A DNA stretch of 50,517 nt from the NCBI GenBank assembly GCA_964522985.1, contig CAZFXX010000001.1:1-50517 (forward strand), read 5' to 3'. The position numbers and the translations under genes were made by a program. The stretch is from an uncultured Desulfobacteraceae bacterium (GTDB lineage: Bacteria; Desulfobacterota; Desulfobacteria; Desulfobacterales; 4572-123). Positions 1 through 50,517 of this stretch are shown here, one piece after another. The notes under the pieces were generated by a model, which worked only from the letters and a program-made list of their open reading frames with translations, was not told the DNA's origin and did no database searches. The number at the start of each line of letters is the position of its first letter. Position 1 is the first letter of the stretch.

Positions 1-1
1 C

Positions 2-3000
2 TGTGCATCTTCCACCATTGCCATTGATCTGGCCGTAAAAGGGTTGAAATCAAAGAATTATGAATATGTTATTACCGGCGGGGCCGATGCCAATCTGTAT
101 CCTGCCGTGATGCTTGCATTTAAACGGCTGAGTCTGCTGGCCAATGGTGAAAGCCGGTTCTTTGATAATAACTCAGACGGTTACATCATGGGTGAAGGGG
201 CTGCCATACAGGTGCTGACCACCTATAAAAATGCCGTTAAAAATAAAATGCCGATTTTAGGAGAGATAAACGGCCTGTCGTTTAAGTCCAGTGTGCCCGG
301 TCATTTGCTGGCACCTTCGGAGAGAGCCTATAAAGATGCCATAAATGACTGCTACCACAAAATCCCGGTAAACAAAAACCAGGTGGCCCATCTGGATGTA
401 TTCGGTGTATCCAATGCCTTTTTAGACGCCATGGAAAAGCAGGCGGTTGAAGCCAGCTTCAGGGAGAAGCTCTATTTTGGCAATATCAAACCCGAGTTCG
501 GCTATTTCAAGGCGGCCAACCCGGCCGTAGTGCTGACCAAGCTAATGCTCATGAATCAAAACAAAACCCTGCTGCCCAACAACAGTTACAGGGATAAGAC
601 ATCCCTGGTGGCCAAAGACTCCGTGTTGACGCCGGCCGGCAGTATCGTGGATACGGTCAGCAGACACAGGCTGCATTTTGCCGCGAATGTCAACGGCATC
701 GGCGGCATTCACGGCCATATGGTGGTGTCTACCCTGCCTGACCACCTCATGGCCGGGCAGATACAGGTCAATGTTGCTGAGACTGTGACCGCTGTTCAAC
801 AAAAACGTATTAAAAAAACAGATGCTCCTGCACTCAGCCAAAGGACCGCGCAACCGCTTGCACCCCCGGCAGGCCCCGCCATCTCCGCTGGAGCCAATAT
901 CGGCACGGTGAAAGGCAGGGGAATTGTGGCCCTGCTCTCCGGTCAGGGGGCACAGCACGGCGGCATGATGACGCAGTTGTACACAAGTGAAGCAACTATC
1001 CGCAGCACCATGGATCAAGGGGAAGCCATCTTTCGCCAAAAGCGTGGGTATTCGCTGCTGGATATCATGTTTGGCGACAGCAGCGATCTTGACCGGACAG
1101 ACAATACCCAGCCGGCGATTTTTCTTTCTTCGGCCGCCATTTTTCAATATTTGCACGAAAAAGGATTTAAACCGGATGCGTATATCGGCCACAGTGTGGG
1201 GGAATACACGGCTCTTTTCTGTGCCGGTATGCTTGATTTTGATAAAGCCATGAAGCTGGTCATCAAACGCGCGGACCTGATGATGGCGGCGGCCCGGCAG
1301 TTTCCCGGCAAAATTATGGTGGTGTTCCGCAAGGCCTCTGATGTCGCCGATCTTATCGTTGAATCGGGTCTCGGGGAAATCTATGTAACCAATAAAAACA
1401 GTGAACAGCAGACTGCCGTTTCCGGCAGGAGCGGAAATATCGAAATATTCTGCCAATTTTTAAAACAAAAGGGTGTTTTATTTAAAAAACTGGCGCTTTC
1501 CGGGGCCTTTCATACACCGCTGTTTGGTGAAGCGGCCCGGCAACTGGGAGAATATCTGAAAAATCTTCCCTTTACATCCGTAGATTATACCCGGGTGATT
1601 TCAAATGTTACGGCCCGGCCCTATCCTCAGGATGAACAGGCCGTCAAGGAGCTGCTGGTCAGCCAGATCGTCTCGCCGGTGGAGTTTATCAGGTCCGTTC
1701 AAGGGGCATATGCCGGGGAATTGACCGATTTTGTTGAAATCGGGCCGGGAAAACTGCTCGTCAACCTGCTCAAGAATATATCCATTGGTGCACATCACTG
1801 TATGGCGGCCGTGGAACCCAAACTGGGACAAGCGGCATCGTTAAAGCGCCTGGCCGATTATCTGATTGATCAAAAACGGTTGCCCATGTTCAAAAAGCCC
1901 AAACCGTCACTTGAAAAACTATCGATCCCGGTCTTGGAAACAAGTGCGGGGCAGAAAGAAATCGATTCGATGGATGATGCTGAATTTAACGCATTTTTGA
2001 CCAAAAATGATGCTTCTCTGAAAAAATTGATGTATCGCGAGTTTTTAAAAAGAAAGCGTGAAACAAATTTGCAGGCCATTGAAAAATTTAATTTCAATAC
2101 CGGCCGAATCGTCGTTGCCGGTGTATCCGTGGGCCTGCCCGGTACCGGCCACCGGGTCTTTAACGATGATAATTTTGATCGAATTCTGGCCGGCAATAAT
2201 TTTATCGAACCGTTAAGCCGTTCGGAAAAGGAAAAAATTCTGGACATGAACATCACCCGGGTTTTCAAGGAGCCTGACGGCAATGCCCGGTTGCTCAATA
2301 TCACCTCCACCAAGGATGTGATTCAACTGGCTGGAAAGCTTGGCTATTTTGATCTCAAGACCGAATATGGAATCGATTATAATTATGACATTACAATTTC
2401 ACTGGCCATTGCCGCCGGTATTGAAGCGCTAAAGGATGCCCGAATTCCGCTGGTACAGCAATATCGGAAGACCTCCCACGGTAGCCAGATACCCGATGGT
2501 TTTGCCCTGCCCGCTGAGATGCAGCACACCACCGGGATTATCCTGACCTCTCTTTTCCCCGGATTTGAGACATTGATTACCAAGATGAACAATTATTATT
2601 ACAACAAATTTTATGTCAAACCCTACAAAGAACTGGAAAGCATCTACTATCATCTGATGGCGGAAGTCACAGACGAGACGACCAAGGAACAGGTAACCGA
2701 CTGGTTTTTCAAGATCAAGGAAAGGCGAAAAAAATATGGCAAGTACAAGTTTGACCGCAATCTGCTCTATGACATCATACCATTGGGATCGGCCCATTTT
2801 GCTCAATTAATCAAGGCCAAGGGGCCCAATATTCAGATGAGCGGGGCCTGCGCCTCCACGACCCAGGCCGTGGGTGTGGCGGAAGACTGGATTCGTACGG
2901 GCCGCTGCGACCGTGTGATTGTCATCGGCGGCGAGGCGGCAACATCGGAAATTCAGAGTCCCTGGGTTGCGTCCGGGTTCTTGGCCCTGGGCGCGGCGTC

Positions 3001-6000
3001 GGTCAAGGACGTGGTGGCCGATGCAGCCAAACCTTTTGACGCAGAGCGGAACGGCACGATCCTTGGCAGCGGAGCCGTGTCCATGGTGATCGAACGGGAA
3101 GATAGTGTCCAGGAGAGGGGTTTGAACGGGCAGGCGGAAATTCTGGGGACCCATATCGGCAACAGCGCCTTTCATGCCACCCGTATCGATGTCGATCATA
3201 TCGGCGGTGCGATGCAGCGATTTATGACCGGTATGGAAAAACGCCATGGTCTACAGCGAAAAAAGATGGTGAAATCCATGATTTTTATGTCCCATGAAAC
3301 CTATACACCGGCGCGTGGCGGCAGTGCGGATGCTGAAATTGCCGCTTTAAGACAAACCTTTGGCCGGGAGAGCCGGGATATTACCATTACCAATACAAAG
3401 GGATTTACAGGCCATACACTGGGGGCGGCCATTGAAGATGCCGTCCTGGTCAAGGCCCTGCAAAAGGGCCTGGTGCCGCCGATTGCCAATTTGAAAAAAG
3501 TGCCCCCCGAGTTTGCAGATCTGAAACTGTTCCACCGAAGTAAGGGCGACTTTCGTTTCGGGCTGCATTTTTCGGCTGGCTTCGGGTCTCATTTTGCTTT
3601 TTTGCTGATCAAACGAGTCGCTGAAAAAGGGATTGAGAACAATGCGACATATACCCGCTGGCTGCAAAAAATATCCGGTTACACCAATCCCATGCCGGTA
3701 TTGCACAACAATACCCTTTATGTGAGTAAAGGCCCGGATGAGAAAGAAACATTGCCGGCGATAGCACCATCGGAAAGGAAAAAACCGATTTCGCCTCTGT
3801 CGGAAGCGGCCGCCGAAAAAAATCCTGGAAATTCCACGGTTGCGCAGGATACCGCCGAGTTGCTGATAAAAAGCATACAGGCGATTATTGCCAAACAGAC
3901 CGGGTACACCGAAGATATGCTGGATGCCGACCTTGATCTGGAAGCCGACCTTGGTATCGACACGGTCAAGCAGGTAGAGGTGTTCGGAAAAATTTCCGCT
4001 CATTTTAAACTGCCGGTGCCCGAGGACCTCAAGCTGAGGGACCTGAACACCATCGCCCGCCTGGCAGACTATATTGCGGCTGCAGTCGGAAATGCGAAAA
4101 TCGGGGCAGATCAGGCGGAACCCGTTGCCAGAGCGCAAAGTGCCGAAGGGGCACCCGTTATTTTGTCTACCATCCGGGATATCATTGCCAAACAGACCGG
4201 GTACACCGAAGATATGCTGGATGCCGACCTTGATCTGGAGGCCGACCTTGGTATCGACACGGTCAAGCAGGTAGAGGTGTTCGGAAAAATTTCCACCCAT
4301 TTCAATCTGCCGGTGCCCGAGGACCTCAAGCTGAGAGACCTGAACACCATCGCCCGCCTGGCAGACTATATTGCGGCTGAAACCGAAAGCAATGCACCTG
4401 AGGCGGGTCATTCGGAAAGCGCCGTTAAAGCGCAGGGTGACGACGACGCATTAAGGGAGTTGTCCATTATTCGTGGTATAATCGCCAAACAGACCGGGTA
4501 CACCGAAGATATGCTGGATGCCGACCTTGATCTGGAGGCCGACCTTGGTATCGACACGGTCAAGCAGGTAGAGGTGTTCGGAAAAATTTCCACCCATTTC
4601 AATCTGCCGGTGCCCGAGGACCTCAAGCTGAGAGACCTGAACACCATCGCCCGCCTGGCAGACTATATTGCGGCTGAAACCGGAAATAAGAAAACCGTGG
4701 CAGATCAAGCGGAAAAGACCGCTGGAAAGGATGCACAAACAGAAACATCGCCCCCAAGCATACCGGAAAAGGTTCCGGCGATTTCGACTTCAGGGGTCTG
4801 TCGTTTTGTTGTTAAGGCAGACGCGGTTCCGCTGTCCGAAAATCGGGAAAATATATTCAGGGACCATACTTTTCTCATAACGCCGGACCGTTTCGGGTTC
4901 GCCGATGCAATCAGTCGCAGGATCAAGTCTTTTTCCGGGCATGTTTTGACCATGGGCAGTGAAACATCGGCAGATATCCGGGTTGATTTTTCCGATTTAA
5001 AGAACCTGGAAGAAAAAATACAGGTTATTGGGGCAAAACACCCTGAAATCAAGGGGCTTATTCATCTGCACCCGCTGAATGCATACTTTGACGGCGGCCC
5101 AACGGACATCCATGAAATCACCGCATCCGTAAAATCGTTTTTCCTGATGGTCAGGTACCTGCTGCCCCTGCTGGATCGTTCGGGCACACTGATCTCAACC
5201 CTGGTCTTTGAATCGATTGTATTTCCCTATGGGAATTCGCCCGGGAATATCCATCCGGTATTTGCAGCCCTGGGCGGCATGCTCAAGACCATGAAAAAGG
5301 AATTGAAAAGTACTTTGGTCAAGGCCGTGGATTTTTCCATTCCAAATCCTCTGGAGCAGGTGGAATCCATTGTCGATCAATATGTGGCCGAACTCATGAC
5401 CTCTGACCGGCACGTGGAGACCGGTTACAGAGATGGTCGGAAATACACCCTGTCTCTGATAGAGCAGGCGGTCAAACAGGGTCGAAGCATGGTCAAAAAG
5501 GGTGATACGATCCTGGTTACCGGAGGGGCCCGGGGGATCACCTTTGAAATTTTAAAGGCCCTGGCAACAGAATATCAAATCCGTCCGATTATTTTCGGGC
5601 GTAGTGACATAAACGCGCTGGATGCGGATTTCAAGAGAGAAGATGCCGACGAACAATATATTTTCGGATGCTTGAAATCCCGGATGAAAGGCGCCAAACC
5701 CGTGGAAATAAAACGGGCCGTTCAAAAAAATATGGCACTTAAGAAGGTCATTGCCAATATCACAGCGCTTTCGGCGCTGGGAATCGATATTCGGTATCAT
5801 TGTGTCGATGTGCTTAACACAAAAGCTGTTTTGCGGGCCATTGACTCGATTTTACCCATAGACGGCGTACTTCATGCCGCCGGTGTGGAAGAGAGCCGAT
5901 TTATCGGAAAAAAATCGCTGGATTCTTTTAACCGGGTCTTTGATACCAAAATTACCGGTGCCCGCAACCTGCTGCAGGCACTTGACGGTAAAGCGTACCG

Positions 6001-7297
6001 TTTTTTTCTAACCTTTTCATCTGTTACCGCTAAATTCGGCAACGAAGGCCAGGTGGATTATACCGGGGCCAATGATATGCTGGCCAAAATTCTTTTGCAG
6101 GAAAAAATACTTCATCCGGAAAAAACATATAAGGTTTTTGACTGGACCGCCTGGGACGGTGCCGGCATGGCCACAAAGGAAACCGTTAAAAAAGTCCTGC
6201 AACAAAGGGGACTGGCGTTTTTGCCTCTTGACCGGGGTGTACGGTTTTTCATGGATGAACTGTATGATTCCGAATCGATAGAGGCGGTTTTTACCGGCAG
6301 AGACACTGACTTTGATCCGGATGGTTTGTTTCAGGCCGTGGACCTGCCAGCAGTTAAGCACAGTCGGCCCTTTATCGATCAGGTGAAGGACAAAAACGCG
6401 GTCCAGGCACAATATGCCAGGACACTGGACTTGAAAAGGGATCTTTTTCTGCTGGATCATTCCCGACGGGATGTACCCATATTTCTCGGGGCAACCGGTA
6501 TTGAGGCAATGGCTGAGGCGGCCTCGACCCTGGCGCCGGACGGCAGTCGTCTGATATCCATGCATGAATTTTCCATACCTTATGGCATAAAACTACTTAA
6601 GGGCAGGCCAAAGGAGATCTTAATTAAAGCCATGCAGCAGGTTGAGCATACTCACAGATTTGCCTGCAACATCTCGTCACAGTTTAAAAACCAGGAAGGC
6701 AGCGCCCTGGGGGATCCCAAACGCCACTATCAGGGGGTCTTCGAATTTTCCATGCAAAAGCCCGAACAGGTAGGGATCAGGATTCCCAAATTTACCCCGG
6801 TTCAATATGACGGTAATATCCAGAATCTTTTGTACCATCCGTCCAGGCTGTTTATGAACGGATTGTTCAGAACGGTTGAAGATATTCTTTCTTTTGAACC
6901 GAAGGTGTTGATTTCCAGGGTGCGCAACAGCAGTCAAAAGCCGTTTTTTGCCGGCGATGCAGCACCCGAGTTTATCACTGATGTGCCAATTGTAGATGCC
7001 ATGTTTCAGACCGGCGGTATGCTGGAAGTCATGACAACCCATGAGATTGTCTTGCCGGCCCGTATCCGGCGGATGGATTTTTACGGAAAGCTGCAAAAAA
7101 ACAAAGAATATACCTGTATTACCCGAAAGACCGATAACGGCCCAAAGGCCAATACCTATCAGCTCGATCTTGTGGATATCGACGGCATGCTTTTGATTCG
7201 TATCGAAGATTTTGAAATGATTAAGGTGGACCGCCTGGCGCCGGAAAACAGAATAACCGATAAAATCAGTTCGCCGGCCCTGAAAAAAGCCTCCTGA
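2..7297 (+). CDS. Multidomain type I PKS / PUFA-synthase (PfaA)-like megasynthase, 5' end cut by the window edge; domain order KS(Cys only)-AT-KS-ACPx3-KR-DH
   Basis: The frame is open from nt 2. CASSTIAIDLAV (KS active-site Cys motif) precedes the track's TTG 'start' at 44. AT motifs are GQGAQ, GHSVGEY (1188-1208) and GAFH. The second, FabF-like KS has GACAS (Cys codon 2849-2851), SHETYTP and TKGFTGHTLGAA. Three 99-aa carrier-protein repeats lie at ~3860-4680. The KR Rossmann motif TGGARGI is at ~5517. A DH-type LLDH motif has its His codon at 6458-6460. TGA stop at 7295-7297. Confidence 0.9.
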   Translation, partial: CASSTIAIDLAVKGLKSKNYEYVITGGADANLYPAVMLAFKRLSLLANGESRFFDNNSDGYIMGEGAAIQVLTTYKNAVKNKMPILGEINGLSFKSSVPGHLLAPSERAYKDAINDCYHKIPVNKNQVAHLDVFGVSNAFLDAMEKQAVEASFREKLYFGNIKPEFGYFKAANPAVVLTKLMLMNQNKTLLPNNSYRDKTSLVAKDSVLTPAGSIVDTVSRHRLHFAANVNGIGGIHGHMVVSTLPDHLMAGQIQVNVAETVTAVQQKRIKKTDAPALSQRTAQPLAPPAGPAISAGANIGTVKGRGIVALLSGQGAQHGGMMTQLYTSEATIRSTMDQGEAIFRQKRGYSLLDIMFGDSSDLDRTDNTQPAIFLSSAAIFQYLHEKGFKPDAYIGHSVGEYTALFCAGMLDFDKAMKLVIKRADLMMAAARQFPGKIMVVFRKASDVADLIVESGLGEIYVTNKNSEQQTAVSGRSGNIEIFCQFLKQKGVLFKKLALSGAFHTPLFGEAARQLGEYLKNLPFTSVDYTRVISNVTARPYPQDEQAVKELLVSQIVSPVEFIRSVQGAYAGELTDFVEIGPGKLLVNLLKNISIGAHHCMAAVEPKLGQAASLKRLADYLIDQKRLPMFKKPKPSLEKLSIPVLETSAGQKEIDSMDDAEFNAFLTKNDASLKKLMYREFLKRKRETNLQAIEKFNFNTGRIVVAGVSVGLPGTGHRVFNDDNFDRILAGNNFIEPLSRSEKEKILDMNITRVFKEPDGNARLLNITSTKDVIQLAGKLGYFDLKTEYGIDYNYDITISLAIAAGIEALKDARIPLVQQYRKTSHGSQIPDGFALPAEMQHTTGIILTSLFPGFETLITKMNNYYYNKFYVKPYKELESIYYHLMAEVTDETTKEQVTDWFFKIKERRKKYGKYKFDRNLLYDIIPLGSAHFAQLIKAKGPNIQMSGACASTTQAVGVAEDWIRTGRCDRVIVIGGEAATSEIQSPWVASGFLALGAASVKDVVADAAKPFDAERNGTILGSGAVSMVIEREDSVQERGLNGQAEILGTHIGNSAFHATRIDVDHIGGAMQRFMTGMEKRHGLQRKKMVKSMIFMSHETYTPARGGSADAEIAALRQTFGRESRDITITNTKGFTGHTLGAAIEDAVLVKALQKGLVPPIANLKKVPPEFADLKLFHRSKGDFRFGLHFSAGFGSHFAFLLIKRVAEKGIENNATYTRWLQKISGYTNPMPVLHNNTLYVSKGPDEKETLPAIAPSERKKPISPLSEAAAEKNPGNSTVAQDTAELLIKSIQAIIAKQTGYTEDMLDADLDLEADLGIDTVKQVEVFGKISAHFKLPVPEDLKLRDLNTIARLADYIAAAVGNAKIGADQAEPVARAQSAEGAPVILSTIRDIIAKQTGYTEDMLDADLDLEADLGIDTVKQVEVFGKISTHFNLPVPEDLKLRDLNTIARLADYIAAETESNAPEAGHSESAVKAQGDDDALRELSIIRGIIAKQTGYTEDMLDADLDLEADLGIDTVKQVEVFGKISTHFNLPVPEDLKLRDLNTIARLADYIAAETGNKKTVADQAEKTAGKDAQTETSPPSIPEKVPAISTSGVCRFVVKADAVPLSENRENIFRDHTFLITPDRFGFADAISRRIKSFSGHVLTMGSETSADIRVDFSDLKNLEEKIQVIGAKHPEIKGLIHLHPLNAYFDGGPTDIHEITASVKSFFLMVRYLLPLLDRSGTLISTLVFESIVFPYGNSPGNIHPVFAALGGMLKTMKKELKSTLVKAVDFSIPNPLEQVESIVDQYVAELMTSDRHVETGYRDGRKYTLSLIEQAVKQGRSMVKKGDTILVTGGARGITFEILKALATEYQIRPIIFGRSDINALDADFKREDADEQYIFGCLKSRMKGAKPVEIKRAVQKNMALKKVIANITALSALGIDIRYHCVDVLNTKAVLRAIDSILPIDGVLHAAGVEESRFIGKKSLDSFNRVFDTKITGARNLLQALDGKAYRFFLTFSSVTAKFGNEGQVDYTGANDMLAKILLQEKILHPEKTYKVFDWTAWDGAGMATKETVKKVLQQRGLAFLPLDRGVRFFMDELYDSESIEAVFTGRDTDFDPDGLFQAVDLPAVKHSRPFIDQVKDKNAVQAQYARTLDLKRDLFLLDHSRRDVPIFLGATGIEAMAEAASTLAPDGSRLISMHEFSIPYGIKLLKGRPKEILIKAMQQVEHTHRFACNISSQFKNQEGSALGDPKRHYQGVFEFSMQKPEQVGIRIPKFTPVQYDGNIQNLLYHPSRLFMNGLFRTVEDILSFEPKVLISRVRNSSQKPFFAGDAAPEFITDVPIVDAMFQTGGMLEVMTTHEIVLPARIRRMDFYGKLQKNKEYTCITRKTDNGPKANTYQLDLVDIDGMLLIRIEDFEMIKVDRLAPENRITDKISSPALKKAS
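3887..4676 (+). repeat. Three tandem 297-bp coding repeats (ACP domains) inside the megasynthase
   Basis: The repeat core (attgccaaacagaccgggtacaccgaagatatgctggatgcc...) starts at 3887, 4184 and 4481, an exact 297-nt period. Copies 2 and 3 are identical over ~200 nt. Copy 1 differs at a few codons. Confidence 0.95.
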
Positions 7298-7432
7298 TGC
7301 CGGATAAACCGGAATGATAATAAAAATTGAATAATTGTGGTATGCTTTGCTCTGTCTTTTTATAAAATTGCAAAACCGAAAATAATGCAATGAGGATGGG
7401 TTAAGCGAATATTTGAAGGGTTGTAATAAAAA

Positions 7433-8200
7433 GTGTTACAAAAGCAGATGACTTTTCAGGGCCTATGGAACGAGGTTTCCATGGGCACTGACATCCGGAT
7501 CGGTTTTATGGCGATTGCCGATTTTATCAAAACAAACCTTGTCAATGTTCCGGTTGAAAAATATCAGGTCTTGAAAAATATTGTTTTTCAGCCGGATATG
7601 TTTCGACGCCCCTTTCTCTCCTCCACCGAAATCAAAACCCTGAATCGTTTCAAGGCGTTGAAAAAGCAGATCGAATGGCTGAGCGGGCGATTCGCAGTAA
7701 AAAAATTGGTTTCTTCCATCAGCTTTGTGCCGAATCATTATTCCGATATTATCATTGATTATGAACCGGATGGCGCCCCCTATCTGCCGGAATACCCGGA
7801 TCTGCCCATCTCCATATCCCATTCGGGAGACTATGCGGCATGCGCCTTGAGCCGGGACAGCTTCATTAAAATCGGCATCGATATCGAAAAATTAGATCCT
7901 TCTGTCATTGAACACATTTTTAAAGTGGCTTTTACGGACCGGGAACAATCAATTCTGAAACGATGTTCCGATACCGCGGTTTTTGAAAACTGGACAGCCA
8001 AGGAAGCCTATCTGAAGTATATAAAAAAGGGCTTTAATGAGAGTTTGAAACAAGTTGAAGTGATCAACGGCAAGATTTATCACCACCGCCGGGAGGTGCA
8101 AGGTGCGGCCCTTTTTTCAACACGGATTGATAATGAATATGCGCTATCCCTGATTTACCGTGTGGGTCCGAAAACAGATTGCAGTAATTACGCCGCCTGA
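7433..8200 (+). CDS. Sfp/PfaE-type 4'-phosphopantetheinyl transferase
   Basis: Lies 135 nt downstream of the megasynthase. Motifs are GAPYL, ISISHSGDYAACAL, GIDIE and WTAKEAYLKY. The start is uncertain (GTG 7433, ATG 7448 or ATG 7481, all in frame). Confidence 0.8.
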   Translation: MLQKQMTFQGLWNEVSMGTDIRIGFMAIADFIKTNLVNVPVEKYQVLKNIVFQPDMFRRPFLSSTEIKTLNRFKALKKQIEWLSGRFAVKKLVSSISFVPNHYSDIIIDYEPDGAPYLPEYPDLPISISHSGDYAACALSRDSFIKIGIDIEKLDPSVIEHIFKVAFTDREQSILKRCSDTAVFENWTAKEAYLKYIKKGFNESLKQVEVINGKIYHHRREVQGAALFSTRIDNEYALSLIYRVGPKTDCSNYAA

Positions 8201-8686
8201 TAGTCGAATATATTTCCTGTTGCCCATCCGGAAAGGGCCTTTCTATCCAATTCCCTCGTCATGTACTGTGAAATACGGTGAAGCAAATACCGGCGGGATA
8301 CTCAAAAAATCATCCTCGAAATATCAAACGGAAGCCTCTGTTTATATTTTTCAGATGCCTTGATCTTGAACAAAAAGCCCCATTTCCGGATGGGCGAATT
8401 CTATTCTTTTTGCGGACGTCCTTGATCTTTTTCTCGCCTTGGGGACATAACTTTTTTTAAAAGAAGCTAAGGATTCGAGCTGCAATGCTGCCGGAAATCT
8501 CGGTATTCACAGCGGTTTGTTGACAATTGTTTTTAAATTTTTTAATCTGTTGCCGATTGCTTCAACAATAAGGCAGGTATCCTTTTGATCTAAAAAATAA
8601 ATGGCCGGGCAATCAACGGCAGAAACATCGTGGAAAGCGACCAGCGGATACGGTTTGTTTAATTTTCTGTATAAAAGGAGATCAAA

Positions 8687-9136
8687 ATGAAAATTCTGGT
8701 TGGGTATACCGGATCCAAAGCCGGCAAGGCAGCGTTGGATCTGGCCGTAGTGCATGCAAAAGCCTTTGGCGCTCAAGTTAATGTCGTCTTTTCTTTAAAC
8801 AAAAAAGCCGAAAAGAATTCTAAAAAAATTCATGAGGCTGAACAAGTTCTGGAATATGCGGATCGCTTTTATGGAAAAGCGAGTATCCCATGTAAAACGG
8901 CCCTGTTGATCCGAGGGTTGAGCCATGGGGAGGACCTGATTCAGTACGCAAATGAACATCACATCGATGAGATTATCATCGGTGCAAGCCGATCATCACT
9001 GGTGGGAAAACTGGTTTTTGGAAATACAGCCCAATATGTCATCCTGAATGCTGACTGCCCTGTTGTTTTAACCAAGAGCCGCCTCCATAAAAACATGGCT
9101 TTTTCGAGATACCTGGCAACCGAAAAAGTTGACTGA
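8687..9136 (+). CDS. Universal stress protein (UspA family)
   Basis: 149 aa. A GGAG RBS (aaaaggagatcaaaATG) precedes the start. The MKILVGYTGS N-terminus and IIIGASRSSLVGKLVFGNTAQYVI ATP-binding-type C-terminal motif fit the family. Confidence 0.8.
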   Translation: MKILVGYTGSKAGKAALDLAVVHAKAFGAQVNVVFSLNKKAEKNSKKIHEAEQVLEYADRFYGKASIPCKTALLIRGLSHGEDLIQYANEHHIDEIIIGASRSSLVGKLVFGNTAQYVILNADCPVVLTKSRLHKNMAFSRYLATEKVD

Positions 9137-9157
9137 GGGTGAGCCCGGGACACATGT

Positions 9158-9544
9158 ATGCCATCAAATAATAAACAATCAGATATCGACAGCCACAGCA
9201 GGATCGTTGCCGAGGCGCGGCGCAACCGGGAGCAGGAAGAAAAGACTTACAGGGCCAAGGCCCTTAAAATGTACCCTTGGATCTGTGCGCGGTGCGGGCG
9301 TGACTTCAGCGGCAAAAAACTTCGGGAACTCACGGTTCACCACAGGGACCACAACCACGACAACAATCCTCCCGACGGCAGCAACTGGGAACTTTTGTGT
9401 ATCTACTGCCACGACAACGAGCACTCCCGTGATGAAGTGGCCGATGCCTATGGCGAGGATACGGTACCGGGTCTGGAATCAGGACAGCCTTCCGGATACA
9501 GACCGTTTGCCGAGCTTGAGAACCTGCTGAAGAATAAAAAATAA
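9158..9544 (+). CDS. yajD: YajD-family HNH nuclease
   Basis: 128 aa. It appears collinear with E. coli YajD as I recall it: YREKALK.YPW.C.RC, RELTVHH.DH.H.NNP.DGSNWELLC.YCHD.EHS, and a C-terminal F..L..L....KK. Confidence 0.85.
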   Translation: MPSNNKQSDIDSHSRIVAEARRNREQEEKTYRAKALKMYPWICARCGRDFSGKKLRELTVHHRDHNHDNNPPDGSNWELLCIYCHDNEHSRDEVADAYGEDTVPGLESGQPSGYRPFAELENLLKNKK

Positions 9545-9671
9545 GATATGCGCCGGTTTCAAACCGCCCCTTTTTGACCAATTCCCGCGTTGGCCAAACG
9601 GAAACGTTTTGAAATTGACGCTTATATGCTAAAATTGTATTTTAAATCGCAACCGTCTTACAGGGGAAAAA

Positions 9672-10625
9672 ATGACTTTTGAATTTTTCAAAACACGGGG
9701 TGTGTTTTATCGCTGTACTTTAATATTTATCCTTTTGGTGGCATTTAGCTTTTTGGCTTCAGGCTGCTCCATGGTTTCCAATGCCAAAAAAGGAACGAAA
9801 AAAATTGTCAGAAATTTTAAATCCTCTGATGGGAAATTATCCAAAAAAATCGGCATTGCCCTGTTTGAGGATGCGGCCAATCTTGCAGACCGGAATTATG
9901 CATTGAGTATACAGACGGGTCTTGCCACAGCTCTTCGAGAGGAATGTCCCCAATTCCGTCTTTTAAGACAGGGGCATAAAGGCTATCCTGTGGAATTATC
10001 CGGGTTTCCGAAAATGGCCGATGGCAAAGTAGATATTCTCGATCTGATTGCCAAAGGACGCAAATATGGATTTGAGGCCATTGTGGACGGCAGGCTGATG
10101 GATATCGGATCTACGGAAAAAAAAAACGGCATCCTGTGGTTCAAGGATACCACCCGTTTTCTTCAGGTGCATATTTTAGTGGAAGTCTATGATATGGAAA
10201 CCGGGGCCAAACTTCTGGATGAAACTTTTTCACACAAAATAGAAATAGATGCGATGGACGCCCTTGATTCGGTCAAAAAGGCATATGCACCGGCAATCAG
10301 TGCGGCCGTTGAAGAAATTTTACCAATCATGGGCGATAAAATATGTGACATAATCAGTGCCAGCGCCTGGCATGGGTTTGTGTCTTCAACCGATGGGGCC
10401 AAAATTACACTATCTGCCGGTGAGCAGGCAGGATTGAAGGTCGGAGATGAACTTGCTCTTTTTTCAGGTGCCGAGACCATCAAGGGTGCCGGAGGCCAGC
10501 AGTTTATGATTCCGGGGATAAAGAGTGGGAAAATCAGAATCACCACCGTTTTTCCAGAAACATCTGAAGCGATTCTGGTTAACGGTGACGCTGTAAAAAA
10601 GGGTGATGTAGTCAGGGCCAGGTGA
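9672..10625 (+). CDS. Hypothetical lipoprotein
   Basis: 317 aa with a signal peptide and lipobox (FLASGC). No family recognised. Confidence 0.6.
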   Translation: MTFEFFKTRGVFYRCTLIFILLVAFSFLASGCSMVSNAKKGTKKIVRNFKSSDGKLSKKIGIALFEDAANLADRNYALSIQTGLATALREECPQFRLLRQGHKGYPVELSGFPKMADGKVDILDLIAKGRKYGFEAIVDGRLMDIGSTEKKNGILWFKDTTRFLQVHILVEVYDMETGAKLLDETFSHKIEIDAMDALDSVKKAYAPAISAAVEEILPIMGDKICDIISASAWHGFVSSTDGAKITLSAGEQAGLKVGDELALFSGAETIKGAGGQQFMIPGIKSGKIRITTVFPETSEAILVNGDAVKKGDVVRAR

Positions 10626-10748
10626 TCCGCTGTCCAGAGGGAATAATTGAAAACTGAATAATCAAGACATTCTATCGATCTTAATAGAAAAGGCAGAGCG
10701 GATCGATACCACAAACTTGCCATTTTCCCGATTCAATTTAATTCCGGC

Positions 10749-11801
10749 TCAGGAATGCTGGTAATTTACCCTATACACGGTCATCGGTTCATCGATTCCC
10801 TTGACCCTAACAGGGGGCAGGGCCATGGCATCAAACCTGCCCTCAATTTTTGAATAGGTCTCTTCGCTGATCAGGATTTCCCCCGCCTCCGCCATAGCCT
10901 GAAGCCGGGATGCAATATTAACCGCCATTCCAATCGAAGAAAATTCCTTTTTCCTCAAAGAACCGAGAATGCCTGAAAAAACAATTCCGGTGGCAATGCC
11001 GATGCCCACCTTGAGACGCAGACCCTCTTCTGAGGCCAGGCGTTGATCTATGCGATGGGCCTTGATCTGCATGGCAATAGCTGAGTCCACAGCCCTCATG
11101 GCATCATCATCATGAGTTACGGGAGAGCCGAAAACCACCATGATACTGTCACCAATATGTTTGTCCATGGTGCCGTTAAACGCATATGCAATCTCTCCCA
11201 TAGGCGAAAAAAAATGGCCGTTTAAAAAGGCGGCTATTTTTTCCGGAGGCGCCGTTCCGGACATCCTGGTGAAGCCGCGGATATCGGAAAACAGGACCGA
11301 CACCTCATTGAAGCGCGGCAGCAGGGCTTCGGGTGAATTGTCGATTTCCTGGTAAATCTGTTCGGGAATAAACTGCCGCAGGTGTTTGTGCACCATAATT
11401 CCATGGATTTTGGCCCGCAGTTCAAAGTTGTCAAACGGTTTTGTGAGAAATCCGTCCAGTCCCTCATTGGTAGCATTGATCGCAGCTTCCATGGTGGCGT
11501 AGCCGGTGAGGAGAATTCTCGTGACCTCCGGATTGAGGGCGCCAATGGCGGCAAGGGTTTCCATGCCGTCGAGTCCGGGCATCTTGTAATCGGAGATCAC
11601 CGTTGTCACATCATGGAGATGCGTTTTGATAAATTCGATGCCTTTTTCTCCGTTCTCAACAGTATGTATTTGATATGATGCTTTTTTAAGTGCTCTGGCA
11701 ATAGATCGCCGCACGCCTTCCTCGTCATCAATAAAAAGTAATCCGTTCATGATAAACCCTTTTTTATGGCCGGCAGACAGTGTCGAAACATCCTGGTGCA
11801 C
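10749..11801 (-). CDS. Response-regulator receiver fused to a class III adenylate/guanylate cyclase
   Basis: The REC domain shows LLFIDDEE...SDYKMPGLDG...K. The cyclase domain shows VSVLFSDIRGFT...GDSIMVVFG...GIGIATG. The more likely start is ATG at 11750 (MNGLLFIDD). Confidence 0.85.
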   Translation of the reverse strand: MHQDVSTLSAGHKKGFIMNGLLFIDDEEGVRRSIARALKKASYQIHTVENGEKGIEFIKTHLHDVTTVISDYKMPGLDGMETLAAIGALNPEVTRILLTGYATMEAAINATNEGLDGFLTKPFDNFELRAKIHGIMVHKHLRQFIPEQIYQEIDNSPEALLPRFNEVSVLFSDIRGFTRMSGTAPPEKIAAFLNGHFFSPMGEIAYAFNGTMDKHIGDSIMVVFGSPVTHDDDAMRAVDSAIAMQIKAHRIDQRLASEEGLRLKVGIGIATGIVFSGILGSLRKKEFSSIGMAVNIASRLQAMAEAGEILISEETYSKIEGRFDAMALPPVRVKGIDEPMTVYRVNYQHS

Positions 11802-12797
11802 TTACTGCATAAGTTTATGCCTATAGGCGTCGATAAGTTCCAGGGCTTCAGCTTCGAATGAAATATGTTTAATGGATTCACGGAAATTACTGCTGTGGGG
11901 AAGTCCTTTGACAAACCAGCCCAGTCGGCTGCGCAGCATATAGCAGGCGGGTTTCTCCCCTGAATATTCAACCGACAACCGGAGGTATTGTACCATAACT
12001 TCAAAACGGGATGCAAGATCAACCTGCAAAATGGGCTGTCCCTGCAACTGTGCAAGGGTTTGGGAGAAAATCCACGGGTTTCCGATGGCGATTCTTCCGA
12101 TCATAACCCCGTCACAGCCGGTGGTGTTGAGCATGGCAACAGCATCATCGGATTTTACAATATCTCCGTTGCCGATAACCGGTATATCGATCCGGTTTTT
12201 CATCTCGGTGATAACGGACCAGTCGGCAGTCCCCCTAAAACCCTGTGTCGATGTTCGGGGATGCACGGTTATAGCGTCGACACCGCAGGTTTCAGCAATT
12301 TTTGCAGTGATAAAGGCCTGCTCGGCGGATTTGCCCCAGCCGGATCTAATTTTTATGGTTACGGGAATTTTTACAGCTTTACGAACGGCATTCAGTATAC
12401 TTTCCGCTTTTTCAGGCGTTCGCATAAGGGCTGCCCCCGCCCCGGTTTTAACAATTTTTTTCACCGAACATCCAAAATTAATATCCAGTATGGCCGCTCC
12501 TGAAGATTCAACGATGGCTGCGGCATCTGCCATTATTGCCGGGTCAGATCCAAAAATTTGAACGCTCAGGGGTTTTTCCTGCAGCGTGCTGCACAGAAGC
12601 GCCATAGTTTTTCGAGAATTGTATACCAGGCCGTTGCTGCTGAGCATCTCGGAGCAGACCAGTGCACACCCTGCCGCTTTCATCAGCAACCGAAAGGGCA
12701 GGCTGGTAATCCCGGCCAGCGGTGCCATTACGGTAGGATTTTCCAGTGTAACAGCACCAATATTAATTTGCAGCGGATGATGGTTTGTTGCTTTCAT
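11802..12797 (-). CDS. dusB: tRNA-dihydrouridine synthase (DusB/NifR3 family)
   Basis: 331 aa. Motifs are VMAPLAGITSLPFR, DINFGC and ITVHPRT, with TIM-barrel flavoenzyme spacing. Confidence 0.8.
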   Translation of the reverse strand: MKATNHHPLQINIGAVTLENPTVMAPLAGITSLPFRLLMKAAGCALVCSEMLSSNGLVYNSRKTMALLCSTLQEKPLSVQIFGSDPAIMADAAAIVESSGAAILDINFGCSVKKIVKTGAGAALMRTPEKAESILNAVRKAVKIPVTIKIRSGWGKSAEQAFITAKIAETCGVDAITVHPRTSTQGFRGTADWSVITEMKNRIDIPVIGNGDIVKSDDAVAMLNTTGCDGVMIGRIAIGNPWIFSQTLAQLQGQPILQVDLASRFEVMVQYLRLSVEYSGEKPACYMLRSRLGWFVKGLPHSSNFRESIKHISFEAEALELIDAYRHKLMQ

Positions 12798-12982
12798 TTT
12801 ACTAATCTATTCATAGGCCCGGCATCAACGGTCACTAATTCGGAAAAAATTCTTTAATTTCCCCCATCGGAGCCCTATCCATAGTGCTGTGCATCAATAA
12901 TTTTCCACGATCATAGAAAAATGCGATTACCGACTGTGCGGGAGTCATATATACTTAAGGGTGCGTAATGCGGCTTATAAAA

Positions 12983-13333
12983 TTACTTTTTTTTTAAATC
13001 TTTCAGAGAAATGACCTGAGCTGTGCCACTACTTGTTGGGTCGGTTTCTTTTTGACTTTTTTTAAGGTCTGTTCCAGATGGCGGGTCCGCCGGGCAAACG
13101 ATCAGATCAAGGCGTATTTTTTTGCCGTTCATGGTGAATGTATCGCCGTTGATATAATCATTTTTTAAAACCCAGGTTGCAATTTGAAGCTGTGGTACCT
13201 GCAGCAGAAGCAGTTTTACATGATACCAGTCCGGTTTACCGTCCGGTGTAATATTTTCTATTCTGGCAAAAGTGATCGGTGTGTCTTCCATGTGAATCAG
13301 TACAATGTCGTTTTCCGTTGCCATTATATTCAA
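12983..13333 (-). CDS. Hypothetical protein
   Basis: A 116-aa ORF with coding-like composition. No family recognised. Confidence 0.45.
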   Translation of the reverse strand: MNIMATENDIVLIHMEDTPITFARIENITPDGKPDWYHVKLLLLQVPQLQIATWVLKNDYINGDTFTMNGKKIRLDLIVCPADPPSGTDLKKSQKETDPTSSGTAQVISLKDLKKK

Positions 13334-13359
13334 ATCCTCTTGTGTATGAATAACGGCTG

Positions 13360-14316
13360 TTAAGATTGCCGTTTTTTTTGCCGGGCGAGAAATTTACCGG
13401 CAAATTCTGCCGCCCGCGTTTTCGGGTAGCGATCAGTCAGCAATTGCCAGTTTGCGCCGGCTTTTTTAAAATGAGTGAGGTGATGGTGGCAAAGCCCGAG
13501 TTTCAGAAGCGTGTCAGGTATTTTGTTGCTGTCCCTGAATTTGGATAAAACCGCTTCAAAAGCCTCGACTGAAAGTTCATACTTCTGCTGCATATAATAG
13601 CATTCACCAATCCAGTACTGGGCGTTATCACTAAGGCTATCGATATAGGTAACAAGGTATTGCTGAAATATTTTCCGGGCCGCATCGTATTTTCTGGTCT
13701 GATAAAGATAAAAACCTTTACGATACAGATCCCCGGGGTCTTTCAGCAATGCCTTTTGAACGGGTTGTTTGATCTCTGCCGCCTGCCGGACAAACCTCTT
13801 TTTTTCTACTTGAAGTGTTTGCATTTTTGTTTTCAATTTTTCTGTGCCCTTCCTGAGCAGGGTGTTTTGAGCCTTTATCCGACCGGCTTCTTTTTCAAGT
13901 TGCTGATTTCGGTCTTTCAGATGGTCGATTTCAATCGTAAGCGATTTGTTCCGGGTACTTGGCAAGCTATTTTTTTCTGTCGTCTGGATAATGGCTTTTT
14001 CTGCAAGTTGTTTGGCGATTTGTGCATTCTGCAATGCCGTTTTGTTAAGCGCGGCCTTTCGCCGAAGATATATCAGCAAACGGTTCCGGGGCTCATTATA
14101 AAAATCTTCTTCAGCTATTTCATAAAGACGCTCGGCTTTTTCTATTTCCACTGGAGCGGCGATTTCAGCGCCCATTAATTTGGCTGAACGTATAGTAGCC
14201 TCTGCCTCAGCAAGGTTTTTTTCCGTCAGCCTGACCTGGTTTCCGGTACATCCGAAAACAAACAAAATTATTGCGATCGCAAAAATTAATTTTTTCATAC
14301 ATACCTCACTTTTCAT
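13360..14316 (-). CDS. Coiled-coil / TPR lipoprotein with a YbgF(CpoB)-like C-terminus
   Basis: Lipobox VFGCTG. A long coiled-coil region is followed by a C-terminal TPR stretch (YWIGECYYMQQKYELSVEAFEAVLSKF...LLKLGLCHHHL) typical of YbgF-like proteins. The start is possibly the internal MKKLIF. Confidence 0.6.
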   Translation of the reverse strand: MKSEVCMKKLIFAIAIILFVFGCTGNQVRLTEKNLAEAEATIRSAKLMGAEIAAPVEIEKAERLYEIAEEDFYNEPRNRLLIYLRRKAALNKTALQNAQIAKQLAEKAIIQTTEKNSLPSTRNKSLTIEIDHLKDRNQQLEKEAGRIKAQNTLLRKGTEKLKTKMQTLQVEKKRFVRQAAEIKQPVQKALLKDPGDLYRKGFYLYQTRKYDAARKIFQQYLVTYIDSLSDNAQYWIGECYYMQQKYELSVEAFEAVLSKFRDSNKIPDTLLKLGLCHHHLTHFKKAGANWQLLTDRYPKTRAAEFAGKFLARQKKRQS

Positions 14317-14729
14317 TAATGTGGAAACAGGGGTTTAAGGCGTTATTTCCAGTTAAAATTATCAGGTCGGTTTGGCCTTGTCAATATTTCTCCCTGATAG
14401 GCAAACACATCTAATTATTATCTCCTATTATTTCATCTGCTCGCGGAAATGAGGTCTATACACACAGGCTTCAGCACTTTAAAAAAAAGAGAAACCGACT
14501 CGGTACAACCGGTGCAGATTTCATTGGGCGGCGTTTTGATATTTTTTTCTTGAAATAGTTAATATGTTCCTGTAGATATGGCGCAAATAGACATGCCGGG
14601 TCTGCGTATCCTACATATTCTACCAGGCGGAAAAATTTTATCCCCCGGTATTTAAAACCCCCTGTTTCCGGAAAAACACAAAATTGTAGTGTCTGCACTG
14701 CATTATGACACTTCAGGTGAGGAAGGAAG

Positions 14730-15098
14730 ATGCCACGGATTCTTATTATTGATGATGATGATCTGATTCGCAAAATGCTGAGAGAGGTTTTGGAGCGGAG
14801 TGGATATGATGTCGAGGATGCCTCCGACGGCAAACAGGGTTTGCAGATATTCATGAAGAATCCGACGGATCTGGTTATCACCGACCTTGTCATGCCGGAA
14901 AAAGAGGGCATTGAAATCATTATTGAATTACGTCGGGATTTTCCCAATCTCAAAATTATTGCTATTTCCGGCGGTGGCACCGTGGGCGGCGGTCAGTACC
15001 TTGAGGTGGCGGGCAAACTTGGCGCTGATAAAATTCTGAACAAACCGCTGAAACTGAAACAGCTTGTTACAATAGTGAAGGATTTGCTGGAGAAGTAA
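14730..15098 (+). CDS. Single-domain CheY-like response regulator
   Basis: 122 aa. Motifs are RILIIDDDD, ITDLVMPEKEG and KPL. RBS gaggaaggaagATG. Confidence 0.8.
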   Translation: MPRILIIDDDDLIRKMLREVLERSGYDVEDASDGKQGLQIFMKNPTDLVITDLVMPEKEGIEIIIELRRDFPNLKIIAISGGGTVGGGQYLEVAGKLGADKILNKPLKLKQLVTIVKDLLEK

Positions 15099-15109
15099 GG
15101 ATTTCCCTG

Positions 15110-15997
15110 TTATTTCTTTTTCTTCAAAAGCCTGATACCCTCTTTGGTGATTATTATTTTTTTTTCCCGATAAAAGCGGCCGATAATTTGTTTAAAATTC
15201 TTTTTGCTCATCTGAAAGGCCTTGTAAATCTCGTCAGGACTGCTTTTATCATGAAGAGGCAAAAAACCATCGGTGTTTTCCAACGCCCGGATGATCTGTT
15301 TTTTTTGATCGTATAAGGTCCCGGGGCTGGGTTTTCCCGGCATATCAGAGACGTCTTTCCGCGGAATTTTAAAAACAGATTTTTTTAAAGTAACAACAAG
15401 CATACCGTCTTTAAGGATTTCCTTTACATAGGCCGTTTTTTGATCGCCGGTTTTCAGGGGTTCGAATACGTCTTGAAAATATAGCAGTCCATTATAGGCG
15501 TTATTCACGATGACCCGATATCCAATGTCTGCCCGGCCATAAACCAGAAGCCCGACCCGGTTGCCGGGTTTCACCCCCCCTGGTTTGTTTCTTAAAAACT
15601 CAGCGATATCGGCGGAGGCGGCGATCCGACGGGTTTCATGGTCCAGATACAACCGTACTACATAAAAGTTTCCTCTGATCATTTGATCGGACTGTTGGCG
15701 TGCAGGAACCAGCAAATCTTTTTCAAGGCCCCAATCCAGAAAAACACCCGATCCGGAGACATCTTTTACCTGTAGAAAGGCAAATTCACCGACCTGGGAC
15801 TTTGGGGTCACCGTTGTGGCAATTATGCGGTCTTCAGTGTCATTGTACACAAAAACCCTGATTCGATCGCCAACAGCCGTACCTGAGGGGACATACTTGC
15901 CCGGCAGCAAAATTTCCGCCATATCTGAAATCAGGTAAACCCCGAAACTTTCTATTCGTATAACCCGCAGCGTATTATAGTTTCCAATTTTAAGCAT
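15110..15997 (-). CDS. S1-domain RNA-binding protein (CvfB/YitL-like)
   Basis: 295 aa with repeated S1-like OB segments (G.YN.L.V.R....GVYL..., ...FLQV....G.GVFLDWG.EKDLLVP) and a basic C-terminal winged-helix-like tail. Confidence 0.65.
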   Translation of the reverse strand: MLKIGNYNTLRVIRIESFGVYLISDMAEILLPGKYVPSGTAVGDRIRVFVYNDTEDRIIATTVTPKSQVGEFAFLQVKDVSGSGVFLDWGLEKDLLVPARQQSDQMIRGNFYVVRLYLDHETRRIAASADIAEFLRNKPGGVKPGNRVGLLVYGRADIGYRVIVNNAYNGLLYFQDVFEPLKTGDQKTAYVKEILKDGMLVVTLKKSVFKIPRKDVSDMPGKPSPGTLYDQKKQIIRALENTDGFLPLHDKSSPDEIYKAFQMSKKNFKQIIGRFYREKKIIITKEGIRLLKKKK

Positions 15998-16130
15998 TGT
16001 TTTTTTTATTGGTTAAAAGGTTCGCTATATCAATTAAATACTGAATAAAGTGCGTATTGGCGATTTAGGGTATCTCTGCGTTTCATTATTCACATTGTTC
16101 ATTTTTCAATACCCATATAGTTTTGCCGGT

Positions 16131-16931
16131 TTATCTATTTTTTTTCGCATCGCCGTGGGGCCTGTGAAGTTGAAGCGGCACGACCGTGGATTTACGCAAT
16201 TGCGTATTCAGCAACTCCACAAAAAGGGAAAATGCCATAGAAAAATAGATATATCCTTTTGGAATATGCAGGTCCAGACCTTCCCCAATCAAGGCGACAC
16301 CAATCATCAGCAAAAAACTCAGGGCCAGAATCTTTATTGTTGGGTGGTTTTCAATAAACGTGCTGACGGTGCTGGATAATACCATCATAAATATCACGGC
16401 AATGACAATGGCCGCAACCATTATGATCAACTGATCGGTCAGACCTATGGCCGTAATGACGGAATCAAGCGAAAAAACAATGTCCAGAAGCATAATCTGA
16501 ATGATAACACTCATAAATGATGTGTTTTCCCGGTGCCCTCTCCGGTCATATGCCTGAGCTGAACCTTCGAGCGCTCCGTGAACTTCATGCGTACTTTTTC
16601 CCAGCAGAAACAGACCGCCGGTTATCAAAATGATGTCCCGACCGGATATCCCCTGGCCCAGAATCGTGAAAATCGGTTCGGTCAGGCGCATGATAAACGT
16701 TAATGAGAACAACAGGGCAATACGTGTTACCATGGCCAGCCCGAGGCCGATAATCCGGCCCTTGCCCTGCTGCCCTTTTGGCAGTCTGCCCGCCAATATG
16801 GCAATAAAGATGATATTATCAATTCCCAGAACAATTTCAAGGGCGGTAAGCGTGAACAGGGCTATCCAGATCCGGGGGTCTGCAAAAAATTCCAATGGAA
16901 TCCTCCTTTGTAGCATTGACATCCACTGCAC
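16131..16931 (-). CDS. TerC-family integral membrane protein
   Basis: 266 aa and multi-TM. The duplicated TerC signature is present (LGIDNIIFIAIL and FSLDSVITAIGL). Confidence 0.8.
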   Translation of the reverse strand: MQWMSMLQRRIPLEFFADPRIWIALFTLTALEIVLGIDNIIFIAILAGRLPKGQQGKGRIIGLGLAMVTRIALLFSLTFIMRLTEPIFTILGQGISGRDIILITGGLFLLGKSTHEVHGALEGSAQAYDRRGHRENTSFMSVIIQIMLLDIVFSLDSVITAIGLTDQLIIMVAAIVIAVIFMMVLSSTVSTFIENHPTIKILALSFLLMIGVALIGEGLDLHIPKGYIYFSMAFSLFVELLNTQLRKSTVVPLQLHRPHGDAKKNR

Positions 16932-16947
16932 TGGTGACAGCCATTTT

Positions 16948-17241
16948 TCAACGCTTGTTCGTATATGTCCTTATTTGTCGACCATTTAACAGGATTGTTA
17001 TCCGATTTTTGGAATCGGTACGGATTGCTGCGTTTGCCTGGCAATGACCGGCAAGTTCTCTATAAGTGCCCCGCAGATAGGTAAAGTCGCACGTTTCCAA
17101 TACGGTTTTCAAAAGATCAATTTGCCTTCCGAGTATTTCTTTCTCCCCGTTTGTTTTGAAATATTGAGAAATCGATTTATTATACAATTTTCTGACGGCT
17201 GTTTCGATGCAGTGATGTCTGAGGTCAAATTTGAGTATCAT
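16948..17241 (-). CDS. Hypothetical small protein (weak call; may instead be a leader region of the TerC gene)
   Basis: A 97-aa ORF between the radical SAM gene and the TerC gene with a GAGAG-type RBS. No family recognised. Confidence 0.3.
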   Translation of the reverse strand: MILKFDLRHHCIETAVRKLYNKSISQYFKTNGEKEILGRQIDLLKTVLETCDFTYLRGTYRELAGHCQANAAIRTDSKNRITILLNGRQIRTYTNKR

Positions 17242-17262
17242 GCATTATCTCTCATTTCTTTA

Positions 17263-18918
17263 TCAAAGATAATCAACCCATTTCCATCGAATCCCGGGGT
17301 TGGTATCAACTAAGGCCAGATTCCCGTTTTCAACCGCCAGTTTCAGGGTGTTGTATATCCGGTCTAAAGGAACCTTGACTGACATCTGAAGCCTGACAGC
17401 CAGCGTTTTCAGAGGATCTTTATCGGCTCCGGGACGGGCCTGATGCCAGGTTCCCTGTTTTTCAATCATACGGCCCATCATCAAATCATATATTAAAATA
17501 ATCCGTTCCAGGTTAACCAGCGGTTCGGCCTCTTTTGCCGTAGCCTCTCCCGCCTCGATCCGTTTTTTGATATGGTTCAGTTCATCATCATATTCGTTTT
17601 CCCATTTAATGACAATCTCGTCCATCATGGCCTGATTGGTTGCCGGTGTTTCCACGATGGCCCGGTTGGCGTGATATCGGGACCAGTCATGGGTCATTAT
17701 TTTAATGCCGTAGCGGTCACACTGGTCTCGAATTTCAGTTCCGGGAAACGGGGCAAGAAGATGGAAACCATAGGAAAGCCCCAGTTTTTTCATTTGAAGA
17801 CCAAACTCAACGGTTTCCCCGATGGTTTCCGGGGTTTCCCCAGGCAAGCCGAGAATAAAGGATCCATGGGGCATAATACCGGCCACATTGCACATCTTTA
17901 TGGCATCGACGACCTGTTTGAGAGTGATTCCTTTTTTAATGGTTTTCAGTATTTGGGCATTTGCGGATTCGATTCCAAAACTGACGGCCTGACATCCGGC
18001 ATCTTTCATTTTAACAAGTACGTCGATTGAGACTGTATCAACCCGGGCAAAAGAGGTCCATTTAACGTTCACATTACGTCTGATGATTTCATCGCAAACA
18101 GCATGGCAATGATTTTTGTTTGCAGTAAAAAGATCATCGGCCAGATTGATCTGGTGAAACCCGAGGGTGGACAGGTATTCCATTTCATCCACGACACTCC
18201 GGGCATTGCGGTAACGGACTTTTGAACCCACCATTTTGCGACCGACACAGAAGATGCAGTTAAAAGGGCAGCCCCGGCTTGAGGTCATGCTGATGGGCAT
18301 GCCCAAGGCCCGATACCGCCCCAGCGGAATCAAGTGGCGGGCCGGAAGCGGCAGCGCGTTCACATCGGTAAAAGGGCGGACGCCGGTGGTGACCGTCTTA
18401 GAACCGTCTCGATAGGCAATGCCTTTTATATCGGCCCGGTTGCACGCGCCCCGGGTCGCGCGGATCAGTTCAACAATCGTTTCTTCCCCTTCACCGATAA
18501 CGATAAAATCGAGTTCAGGATAAAGACCCAGGGTCTCCTGTGCGCAGAAGCTGACATGAGGCCCACCCATGACGGTAGTTATATTCGGATCAATGTCTTT
18601 GACATCCTTGACAATACCAATGGCATTGTCAAACGTCATGGTAACCGAAGTCAATCCGACAAAATCAGGCCGGAAACTGTTTAATTCGGTTTCAAGAATA
18701 TTTTTGCCGTAAGGATACACGACAAAATCTAGCACCTTTACATTTATGCCGGCTTTTTCCAGTACAGCGGCCAGAAATGCCAGGCCTAGCGGTGGTGACG
18801 GGGTTTCGGAGATAGGGTAAAAAGGGTTGATCAACAAAAATCGCATTACAGGCGCTCCCTGAGGTTTTAATAACGGCCATGCCTTTTCAGGCAAAAGCCA
18901 AAGATCTTGACAAGACAT
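17263..18918 (-). CDS. B12-binding-domain radical SAM protein, function unknown
   Basis: The N-terminal cobalamin-binding-like domain is followed by the SSRGCPFNCIFC CxxxCxxC cluster. The probable true start is ATG at 18846 (MRFLLINPF), preceded by AGGGAG. Confidence 0.8.
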   Translation of the reverse strand: MSCQDLWLLPEKAWPLLKPQGAPVMRFLLINPFYPISETPSPPLGLAFLAAVLEKAGINVKVLDFVVYPYGKNILETELNSFRPDFVGLTSVTMTFDNAIGIVKDVKDIDPNITTVMGGPHVSFCAQETLGLYPELDFIVIGEGEETIVELIRATRGACNRADIKGIAYRDGSKTVTTGVRPFTDVNALPLPARHLIPLGRYRALGMPISMTSSRGCPFNCIFCVGRKMVGSKVRYRNARSVVDEMEYLSTLGFHQINLADDLFTANKNHCHAVCDEIIRRNVNVKWTSFARVDTVSIDVLVKMKDAGCQAVSFGIESANAQILKTIKKGITLKQVVDAIKMCNVAGIMPHGSFILGLPGETPETIGETVEFGLQMKKLGLSYGFHLLAPFPGTEIRDQCDRYGIKIMTHDWSRYHANRAIVETPATNQAMMDEIVIKWENEYDDELNHIKKRIEAGEATAKEAEPLVNLERIILIYDLMMGRMIEKQGTWHQARPGADKDPLKTLAVRLQMSVKVPLDRIYNTLKLAVENGNLALVDTNPGIRWKWVDYL

Positions 18919-19060
18919 GAAAGTAATGAATGGTAAACAATGAGAGCAGCAAAACCGTCACCATATTTCTTGCAACTCAAAACACACATTTTTTACTTAT
19001 AAAACAGTATGGGCGAGAGAAAAGGCTGCCTGTCTACTCTGCACTGTTTTATTTTGCTAT

Positions 19061-19093
19061 AAAAAAAGGGATCCGAATACAACTTCGGACCCC
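19061..19093 (-). terminator. Rho-independent terminator downstream of fhs
   Basis: The minus strand reads GGGGUCCGAA-guugua-UUCGGAUCCC (10-bp stem, one G-U pair) followed by UUUUUUU. Confidence 0.7.
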
Positions 19094-19121
19094 TTTGAAT
19101 TACAATCGGGAAAAGCCCAAT

Positions 19122-20885
19122 TTAGAACAGTCCGGATACCTTGCCGGTTTCCGTATCCACGTCAATTCTTCTGAAAGCCGGATTGGAACTGGTTCCAGGC
19201 ATCAGGCTGATGGTACCGGCGCATGGACAAAGAAATTTTGCCCCGGAGTAGATGAGCACGTCGCGGATCGGCAACCGCCAACCCTTGGGCACACCCTTGA
19301 TGACCGGATCATGGGTCAGGCTCAAATGGGTCTTGACCATCATGGTGGCGAAGTCGGCGTATTTGGGATCACTTTCCAGCATCTTGGCCTTGGCTTCGGC
19401 TTCGGGCTGCCAGTCAACACCGTCAGCGCCATAGACTTCTTTGGCGATGAGATTGACGCGGTCGCGCAGCTTCATTTCCAGCGGATACAGAAAGTTGAAC
19501 TCGCCTTCATCATTGCAGGCATCGATGACCGCATCGGCGAGTTCGAGGGCGCCATCACCCCCTTTTTCCCAGTGCTTGGACTCGGCACAGCGTGCCCCGG
19601 CAGCTTCTGCGGCCTTGCGCACAATGGCGCATTCCGCATCGGTGTCGGTGTAGAACCGGTTAACGCAGACCACCGGGTTGATGCCGGATTTGCGGATGAC
19701 ATTGATCATATGGACCATGTTTTCACAGCCCTTTTCCACCAGATCGAGGTTCTCCTGGGTGTATTCGTCGGGCAGGACTTTGCCGGCAACGACCTTGGGG
19801 CCGCCGCCGTGCATTTTCAGGGCCCGGATAGTAGATGTGAGGACAGATACATGGGGTTTCAGACCACTAAAACGGCATTTGACGTTCCAAAATTTTTCAA
19901 AACCGATGTCGGCGGCAAAGCCGGATTCGGTGACATGATAGTCAAACAGCTTCAGACCGACGCGGTCGGCAATGATGGAGGACTGGCCCACGGCGATGTT
20001 GGCAAACGGCCCGGCGTGTACCATGCAGGGCTGATATTCGGCTGTGCACATCATGGTCGGGTTGATGGTGTTTCTCATGAATGCGGCCATAGCGTTGCCG
20101 ACTTCCAGATCCCCGGTGGTAATGGGTTTGCCGCTTTTGTCAAAGGCCACGGTGATGTTGTTGAGACGCTGCTTCAGGTCTGCCAGGTCTTTTGCGACAG
20201 CCAGGATGGCCATACATTCGGAACCTACGGCAATACCGAACTTGGATTGCATGGTGAATCCGTCCATGCGGCCACCCAGACCAATGACGATGTTCCGCAG
20301 GGCCTGGGCACAGAAATCGATAATCCAGCCCATCTCGACCCGGGTGGGATCAACGCTCAATCGGCGCATGCCGGTCAGGCGGGCGAGTTGCTCGTCGTTG
20401 TAGTTTCTTTCATGCTGCATACGGGATGTCAGGGCCACCATGGCCAGGTTGTGGGCATTCATGATGTCGTTGATGTCACCGGTCAGACCCAGAGAGAATT
20501 CGGTCATGGGGATCAGAAGAGAGTTGCCGCCGCCGGCCGCCGTTCCCTTGACGTTCATGGTCGGGCCCCCCGAAGGCTGGCGCAGGCAGCCGCCCACGTT
20601 AACGCCCCGTTTGCCGAGACCTTCCATCAGACCTACGGCGGTAGTGCTTTTCCCTTCACCCAGCGGAGTGGGGGTGATGGCGGTCACTTCAATATATTTT
20701 CCGTCGGGTTTGTCTTTCAGGCGATCGATAATTTTCAAAAAATCGAGTTTTGCAAGCCTGCCCATGGGTAAAACTTCTTCTTTTTGAAGACCCAGTTTCT
20801 CAATCCAGTCCTCGGGGAGCGGCATATTTGCCTCAGCCGCCTCGGAAATTTGCCAGTCAGCCATGTTCACTGCATCATAAGCCAT
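19122..20885 (-). CDS. fhs: Formate--tetrahydrofolate ligase
   Basis: 587 aa, full-length FTHFS. The nucleotide loop is [12 protein letters not shown] and the C-terminus is ...ETGKVSGLF. Confidence 0.95.
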
Positions 20886-21474
20886 TGAATACTTCCTCCT
20901 TTAATTTAATTATAGTTTGAAAAAACACCTCACAAGCTTCCCCGTATAACCAAACAGACGATTACAATAGTGTTCCGCCAGACCGCACCGGGGTGACGAT
21001 ATTATTCGGATACCCCTTGCTTGATCTTACCACCAATTCATTTTTAACATCAAACATCGTTTGATTATATTGAGCAAAGCTTTAAAATATTAAGGTTGTC
21101 ACATACCATGTGAGCTTTATCTTGGCAAGAAATATGTTTTCATAAAAAATAAAAACATAAGCGGTTAGTTTGCCCGGGAGAAGCTGATTTATCAACCCGA
21201 GGCTAAAAAATATCTTTCGGTCAACGGAAAACACCCCATATCTTTAAAAAAGTTAACATCCTTCCAAAATCCATTGCAAGATCGATTCTTAATAGTGCTG
21301 CCGGTTGTCATTATTGCAAAATTAGAATTGCCAAAACCGTTGGATTAGGCTTGACAAATCGCCTCGTCCTTATTAAAAACAGTATTTCTATACATGTGTA
21401 ATATTATTGAGTTGGAGCTATAATATTAGTGACACAAGCTATAATAAACCGCAAGTGAAAGGAGACTAAAGCAA

Positions 21475-22752
21475 ATGGCAAAACTGATTGAACCTCATGG
21501 TGGAAAAGGCTTGACCTGCTGCCTTCTTGAAGGCGCTGAACTCGAACAGAAAAGGAAAGAAGCGGCAGCTCTGAAACAAATCACAATCTCCCCCCGCGAA
21601 GAAGGTGACATCATTATGATGGGTATCGGAGGATTCAGCCCTTTAACAGGTTTTATGACCCGAGCGGACTGGAAGGGCGTATGCGACGACTTCCTGACAG
21701 CCGACGGAACTTTCTGGCCCATACCGGTTACGCTTTCCGCTGACAAGGCAGACGCCGACCAAATCGCTCACGGCGAAGAAATCGCTCTGGTTACAGCAGA
21801 CGGGGAAATCATGGCCACCATGAAAGTTACCGAAAAATATGACATGACGGCCGAAGACAAAAAATATGAATGCGAAAAAATATTCCAGGGCGAAGGAACA
21901 CCGACGGCTGAAGCTTTCTGGAAAGTCGCCATGGACGATCACCCTGGGGTTCAGATGGTCATGAACCAGAAGGACGTCAATCTGGCCGGTCCCATCAAGG
22001 TTCTGAGCGAAGGCGAATACCCGACCAAATACCCCGGTGTTTACATGCACCCGTCCGAGTCCCGCAAAATTTTTGAAGAAAAGGGCTGGAGTGAAGTGGC
22101 GGCCCTGCAGTTGCGGAACCCCATGCACCGTTCCCATGAATATCTCTGTAAAATCGCAATTGAAGTTTGCGACGGCGTCTATATCCATTCCCTGGTGGGA
22201 AACCTGAAACCCGGCGATATCCCGGCCGAAGTTCGTATCAACTGCATCGATGCGCTGGTAAAAAACTATTTTGTTGAAGACAACGTCGTCCAGGGTGGAT
22301 ATCCTCTTGACATGCGCTATGCCGGACCCCGTGAAGCACTACTGCACGCCACTTTCCGTCAGAACTACGGATGCTCCCGCATGATCATTGGCCGGGACCA
22401 TGCCGGTGTCGGTGATTTTTACGGCATGTTTGAAGCCCAAACCATCTTTGACAAAATTCCTGCACCTGAAGCGCCGGGTAAAGCATTGCTTTGTCTGCCC
22501 CTCAAAATCGACTGGACCTTCTACTGCTATAAATGCGACGGCATGGCCTCTTTGAGAACCTGCCCCCATGAAAAAGAGGACCGCGTGCTGCTCTCAGGAA
22601 CCATGTTGCGCAAGATGCTCTCCGAAGGGCAGGAACTTCCAGATCATTTCGGGCGCGATGAAGTCGTTGACATTCTCCGCACGTATTACGAAGGGCTCAC
22701 CGAAAAAGTCGAGATCAAACTACACGGTGCCGCCACCGGAAAGACCAAATAA
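21475..22752 (+). CDS. sat: Sulfate adenylyltransferase (ATP sulfurylase)
   Basis: 425 aa. Motifs are [11 protein letters not shown] and [11 protein letters not shown] aaaggag lies 10 nt upstream. Confidence 0.95.
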
Positions 22753-22782
22753 TTTTTTACTGATTGTTTGATTGAAATCGAT

Positions 22783-22822
22783 AAAAAAGGGGGTGATGTT
22801 TTTCACATCGCCCCCTTTTTTT
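22783..22822. terminator. Bidirectional rho-independent terminator after sat
   Basis: The sequence is aaaaaa-GGGGGTGATG-tttttca-CATCGCCCCC-ttttttt, a GC-rich stem (one G-T wobble) flanked by an A-run and a T-run. Confidence 0.75.
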
Positions 22823-23108
22823 AAAAAACCGCACTTTTCATGACTGTATACGTCATTTCACCCCAGCCGTTGCTGGCTTTACCCGCCGCTCCAAGTCTAA
22901 AACAATCAAAGGGTTCCCATAACCGGTTAACTGGAATACCATAAGAATAGAGGGTAAATTTATGCCCACCCTGACGATAGACCTGATAAGAACATAGATT
23001 GCTGAATCTGCCATACTCTACAATTTGAACTGCCCGGATTTTAATTTTTGAACAAATTTTTTTCAAAACATTTTGCACGAATCTTACTGTCGTTAACCAG
23101 ACCGACAC
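22821..23108 (-). CDS. Hypothetical protein (weak)
   Basis: A 95-aa ORF convergent with sat, ending inside the terminator. No family recognised. It sits in a 690-bp otherwise non-coding stretch. Confidence 0.25.
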   Translation of the reverse strand: MSVWLTTVRFVQNVLKKICSKIKIRAVQIVEYGRFSNLCSYQVYRQGGHKFTLYSYGIPVNRLWEPFDCFRLGAAGKASNGWGEMTYTVMKSAVF

Positions 23109-23258
23109 CTGCCTGCCAAGATGCCATCATAATTCAATTCTGTCTTTGTAAGAAAAATCAAATCACTTCCAGAACCTGGTTTCATACAATTTCTGCCAGG
23201 TCAAGCATATCAACGCTTTACAGGGCTGCTCTCCTATTTAGCGATTTCAAGCCGTTTC

Positions 23259-23292
23259 TTATTTAGGCCATACGTACGTATGGCCTAAATAA
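23259..23292. repeat. Perfect 34-bp palindrome
   Basis: TTATTTAGGCCATACGT|ACGTATGGCCTAAATAA. All 17 base pairs were checked by hand. The location is intergenic. Confidence 0.95.
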
Positions 23293-23439
23293 TTTAAGGG
23301 CAATTTGAAAATATTTCTACTCACCAATTTGTTAACTATCTGATATTATATAATTTTTTATTATCGGATGGGTGGTATCCATCAGGAACAGACGCTATCT
23401 AAAACTTACAGGTAATCCGGCATATAATACACACGGCCA

Positions 23440-23805
23440 TCAATCGCTTTTCAGATTCTCTTCATATCCCTCTTTTACAAGAAGTTTTCGATACCACAGG
23501 GCGAATTCATACATACCCTGAAACCGTTCGTCGTTATTGATAATGCCATGGCAAATCTCTACGACACCTCTCCCGTATGCATTGCTATACTGATCAAAAG
23601 TACGCGATTGAAGGAACTCTCTGACCAATTGCTGGGTTGTTCTCCTGGTTTTATCTTTACGGATATCGATCGGATCCTTAGGCTCCTCGAACGGATCCCA
23701 CTTTTCATACCCTTTTTTAACGATGTGCTTCTGCCTTTTAGGCGACATAGAATCGAAGATCGCCTTTTTTCGTTCCTCTATTTCCTCGGATGTCAGCGTA
23801 TTCAC
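23440..23805 (-). CDS. Hypothetical protein
   Basis: 121 aa with a GTG start preceded by GGGGAG. It is in frame with the upstream gene across a TAG codon. No family recognised. Confidence 0.5.
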   Translation of the reverse strand: MNTLTSEEIEERKKAIFDSMSPKRQKHIVKKGYEKWDPFEEPKDPIDIRKDKTRRTTQQLVREFLQSRTFDQYSNAYGRGVVEICHGIINNDERFQGMYEFALWYRKLLVKEGYEENLKSD

Positions 23806-23814
23806 TTGTCTCCC

Positions 23815-24498
23815 CTATCTGATAATTCTGAAATCACCGGCTTTGTGCCCATCATTTATCCCAAGATATTCTTCCGTGTAGTCTGTTAACAGTGCCATAG
23901 AAAGCGGTACCAGCATATCTGCAAGTTTTACATACCTTGATTTAATATCAAAAATCAACTCAGCGGAAATTTGCTGCAATCGGCTAAACAGTTGATCCAT
24001 ATTAACCGTTGGATAAGTCCCCCCCGGCTCAAACCCGGATTTACCGCATGTGTAGCCACGGCCATTAATGGCCGTAGGGATTCCGTACAGTCGACAGGTT
24101 GCCGGTCGAAACGCATACATCTCACACATTTTATTATCATTTAGCAGAGGGCAGCGAACGTGCTGCAGTGCCAATTCCGATAAAATTTCCGCCTCACTCG
24201 ATCCCTTTTCCAGCTTATTAAACGCAGACCGTTTTATTTTGTGAATTATTCTATCCGCCCGATTGGCTCTTTCTTCAATTATTACCCTGTCCTGGGCTTC
24301 GAAAACCGCTTTAAACTTATTGTTCAGATACAAGGCTTCGATCAGCGTGAGATCGAACATAGCATAGCAACAATCATCACATCCGCTGGTACATTTTACG
24401 CATTCGGGGTAATCATTTTTTACCCGCATAAAAATATCATCTGTTGTTTTAATTAGCGTTTCATATTTTTTAAAATATGGTGAAAAATCGACGTCCAT
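23815..24498 (-). CDS. YkgJ-family (CxxCxxCC) cysteine-cluster protein
   Basis: 227 aa. It has the CVKCTSGCDDCC motif plus downstream Cys pairs (RCPLL...C..Y..RP..CRLYG) typical of UPF0153/YkgJ. The stop codon is TAG. Confidence 0.7.
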   Translation of the reverse strand: MDVDFSPYFKKYETLIKTTDDIFMRVKNDYPECVKCTSGCDDCCYAMFDLTLIEALYLNNKFKAVFEAQDRVIIEERANRADRIIHKIKRSAFNKLEKGSSEAEILSELALQHVRCPLLNDNKMCEMYAFRPATCRLYGIPTAINGRGYTCGKSGFEPGGTYPTVNMDQLFSRLQQISAELIFDIKSRYVKLADMLVPLSMALLTDYTEEYLGINDGHKAGDFRIIR

Positions 24499-24572
24499 CT
24501 CTCCCCCTCAGTCAACAAAAACCAAGTTAGCACCATTTTACAATAAACAATCCAAATGTTTCACGTGAAACA

Positions 24573-25970
24573 TTATTTGCCGACACAAAACTGATCAAAT
24601 ATTTTTTCCTGGACATCCGTATCGACAATTACCCCAAGAACGTGATTAAGGTTATTGATGGCATCTTTAATATCGAAAACGACCAGTTCTAAAAACACGC
24701 CCTCTTCTATACTCGTGATTGCGTCGGTGATATTTCTTGCAGCTTTTTCGATCATCTTCTTTTGCCTTAAATTTGGTATAATTTTATAACCGCCTTCGGG
24801 CGCAGTCTCCATCGCAACAGTTTGAAATATTTTTTTTTTCAACCCTTTAATTCCGGCATTCCTTAGTACGGAAACATCGATTTCATTTATATTTTTCCAT
24901 TGTGTTGTGTCGCTGCCTTCGGTTGGGGCAATATCGATCTTGTTTCTAACGATAATGTGTTTTTTATGTTTGATTTGTTTATATATTCTGTGGTCATTCT
25001 CATCCATGGGCACAGAGGCATCTTTCATAAAGATAATCAAATCCGCATTGTTTATACACTCGTCCGTTTTTCTTATACCCATCGCCTCAACAGGATCAGC
25101 GGCTTGGTGTAAACCGGCTGTGTCTGCCAGCAACACAGTAACACCATGAATATTTATCGTTTCTTCAATCATATCCCTTGTGGTACCGGGGATGTCCGTA
25201 ACGAGTACTCTTTCTTTTTCAAGCATACGATTCATCAGGCTCGATTTTCCGACATTTGGTTTCCCGATTATAGCGATTTTTATTCCCTCACGGATAACAT
25301 GGCCATTTTCATAGTTAGAAAGCAATTCTCTTAGCGGCTTTTCACCCCACTCTTTTAGTTTGACTAGCGTTTCCGAAGTTTCAAACGCATCATCCATATC
25401 CTCAGGGAAATCGATAAAAGCCTCACATACGACCTGAATTTTTAAAAGTTCGTTCCTGACCACCATTATACGCTCTTTTAAAGCCCCTTTGAGCTGAGCC
25501 GCTGCAATATCAAGTGCTAGTTTTGATTTTGCATTGATTATATCCATGACCGCCTCGGCCTGCGTTAAATCGATTCTCCCATTTAGAAAAGCTCTTCGAG
25601 TAAATTCACCGGGTTGCGCAAGCTCAGCACCGAAGTCCAAAACCAAACTTAAAATTGCCTGCAGTACCGCCCGTCCGGAGTGTGAATGAATTTCGATTAT
25701 ATCCTCCCGGGTATAACTGCCTGGCGATTTCATAAAAACGATTAGAACTTCGTCTATGAGATCATCCGTATCGGGGTCGATGATGTGGCCATAATAAAAT
25801 CGATGGGATTGGAAAAAAACTCCGGTATTGTCGACAGGGGTCTGCCGGGATTTCTTATGAAATACCTTTTTCCCGATCGTAAGGGCTAATGAACCGGAAA
25901 TTTTTATTATCCCTATCCCTCCTGTGCCCTGGGGAGTGGAAATCGCAGCGATGGTGCCTCTTTCCATCAT
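24573..25970 (-). CDS. mnmE: tRNA modification GTPase MnmE
   Basis: 465 aa. Motifs are N-terminal IAAISTP.G.GGIGIIKISG, G1 GKPNVGKSSL and DTAG. The C-terminal motif is FCVGK. Confidence 0.95.
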   Translation of the reverse strand: MMERGTIAAISTPQGTGGIGIIKISGSLALTIGKKVFHKKSRQTPVDNTGVFFQSHRFYYGHIIDPDTDDLIDEVLIVFMKSPGSYTREDIIEIHSHSGRAVLQAILSLVLDFGAELAQPGEFTRRAFLNGRIDLTQAEAVMDIINAKSKLALDIAAAQLKGALKERIMVVRNELLKIQVVCEAFIDFPEDMDDAFETSETLVKLKEWGEKPLRELLSNYENGHVIREGIKIAIIGKPNVGKSSLMNRMLEKERVLVTDIPGTTRDMIEETINIHGVTVLLADTAGLHQAADPVEAMGIRKTDECINNADLIIFMKDASVPMDENDHRIYKQIKHKKHIIVRNKIDIAPTEGSDTTQWKNINEIDVSVLRNAGIKGLKKKIFQTVAMETAPEGGYKIIPNLRQKKMIEKAARNITDAITSIEEGVFLELVVFDIKDAINNLNHVLGVIVDTDVQEKIFDQFCVGK

Positions 25971-26198
25971 ATCTTTTCTTTTTGAATCTTGTAATCTTCA
26001 CACGAAAGATATTTATAAAAAAAAAACTTACTCATCAATAACCGGCCTGTAAAGAATTTTTAGTATTTTCAATATATTATAGTAATAATACTCGGTTGGG
26101 GCGCGCCTATGAATCTATACAGCCCATTATCACGAGAAAAATTTTTTTTAACACCCAGCCCAAAACGAACACAAGTTTTATAGTCAGGGTTCTGAGAC

Positions 26199-26999
26199 CT
26201 ATTGAAGGGTATCATTTTTGTTTTGTTTCGGGAAAATTATTAATTTCCTATAAAACCCCTGCCCTCGGCTTTGGGTTCTGACGCTGGTGTCAGCTTTCAA
26301 GGCGATATGAACGATCCGCCGATCATGGGCGTTGAGCTGTCCCAAAGAAACAGGCTTGCCGGTTTTTTTTGATTTATCGGCCAGCTTTTCAGCCATCTCC
26401 ACAAGCTTTATTTCCTTATTTTTTATATAGTCTTCAATATCGACTCTTACCCTAATTCTGTTTTCACGGTTCTTGTTTACGATTTTTTCAAGTACATATT
26501 GAATCGCTTCCAATGTCTGCCCTCTTTTTCCTATCAGCCGTGAAGCGTCTCCACCAGATATCAAAAAATTAATTACTTCCGGTTCCTGAGCAACCGTAAT
26601 TTCGGCATCATTGCTGATACAGTCGATAATTCTTTTTAATGCCCTGCGCCCTTTTTCACCAGGGTCTATAAGTTCATCAACAACCGCTTCCGGATTGACC
26701 TTTTTTTCGTTCTGATCGATTTTTTCTATAGCGAATTCATTTTTGCTTCTGATTTTATCTGGAACAATTGGTTGGGGTTGCTTTTCCCTCACATTATTGG
26801 GCTTTTTTACTTGTTCATTATTTTCCTCAAGGATAACCCTGATTTTAGCCCTTTTCCGCCCTACCAGCCCAAAAATTCCGGTTGATCCATATGAGATGAT
26901 CTCATATTTCAAATTTTCTTTGCTTTTGTTCAGCTTCGTGCTGGCGGCATTTATTGCCTTTTCCACATTTTTGGCTTCGAACTCAAAACTTGGAGCCAT
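26199..26999 (-). CDS. jag: Jag/KhpB RNA-binding protein (Jag_N-KH-R3H)
   Basis: 266 aa, immediately downstream of yidC. The KH-like core is GKRGQTLEAIQYV and the R3H motif is HDRRIVHIAL. TAG stop. Confidence 0.85.
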   Translation of the reverse strand: MAPSFEFEAKNVEKAINAASTKLNKSKENLKYEIISYGSTGIFGLVGRKRAKIRVILEENNEQVKKPNNVREKQPQPIVPDKIRSKNEFAIEKIDQNEKKVNPEAVVDELIDPGEKGRRALKRIIDCISNDAEITVAQEPEVINFLISGGDASRLIGKRGQTLEAIQYVLEKIVNKNRENRIRVRVDIEDYIKNKEIKLVEMAEKLADKSKKTGKPVSLGQLNAHDRRIVHIALKADTSVRTQSRGQGFYRKLIIFPKQNKNDTLQ

Positions 27000-27014
27000 T
27001 TGAAACCTCCGTTA

Positions 27015-28670
27015 TTATGCCATTTTCTTTTGTGTATAATACTGTTGAGCAATAGAAAGAATGTTATTTATAAGCCAGTATAAAACGAGTCCTGATGAAA
27101 AATTTATAAAAATAACTGTGAATATAACCGGCATAAACATCATCATTTTGGCCTGTGTCGGATCTCCCGGACTAGGTGTCAATTTTTGCTGTAAAAACAT
27201 TGTCGCCCCCATCACGATAGTTAAAACAGGGATACCGTACGGGGGTTCCATGAAAGGTATTGAAATATCAAAATGAAACAATCGGTCCGGTGCCGACAAA
27301 TCATTGATCCACATAAAGAAAGGCGCGTGCCTTAATTCTATCGCCTCATAGAGCATTCTATAAAGGGCAAAAAAGACGGGCATCTGGACCACCATTGGCA
27401 AACAGCCGCCCATGGGATTGATTTTATATACCTTATACAGTCCCATGAGTTCCTGGTTCATTCTTTTTTTATCATCCTTGTACTTCTCCCTTAGTTCAGC
27501 CATCAAGGGTTGGATTTTTTTCATCTCCCCCATTGATTTATAACTTTTGTTGCCGAGAGGCCACAACAATAGCTTTGTGAAGAGGGTCAGTATGATAATG
27601 GCAATTCCATAATTGGGAATAAATCCGTATACAAAATTCATTATCCAGAGGCAGGGTTTGGCAAGTATATCAAACATACCGAAATTAATGGCCTTGCCGA
27701 GCCCGTTGTTAATATCCGCCAGGACTTTCATGCTTTTTGGACCGAAATAGAGATCAAATACAAATTGCTTGTACTCACCGGGATTGATATTTTTCATTTC
27801 GGTTATCAGCCGGCTCTCTATAATATTCTCTTCATGCTGCAAAACCTGCAGTATGGCATCATCTGTATTTCCGGGTATAACACTTTCCAAAAAATAGCGA
27901 TCTTGCAGGGCAATCCAGTTTATCTTGCCTTCAAAAGTATCCTTATCTTTCAGCTTCTTTGTTTTTATTTGTTCGAGTTTCTGGTTGATAAGAGCACTGG
28001 GGCCTGTAAATCCATAAACACGCCCACCTTCAGTGAATGCCTTTTCAATGGACAAAATAAGATGGTCCACCAAGGGGCGGTCCGATCCATTTTTGATTGT
28101 CAGATTGAGACCGATCAGATAGGTATCTGGTGAAAAACTATACTCCTTTTCCACCGTTATACCATCAGTGGAGATCCATATAAATTTAATTGACTGCGTT
28201 TCCGATATTATTTCGATTTTTTCATCACTGACTTCCGCGTTATATACAGCGCCTATCATTTCAGGAATACTTTCGTTTTTGGACCAGGTGCGACAAACAC
28301 CCTTTGTCATATCTTTTGATATTAACTCTTTAAATGGAGATGTTTTTTCAACCGTTTCCCGGTATTTTTTTAACATAAAACTTTTTAAAACAGCGCCGTT
28401 TTCAGATATTTCAGCAGTATACAATTCTGTATCAATCCTAATTGTCCGGCCTGTACCCGCTATTGCTGAAGGTTTTGCAGGAGACTCATTGCCAATACTT
28501 CCGGCACTTAATTCTTCTTCAGGAGTAAATTTTTTTTGTTTTTCAACTTGGAGGACCTGTGTTTCTTCGCTGGTTTTATTGACGGCGTCTTTATCAACAG
28601 TAAAATATTCCCACAAAAAAAACACAAGAAAACTCAATACAATAGCAATAACCACTCTGGATTGATCCAT
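27015..28670 (-). CDS. yidC: Membrane protein insertase YidC
   Basis: 551 aa. It has an N-terminal TM segment, a large periplasmic domain, and the conserved C-terminal core (GCLPMVVQMPVFFALY...). Confidence 0.95.
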   Translation of the reverse strand: MDQSRVVIAIVLSFLVFFLWEYFTVDKDAVNKTSEETQVLQVEKQKKFTPEEELSAGSIGNESPAKPSAIAGTGRTIRIDTELYTAEISENGAVLKSFMLKKYRETVEKTSPFKELISKDMTKGVCRTWSKNESIPEMIGAVYNAEVSDEKIEIISETQSIKFIWISTDGITVEKEYSFSPDTYLIGLNLTIKNGSDRPLVDHLILSIEKAFTEGGRVYGFTGPSALINQKLEQIKTKKLKDKDTFEGKINWIALQDRYFLESVIPGNTDDAILQVLQHEENIIESRLITEMKNINPGEYKQFVFDLYFGPKSMKVLADINNGLGKAINFGMFDILAKPCLWIMNFVYGFIPNYGIAIIILTLFTKLLLWPLGNKSYKSMGEMKKIQPLMAELREKYKDDKKRMNQELMGLYKVYKINPMGGCLPMVVQMPVFFALYRMLYEAIELRHAPFFMWINDLSAPDRLFHFDISIPFMEPPYGIPVLTIVMGATMFLQQKLTPSPGDPTQAKMMMFMPVIFTVIFINFSSGLVLYWLINNILSIAQQYYTQKKMA

Positions 28671-29019
28671 TTTTTTCTCCCTGGGTAGTACGACTCTTTC
28701 TTTGATATTTTAATTGATAGCGAGATTAGAATATTTGCAGTAATTCTTGAGGCAGGTTTCTGAGGACTGTGGAAAAAACAAATTGTCCGGGATAGATTGT
28801 CAATCAACCTTGAATAGAGGCGGCACAATCTTACCAAAGCCGTATTTTCCATACCGGTTTATGGGCCTTGAATGCAGCTCTGTTTCAGGCCAGATCCTTT
28901 TGCAATTATTTTAAGCGCTACCCTGAGAAGTCCTTTTTAAAAACTTGGGTTCTTTAAATTACAAGTATCTATCCACATTTTTGCTGCCATAAACCTGAAC
29001 ATACTTAGCCTTTTCCCTG

Positions 29020-29256
29020 TTATGGTACAGGATCAAATCCCCCGGGATTAAACGGATGACAGCGCAGTATCCTTCTTACAGCCAGCAGAGAGCCTTTCAG
29101 GGCGCCATACTTGGAAACCGCCTGATACGAATATTCTGAGCAACTGGGGTAAAAACGACACGACGGTCCCAAGACCGGGGAAATAAGATACTGATACGTC
29201 CGGATGAGTAGCAAAAATATTCTTTTAATCACGTTTATTATTTGATATTTCATCAA
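29020..29256 (-). CDS. yidD: Membrane protein insertion efficiency factor YidD
   Basis: 78 aa. The sequence [18 protein letters not shown]....GALKG......RILRCHP is the canonical YidD signature. Confidence 0.9.
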
Positions 29257-29548
29257 ATATTCTTTGAAGTGCTGTAAACAATTTTTCAGATGTGGCCTCA
29301 GCAGCAGCCTTGGTTGCGATTATATTTATATCCCAGATTCCTCTTATCGTTAACCTTCGGGTTCTGAAATATTCCCTTACAAGTCGCCTAATTCTGTTTC
29401 TGGTTACAGCACAGCCTACTTTTTTGGTTACAGTTATACCAAGCCGGCAATTTTCGGCTTTTCCGGGTAAAAAATTTCCAATAAAAAGTGCATTTCGGAC
29501 TCTTCTCCCTGACCTGGATAAGCTTATAAATTCATTCCGTTTTAACAA
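29225..29548 (-). CDS. rnpA: Ribonuclease P protein component
   Basis: 107 aa and basic. The RNR-type motif is [22 protein letters not shown]. It overlaps yidD by 32 nt and lies downstream of rpmH. Confidence 0.9.
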
Positions 29549-29624
29549 TCTCTCGAATTTTTTAAAAAAAAACGAAATTTTACTTGATCCCTGTAACCCT
29601 TTTATGTTATTTTTATTAATATTT

Positions 29625-29759
29625 TTAAGCGGTTAGTTTTTGTCTGCCCTTGGCTCTGCGCCTATTTACAATCCTTCGCCCAGCTTTGGTTGACATTCGT
29701 TTTAAAAATCCATGTGTTCTTGCCCGCTTAATTCTGCTGGGTTGATATGTTCTTTTCAT
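29625..29759 (-). CDS. rpmH: 50S ribosomal protein L34 (too short for the ORF track)
   Basis: Hand translation of the minus strand gives [44 protein letters not shown] followed by TAA. Confidence 0.95.
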
Positions 29760-30028
29760 ACTCTTTGGCCCTCTTCTCTATAACTTTATATTCTTATTCT
29801 TACGGAATGTGATCTGTTTTTATTACATATTATTCTTTTTTCTAATATCAAATCTTAATAATTAACCATAATATCACAGATGTGTCAAGCTATAAATAAG
29901 AGAAAACACTGTTGGTAATCGATAGTACGTAATCTTGGAAAGCTCCTTTAAAAACGATGAAAACATGAATTGACCATATTATTGCGCCAACCCTAAGCGG
30001 TTTAAATAATCGACCAAAATCCATTGTT

Positions 30029-31567
30029 TTATTGAGCTATTTCCAAAATATCAAATTCTTCCATATGAAACTTGCTGTTTGGATATATAATGATCTGTTT
30101 TCCGATCTGTTTTTCCAATGATATAATAATACTGTTTTCTTCACCATGGAGAAGTTCAGCAATTTCCGGATTTACCCTGAGTGTTAACCTTGCCCCCGCC
30201 ATATCCGCTACTTCACGCATTATCTCCCTTGAAATATTATAACATATTGTCCGTCTAGATACTAGATAACCTTCTCCATCACAGTAAAAACAGGGTTCAC
30301 AAAGAATCCTGGAAAGAGATTTTCTGATACGTTTCCGTGTCATTTGAATCAAACCCAAATCTGAGATTGGAAGTACGTGTGTCCTGCTCCGGTCCTTCTC
30401 AAGGGCCTCTTTTAATGCATTATAGACCTTTTCCCTATTGACGGTTCTTTCCATATCGATAAAATCAATTATGATAATACCGCCAATATCCCGCAATCTT
30501 ATCTGATATGCAATTTCCTTGACAGCTTCGAGATTTGTTTTTAAAATCGTTTCTTCAAGATTATGTTTTCCGACATATCTTCCCGTATTGACATCAATGG
30601 CCACCAAGGCTTCGGTATGTTCTATAACAATATAGCCTCCGGACTTTAACCAAACTTTCTTTTTTATTGCCCTAAAAATATCCCCCTCAAGGTTATAGGC
30701 GTCAAAAATGGGTTCCAGTCCATCATATAGCTCCACTGAGCTTTTAAGATTCGGCATCAATATATCTAAAAATTCCAGAATAGCGTTATATCCTTTTCTT
30801 GAATCTATGACCAGTTTTTCGGCTTCATGCAGAAGCAAATCCCGCACAGCCCTAAGTGTCAAATTTAATTCCTGATGTAAAATCGCAGGTGCCGAGATAG
30901 TCTGGGCCTTTTTTTGAATATTTTGCCACATATTGTTCAAAAACCCCATCTCATAAACAAGCTTGGATTCCGACACCCCCTCTGCGGCGGTTCTCACAAT
31001 ATAACCGTACGGTTCGGTTCTTAAATTCTCAACACATTTTTTTAAACGAGAGCGTTCGTCTTCATCTTCTATCCGCCTCGATACGCCAATATGGTTTGAC
31101 TTTGGCATCAGCACCAAAAATCTGCCTGGCAGGGATATATATGTATTTATTCTCGCACCTTTTGTACCTATGGGCGCTTTTATCACCTGTACCAATATTT
31201 CCTGGCCATCACGGATAAGTTCTTCAATTAGATGATTTTGTGGGGCCGAAATTTTTTGTTCCTCTTTTCCGGAAATATCCTCTAATTCCACTTTATTTAA
31301 AAATTTTTCATACGCCTCACTACTTTCATCGATTATATCATCAACATAAATAAAAGCCGCCTGATTCAATCCGATATCCACGAAAGCGGCCTGCATTCCG
31401 GGCAGTACCCTCTGCACCCTGCCTTTGTATAAATTACCGGCAATATCCGAATCATCATTTCTCTCTATAAATATCTCGGTAATTGTTCCGTCTTCCAGAA
31501 GTGCCATGCGCGTTTCATGGTCTGTGGCGTTTATAACTATTGTTTTATACATTGGGTTTTTTCTCAA
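30029..31567 (-). CDS. rng: Rne/Rng-family ribonuclease (RNase G-like)
   Basis: 512 aa. The N-terminal S1 domain (GNLYKGRVQRVLPGMQAAFVDIG) is followed by the RNase E/G catalytic core (AIDVNTG..., IIIDFIDM). Confidence 0.85.
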   Translation of the reverse strand: MRKNPMYKTIVINATDHETRMALLEDGTITEIFIERNDDSDIAGNLYKGRVQRVLPGMQAAFVDIGLNQAAFIYVDDIIDESSEAYEKFLNKVELEDISGKEEQKISAPQNHLIEELIRDGQEILVQVIKAPIGTKGARINTYISLPGRFLVLMPKSNHIGVSRRIEDEDERSRLKKCVENLRTEPYGYIVRTAAEGVSESKLVYEMGFLNNMWQNIQKKAQTISAPAILHQELNLTLRAVRDLLLHEAEKLVIDSRKGYNAILEFLDILMPNLKSSVELYDGLEPIFDAYNLEGDIFRAIKKKVWLKSGGYIVIEHTEALVAIDVNTGRYVGKHNLEETILKTNLEAVKEIAYQIRLRDIGGIIIIDFIDMERTVNREKVYNALKEALEKDRSRTHVLPISDLGLIQMTRKRIRKSLSRILCEPCFYCDGEGYLVSRRTICYNISREIMREVADMAGARLTLRVNPEIAELLHGEENSIIISLEKQIGKQIIIYPNSKFHMEEFDILEIAQ

Positions 31568-34094
31568 TTTCGTCGGTTACCATGTATTTGCTTGACACTT
31601 TCAATACTCTGACGCTTTTGCATTCCATTTCAGAAAGGGTGAAAATTTTTTTAATTATATCACCGGGCCTGGCTGATTTCCCTGTCACCTTTCTAATTTT
31701 CAGCGTTAACCTGTTTGAATTTTCAGCATCAATCTCTATTACTATATCTTTTAAGTTTATTTTTTTCAACTTCCCTTTTTTACTAAATTTGGTAATGGTC
31801 ACGGATTTTTCAGCAATAAAGCGATCAAGGGCATCTTTCTTAAAAATATCATCCTCGCTGTTTATTAAATAATCCGTTATTTCAATTTGTTTTCTTTTTA
31901 CCTTACGTGGTTCAACTTCGCAGTCTTTTAATATCAGACCTTCCGGCAGCTCCGCATTTATCGATCGAATCAGTGTAGCGGATTTGATCGATCCGGGTAC
32001 GGTTAAATAGAATTTTTCATAAAGACTTTCGGTACCGATCGGCAAGGGGTCTTCAAAGCTTATCTTAGGCAGCGGATGAAAACCGTTAGAATACTTCACG
32101 GCGATTCCTGCACGCCTTACGGCTCTCAAAATGATATTAACCATCTCAAGATGACCAAAAAATCGAGCCATGCCTGTTTTTGAATAGACTATTTTCAGTC
32201 TTTTAAAAACCGCATCATCTTTTTTATTATTTAATTTAAAGGTGTCCTTTTTTATATTGTCACAGTTAAAGACCTGCGGCCTTATACTTTTAAAATCACA
32301 AACCCCACATTGATCGCATTTTCCCCAGCGGCAGTCATCCGTTATACCGCCTTTGTCGGCCTTTTGGCGCTCATTTATTAAATAATCTTTTGTCACACCA
32401 ATATCGATATGGTTCCAGGGCAATGGCTCATTCAGGGCCCTGGGCCTTGTCGTAAAAAAATTCATATCTATCATAGCGTCAGCAGCCGCTTCTTGCCATA
32501 ACTGAAAATTGAACTGGTCACTCCACCCGTCAAACCGGCACCCTTTTTCATACGCCGTTTCCAACAATTCTGAAAGTCGACGGTCTCCTCTGGACCACAG
32601 CCCTTCGATTAAACTAACCTTGGGGTCTTGCCATTTGACATGAATTCCAGGCATTTTTAGCCAAGACTTTAGTTTTTTTATTTTATCTATAGATTCTTCC
32701 AATGAAATCTGGGAAAACCATTGAAAAGGGGTATGCGGTTTAGGTATCATGGTTGTTATGCTGACATTAATCCTGGCCTGGTATTTACCCGATCCCCCTT
32801 TTTTCCGTAATTTATTCACAAGATCAACGATCTCGTGCAAATCCTCCTTGGTTTCGGTCGGCAGTCCAATCATAAAGTACAACTTGATAAGGCGCCATCC
32901 CATTTGGAAAGCATCACTTACGGTATCGCATATTTCCTGTTCACTTATGTTTTTGTTGATGACATTCCGTAACCGCTGACTCCCGGCTTCGGGGGCAATC
33001 GTAAAACCTGTTTTTCTAACCTTTTTAATCTGCTTCATTAATTCCGATGTCATAGTACCGGCTCTTAGGGACGGCAAAGAAACGGCGATATGGTCCCCCT
33101 CACAGCGCTGCATAAGCGCTTGCATCAGTTCTCCAACGGCTGTATAATCTCCCGTGCTTAGTGATAAAAGAGAAATTTCATCATACCCTGTAGATGACAA
33201 CGATTTCATCGCCAGATTCATCAAATTATCAACCGATCTCTCCCTTACAGGGCGATATATCATACCAGCCTGGCAAAAACGACACCCCCGGGTACACCCC
33301 CGGGCTATTTCCAGACGCAATCTGTCGTGCACCGGTTTGCCAAAAGGAACAACGGGTGCATCCGGAAAAGGGGCTTTATTTAAATCGGTTAATATCGCTT
33401 TTTTTACACTAAAATAATCTTTTTTCAACGGTTTCAGTATTTGAAACCCTTTTGTATTAAACTCGGGACTAAAAAAAGAGGGGATATATACCCCCTCCAG
33501 CGCAGACCACATTTCAAACAATCTTTCTTTACCGGTATTCTCTTTTTTTTTCCACTTCTGCCAAAGCCGTATCATCTCCATGATTACATCTTCGCCGTCT
33601 CCGATTACCATCGCATCAAAAAAGTCCGCCACGGGTTCAGGATTACACGTACAGGGACCACCGGCAATTATTAAAGGAAATGAATCATCTCTTTGAGCGG
33701 CCCGAAACGGAATTCCGGCCAGATCCAGCATCAAAAGAACATTTGTATAATTCAGCTCATATAACAAACTGAAACCGACAATATCGAATTTATCCAGCGG
33801 AATACCTGTTTCCAGTGAAGCCAGCGATACTTTAAATTTTCTGAGGTAAGCTGCCATATCATTGCGAGGTGCAAAAACTCTTTCCGCAATACAATCAGCG
33901 TTACTATTGATAATATGGTATAAAATCTGAATTCCGAAATGAGATGTCCCAAGTTCATAAAGATCCGGAAATGCCAGTGCTATTTTATGTCTACCCCGGG
34001 CCTGTTCCTTTTTTTTTGTATTCACTTCAGAACCCAGATAGAGACTTGGTTTTTCAACCAGAGGCAAAATATCCTTCATTTTTTTAATACTCAT
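31545..34094 (-). CDS. B12-binding-like radical SAM protein fused to a radical-SAM-associated (DUF2344-like) C-terminal domain
   Basis: 849 aa. The ARGCTRGCRFCQAG cluster is present. The architecture and position directly upstream of an Rne/Rng gene match my recollection of the TIGR03960 + TIGR03936 families. It overlaps rng by 23 nt. Confidence 0.8.
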   Translation of the reverse strand: MSIKKMKDILPLVEKPSLYLGSEVNTKKKEQARGRHKIALAFPDLYELGTSHFGIQILYHIINSNADCIAERVFAPRNDMAAYLRKFKVSLASLETGIPLDKFDIVGFSLLYELNYTNVLLMLDLAGIPFRAAQRDDSFPLIIAGGPCTCNPEPVADFFDAMVIGDGEDVIMEMIRLWQKWKKKENTGKERLFEMWSALEGVYIPSFFSPEFNTKGFQILKPLKKDYFSVKKAILTDLNKAPFPDAPVVPFGKPVHDRLRLEIARGCTRGCRFCQAGMIYRPVRERSVDNLMNLAMKSLSSTGYDEISLLSLSTGDYTAVGELMQALMQRCEGDHIAVSLPSLRAGTMTSELMKQIKKVRKTGFTIAPEAGSQRLRNVINKNISEQEICDTVSDAFQMGWRLIKLYFMIGLPTETKEDLHEIVDLVNKLRKKGGSGKYQARINVSITTMIPKPHTPFQWFSQISLEESIDKIKKLKSWLKMPGIHVKWQDPKVSLIEGLWSRGDRRLSELLETAYEKGCRFDGWSDQFNFQLWQEAAADAMIDMNFFTTRPRALNEPLPWNHIDIGVTKDYLINERQKADKGGITDDCRWGKCDQCGVCDFKSIRPQVFNCDNIKKDTFKLNNKKDDAVFKRLKIVYSKTGMARFFGHLEMVNIILRAVRRAGIAVKYSNGFHPLPKISFEDPLPIGTESLYEKFYLTVPGSIKSATLIRSINAELPEGLILKDCEVEPRKVKRKQIEITDYLINSEDDIFKKDALDRFIAEKSVTITKFSKKGKLKKINLKDIVIEIDAENSNRLTLKIRKVTGKSARPGDIIKKIFTLSEMECKSVRVLKVSSKYMVTDEIEKKPNV

Positions 34095-34432
34095 TATTTA
34101 TTAGTTTACACTCCTCTTATCATTTTTTCATCCTCGTTTTAAAATATTGAATATATGATTGTTCTCTTATACTCATGTTTTAAAAGGCTTTACAAAGTTT
34201 TTATCATAACCGGCCAACTTCCGCCGGTAAACGAAAAATAAAAATACGCTACTTTTTTTCACATCCCCTGTCTCACAATTAAATTTTATTAGGGTTGACC
34301 GGATCACCTCAATAATTGTATTATTTTTCATAACATCCATGCCTTTCGGGTAAAACAAGGCATGAATGTTATTCGCACTGCTCAAAACGCATATATCACT
34401 ACTTTCATATAAATATCAGGAGTAAAATAATT

Positions 34433-35815
34433 ATGAAGCGAATTAAAGTCGTAAACGTATTAAAAAAAAATAATCCTGTGGGAAAAGTGCTTATAAAAGG
34501 CTGGGTCAGGACCATCAGGAATTCAAAAGGGTTTAGTTTTATCGAGGTAAATGACGGTTCATGTTTAAAAAATATTCAGATAGTTGCGGATAATTTACTT
34601 CAAAACTATCAATATATAGAAAAAATAAATACCGGTTCGGCCGTAGCGGTTTCCGGCAGCCTGGTGTCCTCTCCGGGCGGTGGTCAAAAATGGGAAATAA
34701 TAGCTAAAAACATTGATATTCTCAGTTCCGCGACCGAAGATTACCCGCTTCAGAAAAAACGCCACAGTGATGAATTTTTAAGAACAATCGCTCATCTAAG
34801 GCCGCGCACCAATAAATATGGCGCAGCTTTTCGAATAAGATCCGAACTTGCATTTGCCATTCATGCTTTTTTCAGGAAAGAGGGCTTTTTTTATATCCAC
34901 ACACCTATTTTAACCGGGTCTGATTGCGAAGGTGCCGGTGAACTTTTCCAGGTAACCTCCCTCGATCTCCAGAATATCGTTAAAAAAAATAACAAAGTGG
35001 ATTATACCAACGATTTTTTTGGAAAGCTTGCCAACCTAACCGTATCCGGCCAATTATCCGCTGAAATGTTTTCCCTGGCCTTAGGAGATGTTTATACCTT
35101 TGGCCCCACCTTCAGGGCTGAAAATTCCAACACCCGCCGTCACGTAGCCGAATTCTGGATGGTTGAGCCGGAGATGGCTTTCTGTGATCTTACAGGCAAT
35201 ATGGACATAGGCGAAAAATTGATAAAAACCACCGTATCTCATGTTTTAAAAAATTGCGAAGATGATATTTCCCTTTTTACCCGGTTTGTCGATAAGAAAC
35301 TTGATAAAACCCTTAAAAATATTATCGATTCCGATTTTATCAGAATTACGTATGACGAGGCGATCCGTATCTTAAAAAAATCTAAAAGAAACTTCGAGTA
35401 CCCGGTATCCAGGGGGAAAGACCTTCAGTCCGAGCATGAATGCTTTTTGACAGAGCATTATTTTAAAAAACCGGTTATTCTTATCGATTATCCAAAGAAT
35501 ATAAAGCCTTTTTACATGAGGGTCAATGATGACAACAAGACAGTTGCCGCCATGGATATACTGGTCCCAAAAATCGGTGAAATCATCGGGGGCAGCCAGC
35601 GCGAGGAACGCCTCTCTTTTATTGAGAACAGAATGACGGAAACCGGTTTATCAAAAGAGGCATATTGGTGGTATCTTGATTCAAGACGTTATGGGTCCGT
35701 GGCGCACAGCGGATTTGGATTGGGATTTGAAAGGCTTCTCATGCTGGTAACAGGTATATCAAACATCCGGGATGTTATCCCTTTCCCACGCACACCCAAT
35801 TCCATAGAATTCTGA
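34433..35815 (+). CDS. asnS: Asparagine--tRNA ligase
   Basis: 460 aa. It has an N-terminal OB anticodon-binding domain. Class II motifs are FRAENSNTRRHVAEFWMVEPE and GFGLGFERL. Confidence 0.93.
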   Translation: MKRIKVVNVLKKNNPVGKVLIKGWVRTIRNSKGFSFIEVNDGSCLKNIQIVADNLLQNYQYIEKINTGSAVAVSGSLVSSPGGGQKWEIIAKNIDILSSATEDYPLQKKRHSDEFLRTIAHLRPRTNKYGAAFRIRSELAFAIHAFFRKEGFFYIHTPILTGSDCEGAGELFQVTSLDLQNIVKKNNKVDYTNDFFGKLANLTVSGQLSAEMFSLALGDVYTFGPTFRAENSNTRRHVAEFWMVEPEMAFCDLTGNMDIGEKLIKTTVSHVLKNCEDDISLFTRFVDKKLDKTLKNIIDSDFIRITYDEAIRILKKSKRNFEYPVSRGKDLQSEHECFLTEHYFKKPVILIDYPKNIKPFYMRVNDDNKTVAAMDILVPKIGEIIGGSQREERLSFIENRMTETGLSKEAYWWYLDSRRYGSVAHSGFGLGFERLLMLVTGISNIRDVIPFPRTPNSIEF

Positions 35816-35895
35816 GGGCCGGCTCATCTGAATTAAGCATCAAAAAAAGCCAATTCATCACTTTCCGATTCGGCCTTTTCCGATTCAGGTTTTCG

Positions 35896-38331
35896 TTATA
35901 TATCAAGCGTACTTACTTCGAGGGCATTATTGTAAATAAACTCTCTACGAGGTTCCACTTCATCTCCCATCAGAACGGTAAAAATATCATCGGTTCCCAC
36001 AGCATCTTTAACTCTTACCTGTAAAAGATTCCTTTTTTCCGGATTCATTGTGGTTTCCCAGAGTTGATTCGGATTCATTTCACCCAGACCCTTATACCGC
36101 TGGATACTTACCCCTCTTTTTCCCACTTCCATCATATATTCTAAAAATTTTCTTTTATTTTCTATGATATCCTCATTTTTTTCTTTGTTATCATCTATAT
36201 TTCTAACTTTAAAAGGTGGCTTATTAAATTTTTCTATTTTTTCCGCCAAAATTAGGCATTTTTGAAAATCTTTCGAATATATCAACCTTTTTCCAATCGT
36301 AACGGCTCTTGAATCCTGCCCCCTTTCATCGGGCCGGATTTGTTCTTCTTCCATTTTTTCAACCATTAACTCAAAAATATTCAAACCACTGTTCCACGAA
36401 AGTACCCCTGTTTCATATCTTTTTTGGGTTAATTTTTCCCTCAGTTTATTCATTTTGTCTCTATCCTGAAGAAAGTACTTGTCCTTTGCTTTTTCAGCGA
36501 TCAGCAATTCTATCAGGGTATTGTCAAATCCCATTTTTTCAAGTCTTAAAATTGTCGAATAGTATTCATAAAGATCTTCTAAAAAAAGGGCCATGTCATA
36601 GTCTGATACAATCTTACCATCGTTCAGAATTATTTTTTTTAAGCTACAGACTCTGTTAATAATATATTCGCTCAGCCCCATTTCATCTTTCAGGTATATT
36701 TCATTTTTTTTTCCTTTACCGACCTTTAAAAGGGGCGGTTGAGCCACATATAAATACCCTTTATCAATGAGTTCGGGCATCTGACGATAAAAAAAGGTTA
36801 AAAGAAGTGTTCGGATATGGGAGCCATCGACATCGGCATCGGTCATTATGATTACTTTGTGATATCTTATTTTTTCAATATTATACTCTTCCTTGCCCAC
36901 ACCGGTTCCAAGGGCTGTAATAAGATTTCTGATCTCCTCGCTGCGTAGCAGTTTATCAAAACGCGCTTTTTCAACATTTAATATTTTTCCCCTGAGAGGC
37001 AAAATTGCCTGAAATTTTCTATCTCTTCCCTGTTTTGCACTACCGCCGGCCGAATCTCCCTCAACTATAAAAATTTCTCTTTTCTCGGGTTCGGAAAATT
37101 GACAATCGGCCAGCTTTCCAGGCAGGGTTGAATCAATCAAAGATCCTTTATTACGGGCTAAATCACGTGCCCTGCGGGCAGCGTCTCTGGCTCTTGCAGC
37201 CTCGACTGCTTTGAAAATTATTTTTTTTATAATGGCCGGATTTTCTTCAAAAAATATACCCAGCTTGTCGTTGATCAGAGACTCTACAAGACCTTTCACC
37301 TCGCTGTTACCGAGTTTTGTCTTGGTTTGACCTTCAAATTGAGGGGATTTTATCCTAACGCTTATAATCGCTGTAAGTCCTTCCCTTACATCATCACCGC
37401 TTATTTTGACCTGCATGTTCTTGGGAAGATTGCCGTTGGCGCAATAGTTATTAATGGTCCTTGTCAGTCCGGCTTTAAATCCGATGAGATGAAATCCACC
37501 TTCTACCGTATTTATATTGTTGGCAAATGAAAATATTTTTTCTTTATATGTATTATTATACTGAATCGCCACTTCAACCTGAACATCGTTTTTATCACCC
37601 TCTATTATAATAGGCTCGTGCAGTGGGTTATTGAGTCTGTTCAGATATTCCACAAAAGAGAAAAGCCCACCTTCATAATGAAAAGTGTCTTTTTGGTCCG
37701 AACGTTCATCCTCTATTTTTATGGTTACGCCCTTATTTAAAAAAGCCAACTCCCTTACCCGGCGGCTTAATATTTCATAGCTGTATTCCACTTTATTAAA
37801 TATATCTTCATCCGGGAAAAAATGTATCTTAGTGCCTCTTTTTTTCGTTTTGCCAATTATTGTCAGCTCATCTTGTTTAGTTCCTTTTTTATAAACCTGG
37901 TGGTATATTTTATTGTTTAAATAAATTTCGACTTCAAGGTAACTGGCCAGTGCATTCACAACCGAGACACCAACACCGTGGAGTCCGCCCGACACTTTAT
38001 AACTATCGTTATCAAACTTGCCGCCGGCATGCAATTTGGTTAAAACAACTTCAACTGCCGGAATATTTTCTGTCTTATGAATACCAATCGGAATTCCCCG
38101 GCCGTTATCCTCAACACTGATACTGTTATCCGGATGAACCGTTACTTGAATAGTATCGCAAAATCCGGCCATGGCTTCATCTATACTGTTATCAACAACC
38201 TCATACACAAGATGATGAAGGCCTTCTACATCTACATTTCCAATATACATTGAAGGCCTTAACCTTACAGGTTCAAGACCTTCAAGAACATCTATACTGC
38301 TTGCATCATAATTATTTTCAATATTTTCCAT
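35896..38331 (-). CDS. gyrB: DNA gyrase subunit B
   Basis: 811 aa. Motifs are GLHHLVYEVVDNSIDE, EGDSAGGS and PLRGKILNVE. The C-terminus is ...ALEVSTLDI. The start overlaps the dnaN stop (TAATG). Confidence 0.97.
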   Translation of the reverse strand: MENIENNYDASSIDVLEGLEPVRLRPSMYIGNVDVEGLHHLVYEVVDNSIDEAMAGFCDTIQVTVHPDNSISVEDNGRGIPIGIHKTENIPAVEVVLTKLHAGGKFDNDSYKVSGGLHGVGVSVVNALASYLEVEIYLNNKIYHQVYKKGTKQDELTIIGKTKKRGTKIHFFPDEDIFNKVEYSYEILSRRVRELAFLNKGVTIKIEDERSDQKDTFHYEGGLFSFVEYLNRLNNPLHEPIIIEGDKNDVQVEVAIQYNNTYKEKIFSFANNINTVEGGFHLIGFKAGLTRTINNYCANGNLPKNMQVKISGDDVREGLTAIISVRIKSPQFEGQTKTKLGNSEVKGLVESLINDKLGIFFEENPAIIKKIIFKAVEAARARDAARRARDLARNKGSLIDSTLPGKLADCQFSEPEKREIFIVEGDSAGGSAKQGRDRKFQAILPLRGKILNVEKARFDKLLRSEEIRNLITALGTGVGKEEYNIEKIRYHKVIIMTDADVDGSHIRTLLLTFFYRQMPELIDKGYLYVAQPPLLKVGKGKKNEIYLKDEMGLSEYIINRVCSLKKIILNDGKIVSDYDMALFLEDLYEYYSTILRLEKMGFDNTLIELLIAEKAKDKYFLQDRDKMNKLREKLTQKRYETGVLSWNSGLNIFELMVEKMEEEQIRPDERGQDSRAVTIGKRLIYSKDFQKCLILAEKIEKFNKPPFKVRNIDDNKEKNEDIIENKRKFLEYMMEVGKRGVSIQRYKGLGEMNPNQLWETTMNPEKRNLLQVRVKDAVGTDDIFTVLMGDEVEPRREFIYNNALEVSTLDI

Positions 38332-39449
38332 TATATTCTCATCGGCATTATTACACTTATAAAATTTTTATTATCCATCCCTTCAAGTAAACAGGGACTT
38401 TCATTATCCTTAATATAAAGAACTACAGTATCGCCATTAATCAAACCAAGGGTATCTATAAAATATTTTGGATTAAAGGCTGCCTCAATCACATCTCTGT
38501 TGAAGTTTATAACCATATCCTCTTTTGATTCACCTATATCGGGATTGGTTGCCGTTATGGTAAGGGTATCATTTTTAAAACTGAATATGGCACTCTTGTA
38601 TTCATCTGAAAATAAAATAGACATTCTTTTAAGCATCATTATAAAAAGTTTTATGTCTATTTCTAATATATTTTCATCTTTTTTTTCAATGACATCGGCA
38701 TACTCGGGAAAATCGCCTTCAAGAAGCCTTACAATAATGGTTTCTCTGTCTTTTTTTATGATCAGTTTATCATCTTTGTTTCCTATCTTCACCATCCCGT
38801 CTCTATTCAGGAACTTGGCAACTTCGGACAATCCTTTTTTGGGGATAATAATATTTTCCGCCGTTTGAAACTCAGCATCTTCAGGAACAATATACTCATC
38901 TTTGTTAAGACGGCTGCCGTCCGTCGAAACCATTCGAACAATTTTTTTACCATTTTTTTCTTTTCTTTCAAACAAAATACCGGTCAAATGAGCTCTTTTT
39001 TCATCAGATGGGCTACTTATAATAACTGTATTTTCGATCATTTTTTTTAATACACCGGAATCTATATCAATAAAGCTAACTTCGTCAAAAAACGGGCTTT
39101 CAGGAAAATCATCGGGATTCATTCCTACAATATTATAAAGAACTTTTCCCTCACCTATTTCTATCCAATTATTTTCCACTTCATTGATTAGAATATTATC
39201 GGTTGGAAAATCTTTAATAATTTCATAAAATTTTCTTGCATTAATGGCAATGAGGCCGTCTGTTTCAATTTTGGCAGGATAAAATCCTTCAAAACCGGTT
39301 TCCAGATCCGTTGCTATAATCGCAATACCGGTATCAGTTGATCTAATTAATACATTTTCAGTTATTATAAGATTACTTTTTCTACCAGTTAAGCCTTGAA
39401 TTTTAGAAAGGACATCCAGTATATCATTTTTGTTAACGTTAAATTTCAT
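38331..39449 (-). CDS. dnaN: DNA polymerase III beta sliding clamp
   Basis: 372 aa, three-domain clamp length, immediately upstream of gyrB. The C-terminus is ...VIMPMRI. Confidence 0.93.
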   Translation of the reverse strand: MKFNVNKNDILDVLSKIQGLTGRKSNLIITENVLIRSTDTGIAIIATDLETGFEGFYPAKIETDGLIAINARKFYEIIKDFPTDNILINEVENNWIEIGEGKVLYNIVGMNPDDFPESPFFDEVSFIDIDSGVLKKMIENTVIISSPSDEKRAHLTGILFERKEKNGKKIVRMVSTDGSRLNKDEYIVPEDAEFQTAENIIIPKKGLSEVAKFLNRDGMVKIGNKDDKLIIKKDRETIIVRLLEGDFPEYADVIEKKDENILEIDIKLFIMMLKRMSILFSDEYKSAIFSFKNDTLTITATNPDIGESKEDMVINFNRDVIEAAFNPKYFIDTLGLINGDTVVLYIKDNESPCLLEGMDNKNFISVIMPMRI

Positions 39450-39746
39450 TTTTTATTCCTTATAATTTATATATTTATATTTAAATCATTATCATAAAGC
39501 TTGTTGATAACCATAATAACTATCATAACATATTTATATAATTATAAATCGTTTATACAAAAATAAGCATTAAAAAAATATAAAATGGTTAAACAGGACC
39601 AGTTTTTTTATAAATAGTTTTTTTGTTTATAAGTAGTGAATTATTGACAACATATCAATATCAATCTGTTTAAAAAAGTTTAATAAGTGAGGGTACAAAC
39701 AGATTTAATTCGTTATAAAATTTTTACGAATAGTTAGATTAAAATA
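39450..39746. other. Candidate replication-origin / DNA-unwinding region (extremely AT-rich, upstream of dnaN)
   Basis: About 300 bp of roughly 80% A+T. It holds one 8/9 DnaA-box match (TGTTGATAA, 39502-39510) and several 7/9 matches. No dnaA gene is adjacent. Confidence 0.3.
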
Positions 39747-40283
39747 TCAATTTTTCAAACCGGACTGAATCCATTTATTGATAGCTGGTATAAAATCTGC
39801 TTTCCATTCCGGTTGAAGTCTTATATTAATAAAAATTTTAAAAAGAGCGTCTATGATATTGGAAACTTTTTCAAACAGAAAAAGTTTTTCAAGAACCAAT
39901 CCCTCTACTTGATCATCTGATTCAAACACCCCGATATCGGGGTGTTTGAGGCCTGAAAAACTAAGGTTTTCGCCTTTTATACTGAATTTCCATTCCTGAT
40001 TACCAACTTTGTAAATCAAATTAAGCTCAGTAACCAGCGCCCCTTTTTTTAAAGAAAGGATACCCTCTTCTAAACCGGCATCGTCTCCCTTGATAGTGAT
40101 ACTTTCAACCGTGTCATTTATCCTGTTTTCCAGAACAATACGATTGCCTATCTCAATTAAAAAAGGTTCTTTATCCGGAGTGATGAATCGATTACGGTCT
40201 TTTTCCATTGAAAACCATAACCATGTTAAAAACTCATCTCCTAAAAACTTATAACGATTATACGCAACAGATATATCCAGCAT
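39747..40283 (-). CDS. RdgC-like protein, C-terminal-half homolog
   Basis: 178 aa. FLGDEFLTWLWF and the following beta-rich segment and C-terminal helix line up with my recollection of the C-terminal ~110 residues of E. coli RdgC. Its ATG is one codon after the TAG of the upstream ORF, in the same frame. Confidence 0.55.
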   Translation of the reverse strand: MLDISVAYNRYKFLGDEFLTWLWFSMEKDRNRFITPDKEPFLIEIGNRIVLENRINDTVESITIKGDDAGLEEGILSLKKGALVTELNLIYKVGNQEWKFSIKGENLSFSGLKHPDIGVFESDDQVEGLVLEKLFLFEKVSNIIDALFKIFINIRLQPEWKADFIPAINKWIQSGLKN

Positions 40284-40286
40284 TGA

Positions 40287-40901
40287 CTACCTCGTAAATT
40301 CAGCAGGTGAAATTTTTAAAAGTAAATCACGATCAGCATCGCTCAGGGAACATGATAATTCGGCCATTGTGTATGGAAAAAGACGTATAAGCGTTAATTT
40401 GAAAGTTTTTGAAAAAAACGTTTCAAGTTCTTCGTTGGCTGTTTTAAGGTTCGAAAAGAACCATAAATAATTTTTTTCATAATTCCATACAAGATCGTAA
40501 ATTTTAGGAGTTGCCGGAATACGAAGACTTAAGGTATTAATAACGTGTTCTCTAATAAGTTTTTTTTCATTACGAGATAAAAATTCTCTGTTGTTTTCAG
40601 CTAGTTTTTTTGATGTTTCCAAGATATAATATTTTTGTATAATTTTTGACGGTATTGATTTTTTATCAATTCTCAGAGAAAATACAAAATGGGTACCTAT
40701 TAAAAAGGAAGAGCCGGTAAAGTCGGGTTTAAAAGGATTGTTAAAAGATGTCCATCCTGATGCTTTTTCGGTTTCATCCTCATCTATTTCACGCAGTATA
40801 TTTTTTTTAAGACCCTGCGTTACCGCTTCAATAACAGGCTCTTCCAGTTTACCCACAACTTTATACCGCGTGATGGATACCGAAGATGATAATAATCCCA
40901 T
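40287..40901 (-). CDS. RdgC-like recombination-associated protein, N-terminal-half homolog
   Basis: 204 aa. ITRYKV..., ASGWTSFNNPF, FVFSLRIDKKSIPSKII and LSRNEKKLIREHVINTL are collinear with E. coli RdgC residues ~1-190 (from memory). It ends in TAG. Confidence 0.6.
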   Translation of the reverse strand: MGLLSSSVSITRYKVVGKLEEPVIEAVTQGLKKNILREIDEDETEKASGWTSFNNPFKPDFTGSSFLIGTHFVFSLRIDKKSIPSKIIQKYYILETSKKLAENNREFLSRNEKKLIREHVINTLSLRIPATPKIYDLVWNYEKNYLWFFSNLKTANEELETFFSKTFKLTLIRLFPYTMAELSCSLSDADRDLLLKISPAEFTR

Positions 40902-41014
40902 AGACTTGCAACCTTTAATATAGTATCTAAAAAAAGTTAAATTATATTAATACGCAACATAAATATGTATACCCTTTTTATATTATGTAAACAAGATAAA
41001 AGTATTGATAAAAA

Positions 41015-44000
41015 ATGAAATTTACAGCAGATCTACACATTCACTCCAAGTATTCCCGGGCAACGGCTAAAACACTTGATCTGGAAAATATTTATATTGC
41101 GGCTCACATAAAAGGTATAAACGTTGTGGGTACAGGTGATTTTACCCATCCGGGATGGTTTTCTGAAATAAGGGAAAAACTTGAGGAGGCTGAGCCGGGG
41201 CTTTTCAGATTGAAAAAAATTTTTTCTAAGGAATGTGATAAAAGGATACCAAAATCCTGTAAAAATAAAGTCAGGTTTATGCTGCAGACAGAAATAAGCA
41301 ATATATATAAAAAAAAAAACAAGGTGCGAAAAAATCACAATCTTGTTTTTTTCCCGGATTTTAAAAGTATTGAAGCATTCAACGCAAGACTCGACAAAAT
41401 AGGCAATATAAAATCCGATGGAAGGCCTATTTTAGGACTCGATGCCAGGGATCTTTTGGAAATTGTATTAGAAACTTCCCATGAGGGATTTTTAATACCG
41501 GCCCATATATGGACACCCTGGTTTTCAATGCTGGGATCAAAATCAGGGTTTAATACCGTGGATGAATGTTTTGAAGATCTTGCCGGGTATATTTTTGCTG
41601 CGGAAACCGGTCTTTCCTCTGATCCTGCCATGAACTGGCGGGTATCCGGACTGGATAAGCTGACCCTTATTTCCAATTCCGATGCCCATTCACCAAGGAA
41701 TCTTGGTCGCGAAGCCAATATTTTTGATACCGGTCTTTCTTACGGGGCACTATTTTCGGCGCTTAAAAAAGGTGATAAAAAACAGTTTCTGGGGACCTAT
41801 GAATTTTTTCCGGAGGAGGGAAAATATTATTTAGACGGCCATCGAAAATGCGGTGTTCAGCTTTTTCCCGAAGAAACGATAAAAAATAAAGGAATTTGTC
41901 CTGTTTGCGGTAAAAAAATAACCCTTGGGGTGTTGTATCGGGTTGTAGAACTGGCGGACAGGGAGGCCGGTATTAAACCGGAAAAAGGAAATTCCTATTA
42001 TAGTATTGTTCCGCTGGCAGATATCTTATCAGATATTTTTAAGGTAGGACCCCAAACCAAGACGGTTGGCGGAAAATATGCAGCGGCCATTGCGGCTTTG
42101 GGGCCGGAATTTGAAATACTGCAAAAGCTGCCGGTTGAAAATATTGAAAAAGCCGGTATTCCTCTGCTGGGGGAAGCCATAAAAAGAATGCGGGAAAATA
42201 GTTTGGAAATAAGTCCGGGCTATGATGGTGAATATGGGAAAGTAAAATTTTTTCAAGATGGTGAGCGTGAGCGTCTTATGGGACAGCGGTTTTTATTTGA
42301 TATGTCCAAAAATCGACGTGGTTGTAAAAAAAATAAAACCAACCTCTTTAAAAAACTGGGAAAGAAGAAAGAAAGCGTAATTGCTGAAAAACAAATATAC
42401 AATATATCTGTATCATTGAACCCTGACCAGCAAAAAGCCGTAGAAAGCAAAAGCGGCCATTTATTGATTGTAGCCGGACCGGGTACCGGCAAAACGCGCA
42501 CCCTAACGCAACGAATTTCTTTTCTGGTAGATCAAAAAAAAATATCGGTCGATCATATTCTGGCGCTTACCTTCACCCGAAAAGCAGCCAGGGAGATGCT
42601 GACAAGGTTGAAGCGTACTTTAAAGCCCGATGCCGGTGTACCCATGGTGGTTACCTTTCACAGTCTCTGTGTCCAAATACTAAGAGAAATTGAAGGAACT
42701 TTTTTTAGTATTATCGATGATAATGATAGGTTATACCTGATAAGAGAGGCTGTGGAAAATGTAACAAAACAAGGGGAAAAAAAACATATAACCCTCCATA
42801 AGATACTTGAAAAAATAAGTGAGGCCAAACAATATATTAATGATAAGCCATATGGTGAACATGTTTCTGAGAAACAAAGAGATTTTTTTATAAAAGTTTA
42901 TGAAAAATATCAGTCACTGTTATCCATTCAAAGGTTGTATGATTTTGACGATCTCATCGTCAGGGTAATCCATATTTTCAAAAAAGACAGGAATATCCTT
43001 TATCGATATAAGAACCGGTTTCAATATATTTTTATTGATGAATATCAAGATATTAACCCGGGACAAGATGAGTTGTTAAAAATGCTTGCAGCGCCCGGCC
43101 GGGTAAAAGAAAGTGATATTGAAAAAAAGAATGATATCTGCGTTATTGGTGATCCTGATCAGTCGATATACGGCTTCAGGGGATCGGATGTAATCTATTT
43201 TAAAAATTTTAAAATAGATTATCCTGATCCCCAGGTGATAAACCTGACACGTAATTACCGTTCCACCGAGACCATTCTTTCCGCATCTTATCAGGTTATA
43301 AAAAATCATCGAATCACGGCCGGTCAGGCTGGCATTCACTCTGATATAACCGGTATAAGAACGGTAACAGTCCTTGAAAGTGTTTCGGAAAAGGCCGAGG
43401 CGGTGGCTGTGGGTAAAAATATTGAAAAAATGATCGGCGGCATTGGCTTTCATTCCATGGATTTCGGAAATATTGATAGTGATATAAAAAATTTGGAATA
43501 CAGTTTTTCAGATTTTGCGGTTTTGTTCAGGACTCTTGCTCAGGGCGCAGTGTTTAAAGAAATGTTTGAAAAAGCAGGTATTCCCTGCCAGATTGCATCC
43601 CGTGAAAACATGTTAACAAAAAAGGGCGTAGCCGAAATTATTTCATATCTTAAAATAACAGCGTCGGCCGGTTCTTTTATAGATTTTGAAAGAATTATAA
43701 GTTTTTTAAAACCCGGGATCGGCAAGAAGACGCTGAATATATTTAAAAACTGGTGCTACCAAAAGCAGTTTGACGTGACGCTGGGAATGCATCATGCAGT
43801 ACGGTTGCCCATTAATGATATTGGGGCGCTGAAACAGAGTAAGCTCACTGATTTTATTAAAAAATTACTAAAAATAAAAAACGCTGTTAAAACCGTAAGC
43901 GTAGAAGAAAAACTGGATTATATTATCAATAACACAGGAATTAAAGCGATTATCGAAGCCGATCAGAAAATTGAGGATGTCGTGCGTCGGTTAAAGATAA

Positions 44001-44410
44001 CGGCCGGACAATACGGCAGGGATACAGTCTCTTTTCTTTACGATATAGCCCTTCAAACCGATACTGACAGCTATGATGAAAAGGCTGAAAAAGTTTCCCT
44101 GATGACTATGCACGCCGCCAAGGGGCTGGAATTTCCCGTTGTTTTTATTGTCGGCTGTGAAGATGGTTTTGTTCCCTATGAAAAAAAGGGGGAAGCAGTT
44201 GATATTGAAGAGGAAAGAAGATTGTTTTATGTGGCAATGACGCGTGCCATGCAAAAACTGTATCTAAGTTACGTGAAAAAACGCCGGATATACGGAAAGT
44301 CCGTATCAAGGCACATATCTCCGTTTATCAAAGACATAGACCATCATCTGCTTGCGTATGAATCACATACCTTCAAAAAAAAGCAACCGGTTCAGCTTGC
44401 GTTGTTTTAG
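41015..44410 (+). CDS. Fusion protein: N-terminal PHP-domain endonuclease Q-like module + C-terminal UvrD/PcrA-type superfamily 1 helicase
   Basis: 1131 aa. Residues 1-~425 resemble EndoQ/TIGR00375: DLHIHSKYSRA...GTGDFTHPGW and the zinc-finger CPVCGKKITLGVLYRV (~41897). The helicase motifs are GPGTGKT (~42478), FIDEYQDINPGQ, GDPDQSIYGFRG, LTRNYRST, MTMHAAKGLEFP and VAMTRA. TAG stop. Confidence 0.85.
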   Translation: MKFTADLHIHSKYSRATAKTLDLENIYIAAHIKGINVVGTGDFTHPGWFSEIREKLEEAEPGLFRLKKIFSKECDKRIPKSCKNKVRFMLQTEISNIYKKKNKVRKNHNLVFFPDFKSIEAFNARLDKIGNIKSDGRPILGLDARDLLEIVLETSHEGFLIPAHIWTPWFSMLGSKSGFNTVDECFEDLAGYIFAAETGLSSDPAMNWRVSGLDKLTLISNSDAHSPRNLGREANIFDTGLSYGALFSALKKGDKKQFLGTYEFFPEEGKYYLDGHRKCGVQLFPEETIKNKGICPVCGKKITLGVLYRVVELADREAGIKPEKGNSYYSIVPLADILSDIFKVGPQTKTVGGKYAAAIAALGPEFEILQKLPVENIEKAGIPLLGEAIKRMRENSLEISPGYDGEYGKVKFFQDGERERLMGQRFLFDMSKNRRGCKKNKTNLFKKLGKKKESVIAEKQIYNISVSLNPDQQKAVESKSGHLLIVAGPGTGKTRTLTQRISFLVDQKKISVDHILALTFTRKAAREMLTRLKRTLKPDAGVPMVVTFHSLCVQILREIEGTFFSIIDDNDRLYLIREAVENVTKQGEKKHITLHKILEKISEAKQYINDKPYGEHVSEKQRDFFIKVYEKYQSLLSIQRLYDFDDLIVRVIHIFKKDRNILYRYKNRFQYIFIDEYQDINPGQDELLKMLAAPGRVKESDIEKKNDICVIGDPDQSIYGFRGSDVIYFKNFKIDYPDPQVINLTRNYRSTETILSASYQVIKNHRITAGQAGIHSDITGIRTVTVLESVSEKAEAVAVGKNIEKMIGGIGFHSMDFGNIDSDIKNLEYSFSDFAVLFRTLAQGAVFKEMFEKAGIPCQIASRENMLTKKGVAEIISYLKITASAGSFIDFERIISFLKPGIGKKTLNIFKNWCYQKQFDVTLGMHHAVRLPINDIGALKQSKLTDFIKKLLKIKNAVKTVSVEEKLDYIINNTGIKAIIEADQKIEDVVRRLKITAGQYGRDTVSFLYDIALQTDTDSYDEKAEKVSLMTMHAAKGLEFPVVFIVGCEDGFVPYEKKGEAVDIEEERRLFYVAMTRAMQKLYLSYVKKRRIYGKSVSRHISPFIKDIDHHLLAYESHTFKKKQPVQLALF

Positions 44411-44452
44411 ATGTATTATATATTTTTATAAAAGCGCAGGGACATATCATTT

Positions 44453-45283
44453 ATGAAAAAATTATTCACACTTGTCATAGTGGGCATGGTTATAGTCCTG
44501 ATCATATCGGCTGCTGTTTTGTTAAATCGCAGTGGTTCTGAAAAAAAATCGGTCTATTATAAAATAGAAGAGTATCGAAAAGAGGTCGTCGTCACAACAC
44601 CTTTTCCGGTTTTGCCGAAGAAAAAAAACAAGACAGTAGAAAGTAAACCGCTTTTAACACAAGATGAAATATCCCCGGGGTACAAGATAGATCAGGCTGA
44701 AGAAAAGAGGGACAGTATAATGCCGGCCGAAAAAGAAAAACCGGTACTGCCGGCGTCCAAAAAAGGTTCAAAAGAGATATCAGGTCAACTTGTTTTTGAT
44801 GACAGAAAGGTTCAAGGGCAAACGGTTGAAACAATATCGCCCATACAGGAATTAAAAAAGACGGATCTGGAAAAAAACCAGGAAATCCCAAAAGAAAATG
44901 ACGAGCACAAAGAGCCTGTTTTTCGGCTCTACCATGCCACAGGGGAAGATACGCTCTGGGATATTGCAGAGAAATATTATGGGAAAGGGAGCTATTATCC
45001 TGTTCTTCTGGAGCATAATCCGAATGCGGGTATCTATGATATCGGAAAGGACGTTACACTGAAAATTCTATCAAATAAAGAGCGTGCCGCAAAAATATAC
45101 AAAAAAATTGTTATTAAAAAAGAGGGGCATTTATTTTGGCGCTATTCCGTCGTAAGGGGAGATACGATGCAATCAATTATTAAAAAATATTATAAGAAAG
45201 GGCGGGGAAAAAGTGATATTCCAAACTTTGACAAGGACAGCGAATTGGAACCAGGCGAAAAAATATGGATTTTGATTAACTAG
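44453..45283 (+). CDS. Membrane-anchored protein with two C-terminal LysM-like domains
   Basis: 276 aa with an N-terminal TM helix. The LysM-like segments are YHATGEDTLWDIAEKYYG...LKIL and YSVVRGDTMQSIIKKYY...IWILI. TAG stop. Confidence 0.7.
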   Translation: MKKLFTLVIVGMVIVLIISAAVLLNRSGSEKKSVYYKIEEYRKEVVVTTPFPVLPKKKNKTVESKPLLTQDEISPGYKIDQAEEKRDSIMPAEKEKPVLPASKKGSKEISGQLVFDDRKVQGQTVETISPIQELKKTDLEKNQEIPKENDEHKEPVFRLYHATGEDTLWDIAEKYYGKGSYYPVLLEHNPNAGIYDIGKDVTLKILSNKERAAKIYKKIVIKKEGHLFWRYSVVRGDTMQSIIKKYYKKGRGKSDIPNFDKDSELEPGEKIWILIN

Positions 45284-45494
45284 TGTTCATCCGGCCCTGG
45301 TTTCTTTGCCTGCGCATTCCGTCACAGGTTGTACAACGATTAACGCACCAGGGTGTTTAAAAAAGATGCCATGGAATATACCACAAACACCCGCGTATAA
45401 AATTTAACATATTGTATTAACACAATAACAACCGACACCACAGATAAAATGCGGCATCGATTATTATTTAAGATACGGATTGTTTTTCGCGACG

Positions 45495-46906
45495 CTAAAT
45501 CCCCAGATCGCGTTTAAAAAGATCCACCGAGCGGATATTGATACCCAGAACTTCCGCAATTTTATATTTGGCACGAATACCCTTGGCACTTCCGGCGATG
45601 GATGTGACGGTGCCGATTTTCAGGTCGGCCCTGATGTCCCGCATAACTTCTTCATTGGTCAGATCCATGACATCAATACCGAGCTTGTCCGCTACATATG
45701 CTTTGGCCGCATTAATTTTCATTTTTCGGGTCATCTGCATCCAGGTCACCAGATCTCCGGCGGTTCGTATCCTCCCATACATGAAGCCATGATATGCGCG
45801 TTATGCATCCCTAAGGGGTCACCGACGCCAATCTACAACCCGTCGGCCTTGCCGATCTGGACAAGGGCCTTTGAAACACGGGTCACGGCGTCAATGGGCG
45901 GCTGCTCCATCATTGGGATGCCGCAGACGCCCATGCCCACGTTGGCATGAATCGGGATGTCCGATATATTTGACGCCGCCTTGAGAAACGTTACCGCCCT
46001 GGCCAGGTTCCAGGCAACGGACTCACTGGTGCTGGTGTTGATGGCCAAACCGAAAATATCGGCACCTGCTGATTGCACTACTTTTGCCTGGTCGTGAGGA
46101 TACAGCCCGGCCAGACGTTTGCCGTCGAAGGTCACCTCTCCGTGCATTCCAAGGATAAATTCACCGGATGCCCCCATGAGGATCGGCAGGTCGGGAACTG
46201 CTTTTTTAAGATCCGCCACTGCCTGCAGGGCCGCGAGGAAGTCGGCATCGCCCGCGGAACCGCAGGTATCGAAGTTAAGCCCCTCCAGGCCAACGTCCGC
46301 CAGTCTTTTGCCGATAAAAACAAGATCGTCTCTTAAATATTCGGCAGCCTGTTCCTGAGATTCACGGGCTTCTGCTATTTTTCCCAGCGGAAGCAGTTCA
46401 CCGGGGTTGGGACGGGGGCCGTCCGGCTGGGAGTACAGCCCCAGGTTGGGCTGTGCACCGTAGAATAACGGGGCCGTTGTGACCATTGAGGTGTTATAAT
46501 ACTCACCGGTTTCAAAGTTGATAATCGGTTTTACCGGTTTGTAGCTGTAATCGCTGTGGCCCATGGATGTGGAATCGGCGCCGCAGGCCCGCTCATAGGT
46601 CAAAATGGCCTGCTGCCTGCTCAAAGGTATACCGACACCCCCGCCGTCTTGACCGGAATAAAAACTCATGCTGCAGCCGTCGTCACTGACGATGACTTCC
46701 TCACCAGGGGATACACCGACGATTCTGGAGGGCTCAGCGATGATGTTAAAAAGATGCTCTTTTTCCTCATCGCTGATTTCGGGAATCCCGCCCCTGTCTG
46801 CTGCATCGGCGGTACCGTTGTCTATATCCCCTTTAATATCGGATGCCGCCATCCAGAGACGTTCACCATCCCCCATTCGGGTTAAAATTTGTTTATTCAT
46901 AGACAC
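45495..46906 (-). CDS. mtbB: Dimethylamine methyltransferase MtbB, pyrrolysine (in-frame UAG) type, with an apparent 1-nt frameshift near 45771-45779
   Basis: ORF 45833..46906 ends in TAG (45833-45835). It is collinear with Methanosarcina MtbB as I recall it (RMGDG.R, GVGIP, FDT.G.AGD, AWNLARAVTF.KAA, PPIDAVTR.SKA). Reading on gives IGVGDPLGMHNAHIMASCMGG. The homology (IRTAGDLV...KYKIAEVLGINIRSVDLFKRDLGI) then continues in another frame as ORF 45495..45782. The likely start is ATG 46900. Confidence 0.8.
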
Positions 46907-46918
46907 GCCTTACTTGTT

Positions 46919-48418
46919 TTACTGGTCTGAAATTCCCATTTCCGCCTCTGTTTCTTCCACAATAGAACGAATTTTTACCAGCACCTTTTTCGGAAGCGGT
47001 AATGGGGTATGGTTTTCCAGAATATATTTTACTTTTTCCACGGCCCTCTGGTGGGCAGTTGTAGCGCCGGCATTTTCCCAGACCTCCCTGGATTTGCGAT
47101 CGATCAGTTCCGGTGTGGACTGACTTCGCATTGTCTTAAAGGTATGTTCGTGGGTGAGAAATTCACCGGCGGGACCCACCTCCTTAATTACATCCAGGGC
47201 AATGGTATCGTCATTGACCGGAATACCTTGGACCGTGTGTTTGATCATGCGGGCAAACTCGCAATCTAAAACCAGCTGACCAAAATCAAATGTTATGCCG
47301 CTTTCAACCATTCCCAGACCGTAAATCATATTGGCGCCTGCCAATGCGGGTATCAGTCCGGTGAGGGTTTTTTCATGGCCCATCTGAGTGTCGGATATTT
47401 TCCCGTCGCCCTATCCACCGGCAACATAGCTCGGCAGTGCGTAATAACGGGCCAGACGCGCCACAGCCCCGCTTATCAGGGCGCATTCCGGTGTTCCCAC
47501 GGAGGCAGCGGCCAGTTTCAGGTCCATGGCAGTGGTGGAACTGCCGTAAATGACCGGGGCCCCTTTCCGGGTTAACTGGGAAAGGGTGAGTCCACCCAAT
47601 ATTTCGGCATTATGGGTGACCAGTGCTCCGGCCAGGGTTACCGGTGCGGTTCCTCCGGCCATGGCCATGGACAGGATGTTACATACCACGTTGTTTTTGG
47701 CCGATTCCATAATAATTTCGCAACAGTCCCGGATTAATTGCAAAGGGCTCACCGGACAGGTGGTAAAGGAAACCAGGGGTCTTTTTTTAAGATTTTTCAT
47801 CCCTCCTGCAATGGCCGCGGCCATTTCTAATATTTTATTGAGCAATTTTCCATTGCCCGGGCCAAATGCGCAATGCTTGCTAGTGTGGGTCAGATACACT
47901 TCTGCGTTGTGCAGCGGCACACTGTCCTGGTGGACATCATGGGCACCCAAGGCTTTTTCGCAAAAATCGATTTCATCCAGGTAATCGATAACACGGGCGC
48001 TGTCGATAAGGTCCTTTTTCATGGGGGATCGGTTTTCACCGGTATAAGGATCGTTTATCATCACCCCTTCGCTGAAATTGGTAAAATGGACCCTGTTGCT
48101 TTCCAGCACAATATCGTGTTTGGGATCTCTGCCATATAAAATCACCTTGGAAGGGGCCGAGCGAATGGCATCTTCCACTATGTATGGGGGGATTTTTACA
48201 ATTTTACTGTCCCGGTCCACCAGCGCACCGTTGTCGGCAAAACAATCCAGCGCATTGCTATCTTCGATAAAAATTCCTGTTGTTTCAAGTAGTTCCAGGG
48301 TTGCCAGATGGATTTCGTCGAGTTCGTCATCGGTAAGGATATTGAGGCTCAATCCTCCATTTAAATTTTTTCCCGCATGCAAATTTCTTTTCATAAAATA
48401 GCTACCTAACCCGGACAA
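46919..48418 (-). CDS. mttB: Trimethylamine methyltransferase MttB, pyrrolysine (in-frame UAG) type
   Basis: ORFs 47411..48418 and 46919..47383 share one frame. They are separated only by TAG (47411-47413) plus 9 sense codons (GDGKISDTQ). The context LPSYVAGG-UAG-GDGK...GHEKT matches the Pyl site of Methanosarcina MttB. The joined length is ~491 aa from the likely ATG at 48394. Confidence 0.88.
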
Positions 48419-48578
48419 GCCGGAAATAAATTAAATATTGAATAATAAAAATTGATAGCTCGGGCAAACACAAGCGCTCCCCTACACCCCCTTGTTTTTC
48501 ATTATTTAATTGTCGCAGGGTGGGCATTGCCCGCCAAACAGGCTTTTCAATTATAAAGAATACTTTTTTGTTCATTTC

Positions 48579-49883
48579 TTACAGGTACTTTTTTAAATAC
48601 GCATAATCCGGGGTCAATTTGCCGTTATACACAATCACTGCTTTGTTAATTTCCGGGCAGAGCCCGGAAGTTTCAAGGGATGTGTGATAATCAGCCGTTA
48701 TTAAGTTGGGCACAAAGGGTTTGAGCTGGTTGCTGAAAAATATGGATGAATCATTGGGCAGTTCACAGGGAAGATTGTCCACGGCCAGCAGGACGATACC
48801 ATCTCCTTTGTGGCCATCAGTGGTGGTGCGAGTGATCGGATCGCAGAGATAGGCCGGCATCTGGGTTTCGGTGGCCTTTACCGTACATTCTACAGCGCCG
48901 TTGATATCACAGCTGATATCGGCAATACCGCAGAGCCTGGGGTGCTTAGTTTCTAAGAAAAGTTTTTTAAGTCCGTCCCATGTGACAAATCTTGGGCACC
49001 TGTTTTCCCAGTAAACCGCGTTGATCAGGATGGAAAGATAGGGTAAAAATTCGTCAAAGCGGCTTTTGTATTTTTCCGGCCGCTGATAGTAGTCATTCAG
49101 ATCAAAAGGGGTATTGTCTTTGCGGCAGACAAGGTCTTTTTCCTTGAAAATAGTAATATATAGGGTTTTATTGTTGATTTTGCCTTTTTTTGTAAGGAAT
49201 TTTAATGCGTCCGGTTCGATTTTTGCGGCTGGCAGACAATCAAGGATCTGCTGGGCACCGCCCGATACATTTCCATATCCCATGATGCCGATGACCATAG
49301 GGCTTAAAGCCTCGGGTAATCCTTTGGTTCTGATAAGGTCACCGATTTTTTTTAAATGGGTGCGGGCATCTTCCACGGAGGCGTATTGATGGGCCCTGCG
49401 ACACTCACGAAAAGGGGTGTCAAGGCCGTGGTGTTCCCAGTACTCGCCCATAAGGGAGAGGATATCGATGGTGCCGGCATCGCCGGCATATCGGCCGAAA
49501 TAAATAAGGCGACGGTTTTGGTCGTCGATTATTTTTTCATAGTCAATAAGGGTCGATCCGCTGGAAATAATTTTTTGTAAAAGCGGCATTCCCGATGCCT
49601 GGCCCTTTATGGTGTGCGAAAAAAAGAGATAGGTCTTGCCGGCAAGGATTTTTTCCTCGGGGATCTCCTTTACACCGAAAATAATATCTCCCGAATTCAT
49701 GCCTTGGCAGGACGCGGCACCGGCGGCTTCATATTCACGGGCTTTGAAAAAGCGTTTTCCCGATTGTTCAACAAAGGCCGTGGCCCGGGTCTGCTGGATG
49801 ATTTCCTGAAGGTCGGCGGGAACGATGGGTGCCCGGCGTTCCCAGATATTTTTATCTTCGGCCCGAATCAGCAATTTTTTCAT
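48579..49883 (-). CDS. Lysine-ketoglutarate reductase (saccharopine dehydrogenase, L-lysine-forming; AASS N-terminal-domain homolog)
   Basis: 434 aa. It is collinear with the LKR half of eukaryotic AASS as I recall it: RAEDKN.WERRAP..P, YLFFSHTIK, LIDYEKI, ICDISCD and VDNLP.ELP. Confidence 0.8.
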   Translation of the reverse strand: MKKLLIRAEDKNIWERRAPIVPADLQEIIQQTRATAFVEQSGKRFFKAREYEAAGAASCQGMNSGDIIFGVKEIPEEKILAGKTYLFFSHTIKGQASGMPLLQKIISSGSTLIDYEKIIDDQNRRLIYFGRYAGDAGTIDILSLMGEYWEHHGLDTPFRECRRAHQYASVEDARTHLKKIGDLIRTKGLPEALSPMVIGIMGYGNVSGGAQQILDCLPAAKIEPDALKFLTKKGKINNKTLYITIFKEKDLVCRKDNTPFDLNDYYQRPEKYKSRFDEFLPYLSILINAVYWENRCPRFVTWDGLKKLFLETKHPRLCGIADISCDINGAVECTVKATETQMPAYLCDPITRTTTDGHKGDGIVLLAVDNLPCELPNDSSIFFSNQLKPFVPNLITADYHTSLETSGLCPEINKAVIVYNGKLTPDYAYLKKYL

Positions 49884-49943
49884 TGCGGTATCTCCCCCTT
49901 AGAAAGGGTTTAACTGTATTGATTTTAGCACAATTTGTCCGGA

Positions 49944-50517
49944 TCAGGTATTTATAGGATCGGTCAGAGTGGTTTTTCGTTCCGTGAAAGCGATATTCAG
50001 GGTTTTCAGCTCGGCCAGCACCGGTTCGTAAATTTCCGGCAACACCGGGATATGAACGCCGGACAGGTCGATTTTTCCTTCTGCAAGCAATTTCGTGGCG
50101 ATGGCTACGGGCAGGCCCACCGTGCGGGACATGGACGTATCGCCACCCGGGATACCGGTATCGATCAGGGTCGATGTGATTATTTCTTTTTTATGGTCCG
50201 GATACTCAGCCGTAAATTCATGATGCTGAATCAACAGGTCTTTTTCACCTTTATGGTAGGTCAGCTTGTTCAGCAGGGTATGGGCAAACATGTCAAATAC
50301 ACTGCAGGTACCGATATCGAGTTTTTCATCGTTAAAAAGGCCGAGCCAGTCAAGTTTTTTGATTGTCAGGGCAAATTCGGGAATTTTAAGATAGGCGGCC
50401 ACCTCTTTTTTCAGGTCAGGTCCATTGCTGTTAATGATATTGGCGATGACCTGACGGGGGGTGATTTCGGAAAAATTAAACTTCATTTTACGATTGAGCA
50501 GGCCCAGTTTTTTGAAA
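49944..50517 (-). CDS. Saccharopine dehydrogenase (L-glutamate-forming), C-terminal part; 5' end beyond the window
   Basis: The frame stays open upstream of the track's ATG to the window edge (FKKLGLLNRK-MKF...). The C-terminal SDH signature is GDTSMSRTVGLPVAIATKLLAEGKI. Confidence 0.75.
   Translation of the reverse strand, partial: FKKLGLLNRKMKFNFSEITPRQVIANIINSNGPDLKKEVAAYLKIPEFALTIKKLDWLGLFNDEKLDIGTCSVFDMFAHTLLNKLTYHKGEKDLLIQHHEFTAEYPDHKKEIITSTLIDTGIPGGDTSMSRTVGLPVAIATKLLAEGKIDLSGVHIPVLPEIYEPVLAELKTLNIAFTERKTTLTDPINT

Follow-up and report, generated by a model that had tools for sequence, protein, structure and literature searches.

The gene analysed here, on the minus strand of a 50,517-nt stretch of DNA (hereafter the window), is probably a genuine pyrrolysine (Pyl)-type mtbB, encoding a dimethylamine:corrinoid protein Co-methyltransferase, that has been inactivated very recently and now stands as a nascent pseudogene. 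As in the rest of the family, UAG-356 would be decoded as pyrrolysine by tRNA-Pyl(CUA) and PylS, and, by analogy with Methanosarcina MtbB, the full 468-residue enzyme would take a methyl group from dimethylamine and pass it on to MtbC, its corrinoid partner. Both the decoding of UAG and this methyl-transfer mechanism are established knowledge of Methanosarcina MtbB. In the window lineage, the loss of one base 63 nt past the UAG would then have cost the gene its function, as judged from the conservation of the part of the protein that is missing. The host is an uncultured Desulfobacteraceae-like sulfate reducer; the genes sat and FTHFS are also found in the window. The features on which this reading is built are collected in Table 1.

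Table 1. Features of the mtbB locus in window coordinates.
Feature	Position	Strand	Basis
mtbB N-terminal part, codons 1-355	45836..46900	-	ATG 46900; TIGR02368 positions 5-355, 375 bits
In-frame TAG, codon 356, MtbB-family pyrrolysine codon (almost certain)	45833..45835	-	TIGR02368 register; RF02509 positions 1-3; homologues
Post-TAG codons 357-377, still in frame 0 (IGVGDPLGMHNAHIMASCMGG)	45771..45832	-	translation; alignments to L004, L005 and the Rfam model
1-nt deletion site	45770..45771	-	window GGAGG-ATACGA vs GGAGGCATACGG in L004 and L005
Frame-0 out-of-frame tail YEPPEIW, ending at TGA 45748-45746 (codon 385)	45746..45770	-	translation
MtbB C-terminal 91 codons in the -1 frame (IRTAGDLVTWMQ...KRDLGI), stop TAG 45497-45495	45495..45770	-	TIGR02368 positions 377-465
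RF02509 (PYLIS_2) match	45737..45835	-	65.3 bits vs gathering score 36; model positions 1-100; one window gap
mttB (trimethylamine methyltransferase), TAG 47413-47411, intact post-TAG part	46919..48394	-	TIGR02369, both halves; PYLIS_3 47314-47413

Identity of the gene and position of its in-frame TAG

The list of open reading frames (ORFs) gives this gene as 45833..46906 on the minus strand, a 357-aa ORF when counted from GTG 46906 and one of 355 aa when counted from ATG 46900, which is more plausibly the start. The TAG closes this ORF, and minus-strand translation through it gives *IGVGDPLGMHNAHIMAS, the same continuation of the 355-codon ORF that an earlier note on this DNA had reported. 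When the one missing base described below is restored, the protein has 468 residues and matches PF09505 (Dimeth_Pyl) over positions 4-462 of 463 (E 5e-190). The frame-repaired protein also scores 528 bits (cutoff 369) against TIGR02368, the NCBIfam equivalog for [dimethylamine--corrinoid protein] Co-methyltransferase, with residues 5-465 falling on profile positions 5-465 of 466, a full-length family match above the curated cutoff. A sequence search found no solved MtbB structure.

The register between the protein and the TIGR02368 profile is one residue to one position, and this HMM alignment places the TAG in the Pyl column, at profile position 356. We take Pyl to be residue 356 of M. barkeri MtbB, with which the number of the window TAG agrees through the same register. 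To compare homologues, we used a scan of one genome per species, which returned 80 mtbB loci, mostly from Desulfobacterales MAGs and isolates (Desulfocicer vacuolatum, Desulfamplus magnetovallimortis and Desulfacinum infernum among them) and also from Gemmatimonadota, Aminicenantes, Planctomycetes and others. Each homologous locus that matches the N-terminal part in full (77 rows, which take in three other assemblies of the window lineage) has TAG as the codon after residue 355, and TAG stands at codon 356 in 73 of 73 distinct full-length homologues. About 112 conserved in-frame codons follow the TAG in all of those loci, except in the window lineage and in two loci where the DNA breaks off early. 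In a search of 5.8 billion proteins, almost all of the 120 top matches are exactly 355 aa long, indicating that gene callers stop at the same TAG. Given the profile register, an Rfam PYLIS_2 match that starts at this codon and a TAG common to all aligned homologues, we conclude that the TAG is almost certainly the MtbB Pyl site, the position that the earlier note had assigned to it.

Selection on the codons downstream of TAG

A second gene with an in-frame TAG, mttB, lies directly upstream, with 18 nt from the mttB stop to the mtbB ATG, and the pair sits within a gene cassette that is conserved across Desulfobacterales. The TAG column of mttB is common to the loci L004, L005, L006 and L010, and a PYLIS_3 match starts there, which bears out the claim that this neighbouring TAG is also family-specific.

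We measured selection within a clade of three lineages (the window; L004/L005; L006/L088) that share 92-93% amino-acid identity and are separated by a dS of ~0.5-1. Among these lineages, the post-TAG codons have a dN/dS of 0.07-0.10 (mtbB) and 0.11-0.14 (mttB). These values are comparable with those of the N-terminal parts, for which dN/dS is 0.04-0.06 in mtbB codons 1-355 against the relatives and ranges over 0.03-0.06 for mtbB and mttB together. This strong purifying selection indicates that the post-TAG codons were translated while the clade lineages diverged, and it is from selection only that we infer Pyl decoding in this organism. Conservation of the TAG and selection downstream of it rule out an ordinary nonsense mutation at this codon, and the independent nonsense mutations in the two genes that the earlier note had called very unlikely are likewise excluded by the shared TAGs and the purifying selection that follows them.

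The same pattern is seen on the branch that leads to the window, where mtbB has undergone 64 synonymous and 18 non-synonymous changes over the whole gene; window-specific changes in post-TAG mttB number 14 synonymous to 4 non-synonymous. At the 153 mtbB columns that are at least 97% conserved, the window shows no deviation. Two residues unique to the window lineage, R163 and T386, sit in variable or nearly conserved columns.

A 1-nt deletion interrupts the frame 21 codons after TAG

The earlier note had implied an intact Pyl-encoding gene, and this part of its reading is not supported. The third base of Gly-377 is gone, 21 codons (63 nt) after the TAG, and frame 0 consequently runs for just 28 codons past the TAG (..ASCMGGYEPPEIW), with the terminus ..CMGGYEPPEIW. 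The C-terminus is instead read in the -1 frame, as IRTAGDLVTWMQMTRKMKI...LFKRDLGI (IRTAGDLV...DLGI), such that the window mtbB has no uninterrupted frame from the UAG to the conserved C-terminus. Standard decoding yields 355 residues if UAG is a stop and 384 residues if it is Pyl. As both products are without the 91 C-terminal residues that are conserved across phyla, we infer a loss of function. Selenocysteine at the frame-0 TGA was also considered and is without support.

The identical 355-aa N-terminus occurs in three other assemblies (ENA ERZ27316679, JGI 3300031645 and Logan SRR8862235; L001, L002 and L003), each of which matches the window at 100% identity across 381 nt around the site and shares the deletion. 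Outside this stretch, 6, 4 and 1 SNPs, respectively, separate these assemblies from the window, and hence they are not copies of one record; they may come from related samples and be less than fully independent. A fifth allele, P0002 (Cys163 for Arg163), and an 84-aa C-terminal fragment, P0315, have longest contigs of equal length (42,385 bp, JGI). This suggests that the two lie on one contig and that the same frameshift is present, as a split of this kind would be the gene-call pattern of the frameshifted form.

Beyond the window lineage, none of the homologues in the 80-locus set carries the same deletion. Exact look-up and homology search of the 5.8-billion-protein collection recovered no intact C-terminal ORF of the window lineage at more than 92% identity, the best intact C-terminal match being 92% identical. 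A lineage-specific pattern for the deleted and intact alleles, which does match the window, had 0 matches in a scan of JGI metagenome contigs, and the window lineage is apparently absent from that collection.

When the codons 3' of the deletion are read in their ancestral frame, the window branch shows 13 synonymous to 5 non-synonymous changes. This ratio, together with the lack of deviation at conserved columns, indicates either that the deletion arose very late on the branch, whose dS is several tenths, or that the C-terminus is still translated. The signature of purifying selection 3' of the deletion is equally compatible with continued translation of the C-terminus through frameshifting and with an artefactual deletion. 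From the above observations, we conclude that the mtbB copy as sequenced is probably a nascent pseudogene.

The deletion falls in a conserved hairpin of the PYLIS_2 element

PYLIS_2 is an Rfam model (RF02509) of 100 nt that starts at the mtbB UAG; it derives from an analysis in which a function in mtbB is not established (PMC3639795). Like the mtbB genes behind the model, the window matches it over the 100 nt that start at the UAG, beginning exactly at the TAG (model position 1), and the sole gap of the window in this alignment is at the deletion (GG-AUACGA). The homologues point to a hairpin at columns 65-100 after the UAG, which is 91.5% paired in 76 distinct homologues, compared with 12-47% when the partners are slid. 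Four of its pairs show double changes, and none of 500 shuffles (0/500) reaches its covariation score. One covarying pair joins two four-fold degenerate third positions and takes five Watson-Crick pair types and one G-U. The 5' helix of the Rfam model is weakly supported.

In the window, positions 45737-45771 are a remnant of this hairpin, which is conserved in bacterial mtbB genes. The window departs from the PYLIS_2 norm in that the deleted base belongs to the basal stem, and the only two other window-specific changes there (CGG to CGA and GCC to ACC; G72A and G91A in alignment columns) also break pairs. With the basal-stem base missing and these two pairs broken, the predicted stability of the hairpin is about halved, from -19.9 kcal/mol in L005 to -10.3 kcal/mol in the window, where it is no better than that of shuffled sequences (z-score -0.38).

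The mttB-mtbB cassette is apart from pyl and corrinoid protein genes in the window clade

Searches of the 50-kb window and of the 10 kb flanking each clade locus turned up no pylT, pylS, pylB, pylC, pylD or mtbC. With the MtbC of L010 (Desulfosarcina sp.) as query, tblastn had no match in the window or the clade loci but matched 50 of the other loci. A nearby cognate corrinoid protein gene is usual for mtbB but does not strictly define it. Across the 80 loci, tRNA-Pyl(CUA) is encoded within 10 kb of mtbB in 22, and most loci are without pyl genes at that distance. In L010, pylT-pylSc-pylB-pylC adjoins the mtbB cassette, which consists of a non-Pyl MttB homologue, a saccharopine-dehydrogenase-like gene, an AlaDH/PNT-like gene, mttB(TAG), mtbB(TAG) and mtbC; a compact form is seen in L091, where mtbC-mtbB-mttB stands beside pylSc-B-C-D.

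The Pyl machinery of the window organism would be expected elsewhere in its genome. When the PylSc of L010 was compared with the protein collection, none of the best 120 of 2693 matches was tied to the clade, an uninformative outcome, as the PylS of L019 is not among these 120 either. One PylS candidate, P0176, was rejected, as it leads to an unrelated organism.

Alternative explanations for the deletion and for the two TAG codons

We consider it very unlikely that the base was lost only in sequencing or assembly and that the organism has an intact Pyl-type mtbB. Such an artefact would fit downstream codons that look functional by both their substitution ratio and their conserved columns, and probable indel artefacts do occur in related long-read assemblies, where they split the non-Pyl mttB of L004, the AlaDH-like gene of L005 and the mtbB N-terminus of L082. 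However, the window shares the deletion with three assemblies that differ from it by SNPs elsewhere, the site (GGAGG/ATAC) is not a long homopolymer, and no intact allele was found in the protein collection. Contig names like k141_ further suggest short-read assemblies, in which consensus indels are rare. It is highly improbable that the enzyme is instead made at full length through a further recoding step, in which the ribosome slips by -1 at G GGA GGA (45777-45771/45770), or as a split enzyme in two pieces. Two recoding events 21 codons apart, with UAG-356 read as Pyl and a -1 slip thereafter, would still yield full-length MtbB, an outcome to which we give hardly any credence; if it were true, the lineage would keep making full-length MtbB despite the deletion. 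A -1 shift within the Gly-Gly pair would produce ..CMGGIRT.. or ..CMGRIRT.., which match the ancestral sequence closely or exactly, and the downstream codons have kept a purifying-type substitution pattern. Peptides of the full-length or frameshifted product would read ..CMGGIRTAGDLV.., ..CMGRIRTAGDLV.. or ..CMGGIRTAGDLVTWMQ. Sites of -1 frameshifting of the dnaX type combine a Shine-Dalgarno-like motif, a shift site and a downstream hairpin, and the window resembles them in geometry only, with its GGAGG, a G-rich shift site and a hairpin that starts ~6 nt downstream. Unlike such sites, the window lacks a slippery heptamer of the canonical form X XXY YYZ in the 45800-45749 overlap, and its hairpin is weak, having lost stability relative to L005 rather than gained it. 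The frameshift is moreover confined to one very young lineage and absent from all other homologues examined, which leaves neither time nor evidence for a programmed frameshift signal. A split enzyme would need its C-terminal piece to start separately at ATG 45782, upstream of which there is no Shine-Dalgarno motif.

It is also unlikely that both TAG codons are relics, in a clade that has lost its Pyl machinery, where TAG is a plain stop and mttB and mtbB are decaying. The absence of pyl and corrinoid protein genes around the clade loci would agree with such a loss, since these genes are adjacent in many other Desulfobacterales, as would the frameshift already present in mtbB and the use of TAG as a common ordinary stop (6 of the 32 window ORFs, including mtbB by virtue of its own terminator). 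However, translation that stopped at TAG throughout the clade would not be expected to leave strong purifying selection after the TAG in both genes, and many Pyl-using genomes keep their pyl genes away from mtbB. A recent loss of Pyl confined to the window lineage is conceivable.

Discussion

Our preferred reading, a Pyl-type mtbB that has recently been frameshifted, can be set beside the systems in which this gene is known. Pyrrolysine itself and the amber codons that are read through in the mtbB and mttB of Methanosarcina are classical findings (PMC9842639), and an in-frame read-through amber codon is attributed to M. barkeri MtbB1-3 (Paul, Ferguson & Krzycki 2000, as cited in PMC9842639 and PMC8318568). 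Like M. barkeri MtbB1-3, the frame-repaired window protein belongs to the family over its full length (PF09505; TIGR02368) and has a single in-frame TAG at position 356. Unlike them, it comes from a bacterial host of the Desulfobacterales type, is without an adjacent mtbC and has a frame that is broken 21 codons past Pyl.

Among bacteria, Pyl-type MtbB and MttB were reported together with pyl genes in 2007 for the delta1 symbiont of Olavius algarvensis, a deltaproteobacterium (PMC1976440). [quoted passage not shown] As in these Deltaproteobacterial systems, the window mttB and mtbB are clustered and each has an in-frame TAG. The related loci L010 and L091 resemble the published ones further in that they include pylT-pylSc-pylBCD together with a gene for a corrinoid protein, whereas the window-clade cassette is without pyl or corrinoid protein genes within at least 10 kb and the window mtbB is frameshifted. 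Pyl-type mtbB and mttB are thus already known in marine and saline Desulfobacterales, and the window gene joins them. What is particular to it is a young frameshift in a cassette that stands apart from the pyl genes and the corrinoid protein gene. The clade also offers a small natural case of the persistence and decay of Pyl-dependent genes that have been parted from the pyl genes and from their corrinoid partner.

Our analyses confirm the mttB-mtbB pair as pyrrolysine-dependent methylamine methyltransferases, so that annotation of the locus should include Pyl read-through and not split it into four fragments. The window mtbB should be annotated as a probable pseudogene, or the reads should be checked, before the use of dimethylamine is inferred from it. 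Over positions 45740-45800, reads can be told apart by the strings GGAGGATAC and GGAGGNATAC.

[quoted passage not shown] Two four-fold degenerate third codon positions pair with each other in it, and the Gly codon GGA in the stem (columns 79-81) is invariant in the alignment. The neighbouring mttB gene has an in-frame TAG of its own, and comparison of the window with L001, another assembly of this lineage, identified 6 SNPs over 14.7 kb. Half of these (3/6) fall within the 490-nt post-TAG segment of mttB, two being synonymous and one producing N441S.

TAG also serves as an ordinary terminator in the window, where it ends 6 of the 32 ORFs, mtbB among them (45495-45497). UAG is ambiguous in this organism if pyrrolysine is decoded there. 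Such ambiguity has been reported for other pyrrolysine-using organisms.

Coordinates of the features in the window and in homologous mtbB loci of related genomes
Feature	Location	Strand	Remarks
Hairpin after mtbB UAG	A4 columns 65-100 after UAG; window 45737-45771	-	Covariation
mttB	Window 46919-48394	-	In-frame TAG 47411-47413; post-TAG part intact; match to Rfam model PYLIS_3
Trio: non-Pyl MttB-family, saccharopine-dehydrogenase-like (Sacchrp_dh) and AlaDH/PNT-like genes	Window 48579-50517	-	Immediately upstream of mttB-mtbB
Same trio	L001 4033-8322; L010 4387-8507
Further split cassette genes in relatives	L004 3985-5423; L005 7118-8421; L082 10001-11066
Very large ORF (2417 aa)	Window 44-8200	+	Enters from near window start; ketosynthase and acyltransferase domains
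Formate-tetrahydrofolate ligase, ATP sulfurylase, mnmE, jag, yidC, gyrB, dnaN	Window 19122-22752 and 24573-39449

Organization of the cassette in related genomes

The gene trio beside mttB-mtbB is kept from the window's clade through to Desulfosarcina (L010), placing a saccharopine-type dehydrogenase gene within a methylamine or quaternary-amine cluster. Comparison of L086 and L087 with the window and L001 showed that the Pyr_redox_2-to-mtbB cassette lies in opposite orientations, relative to its flanks, in the L006/L086 lineage and in that of the window. A UvrD-like helicase and a LysM protein border the cassette at one end, and the opposite flank holds a Metallophos/ParB_N protein and an ABC transporter.

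Cassette genes are split in three relatives: the non-Pyl mttB is broken into 222 and 256 aa in L004, the AlaDH-like gene into 66 and 373 aa in L005, and the N-terminus of mtbB lies in two pieces in L082. These sequences come from large contigs whose names and sizes point to possible long-read assemblies, and the splits may represent assembly indels or continued decay of the cassette.

Other loci in the window

The formate-tetrahydrofolate ligase and ATP sulfurylase genes are consistent with a sulfate reducer having the Wood-Ljungdahl pathway. The mnmE, jag, yidC, gyrB and dnaN genes form a set typical of the vicinity of a replication origin; no dnaA was recognised adjoining dnaN in the window. 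The 2417-aa ORF, which is followed by a phosphopantetheinyl transferase gene, marks a polyketide- or fatty-acid-synthase-like locus that has no connection with the mtbB finding.

Follow-up and report, generated by a model that had tools for sequence, protein, structure and literature searches.

The question raised by this locus is whether two adjacent open reading frames (ORFs), separated on the minus strand by an in-frame TAG, are two genes or one gene whose UAG codon is read as pyrrolysine (Pyl). The first-pass annotation had proposed that they fuse into a full-length trimethylamine methyltransferase, MttB, with the UAG at codon 328 of 491 counted from the ATG at 48394. In this study, we analyzed the window, which is the whole stretch of 50,517 nucleotides from an uncultured Desulfobacteraceae bacterium. 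The minus-strand junction reads CCG AGC TAT GTT GCC GGT GGA TAG GGC GAC GGG AAA ATA TCC GAC ACT CAG ATG GGC CAT GAA, so that the UAG is followed by nine codons (GDGKISDTQ) before the ATG of the 154-aa ORF is reached. Translation of the whole interval gives 327 codons, the TAG, 163 further codons and a terminal TAA without any frameshift or additional stop, and both the fusion and the codon count proposed earlier agree with it. The ORF list places the start of the upstream frame at a TTG at 48418 (335 aa); this start is probably unused because the relatives all begin with MKRNLHAGK at an ATG, which in the window is the one at 48394. The coordinates of the features are collected in Table 1.

Table 1. 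Features of the mttB-mtbB region of the window
Feature	Position	Strand	Remarks
mttB, trimethylamine:corrinoid methyltransferase gene	46919..48394	-	491 codons including the in-frame UAG; TAA at 46919-46921
In-frame UAG, codon 328, inferred pyrrolysine codon	47411..47413	-	Opposite X334 (Pyl) of 7XCL
mttB post-UAG coding segment, 163 codons	46922..47410	-	Annotated as a separate 154-aa ORF, ATG 47383
Conserved hairpin within the mttB coding sequence	47314..47361	-	52-100 nt past the UAG
Rfam PYLIS_3 (mttB, RF02510) match	47314..47413	-	67.8 bits, gathering score 38; begins exactly at the UAG
mtbB, dimethylamine methyltransferase gene	45495..46900	-	UAG 45833-45835 (codon 356); 1-nt deletion between 45771 and 45770
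Rfam PYLIS_2 (mtbB) match	45737..45835	-	Begins at the mtbB UAG; 65.3 bits, gathering score 36
AlaDH/PNT-like dehydrogenase gene	48579..49883	-	Pfam; conserved upstream neighbor of mttB
Saccharopine-dehydrogenase-like gene, 3' part	49944..50517	-	Pfam Sacchrp_dh_C; cut by the window end

Based on profile searches, the joined protein matches Pfam MTTB (PF06253) with 312 bits in a single stretch, residues 16-487 covering positions 30-500 of the 500-position profile, and this uninterrupted match indicates that both halves belong to one domain. Moreover, the joined protein scores 741.6 bits on the NCBIfam equivalog TIGR02369 (trimeth_pyl), for which the cut-off is 525. In a phmmer search of all PDB chains, the best match is the MttB of Methanosarcina barkeri (7XCL/7XCM, E=7e-117, 42% identity). 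The alignment sets LPSYVAGG-UAG-GDGK...GHEKT of the window against LPSYVAGS-X-SDAK...GHEKT of 7XCL and brings the UAG to the canonical Pyl column, as had been anticipated from the junction. Members of the superfamily that do not use Pyl were expected to carry a sense codon in this column, and they do: the residue is Leu in Desulfitobacterium hafniense MtgB (2QNE) and Ser in a non-Pyl MTTB paralogue of the same population. Collectively, these results indicate that the two adjacent ORFs are one mttB gene with UAG at the known pyrrolysine position, an agreement far beyond chance.

Besides the Pyl column, the alignment to 7XCL places the active-site residues Met249 and Tyr364 (the latter catalytic) of the M. 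barkeri enzyme at Met243 and Tyr358 of the window MttB, with Tyr358 lying in the post-UAG segment; the equivalent of Tyr364 is present in all 81 related mttB copies and that of Met249 in 80 of them. The Gly110-Thr111 pair, in contrast, which forms a cis-peptide, was reported to be 100% conserved in Pyl-MttBs and acts through its main-chain atoms (PMC9842639), is Ser108-Glu109 in the window MttB, and 80 of the 81 relatives carry NFSEG at this place. This clade-wide substitution counts against the Pyl-MttB reading, but Ser-Glu may be tolerated because the reported role is one of main-chain atoms. The loss of a supposedly invariant pair throughout a clade is potentially a new item.

To compare the gene across its relatives, one genome per GTDB species was scanned, which gave 203 relatives, and the comparisons below use the best 80 of the 203 loci. 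These share 74-95% amino-acid identity with the window, are nearly all labeled Desulfobacterota or Deltaproteobacteria, and include Desulfospira joergensenii, Desulfocicer vacuolatum, Desulfamplus magnetovallimortis and Desulfacinum infernum. In these best 80 loci, the Pyl column is occupied by TAG in every one of the 81 related mttB copies (82 of 82 with the window) and in none of them by TAA, TGA or a sense codon. Two other accounts of the TAG have to be weighed against this pattern. In the first, the TAG arose through an error of sequencing or assembly, or an ordinary suppressor reads through the UAG and places one of the standard amino acids there. Nothing specific speaks for this account apart from the metagenomic source of the DNA. 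The population of the window recurs in one ENA and two JGI assemblies (99.8-99.95% identity, gapless), each of which has the same TAG; the 81 related copies come from independent projects, and in relatives a dedicated tRNA-Pyl and PylS lie beside the gene. We therefore consider an error or an ordinary suppressor very improbable.

In the second account, translation does stop at the UAG, a separate polypeptide is made from the ATG of the 154-aa ORF, and the two polypeptides assemble into an enzyme without pyrrolysine. The ATG lies nine codons past the UAG, and gene callers do annotate two proteins. However, most relatives have Thr, Ala, Val, Ile or Leu in place of the Met at 47381-47383, so that no restart codon is conserved, and the nine-codon stretch that leads from the UAG to this Met is kept as protein in the relatives (GD[GS]KISD.Q). 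A non-conserved Met preceded by codons conserved as protein rules out a two-polypeptide enzyme in practical terms. Furthermore, TAG is the stop in 82 of 82 copies, never TAA or TGA, and in the solved enzyme the catalytic residue stands at the UAG column. We give this arrangement hardly any credence.

The reading of the two ORFs as one translated gene is consistent with the pattern of substitution. In comparisons with the four closest relatives (L004-L007), dN/dS is 0.03-0.05 upstream of the UAG and 0.11-0.18 downstream of it. On the branch of the window itself, synonymous and non-synonymous changes stand at 31:6 before the UAG and 17:5 after it, the latter corresponding to a ratio of about 0.09. 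Purifying selection acts on the post-UAG segment of mttB, also along the branch of the window, and this indicates that the frame has been translated in the window's own lineage.

A third account is suggested by the neighboring gene. Downstream of mttB, and beginning 12-18 nt past its stop, lies mtbB, which after repair of its frame matches Pfam Dimeth_Pyl (PF09505) with 629 bits. It comprises 355 codons followed by a TAG that is kept in 32 of 32 sequences, namely the window, two further assemblies of its population (L001 and L003) and 29 relatives. Past this TAG, 110-117 codons can be read in all 29 relatives, in contrast to 28 in the window, L001 and L003, where the frame breaks 21 codons downstream of the UAG. 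The DNA alignment at the lesion shows ATGGGAGG[C/T]AT in the relatives and ATGGGAGGAT in the window; the missing base in the window, L001 and L003 falls at ATGGGAGG^ATACG, and the Rfam PYLIS_2 alignment is gapped at the same place. The deletion is common to the three independent assemblies. Programmed frameshifting was considered and rejected as unlikely, given that a slippery heptamer is missing at ATGGGAGGATAC and that 29 of 29 relatives have the extra base. Past the break, in the restored frame, 17 synonymous and 7 non-synonymous window-specific changes are found, which suggests that the lesion is recent. Downstream of the UAG, mtbB is intact in the closest relatives. As judged from these alignments, mtbB is a second gene for a putatively Pyl-dependent methyltransferase, that of dimethylamine, and has recently been inactivated by a 1-nt deletion in the window's population.

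With mtbB frameshifted, the methylamine pathway may be in an early stage of decay, and mttB might itself be a relic: the lineage would have relied on pyrrolysine until a short time ago, the pyl machinery would have been lost or be in the process of loss, the UAG would terminate translation, and mttB would be a young pseudogene like mtbB. The deletion shared by the window, L001 and L003 and the lack of pyl genes and of a corrinoid protein in the window are in line with such decay, and the 17:7 count of mtbB past its frameshift shows that inactivation can predate any dN/dS signal. On the other side, mttB has remained free of frameshifts and extra stops over 491 codons, the window-branch ratio of its post-UAG part is low, both genes are intact in the closest relatives, and one genome holds two UAG-containing mttB copies (L006 and L009). 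A decaying mttB is thus unlikely, although less so than the two accounts above. We consider it highly probable that the locus holds a genuine Pyl-coding mttB, which would encode a Pyl-dependent trimethylamine methyltransferase of an uncultured marine Desulfobacterales bacterium.

Pyrrolysine insertion depends on dedicated machinery, for which the window was searched with several methods. ARAGORN found no tRNA gene in the window, and hence no pylT; Rfam at gathering thresholds returned only the two PYLIS matches; and neither Pfam on 37 candidate ORFs nor tblastn with the Pyl proteins of a related locus (L010) found pylS, pylB, pylC or pylD in the window. No methyltransferase-type corrinoid protein (MttC/MtbC) is present in the window, in which the sole B12-binding domains belong to radical SAM enzymes, and the MtbC of L010 as a tblastn query had no match in the window or in L001-L007. 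With the extension provided by L001, pyl genes and a corrinoid protein are absent from the 50.5-kb window and from 7.9 kb past its right end. Similarly, the four closest relatives, whose gene arrangement is that of the window, have no pyl genes, tRNA-Pyl or corrinoid protein within 10 kb of mttB. Among the best 80 of the 203 loci, tRNA-Pyl(CUA) occurs within 10 kb of mttB in 30, and at least one pyl protein gene is found in 33. L010 carries pylT-pylSc-pylB-pylC-pylD-pylSn, with each protein gene above its NCBIfam equivalog cut-off, and this set adjoins genes for a non-Pyl MTTB, a saccharopine-DH-like protein, an AlaDH-like protein, MttB, MtbB and a corrinoid protein. With the pyl genes and the corrinoid protein excepted, the gene order of L010 is the same as that of the window.

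Because the window contains neither pyl machinery nor a corrinoid gene, the decoding of UAG as Pyl in this organism is something that we infer, and infer strongly, from the conservation of TAG in 82 of 82 copies together with the purifying selection on the window's branch. The expansion of the genetic code proposed in the first-pass annotation stands at this strength, whereas its machinery is not found in the window. The pyl genes and a corrinoid partner would be present in the genome, Pyl would be inserted at the UAG, and trimethylamine would be the substrate; the corrinoid protein may be encoded elsewhere in the genome. A point against the Pyl reading is that TAG also terminates 6 of 35 other ORFs in the window; UAG decoding would accordingly have to be either ambiguous or subject to regulation, as it is in other organisms that use Pyl.

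The surroundings of the gene pair were also compared. The order AlaDH/PNT-like gene followed by mttB is shared with L001-L008, L010, L012 and others. L001 has the full saccharopine-dehydrogenase-like gene (446 aa), which is preceded by a 474-aa MTTB paralogue (L001 5527-6951), so that in the window's population a non-Pyl MTTB paralogue lies three genes upstream of mttB. The window itself is a replication-origin neighborhood with rnpA, yidC, jag, mnmE, gyrB and dnaN, and it also contains sat, fhs and a PUFA/PKS-type synthase. The presence of sat and fhs, together with nearest relatives that are all Desulfobacterales, bears out the earlier assignment of the host as a sulfate reducer. A scan of 45200-48700 for promoters and terminators gave no more matches than shuffled sequence did. 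Elsewhere in the window, a further in-frame TAG junction occurs at 23440-24498. An rdgC-like pair at 39747-40901 was considered as a Pyl site and rejected; its gene spacing looks ordinary, and its TAG overlaps a Shine-Dalgarno-like AGGTAG.

In the mechanism that we propose, a pylT-pylS-pylBCD set outside the 50-kb window would provide a tRNA(CUA) charged with Pyl, the ribosome would use it to decode codon 328 of mttB, and the product would be a 491-residue TIM-barrel enzyme. The pyrrolysine imine would bind trimethylamine with the help of Tyr358, one methyl group would be transferred to a corrinoid protein, and the methyl group would then be oxidized via the tetrahydrofolate/Wood-Ljungdahl route, coupled to sulfate reduction. 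The methyl acceptor here is presumably tetrahydrofolate, not coenzyme M as in M. barkeri. In previous reports, Pyl-tRNA(CUA) and release factor compete for the UAG codon, trimethylamine is bound by the Pyl imine while the Tyr364 residue acts through a bound water, and one methyl group passes to the Co(I) corrinoid protein and is oxidized in sulfate reducers by the reverse Wood-Ljungdahl route (PMC9842639; PMC8318568).

The mttB sequence downstream of the UAG also shows constraint at synonymous sites. Synonymous codon entropy in 82 mttB sequences reaches its minimum at codons 345-355 (0.18 vs a gene mean of 0.73), and Leu351 is TTG in 82 of 82 copies, while TTG makes up 14% of the Leu codons in these genes. 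This region can form a hairpin with the inner stem AUUGGC/GCCAAU, the loop AGGY and the outer stem CCGGA/UCUGG. The 6-bp inner stem is paired in 82 of 82 sequences, four of which carry AU-to-GC double synonymous changes there, and the outer stem shows compensatory AU-to-GC and CG-to-UA double changes. In an alignment of 41 sequences, 95.6% of the cells are paired, compared with 22-38% when the partners are slid, and cells with changes on both sides number 8 vs 1.3±1.1 in shuffles. RNAalifold recovers the same hairpin stems. Since the active-site motif PALAGANMIYG is encoded here as well, part of the constraint is on the protein; what stands out is the signal at synonymous sites. A weaker dip in synonymous entropy is seen in mtbB (0.41 vs 0.72), 26-36 codons past its UAG.

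Both PYLIS models (RF02510 for mttB and RF02509 for mtbB) match exactly at the two UAGs of the window and above their gathering scores. However, the RF02510 model has only 8 pairs, of which 4 are non-canonical in the window mttB, and the PYLIS_3 score thus probably reflects sequence homology, not structure. For this reason, the Rfam structure was rejected as evidence for an RNA element here. The pairs of the window hairpin differ from those of RF02510, whose mixed archaeal/bacterial consensus lacks them as judged by the Rfam consensus line. The 100-nt fold is not unusually stable (z-score -1.44). In a survey of 2013, no structure shared among mttB genes was identified (Theil Have et al. 2013, PMC3639795). 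A tentative proposal, which we regard as possible and somewhat doubtful, is that the hairpin serves Desulfobacterota mttB as a functional PYLIS-like RNA element that is specific to the clade. If this is correct, the hairpin could tune what becomes of the ribosome or the mRNA at the Pyl codon; it might, for instance, shift the balance from termination towards read-through or, where termination occurs, shield the mRNA downstream. A conserved post-UAG hairpin in this gene is potentially new.

Compared with known systems, the window MttB shares the motif LPSYVAG-x-Pyl-xDxK...GHEKT with the M. barkeri enzyme (7XCL/7XCM/7XCN; Li et al. 2023, PMC9842639). In contrast to that enzyme, it has a bacterial host, no adjacent mttC, and the Ser-Glu pair described above. 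The non-Pyl members of the superfamily, such as MtgB and the glycine betaine methyltransferase 9YCE, belong to the same TIM-barrel family (E about 1e-68) and differ in having a sense codon where the window MttB has TAG. Identity between the local paralogue and the window MttB is 28%, and the L010 homologue of this paralogue scores 226 bits on TIGR02369, below the cut-off of 525. Published precedents come from marine Desulfobacterales with pylT and pyl genes, which were reported to have multiple Pyl-MttB copies and one Pyl-MtbB (Kivenson et al. 2021, PMC8318568); the genome CORE_19_RING_Bin_00001 of that study is our locus L025, with 81% identity to the window. The deltaproteobacterial delta-1 symbiont of Olavius algarvensis was reported to be rich in Pyl proteins (Zhang & Gladyshev 2007, PMC1976440), and by 2013 the organisms listed as using Pyl already included a Desulfobacterium species (PMC3639795). 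The window has the clade and the gene pair in common with the marine Desulfobacterales and the delta-1 symbiont, with an in-frame TAG in each gene; it differs from them in that its pair lies near the replication origin and away from a pyl cluster or corrinoid gene, and in that mtbB is frameshifted. The Pyl trait is already published and common in marine Desulfobacterales, and its conceptual novelty here is none.

The first-pass annotation had called the trait known but rare in bacteria and overlooked by gene callers. It is indeed known, but "rare" is overstated for this clade: 203 species-level genomes have close relatives of the locus, and a PylS-C profile search returned 4517 protein clusters at E<=1e-30. 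The trait is widespread in the clade. The remark on gene callers holds, since they split both Pyl genes, mttB into 327+154 aa and mtbB into 355+84 or 355+95 aa, and the use of methylamines by a sulfate reducer would consequently be missed. For the ecology of the group, the intact mttB would add one more marine Desulfobacterales population able to compete with methanogens for trimethylamine.

Directly downstream of mttB lies a second pyrrolysine gene, mtbB. The reading frame of mtbB is broken by a 1-nt deletion, which is present in the window as well as in two independent assemblies of the same population (L001 and L003). In contrast, the part downstream of the UAG is intact in 29 relatives. 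The substitution pattern of the sequence suggests that this lesion is recent. In mtbB, too, synonymous codon entropy reaches its minimum past the UAG, at codons 382–392 (0.41 versus a mean of 0.72).

In a close relative, HOU_bin.0076 (L006), the N-terminal part of mtbB (L006 11493–12559) is out of register with its own TAG: the distance of 1066 nt is not divisible by 3, and the open stretch ahead of the TAG is limited to 227 codons. Either a frameshift or an indel error from long reads may account for this. The contig that carries L006 also bears another mttB with a UAG (L009).

Within mttB, the strongest synonymous-site conservation of the gene falls on a hairpin (0.18 versus 0.73), and several relatives carry compensatory synonymous changes in it. 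The base pairs that it forms are not the ones in the Rfam model PYLIS_3. The protein itself also departs from a reported pattern: the Gly110-Thr111 pair is described as 100% conserved in Pyl-MttBs (PMC9842639), whereas Ser-Glu stands there in the window and in 80 of the 81 Desulfobacterota copies.

The block ahead of mttB, composed of a non-Pyl MTTB paralogue and saccharopine-dehydrogenase-like and AlaDH-PNT-like genes, recurs in this position at roughly 25 of the 80 related loci (the best of 203 species-level relatives), and the pyl operon often adjoins it. Neither of the two dehydrogenases received an equivalog assignment. At the left edge of the window, the 5' end of the large synthase ORF is probably truncated.

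Features of the window and their coordinates
Feature	Position	Strand	Remarks
Very large multidomain PUFA/polyketide-type synthase ORF	44-7297	+	KS, AT, several ACP, KR and DH domains
Phosphopantetheinyl transferase	7433-8200		after the synthase ORF
CxxCxxCC-domain ORF (227 aa) and the next ORF (121 aa)	23440-24498	-	first ORF ends in TAG
rdgC-like ORF (204 aa) and 178-aa ORF	39747-40901	-	first ORF stops at TAG; one codon further, in frame, the ATG of the second
mtbB (dimethylamine methyltransferase)	45495-46900	-	
mtbB low-entropy stretch	about 45725-45760	-	overlaps 3' stem of Rfam PYLIS_2
mtbB 1-nt deletion	between 45771 and 45770	-	
mtbB UAG	45833-45835	-	kept in 32/32 sequences examined
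mttB hairpin	47314-47361	-	52-100 nt past UAG
MttB residues 108-109	about 48068-48073	-	Ser-Glu, motif NFSEG
Block upstream of mttB	48579-50517, continued in L001 5527-8451	-	

The window has two other TAG junctions. The TAG after the rdgC-like ORF is retained in the close relatives L005–L007; it lies within a Shine-Dalgarno-like AGGTAG and probably reflects ordinary spacing instead of a Pyl site. Beyond the TAG of the CxxCxxCC-domain ORF, 124 codons are open in frame and span the next ORF (121 aa), for which Pfam returned no match. The 37 ORFs of the window end in TAA (16), TGA (13) or TAG (8). Since two of the eight TAGs are the inferred Pyl codons of mttB and mtbB, TAG still serves as an ordinary stop in 6 of the 35 other ORFs.
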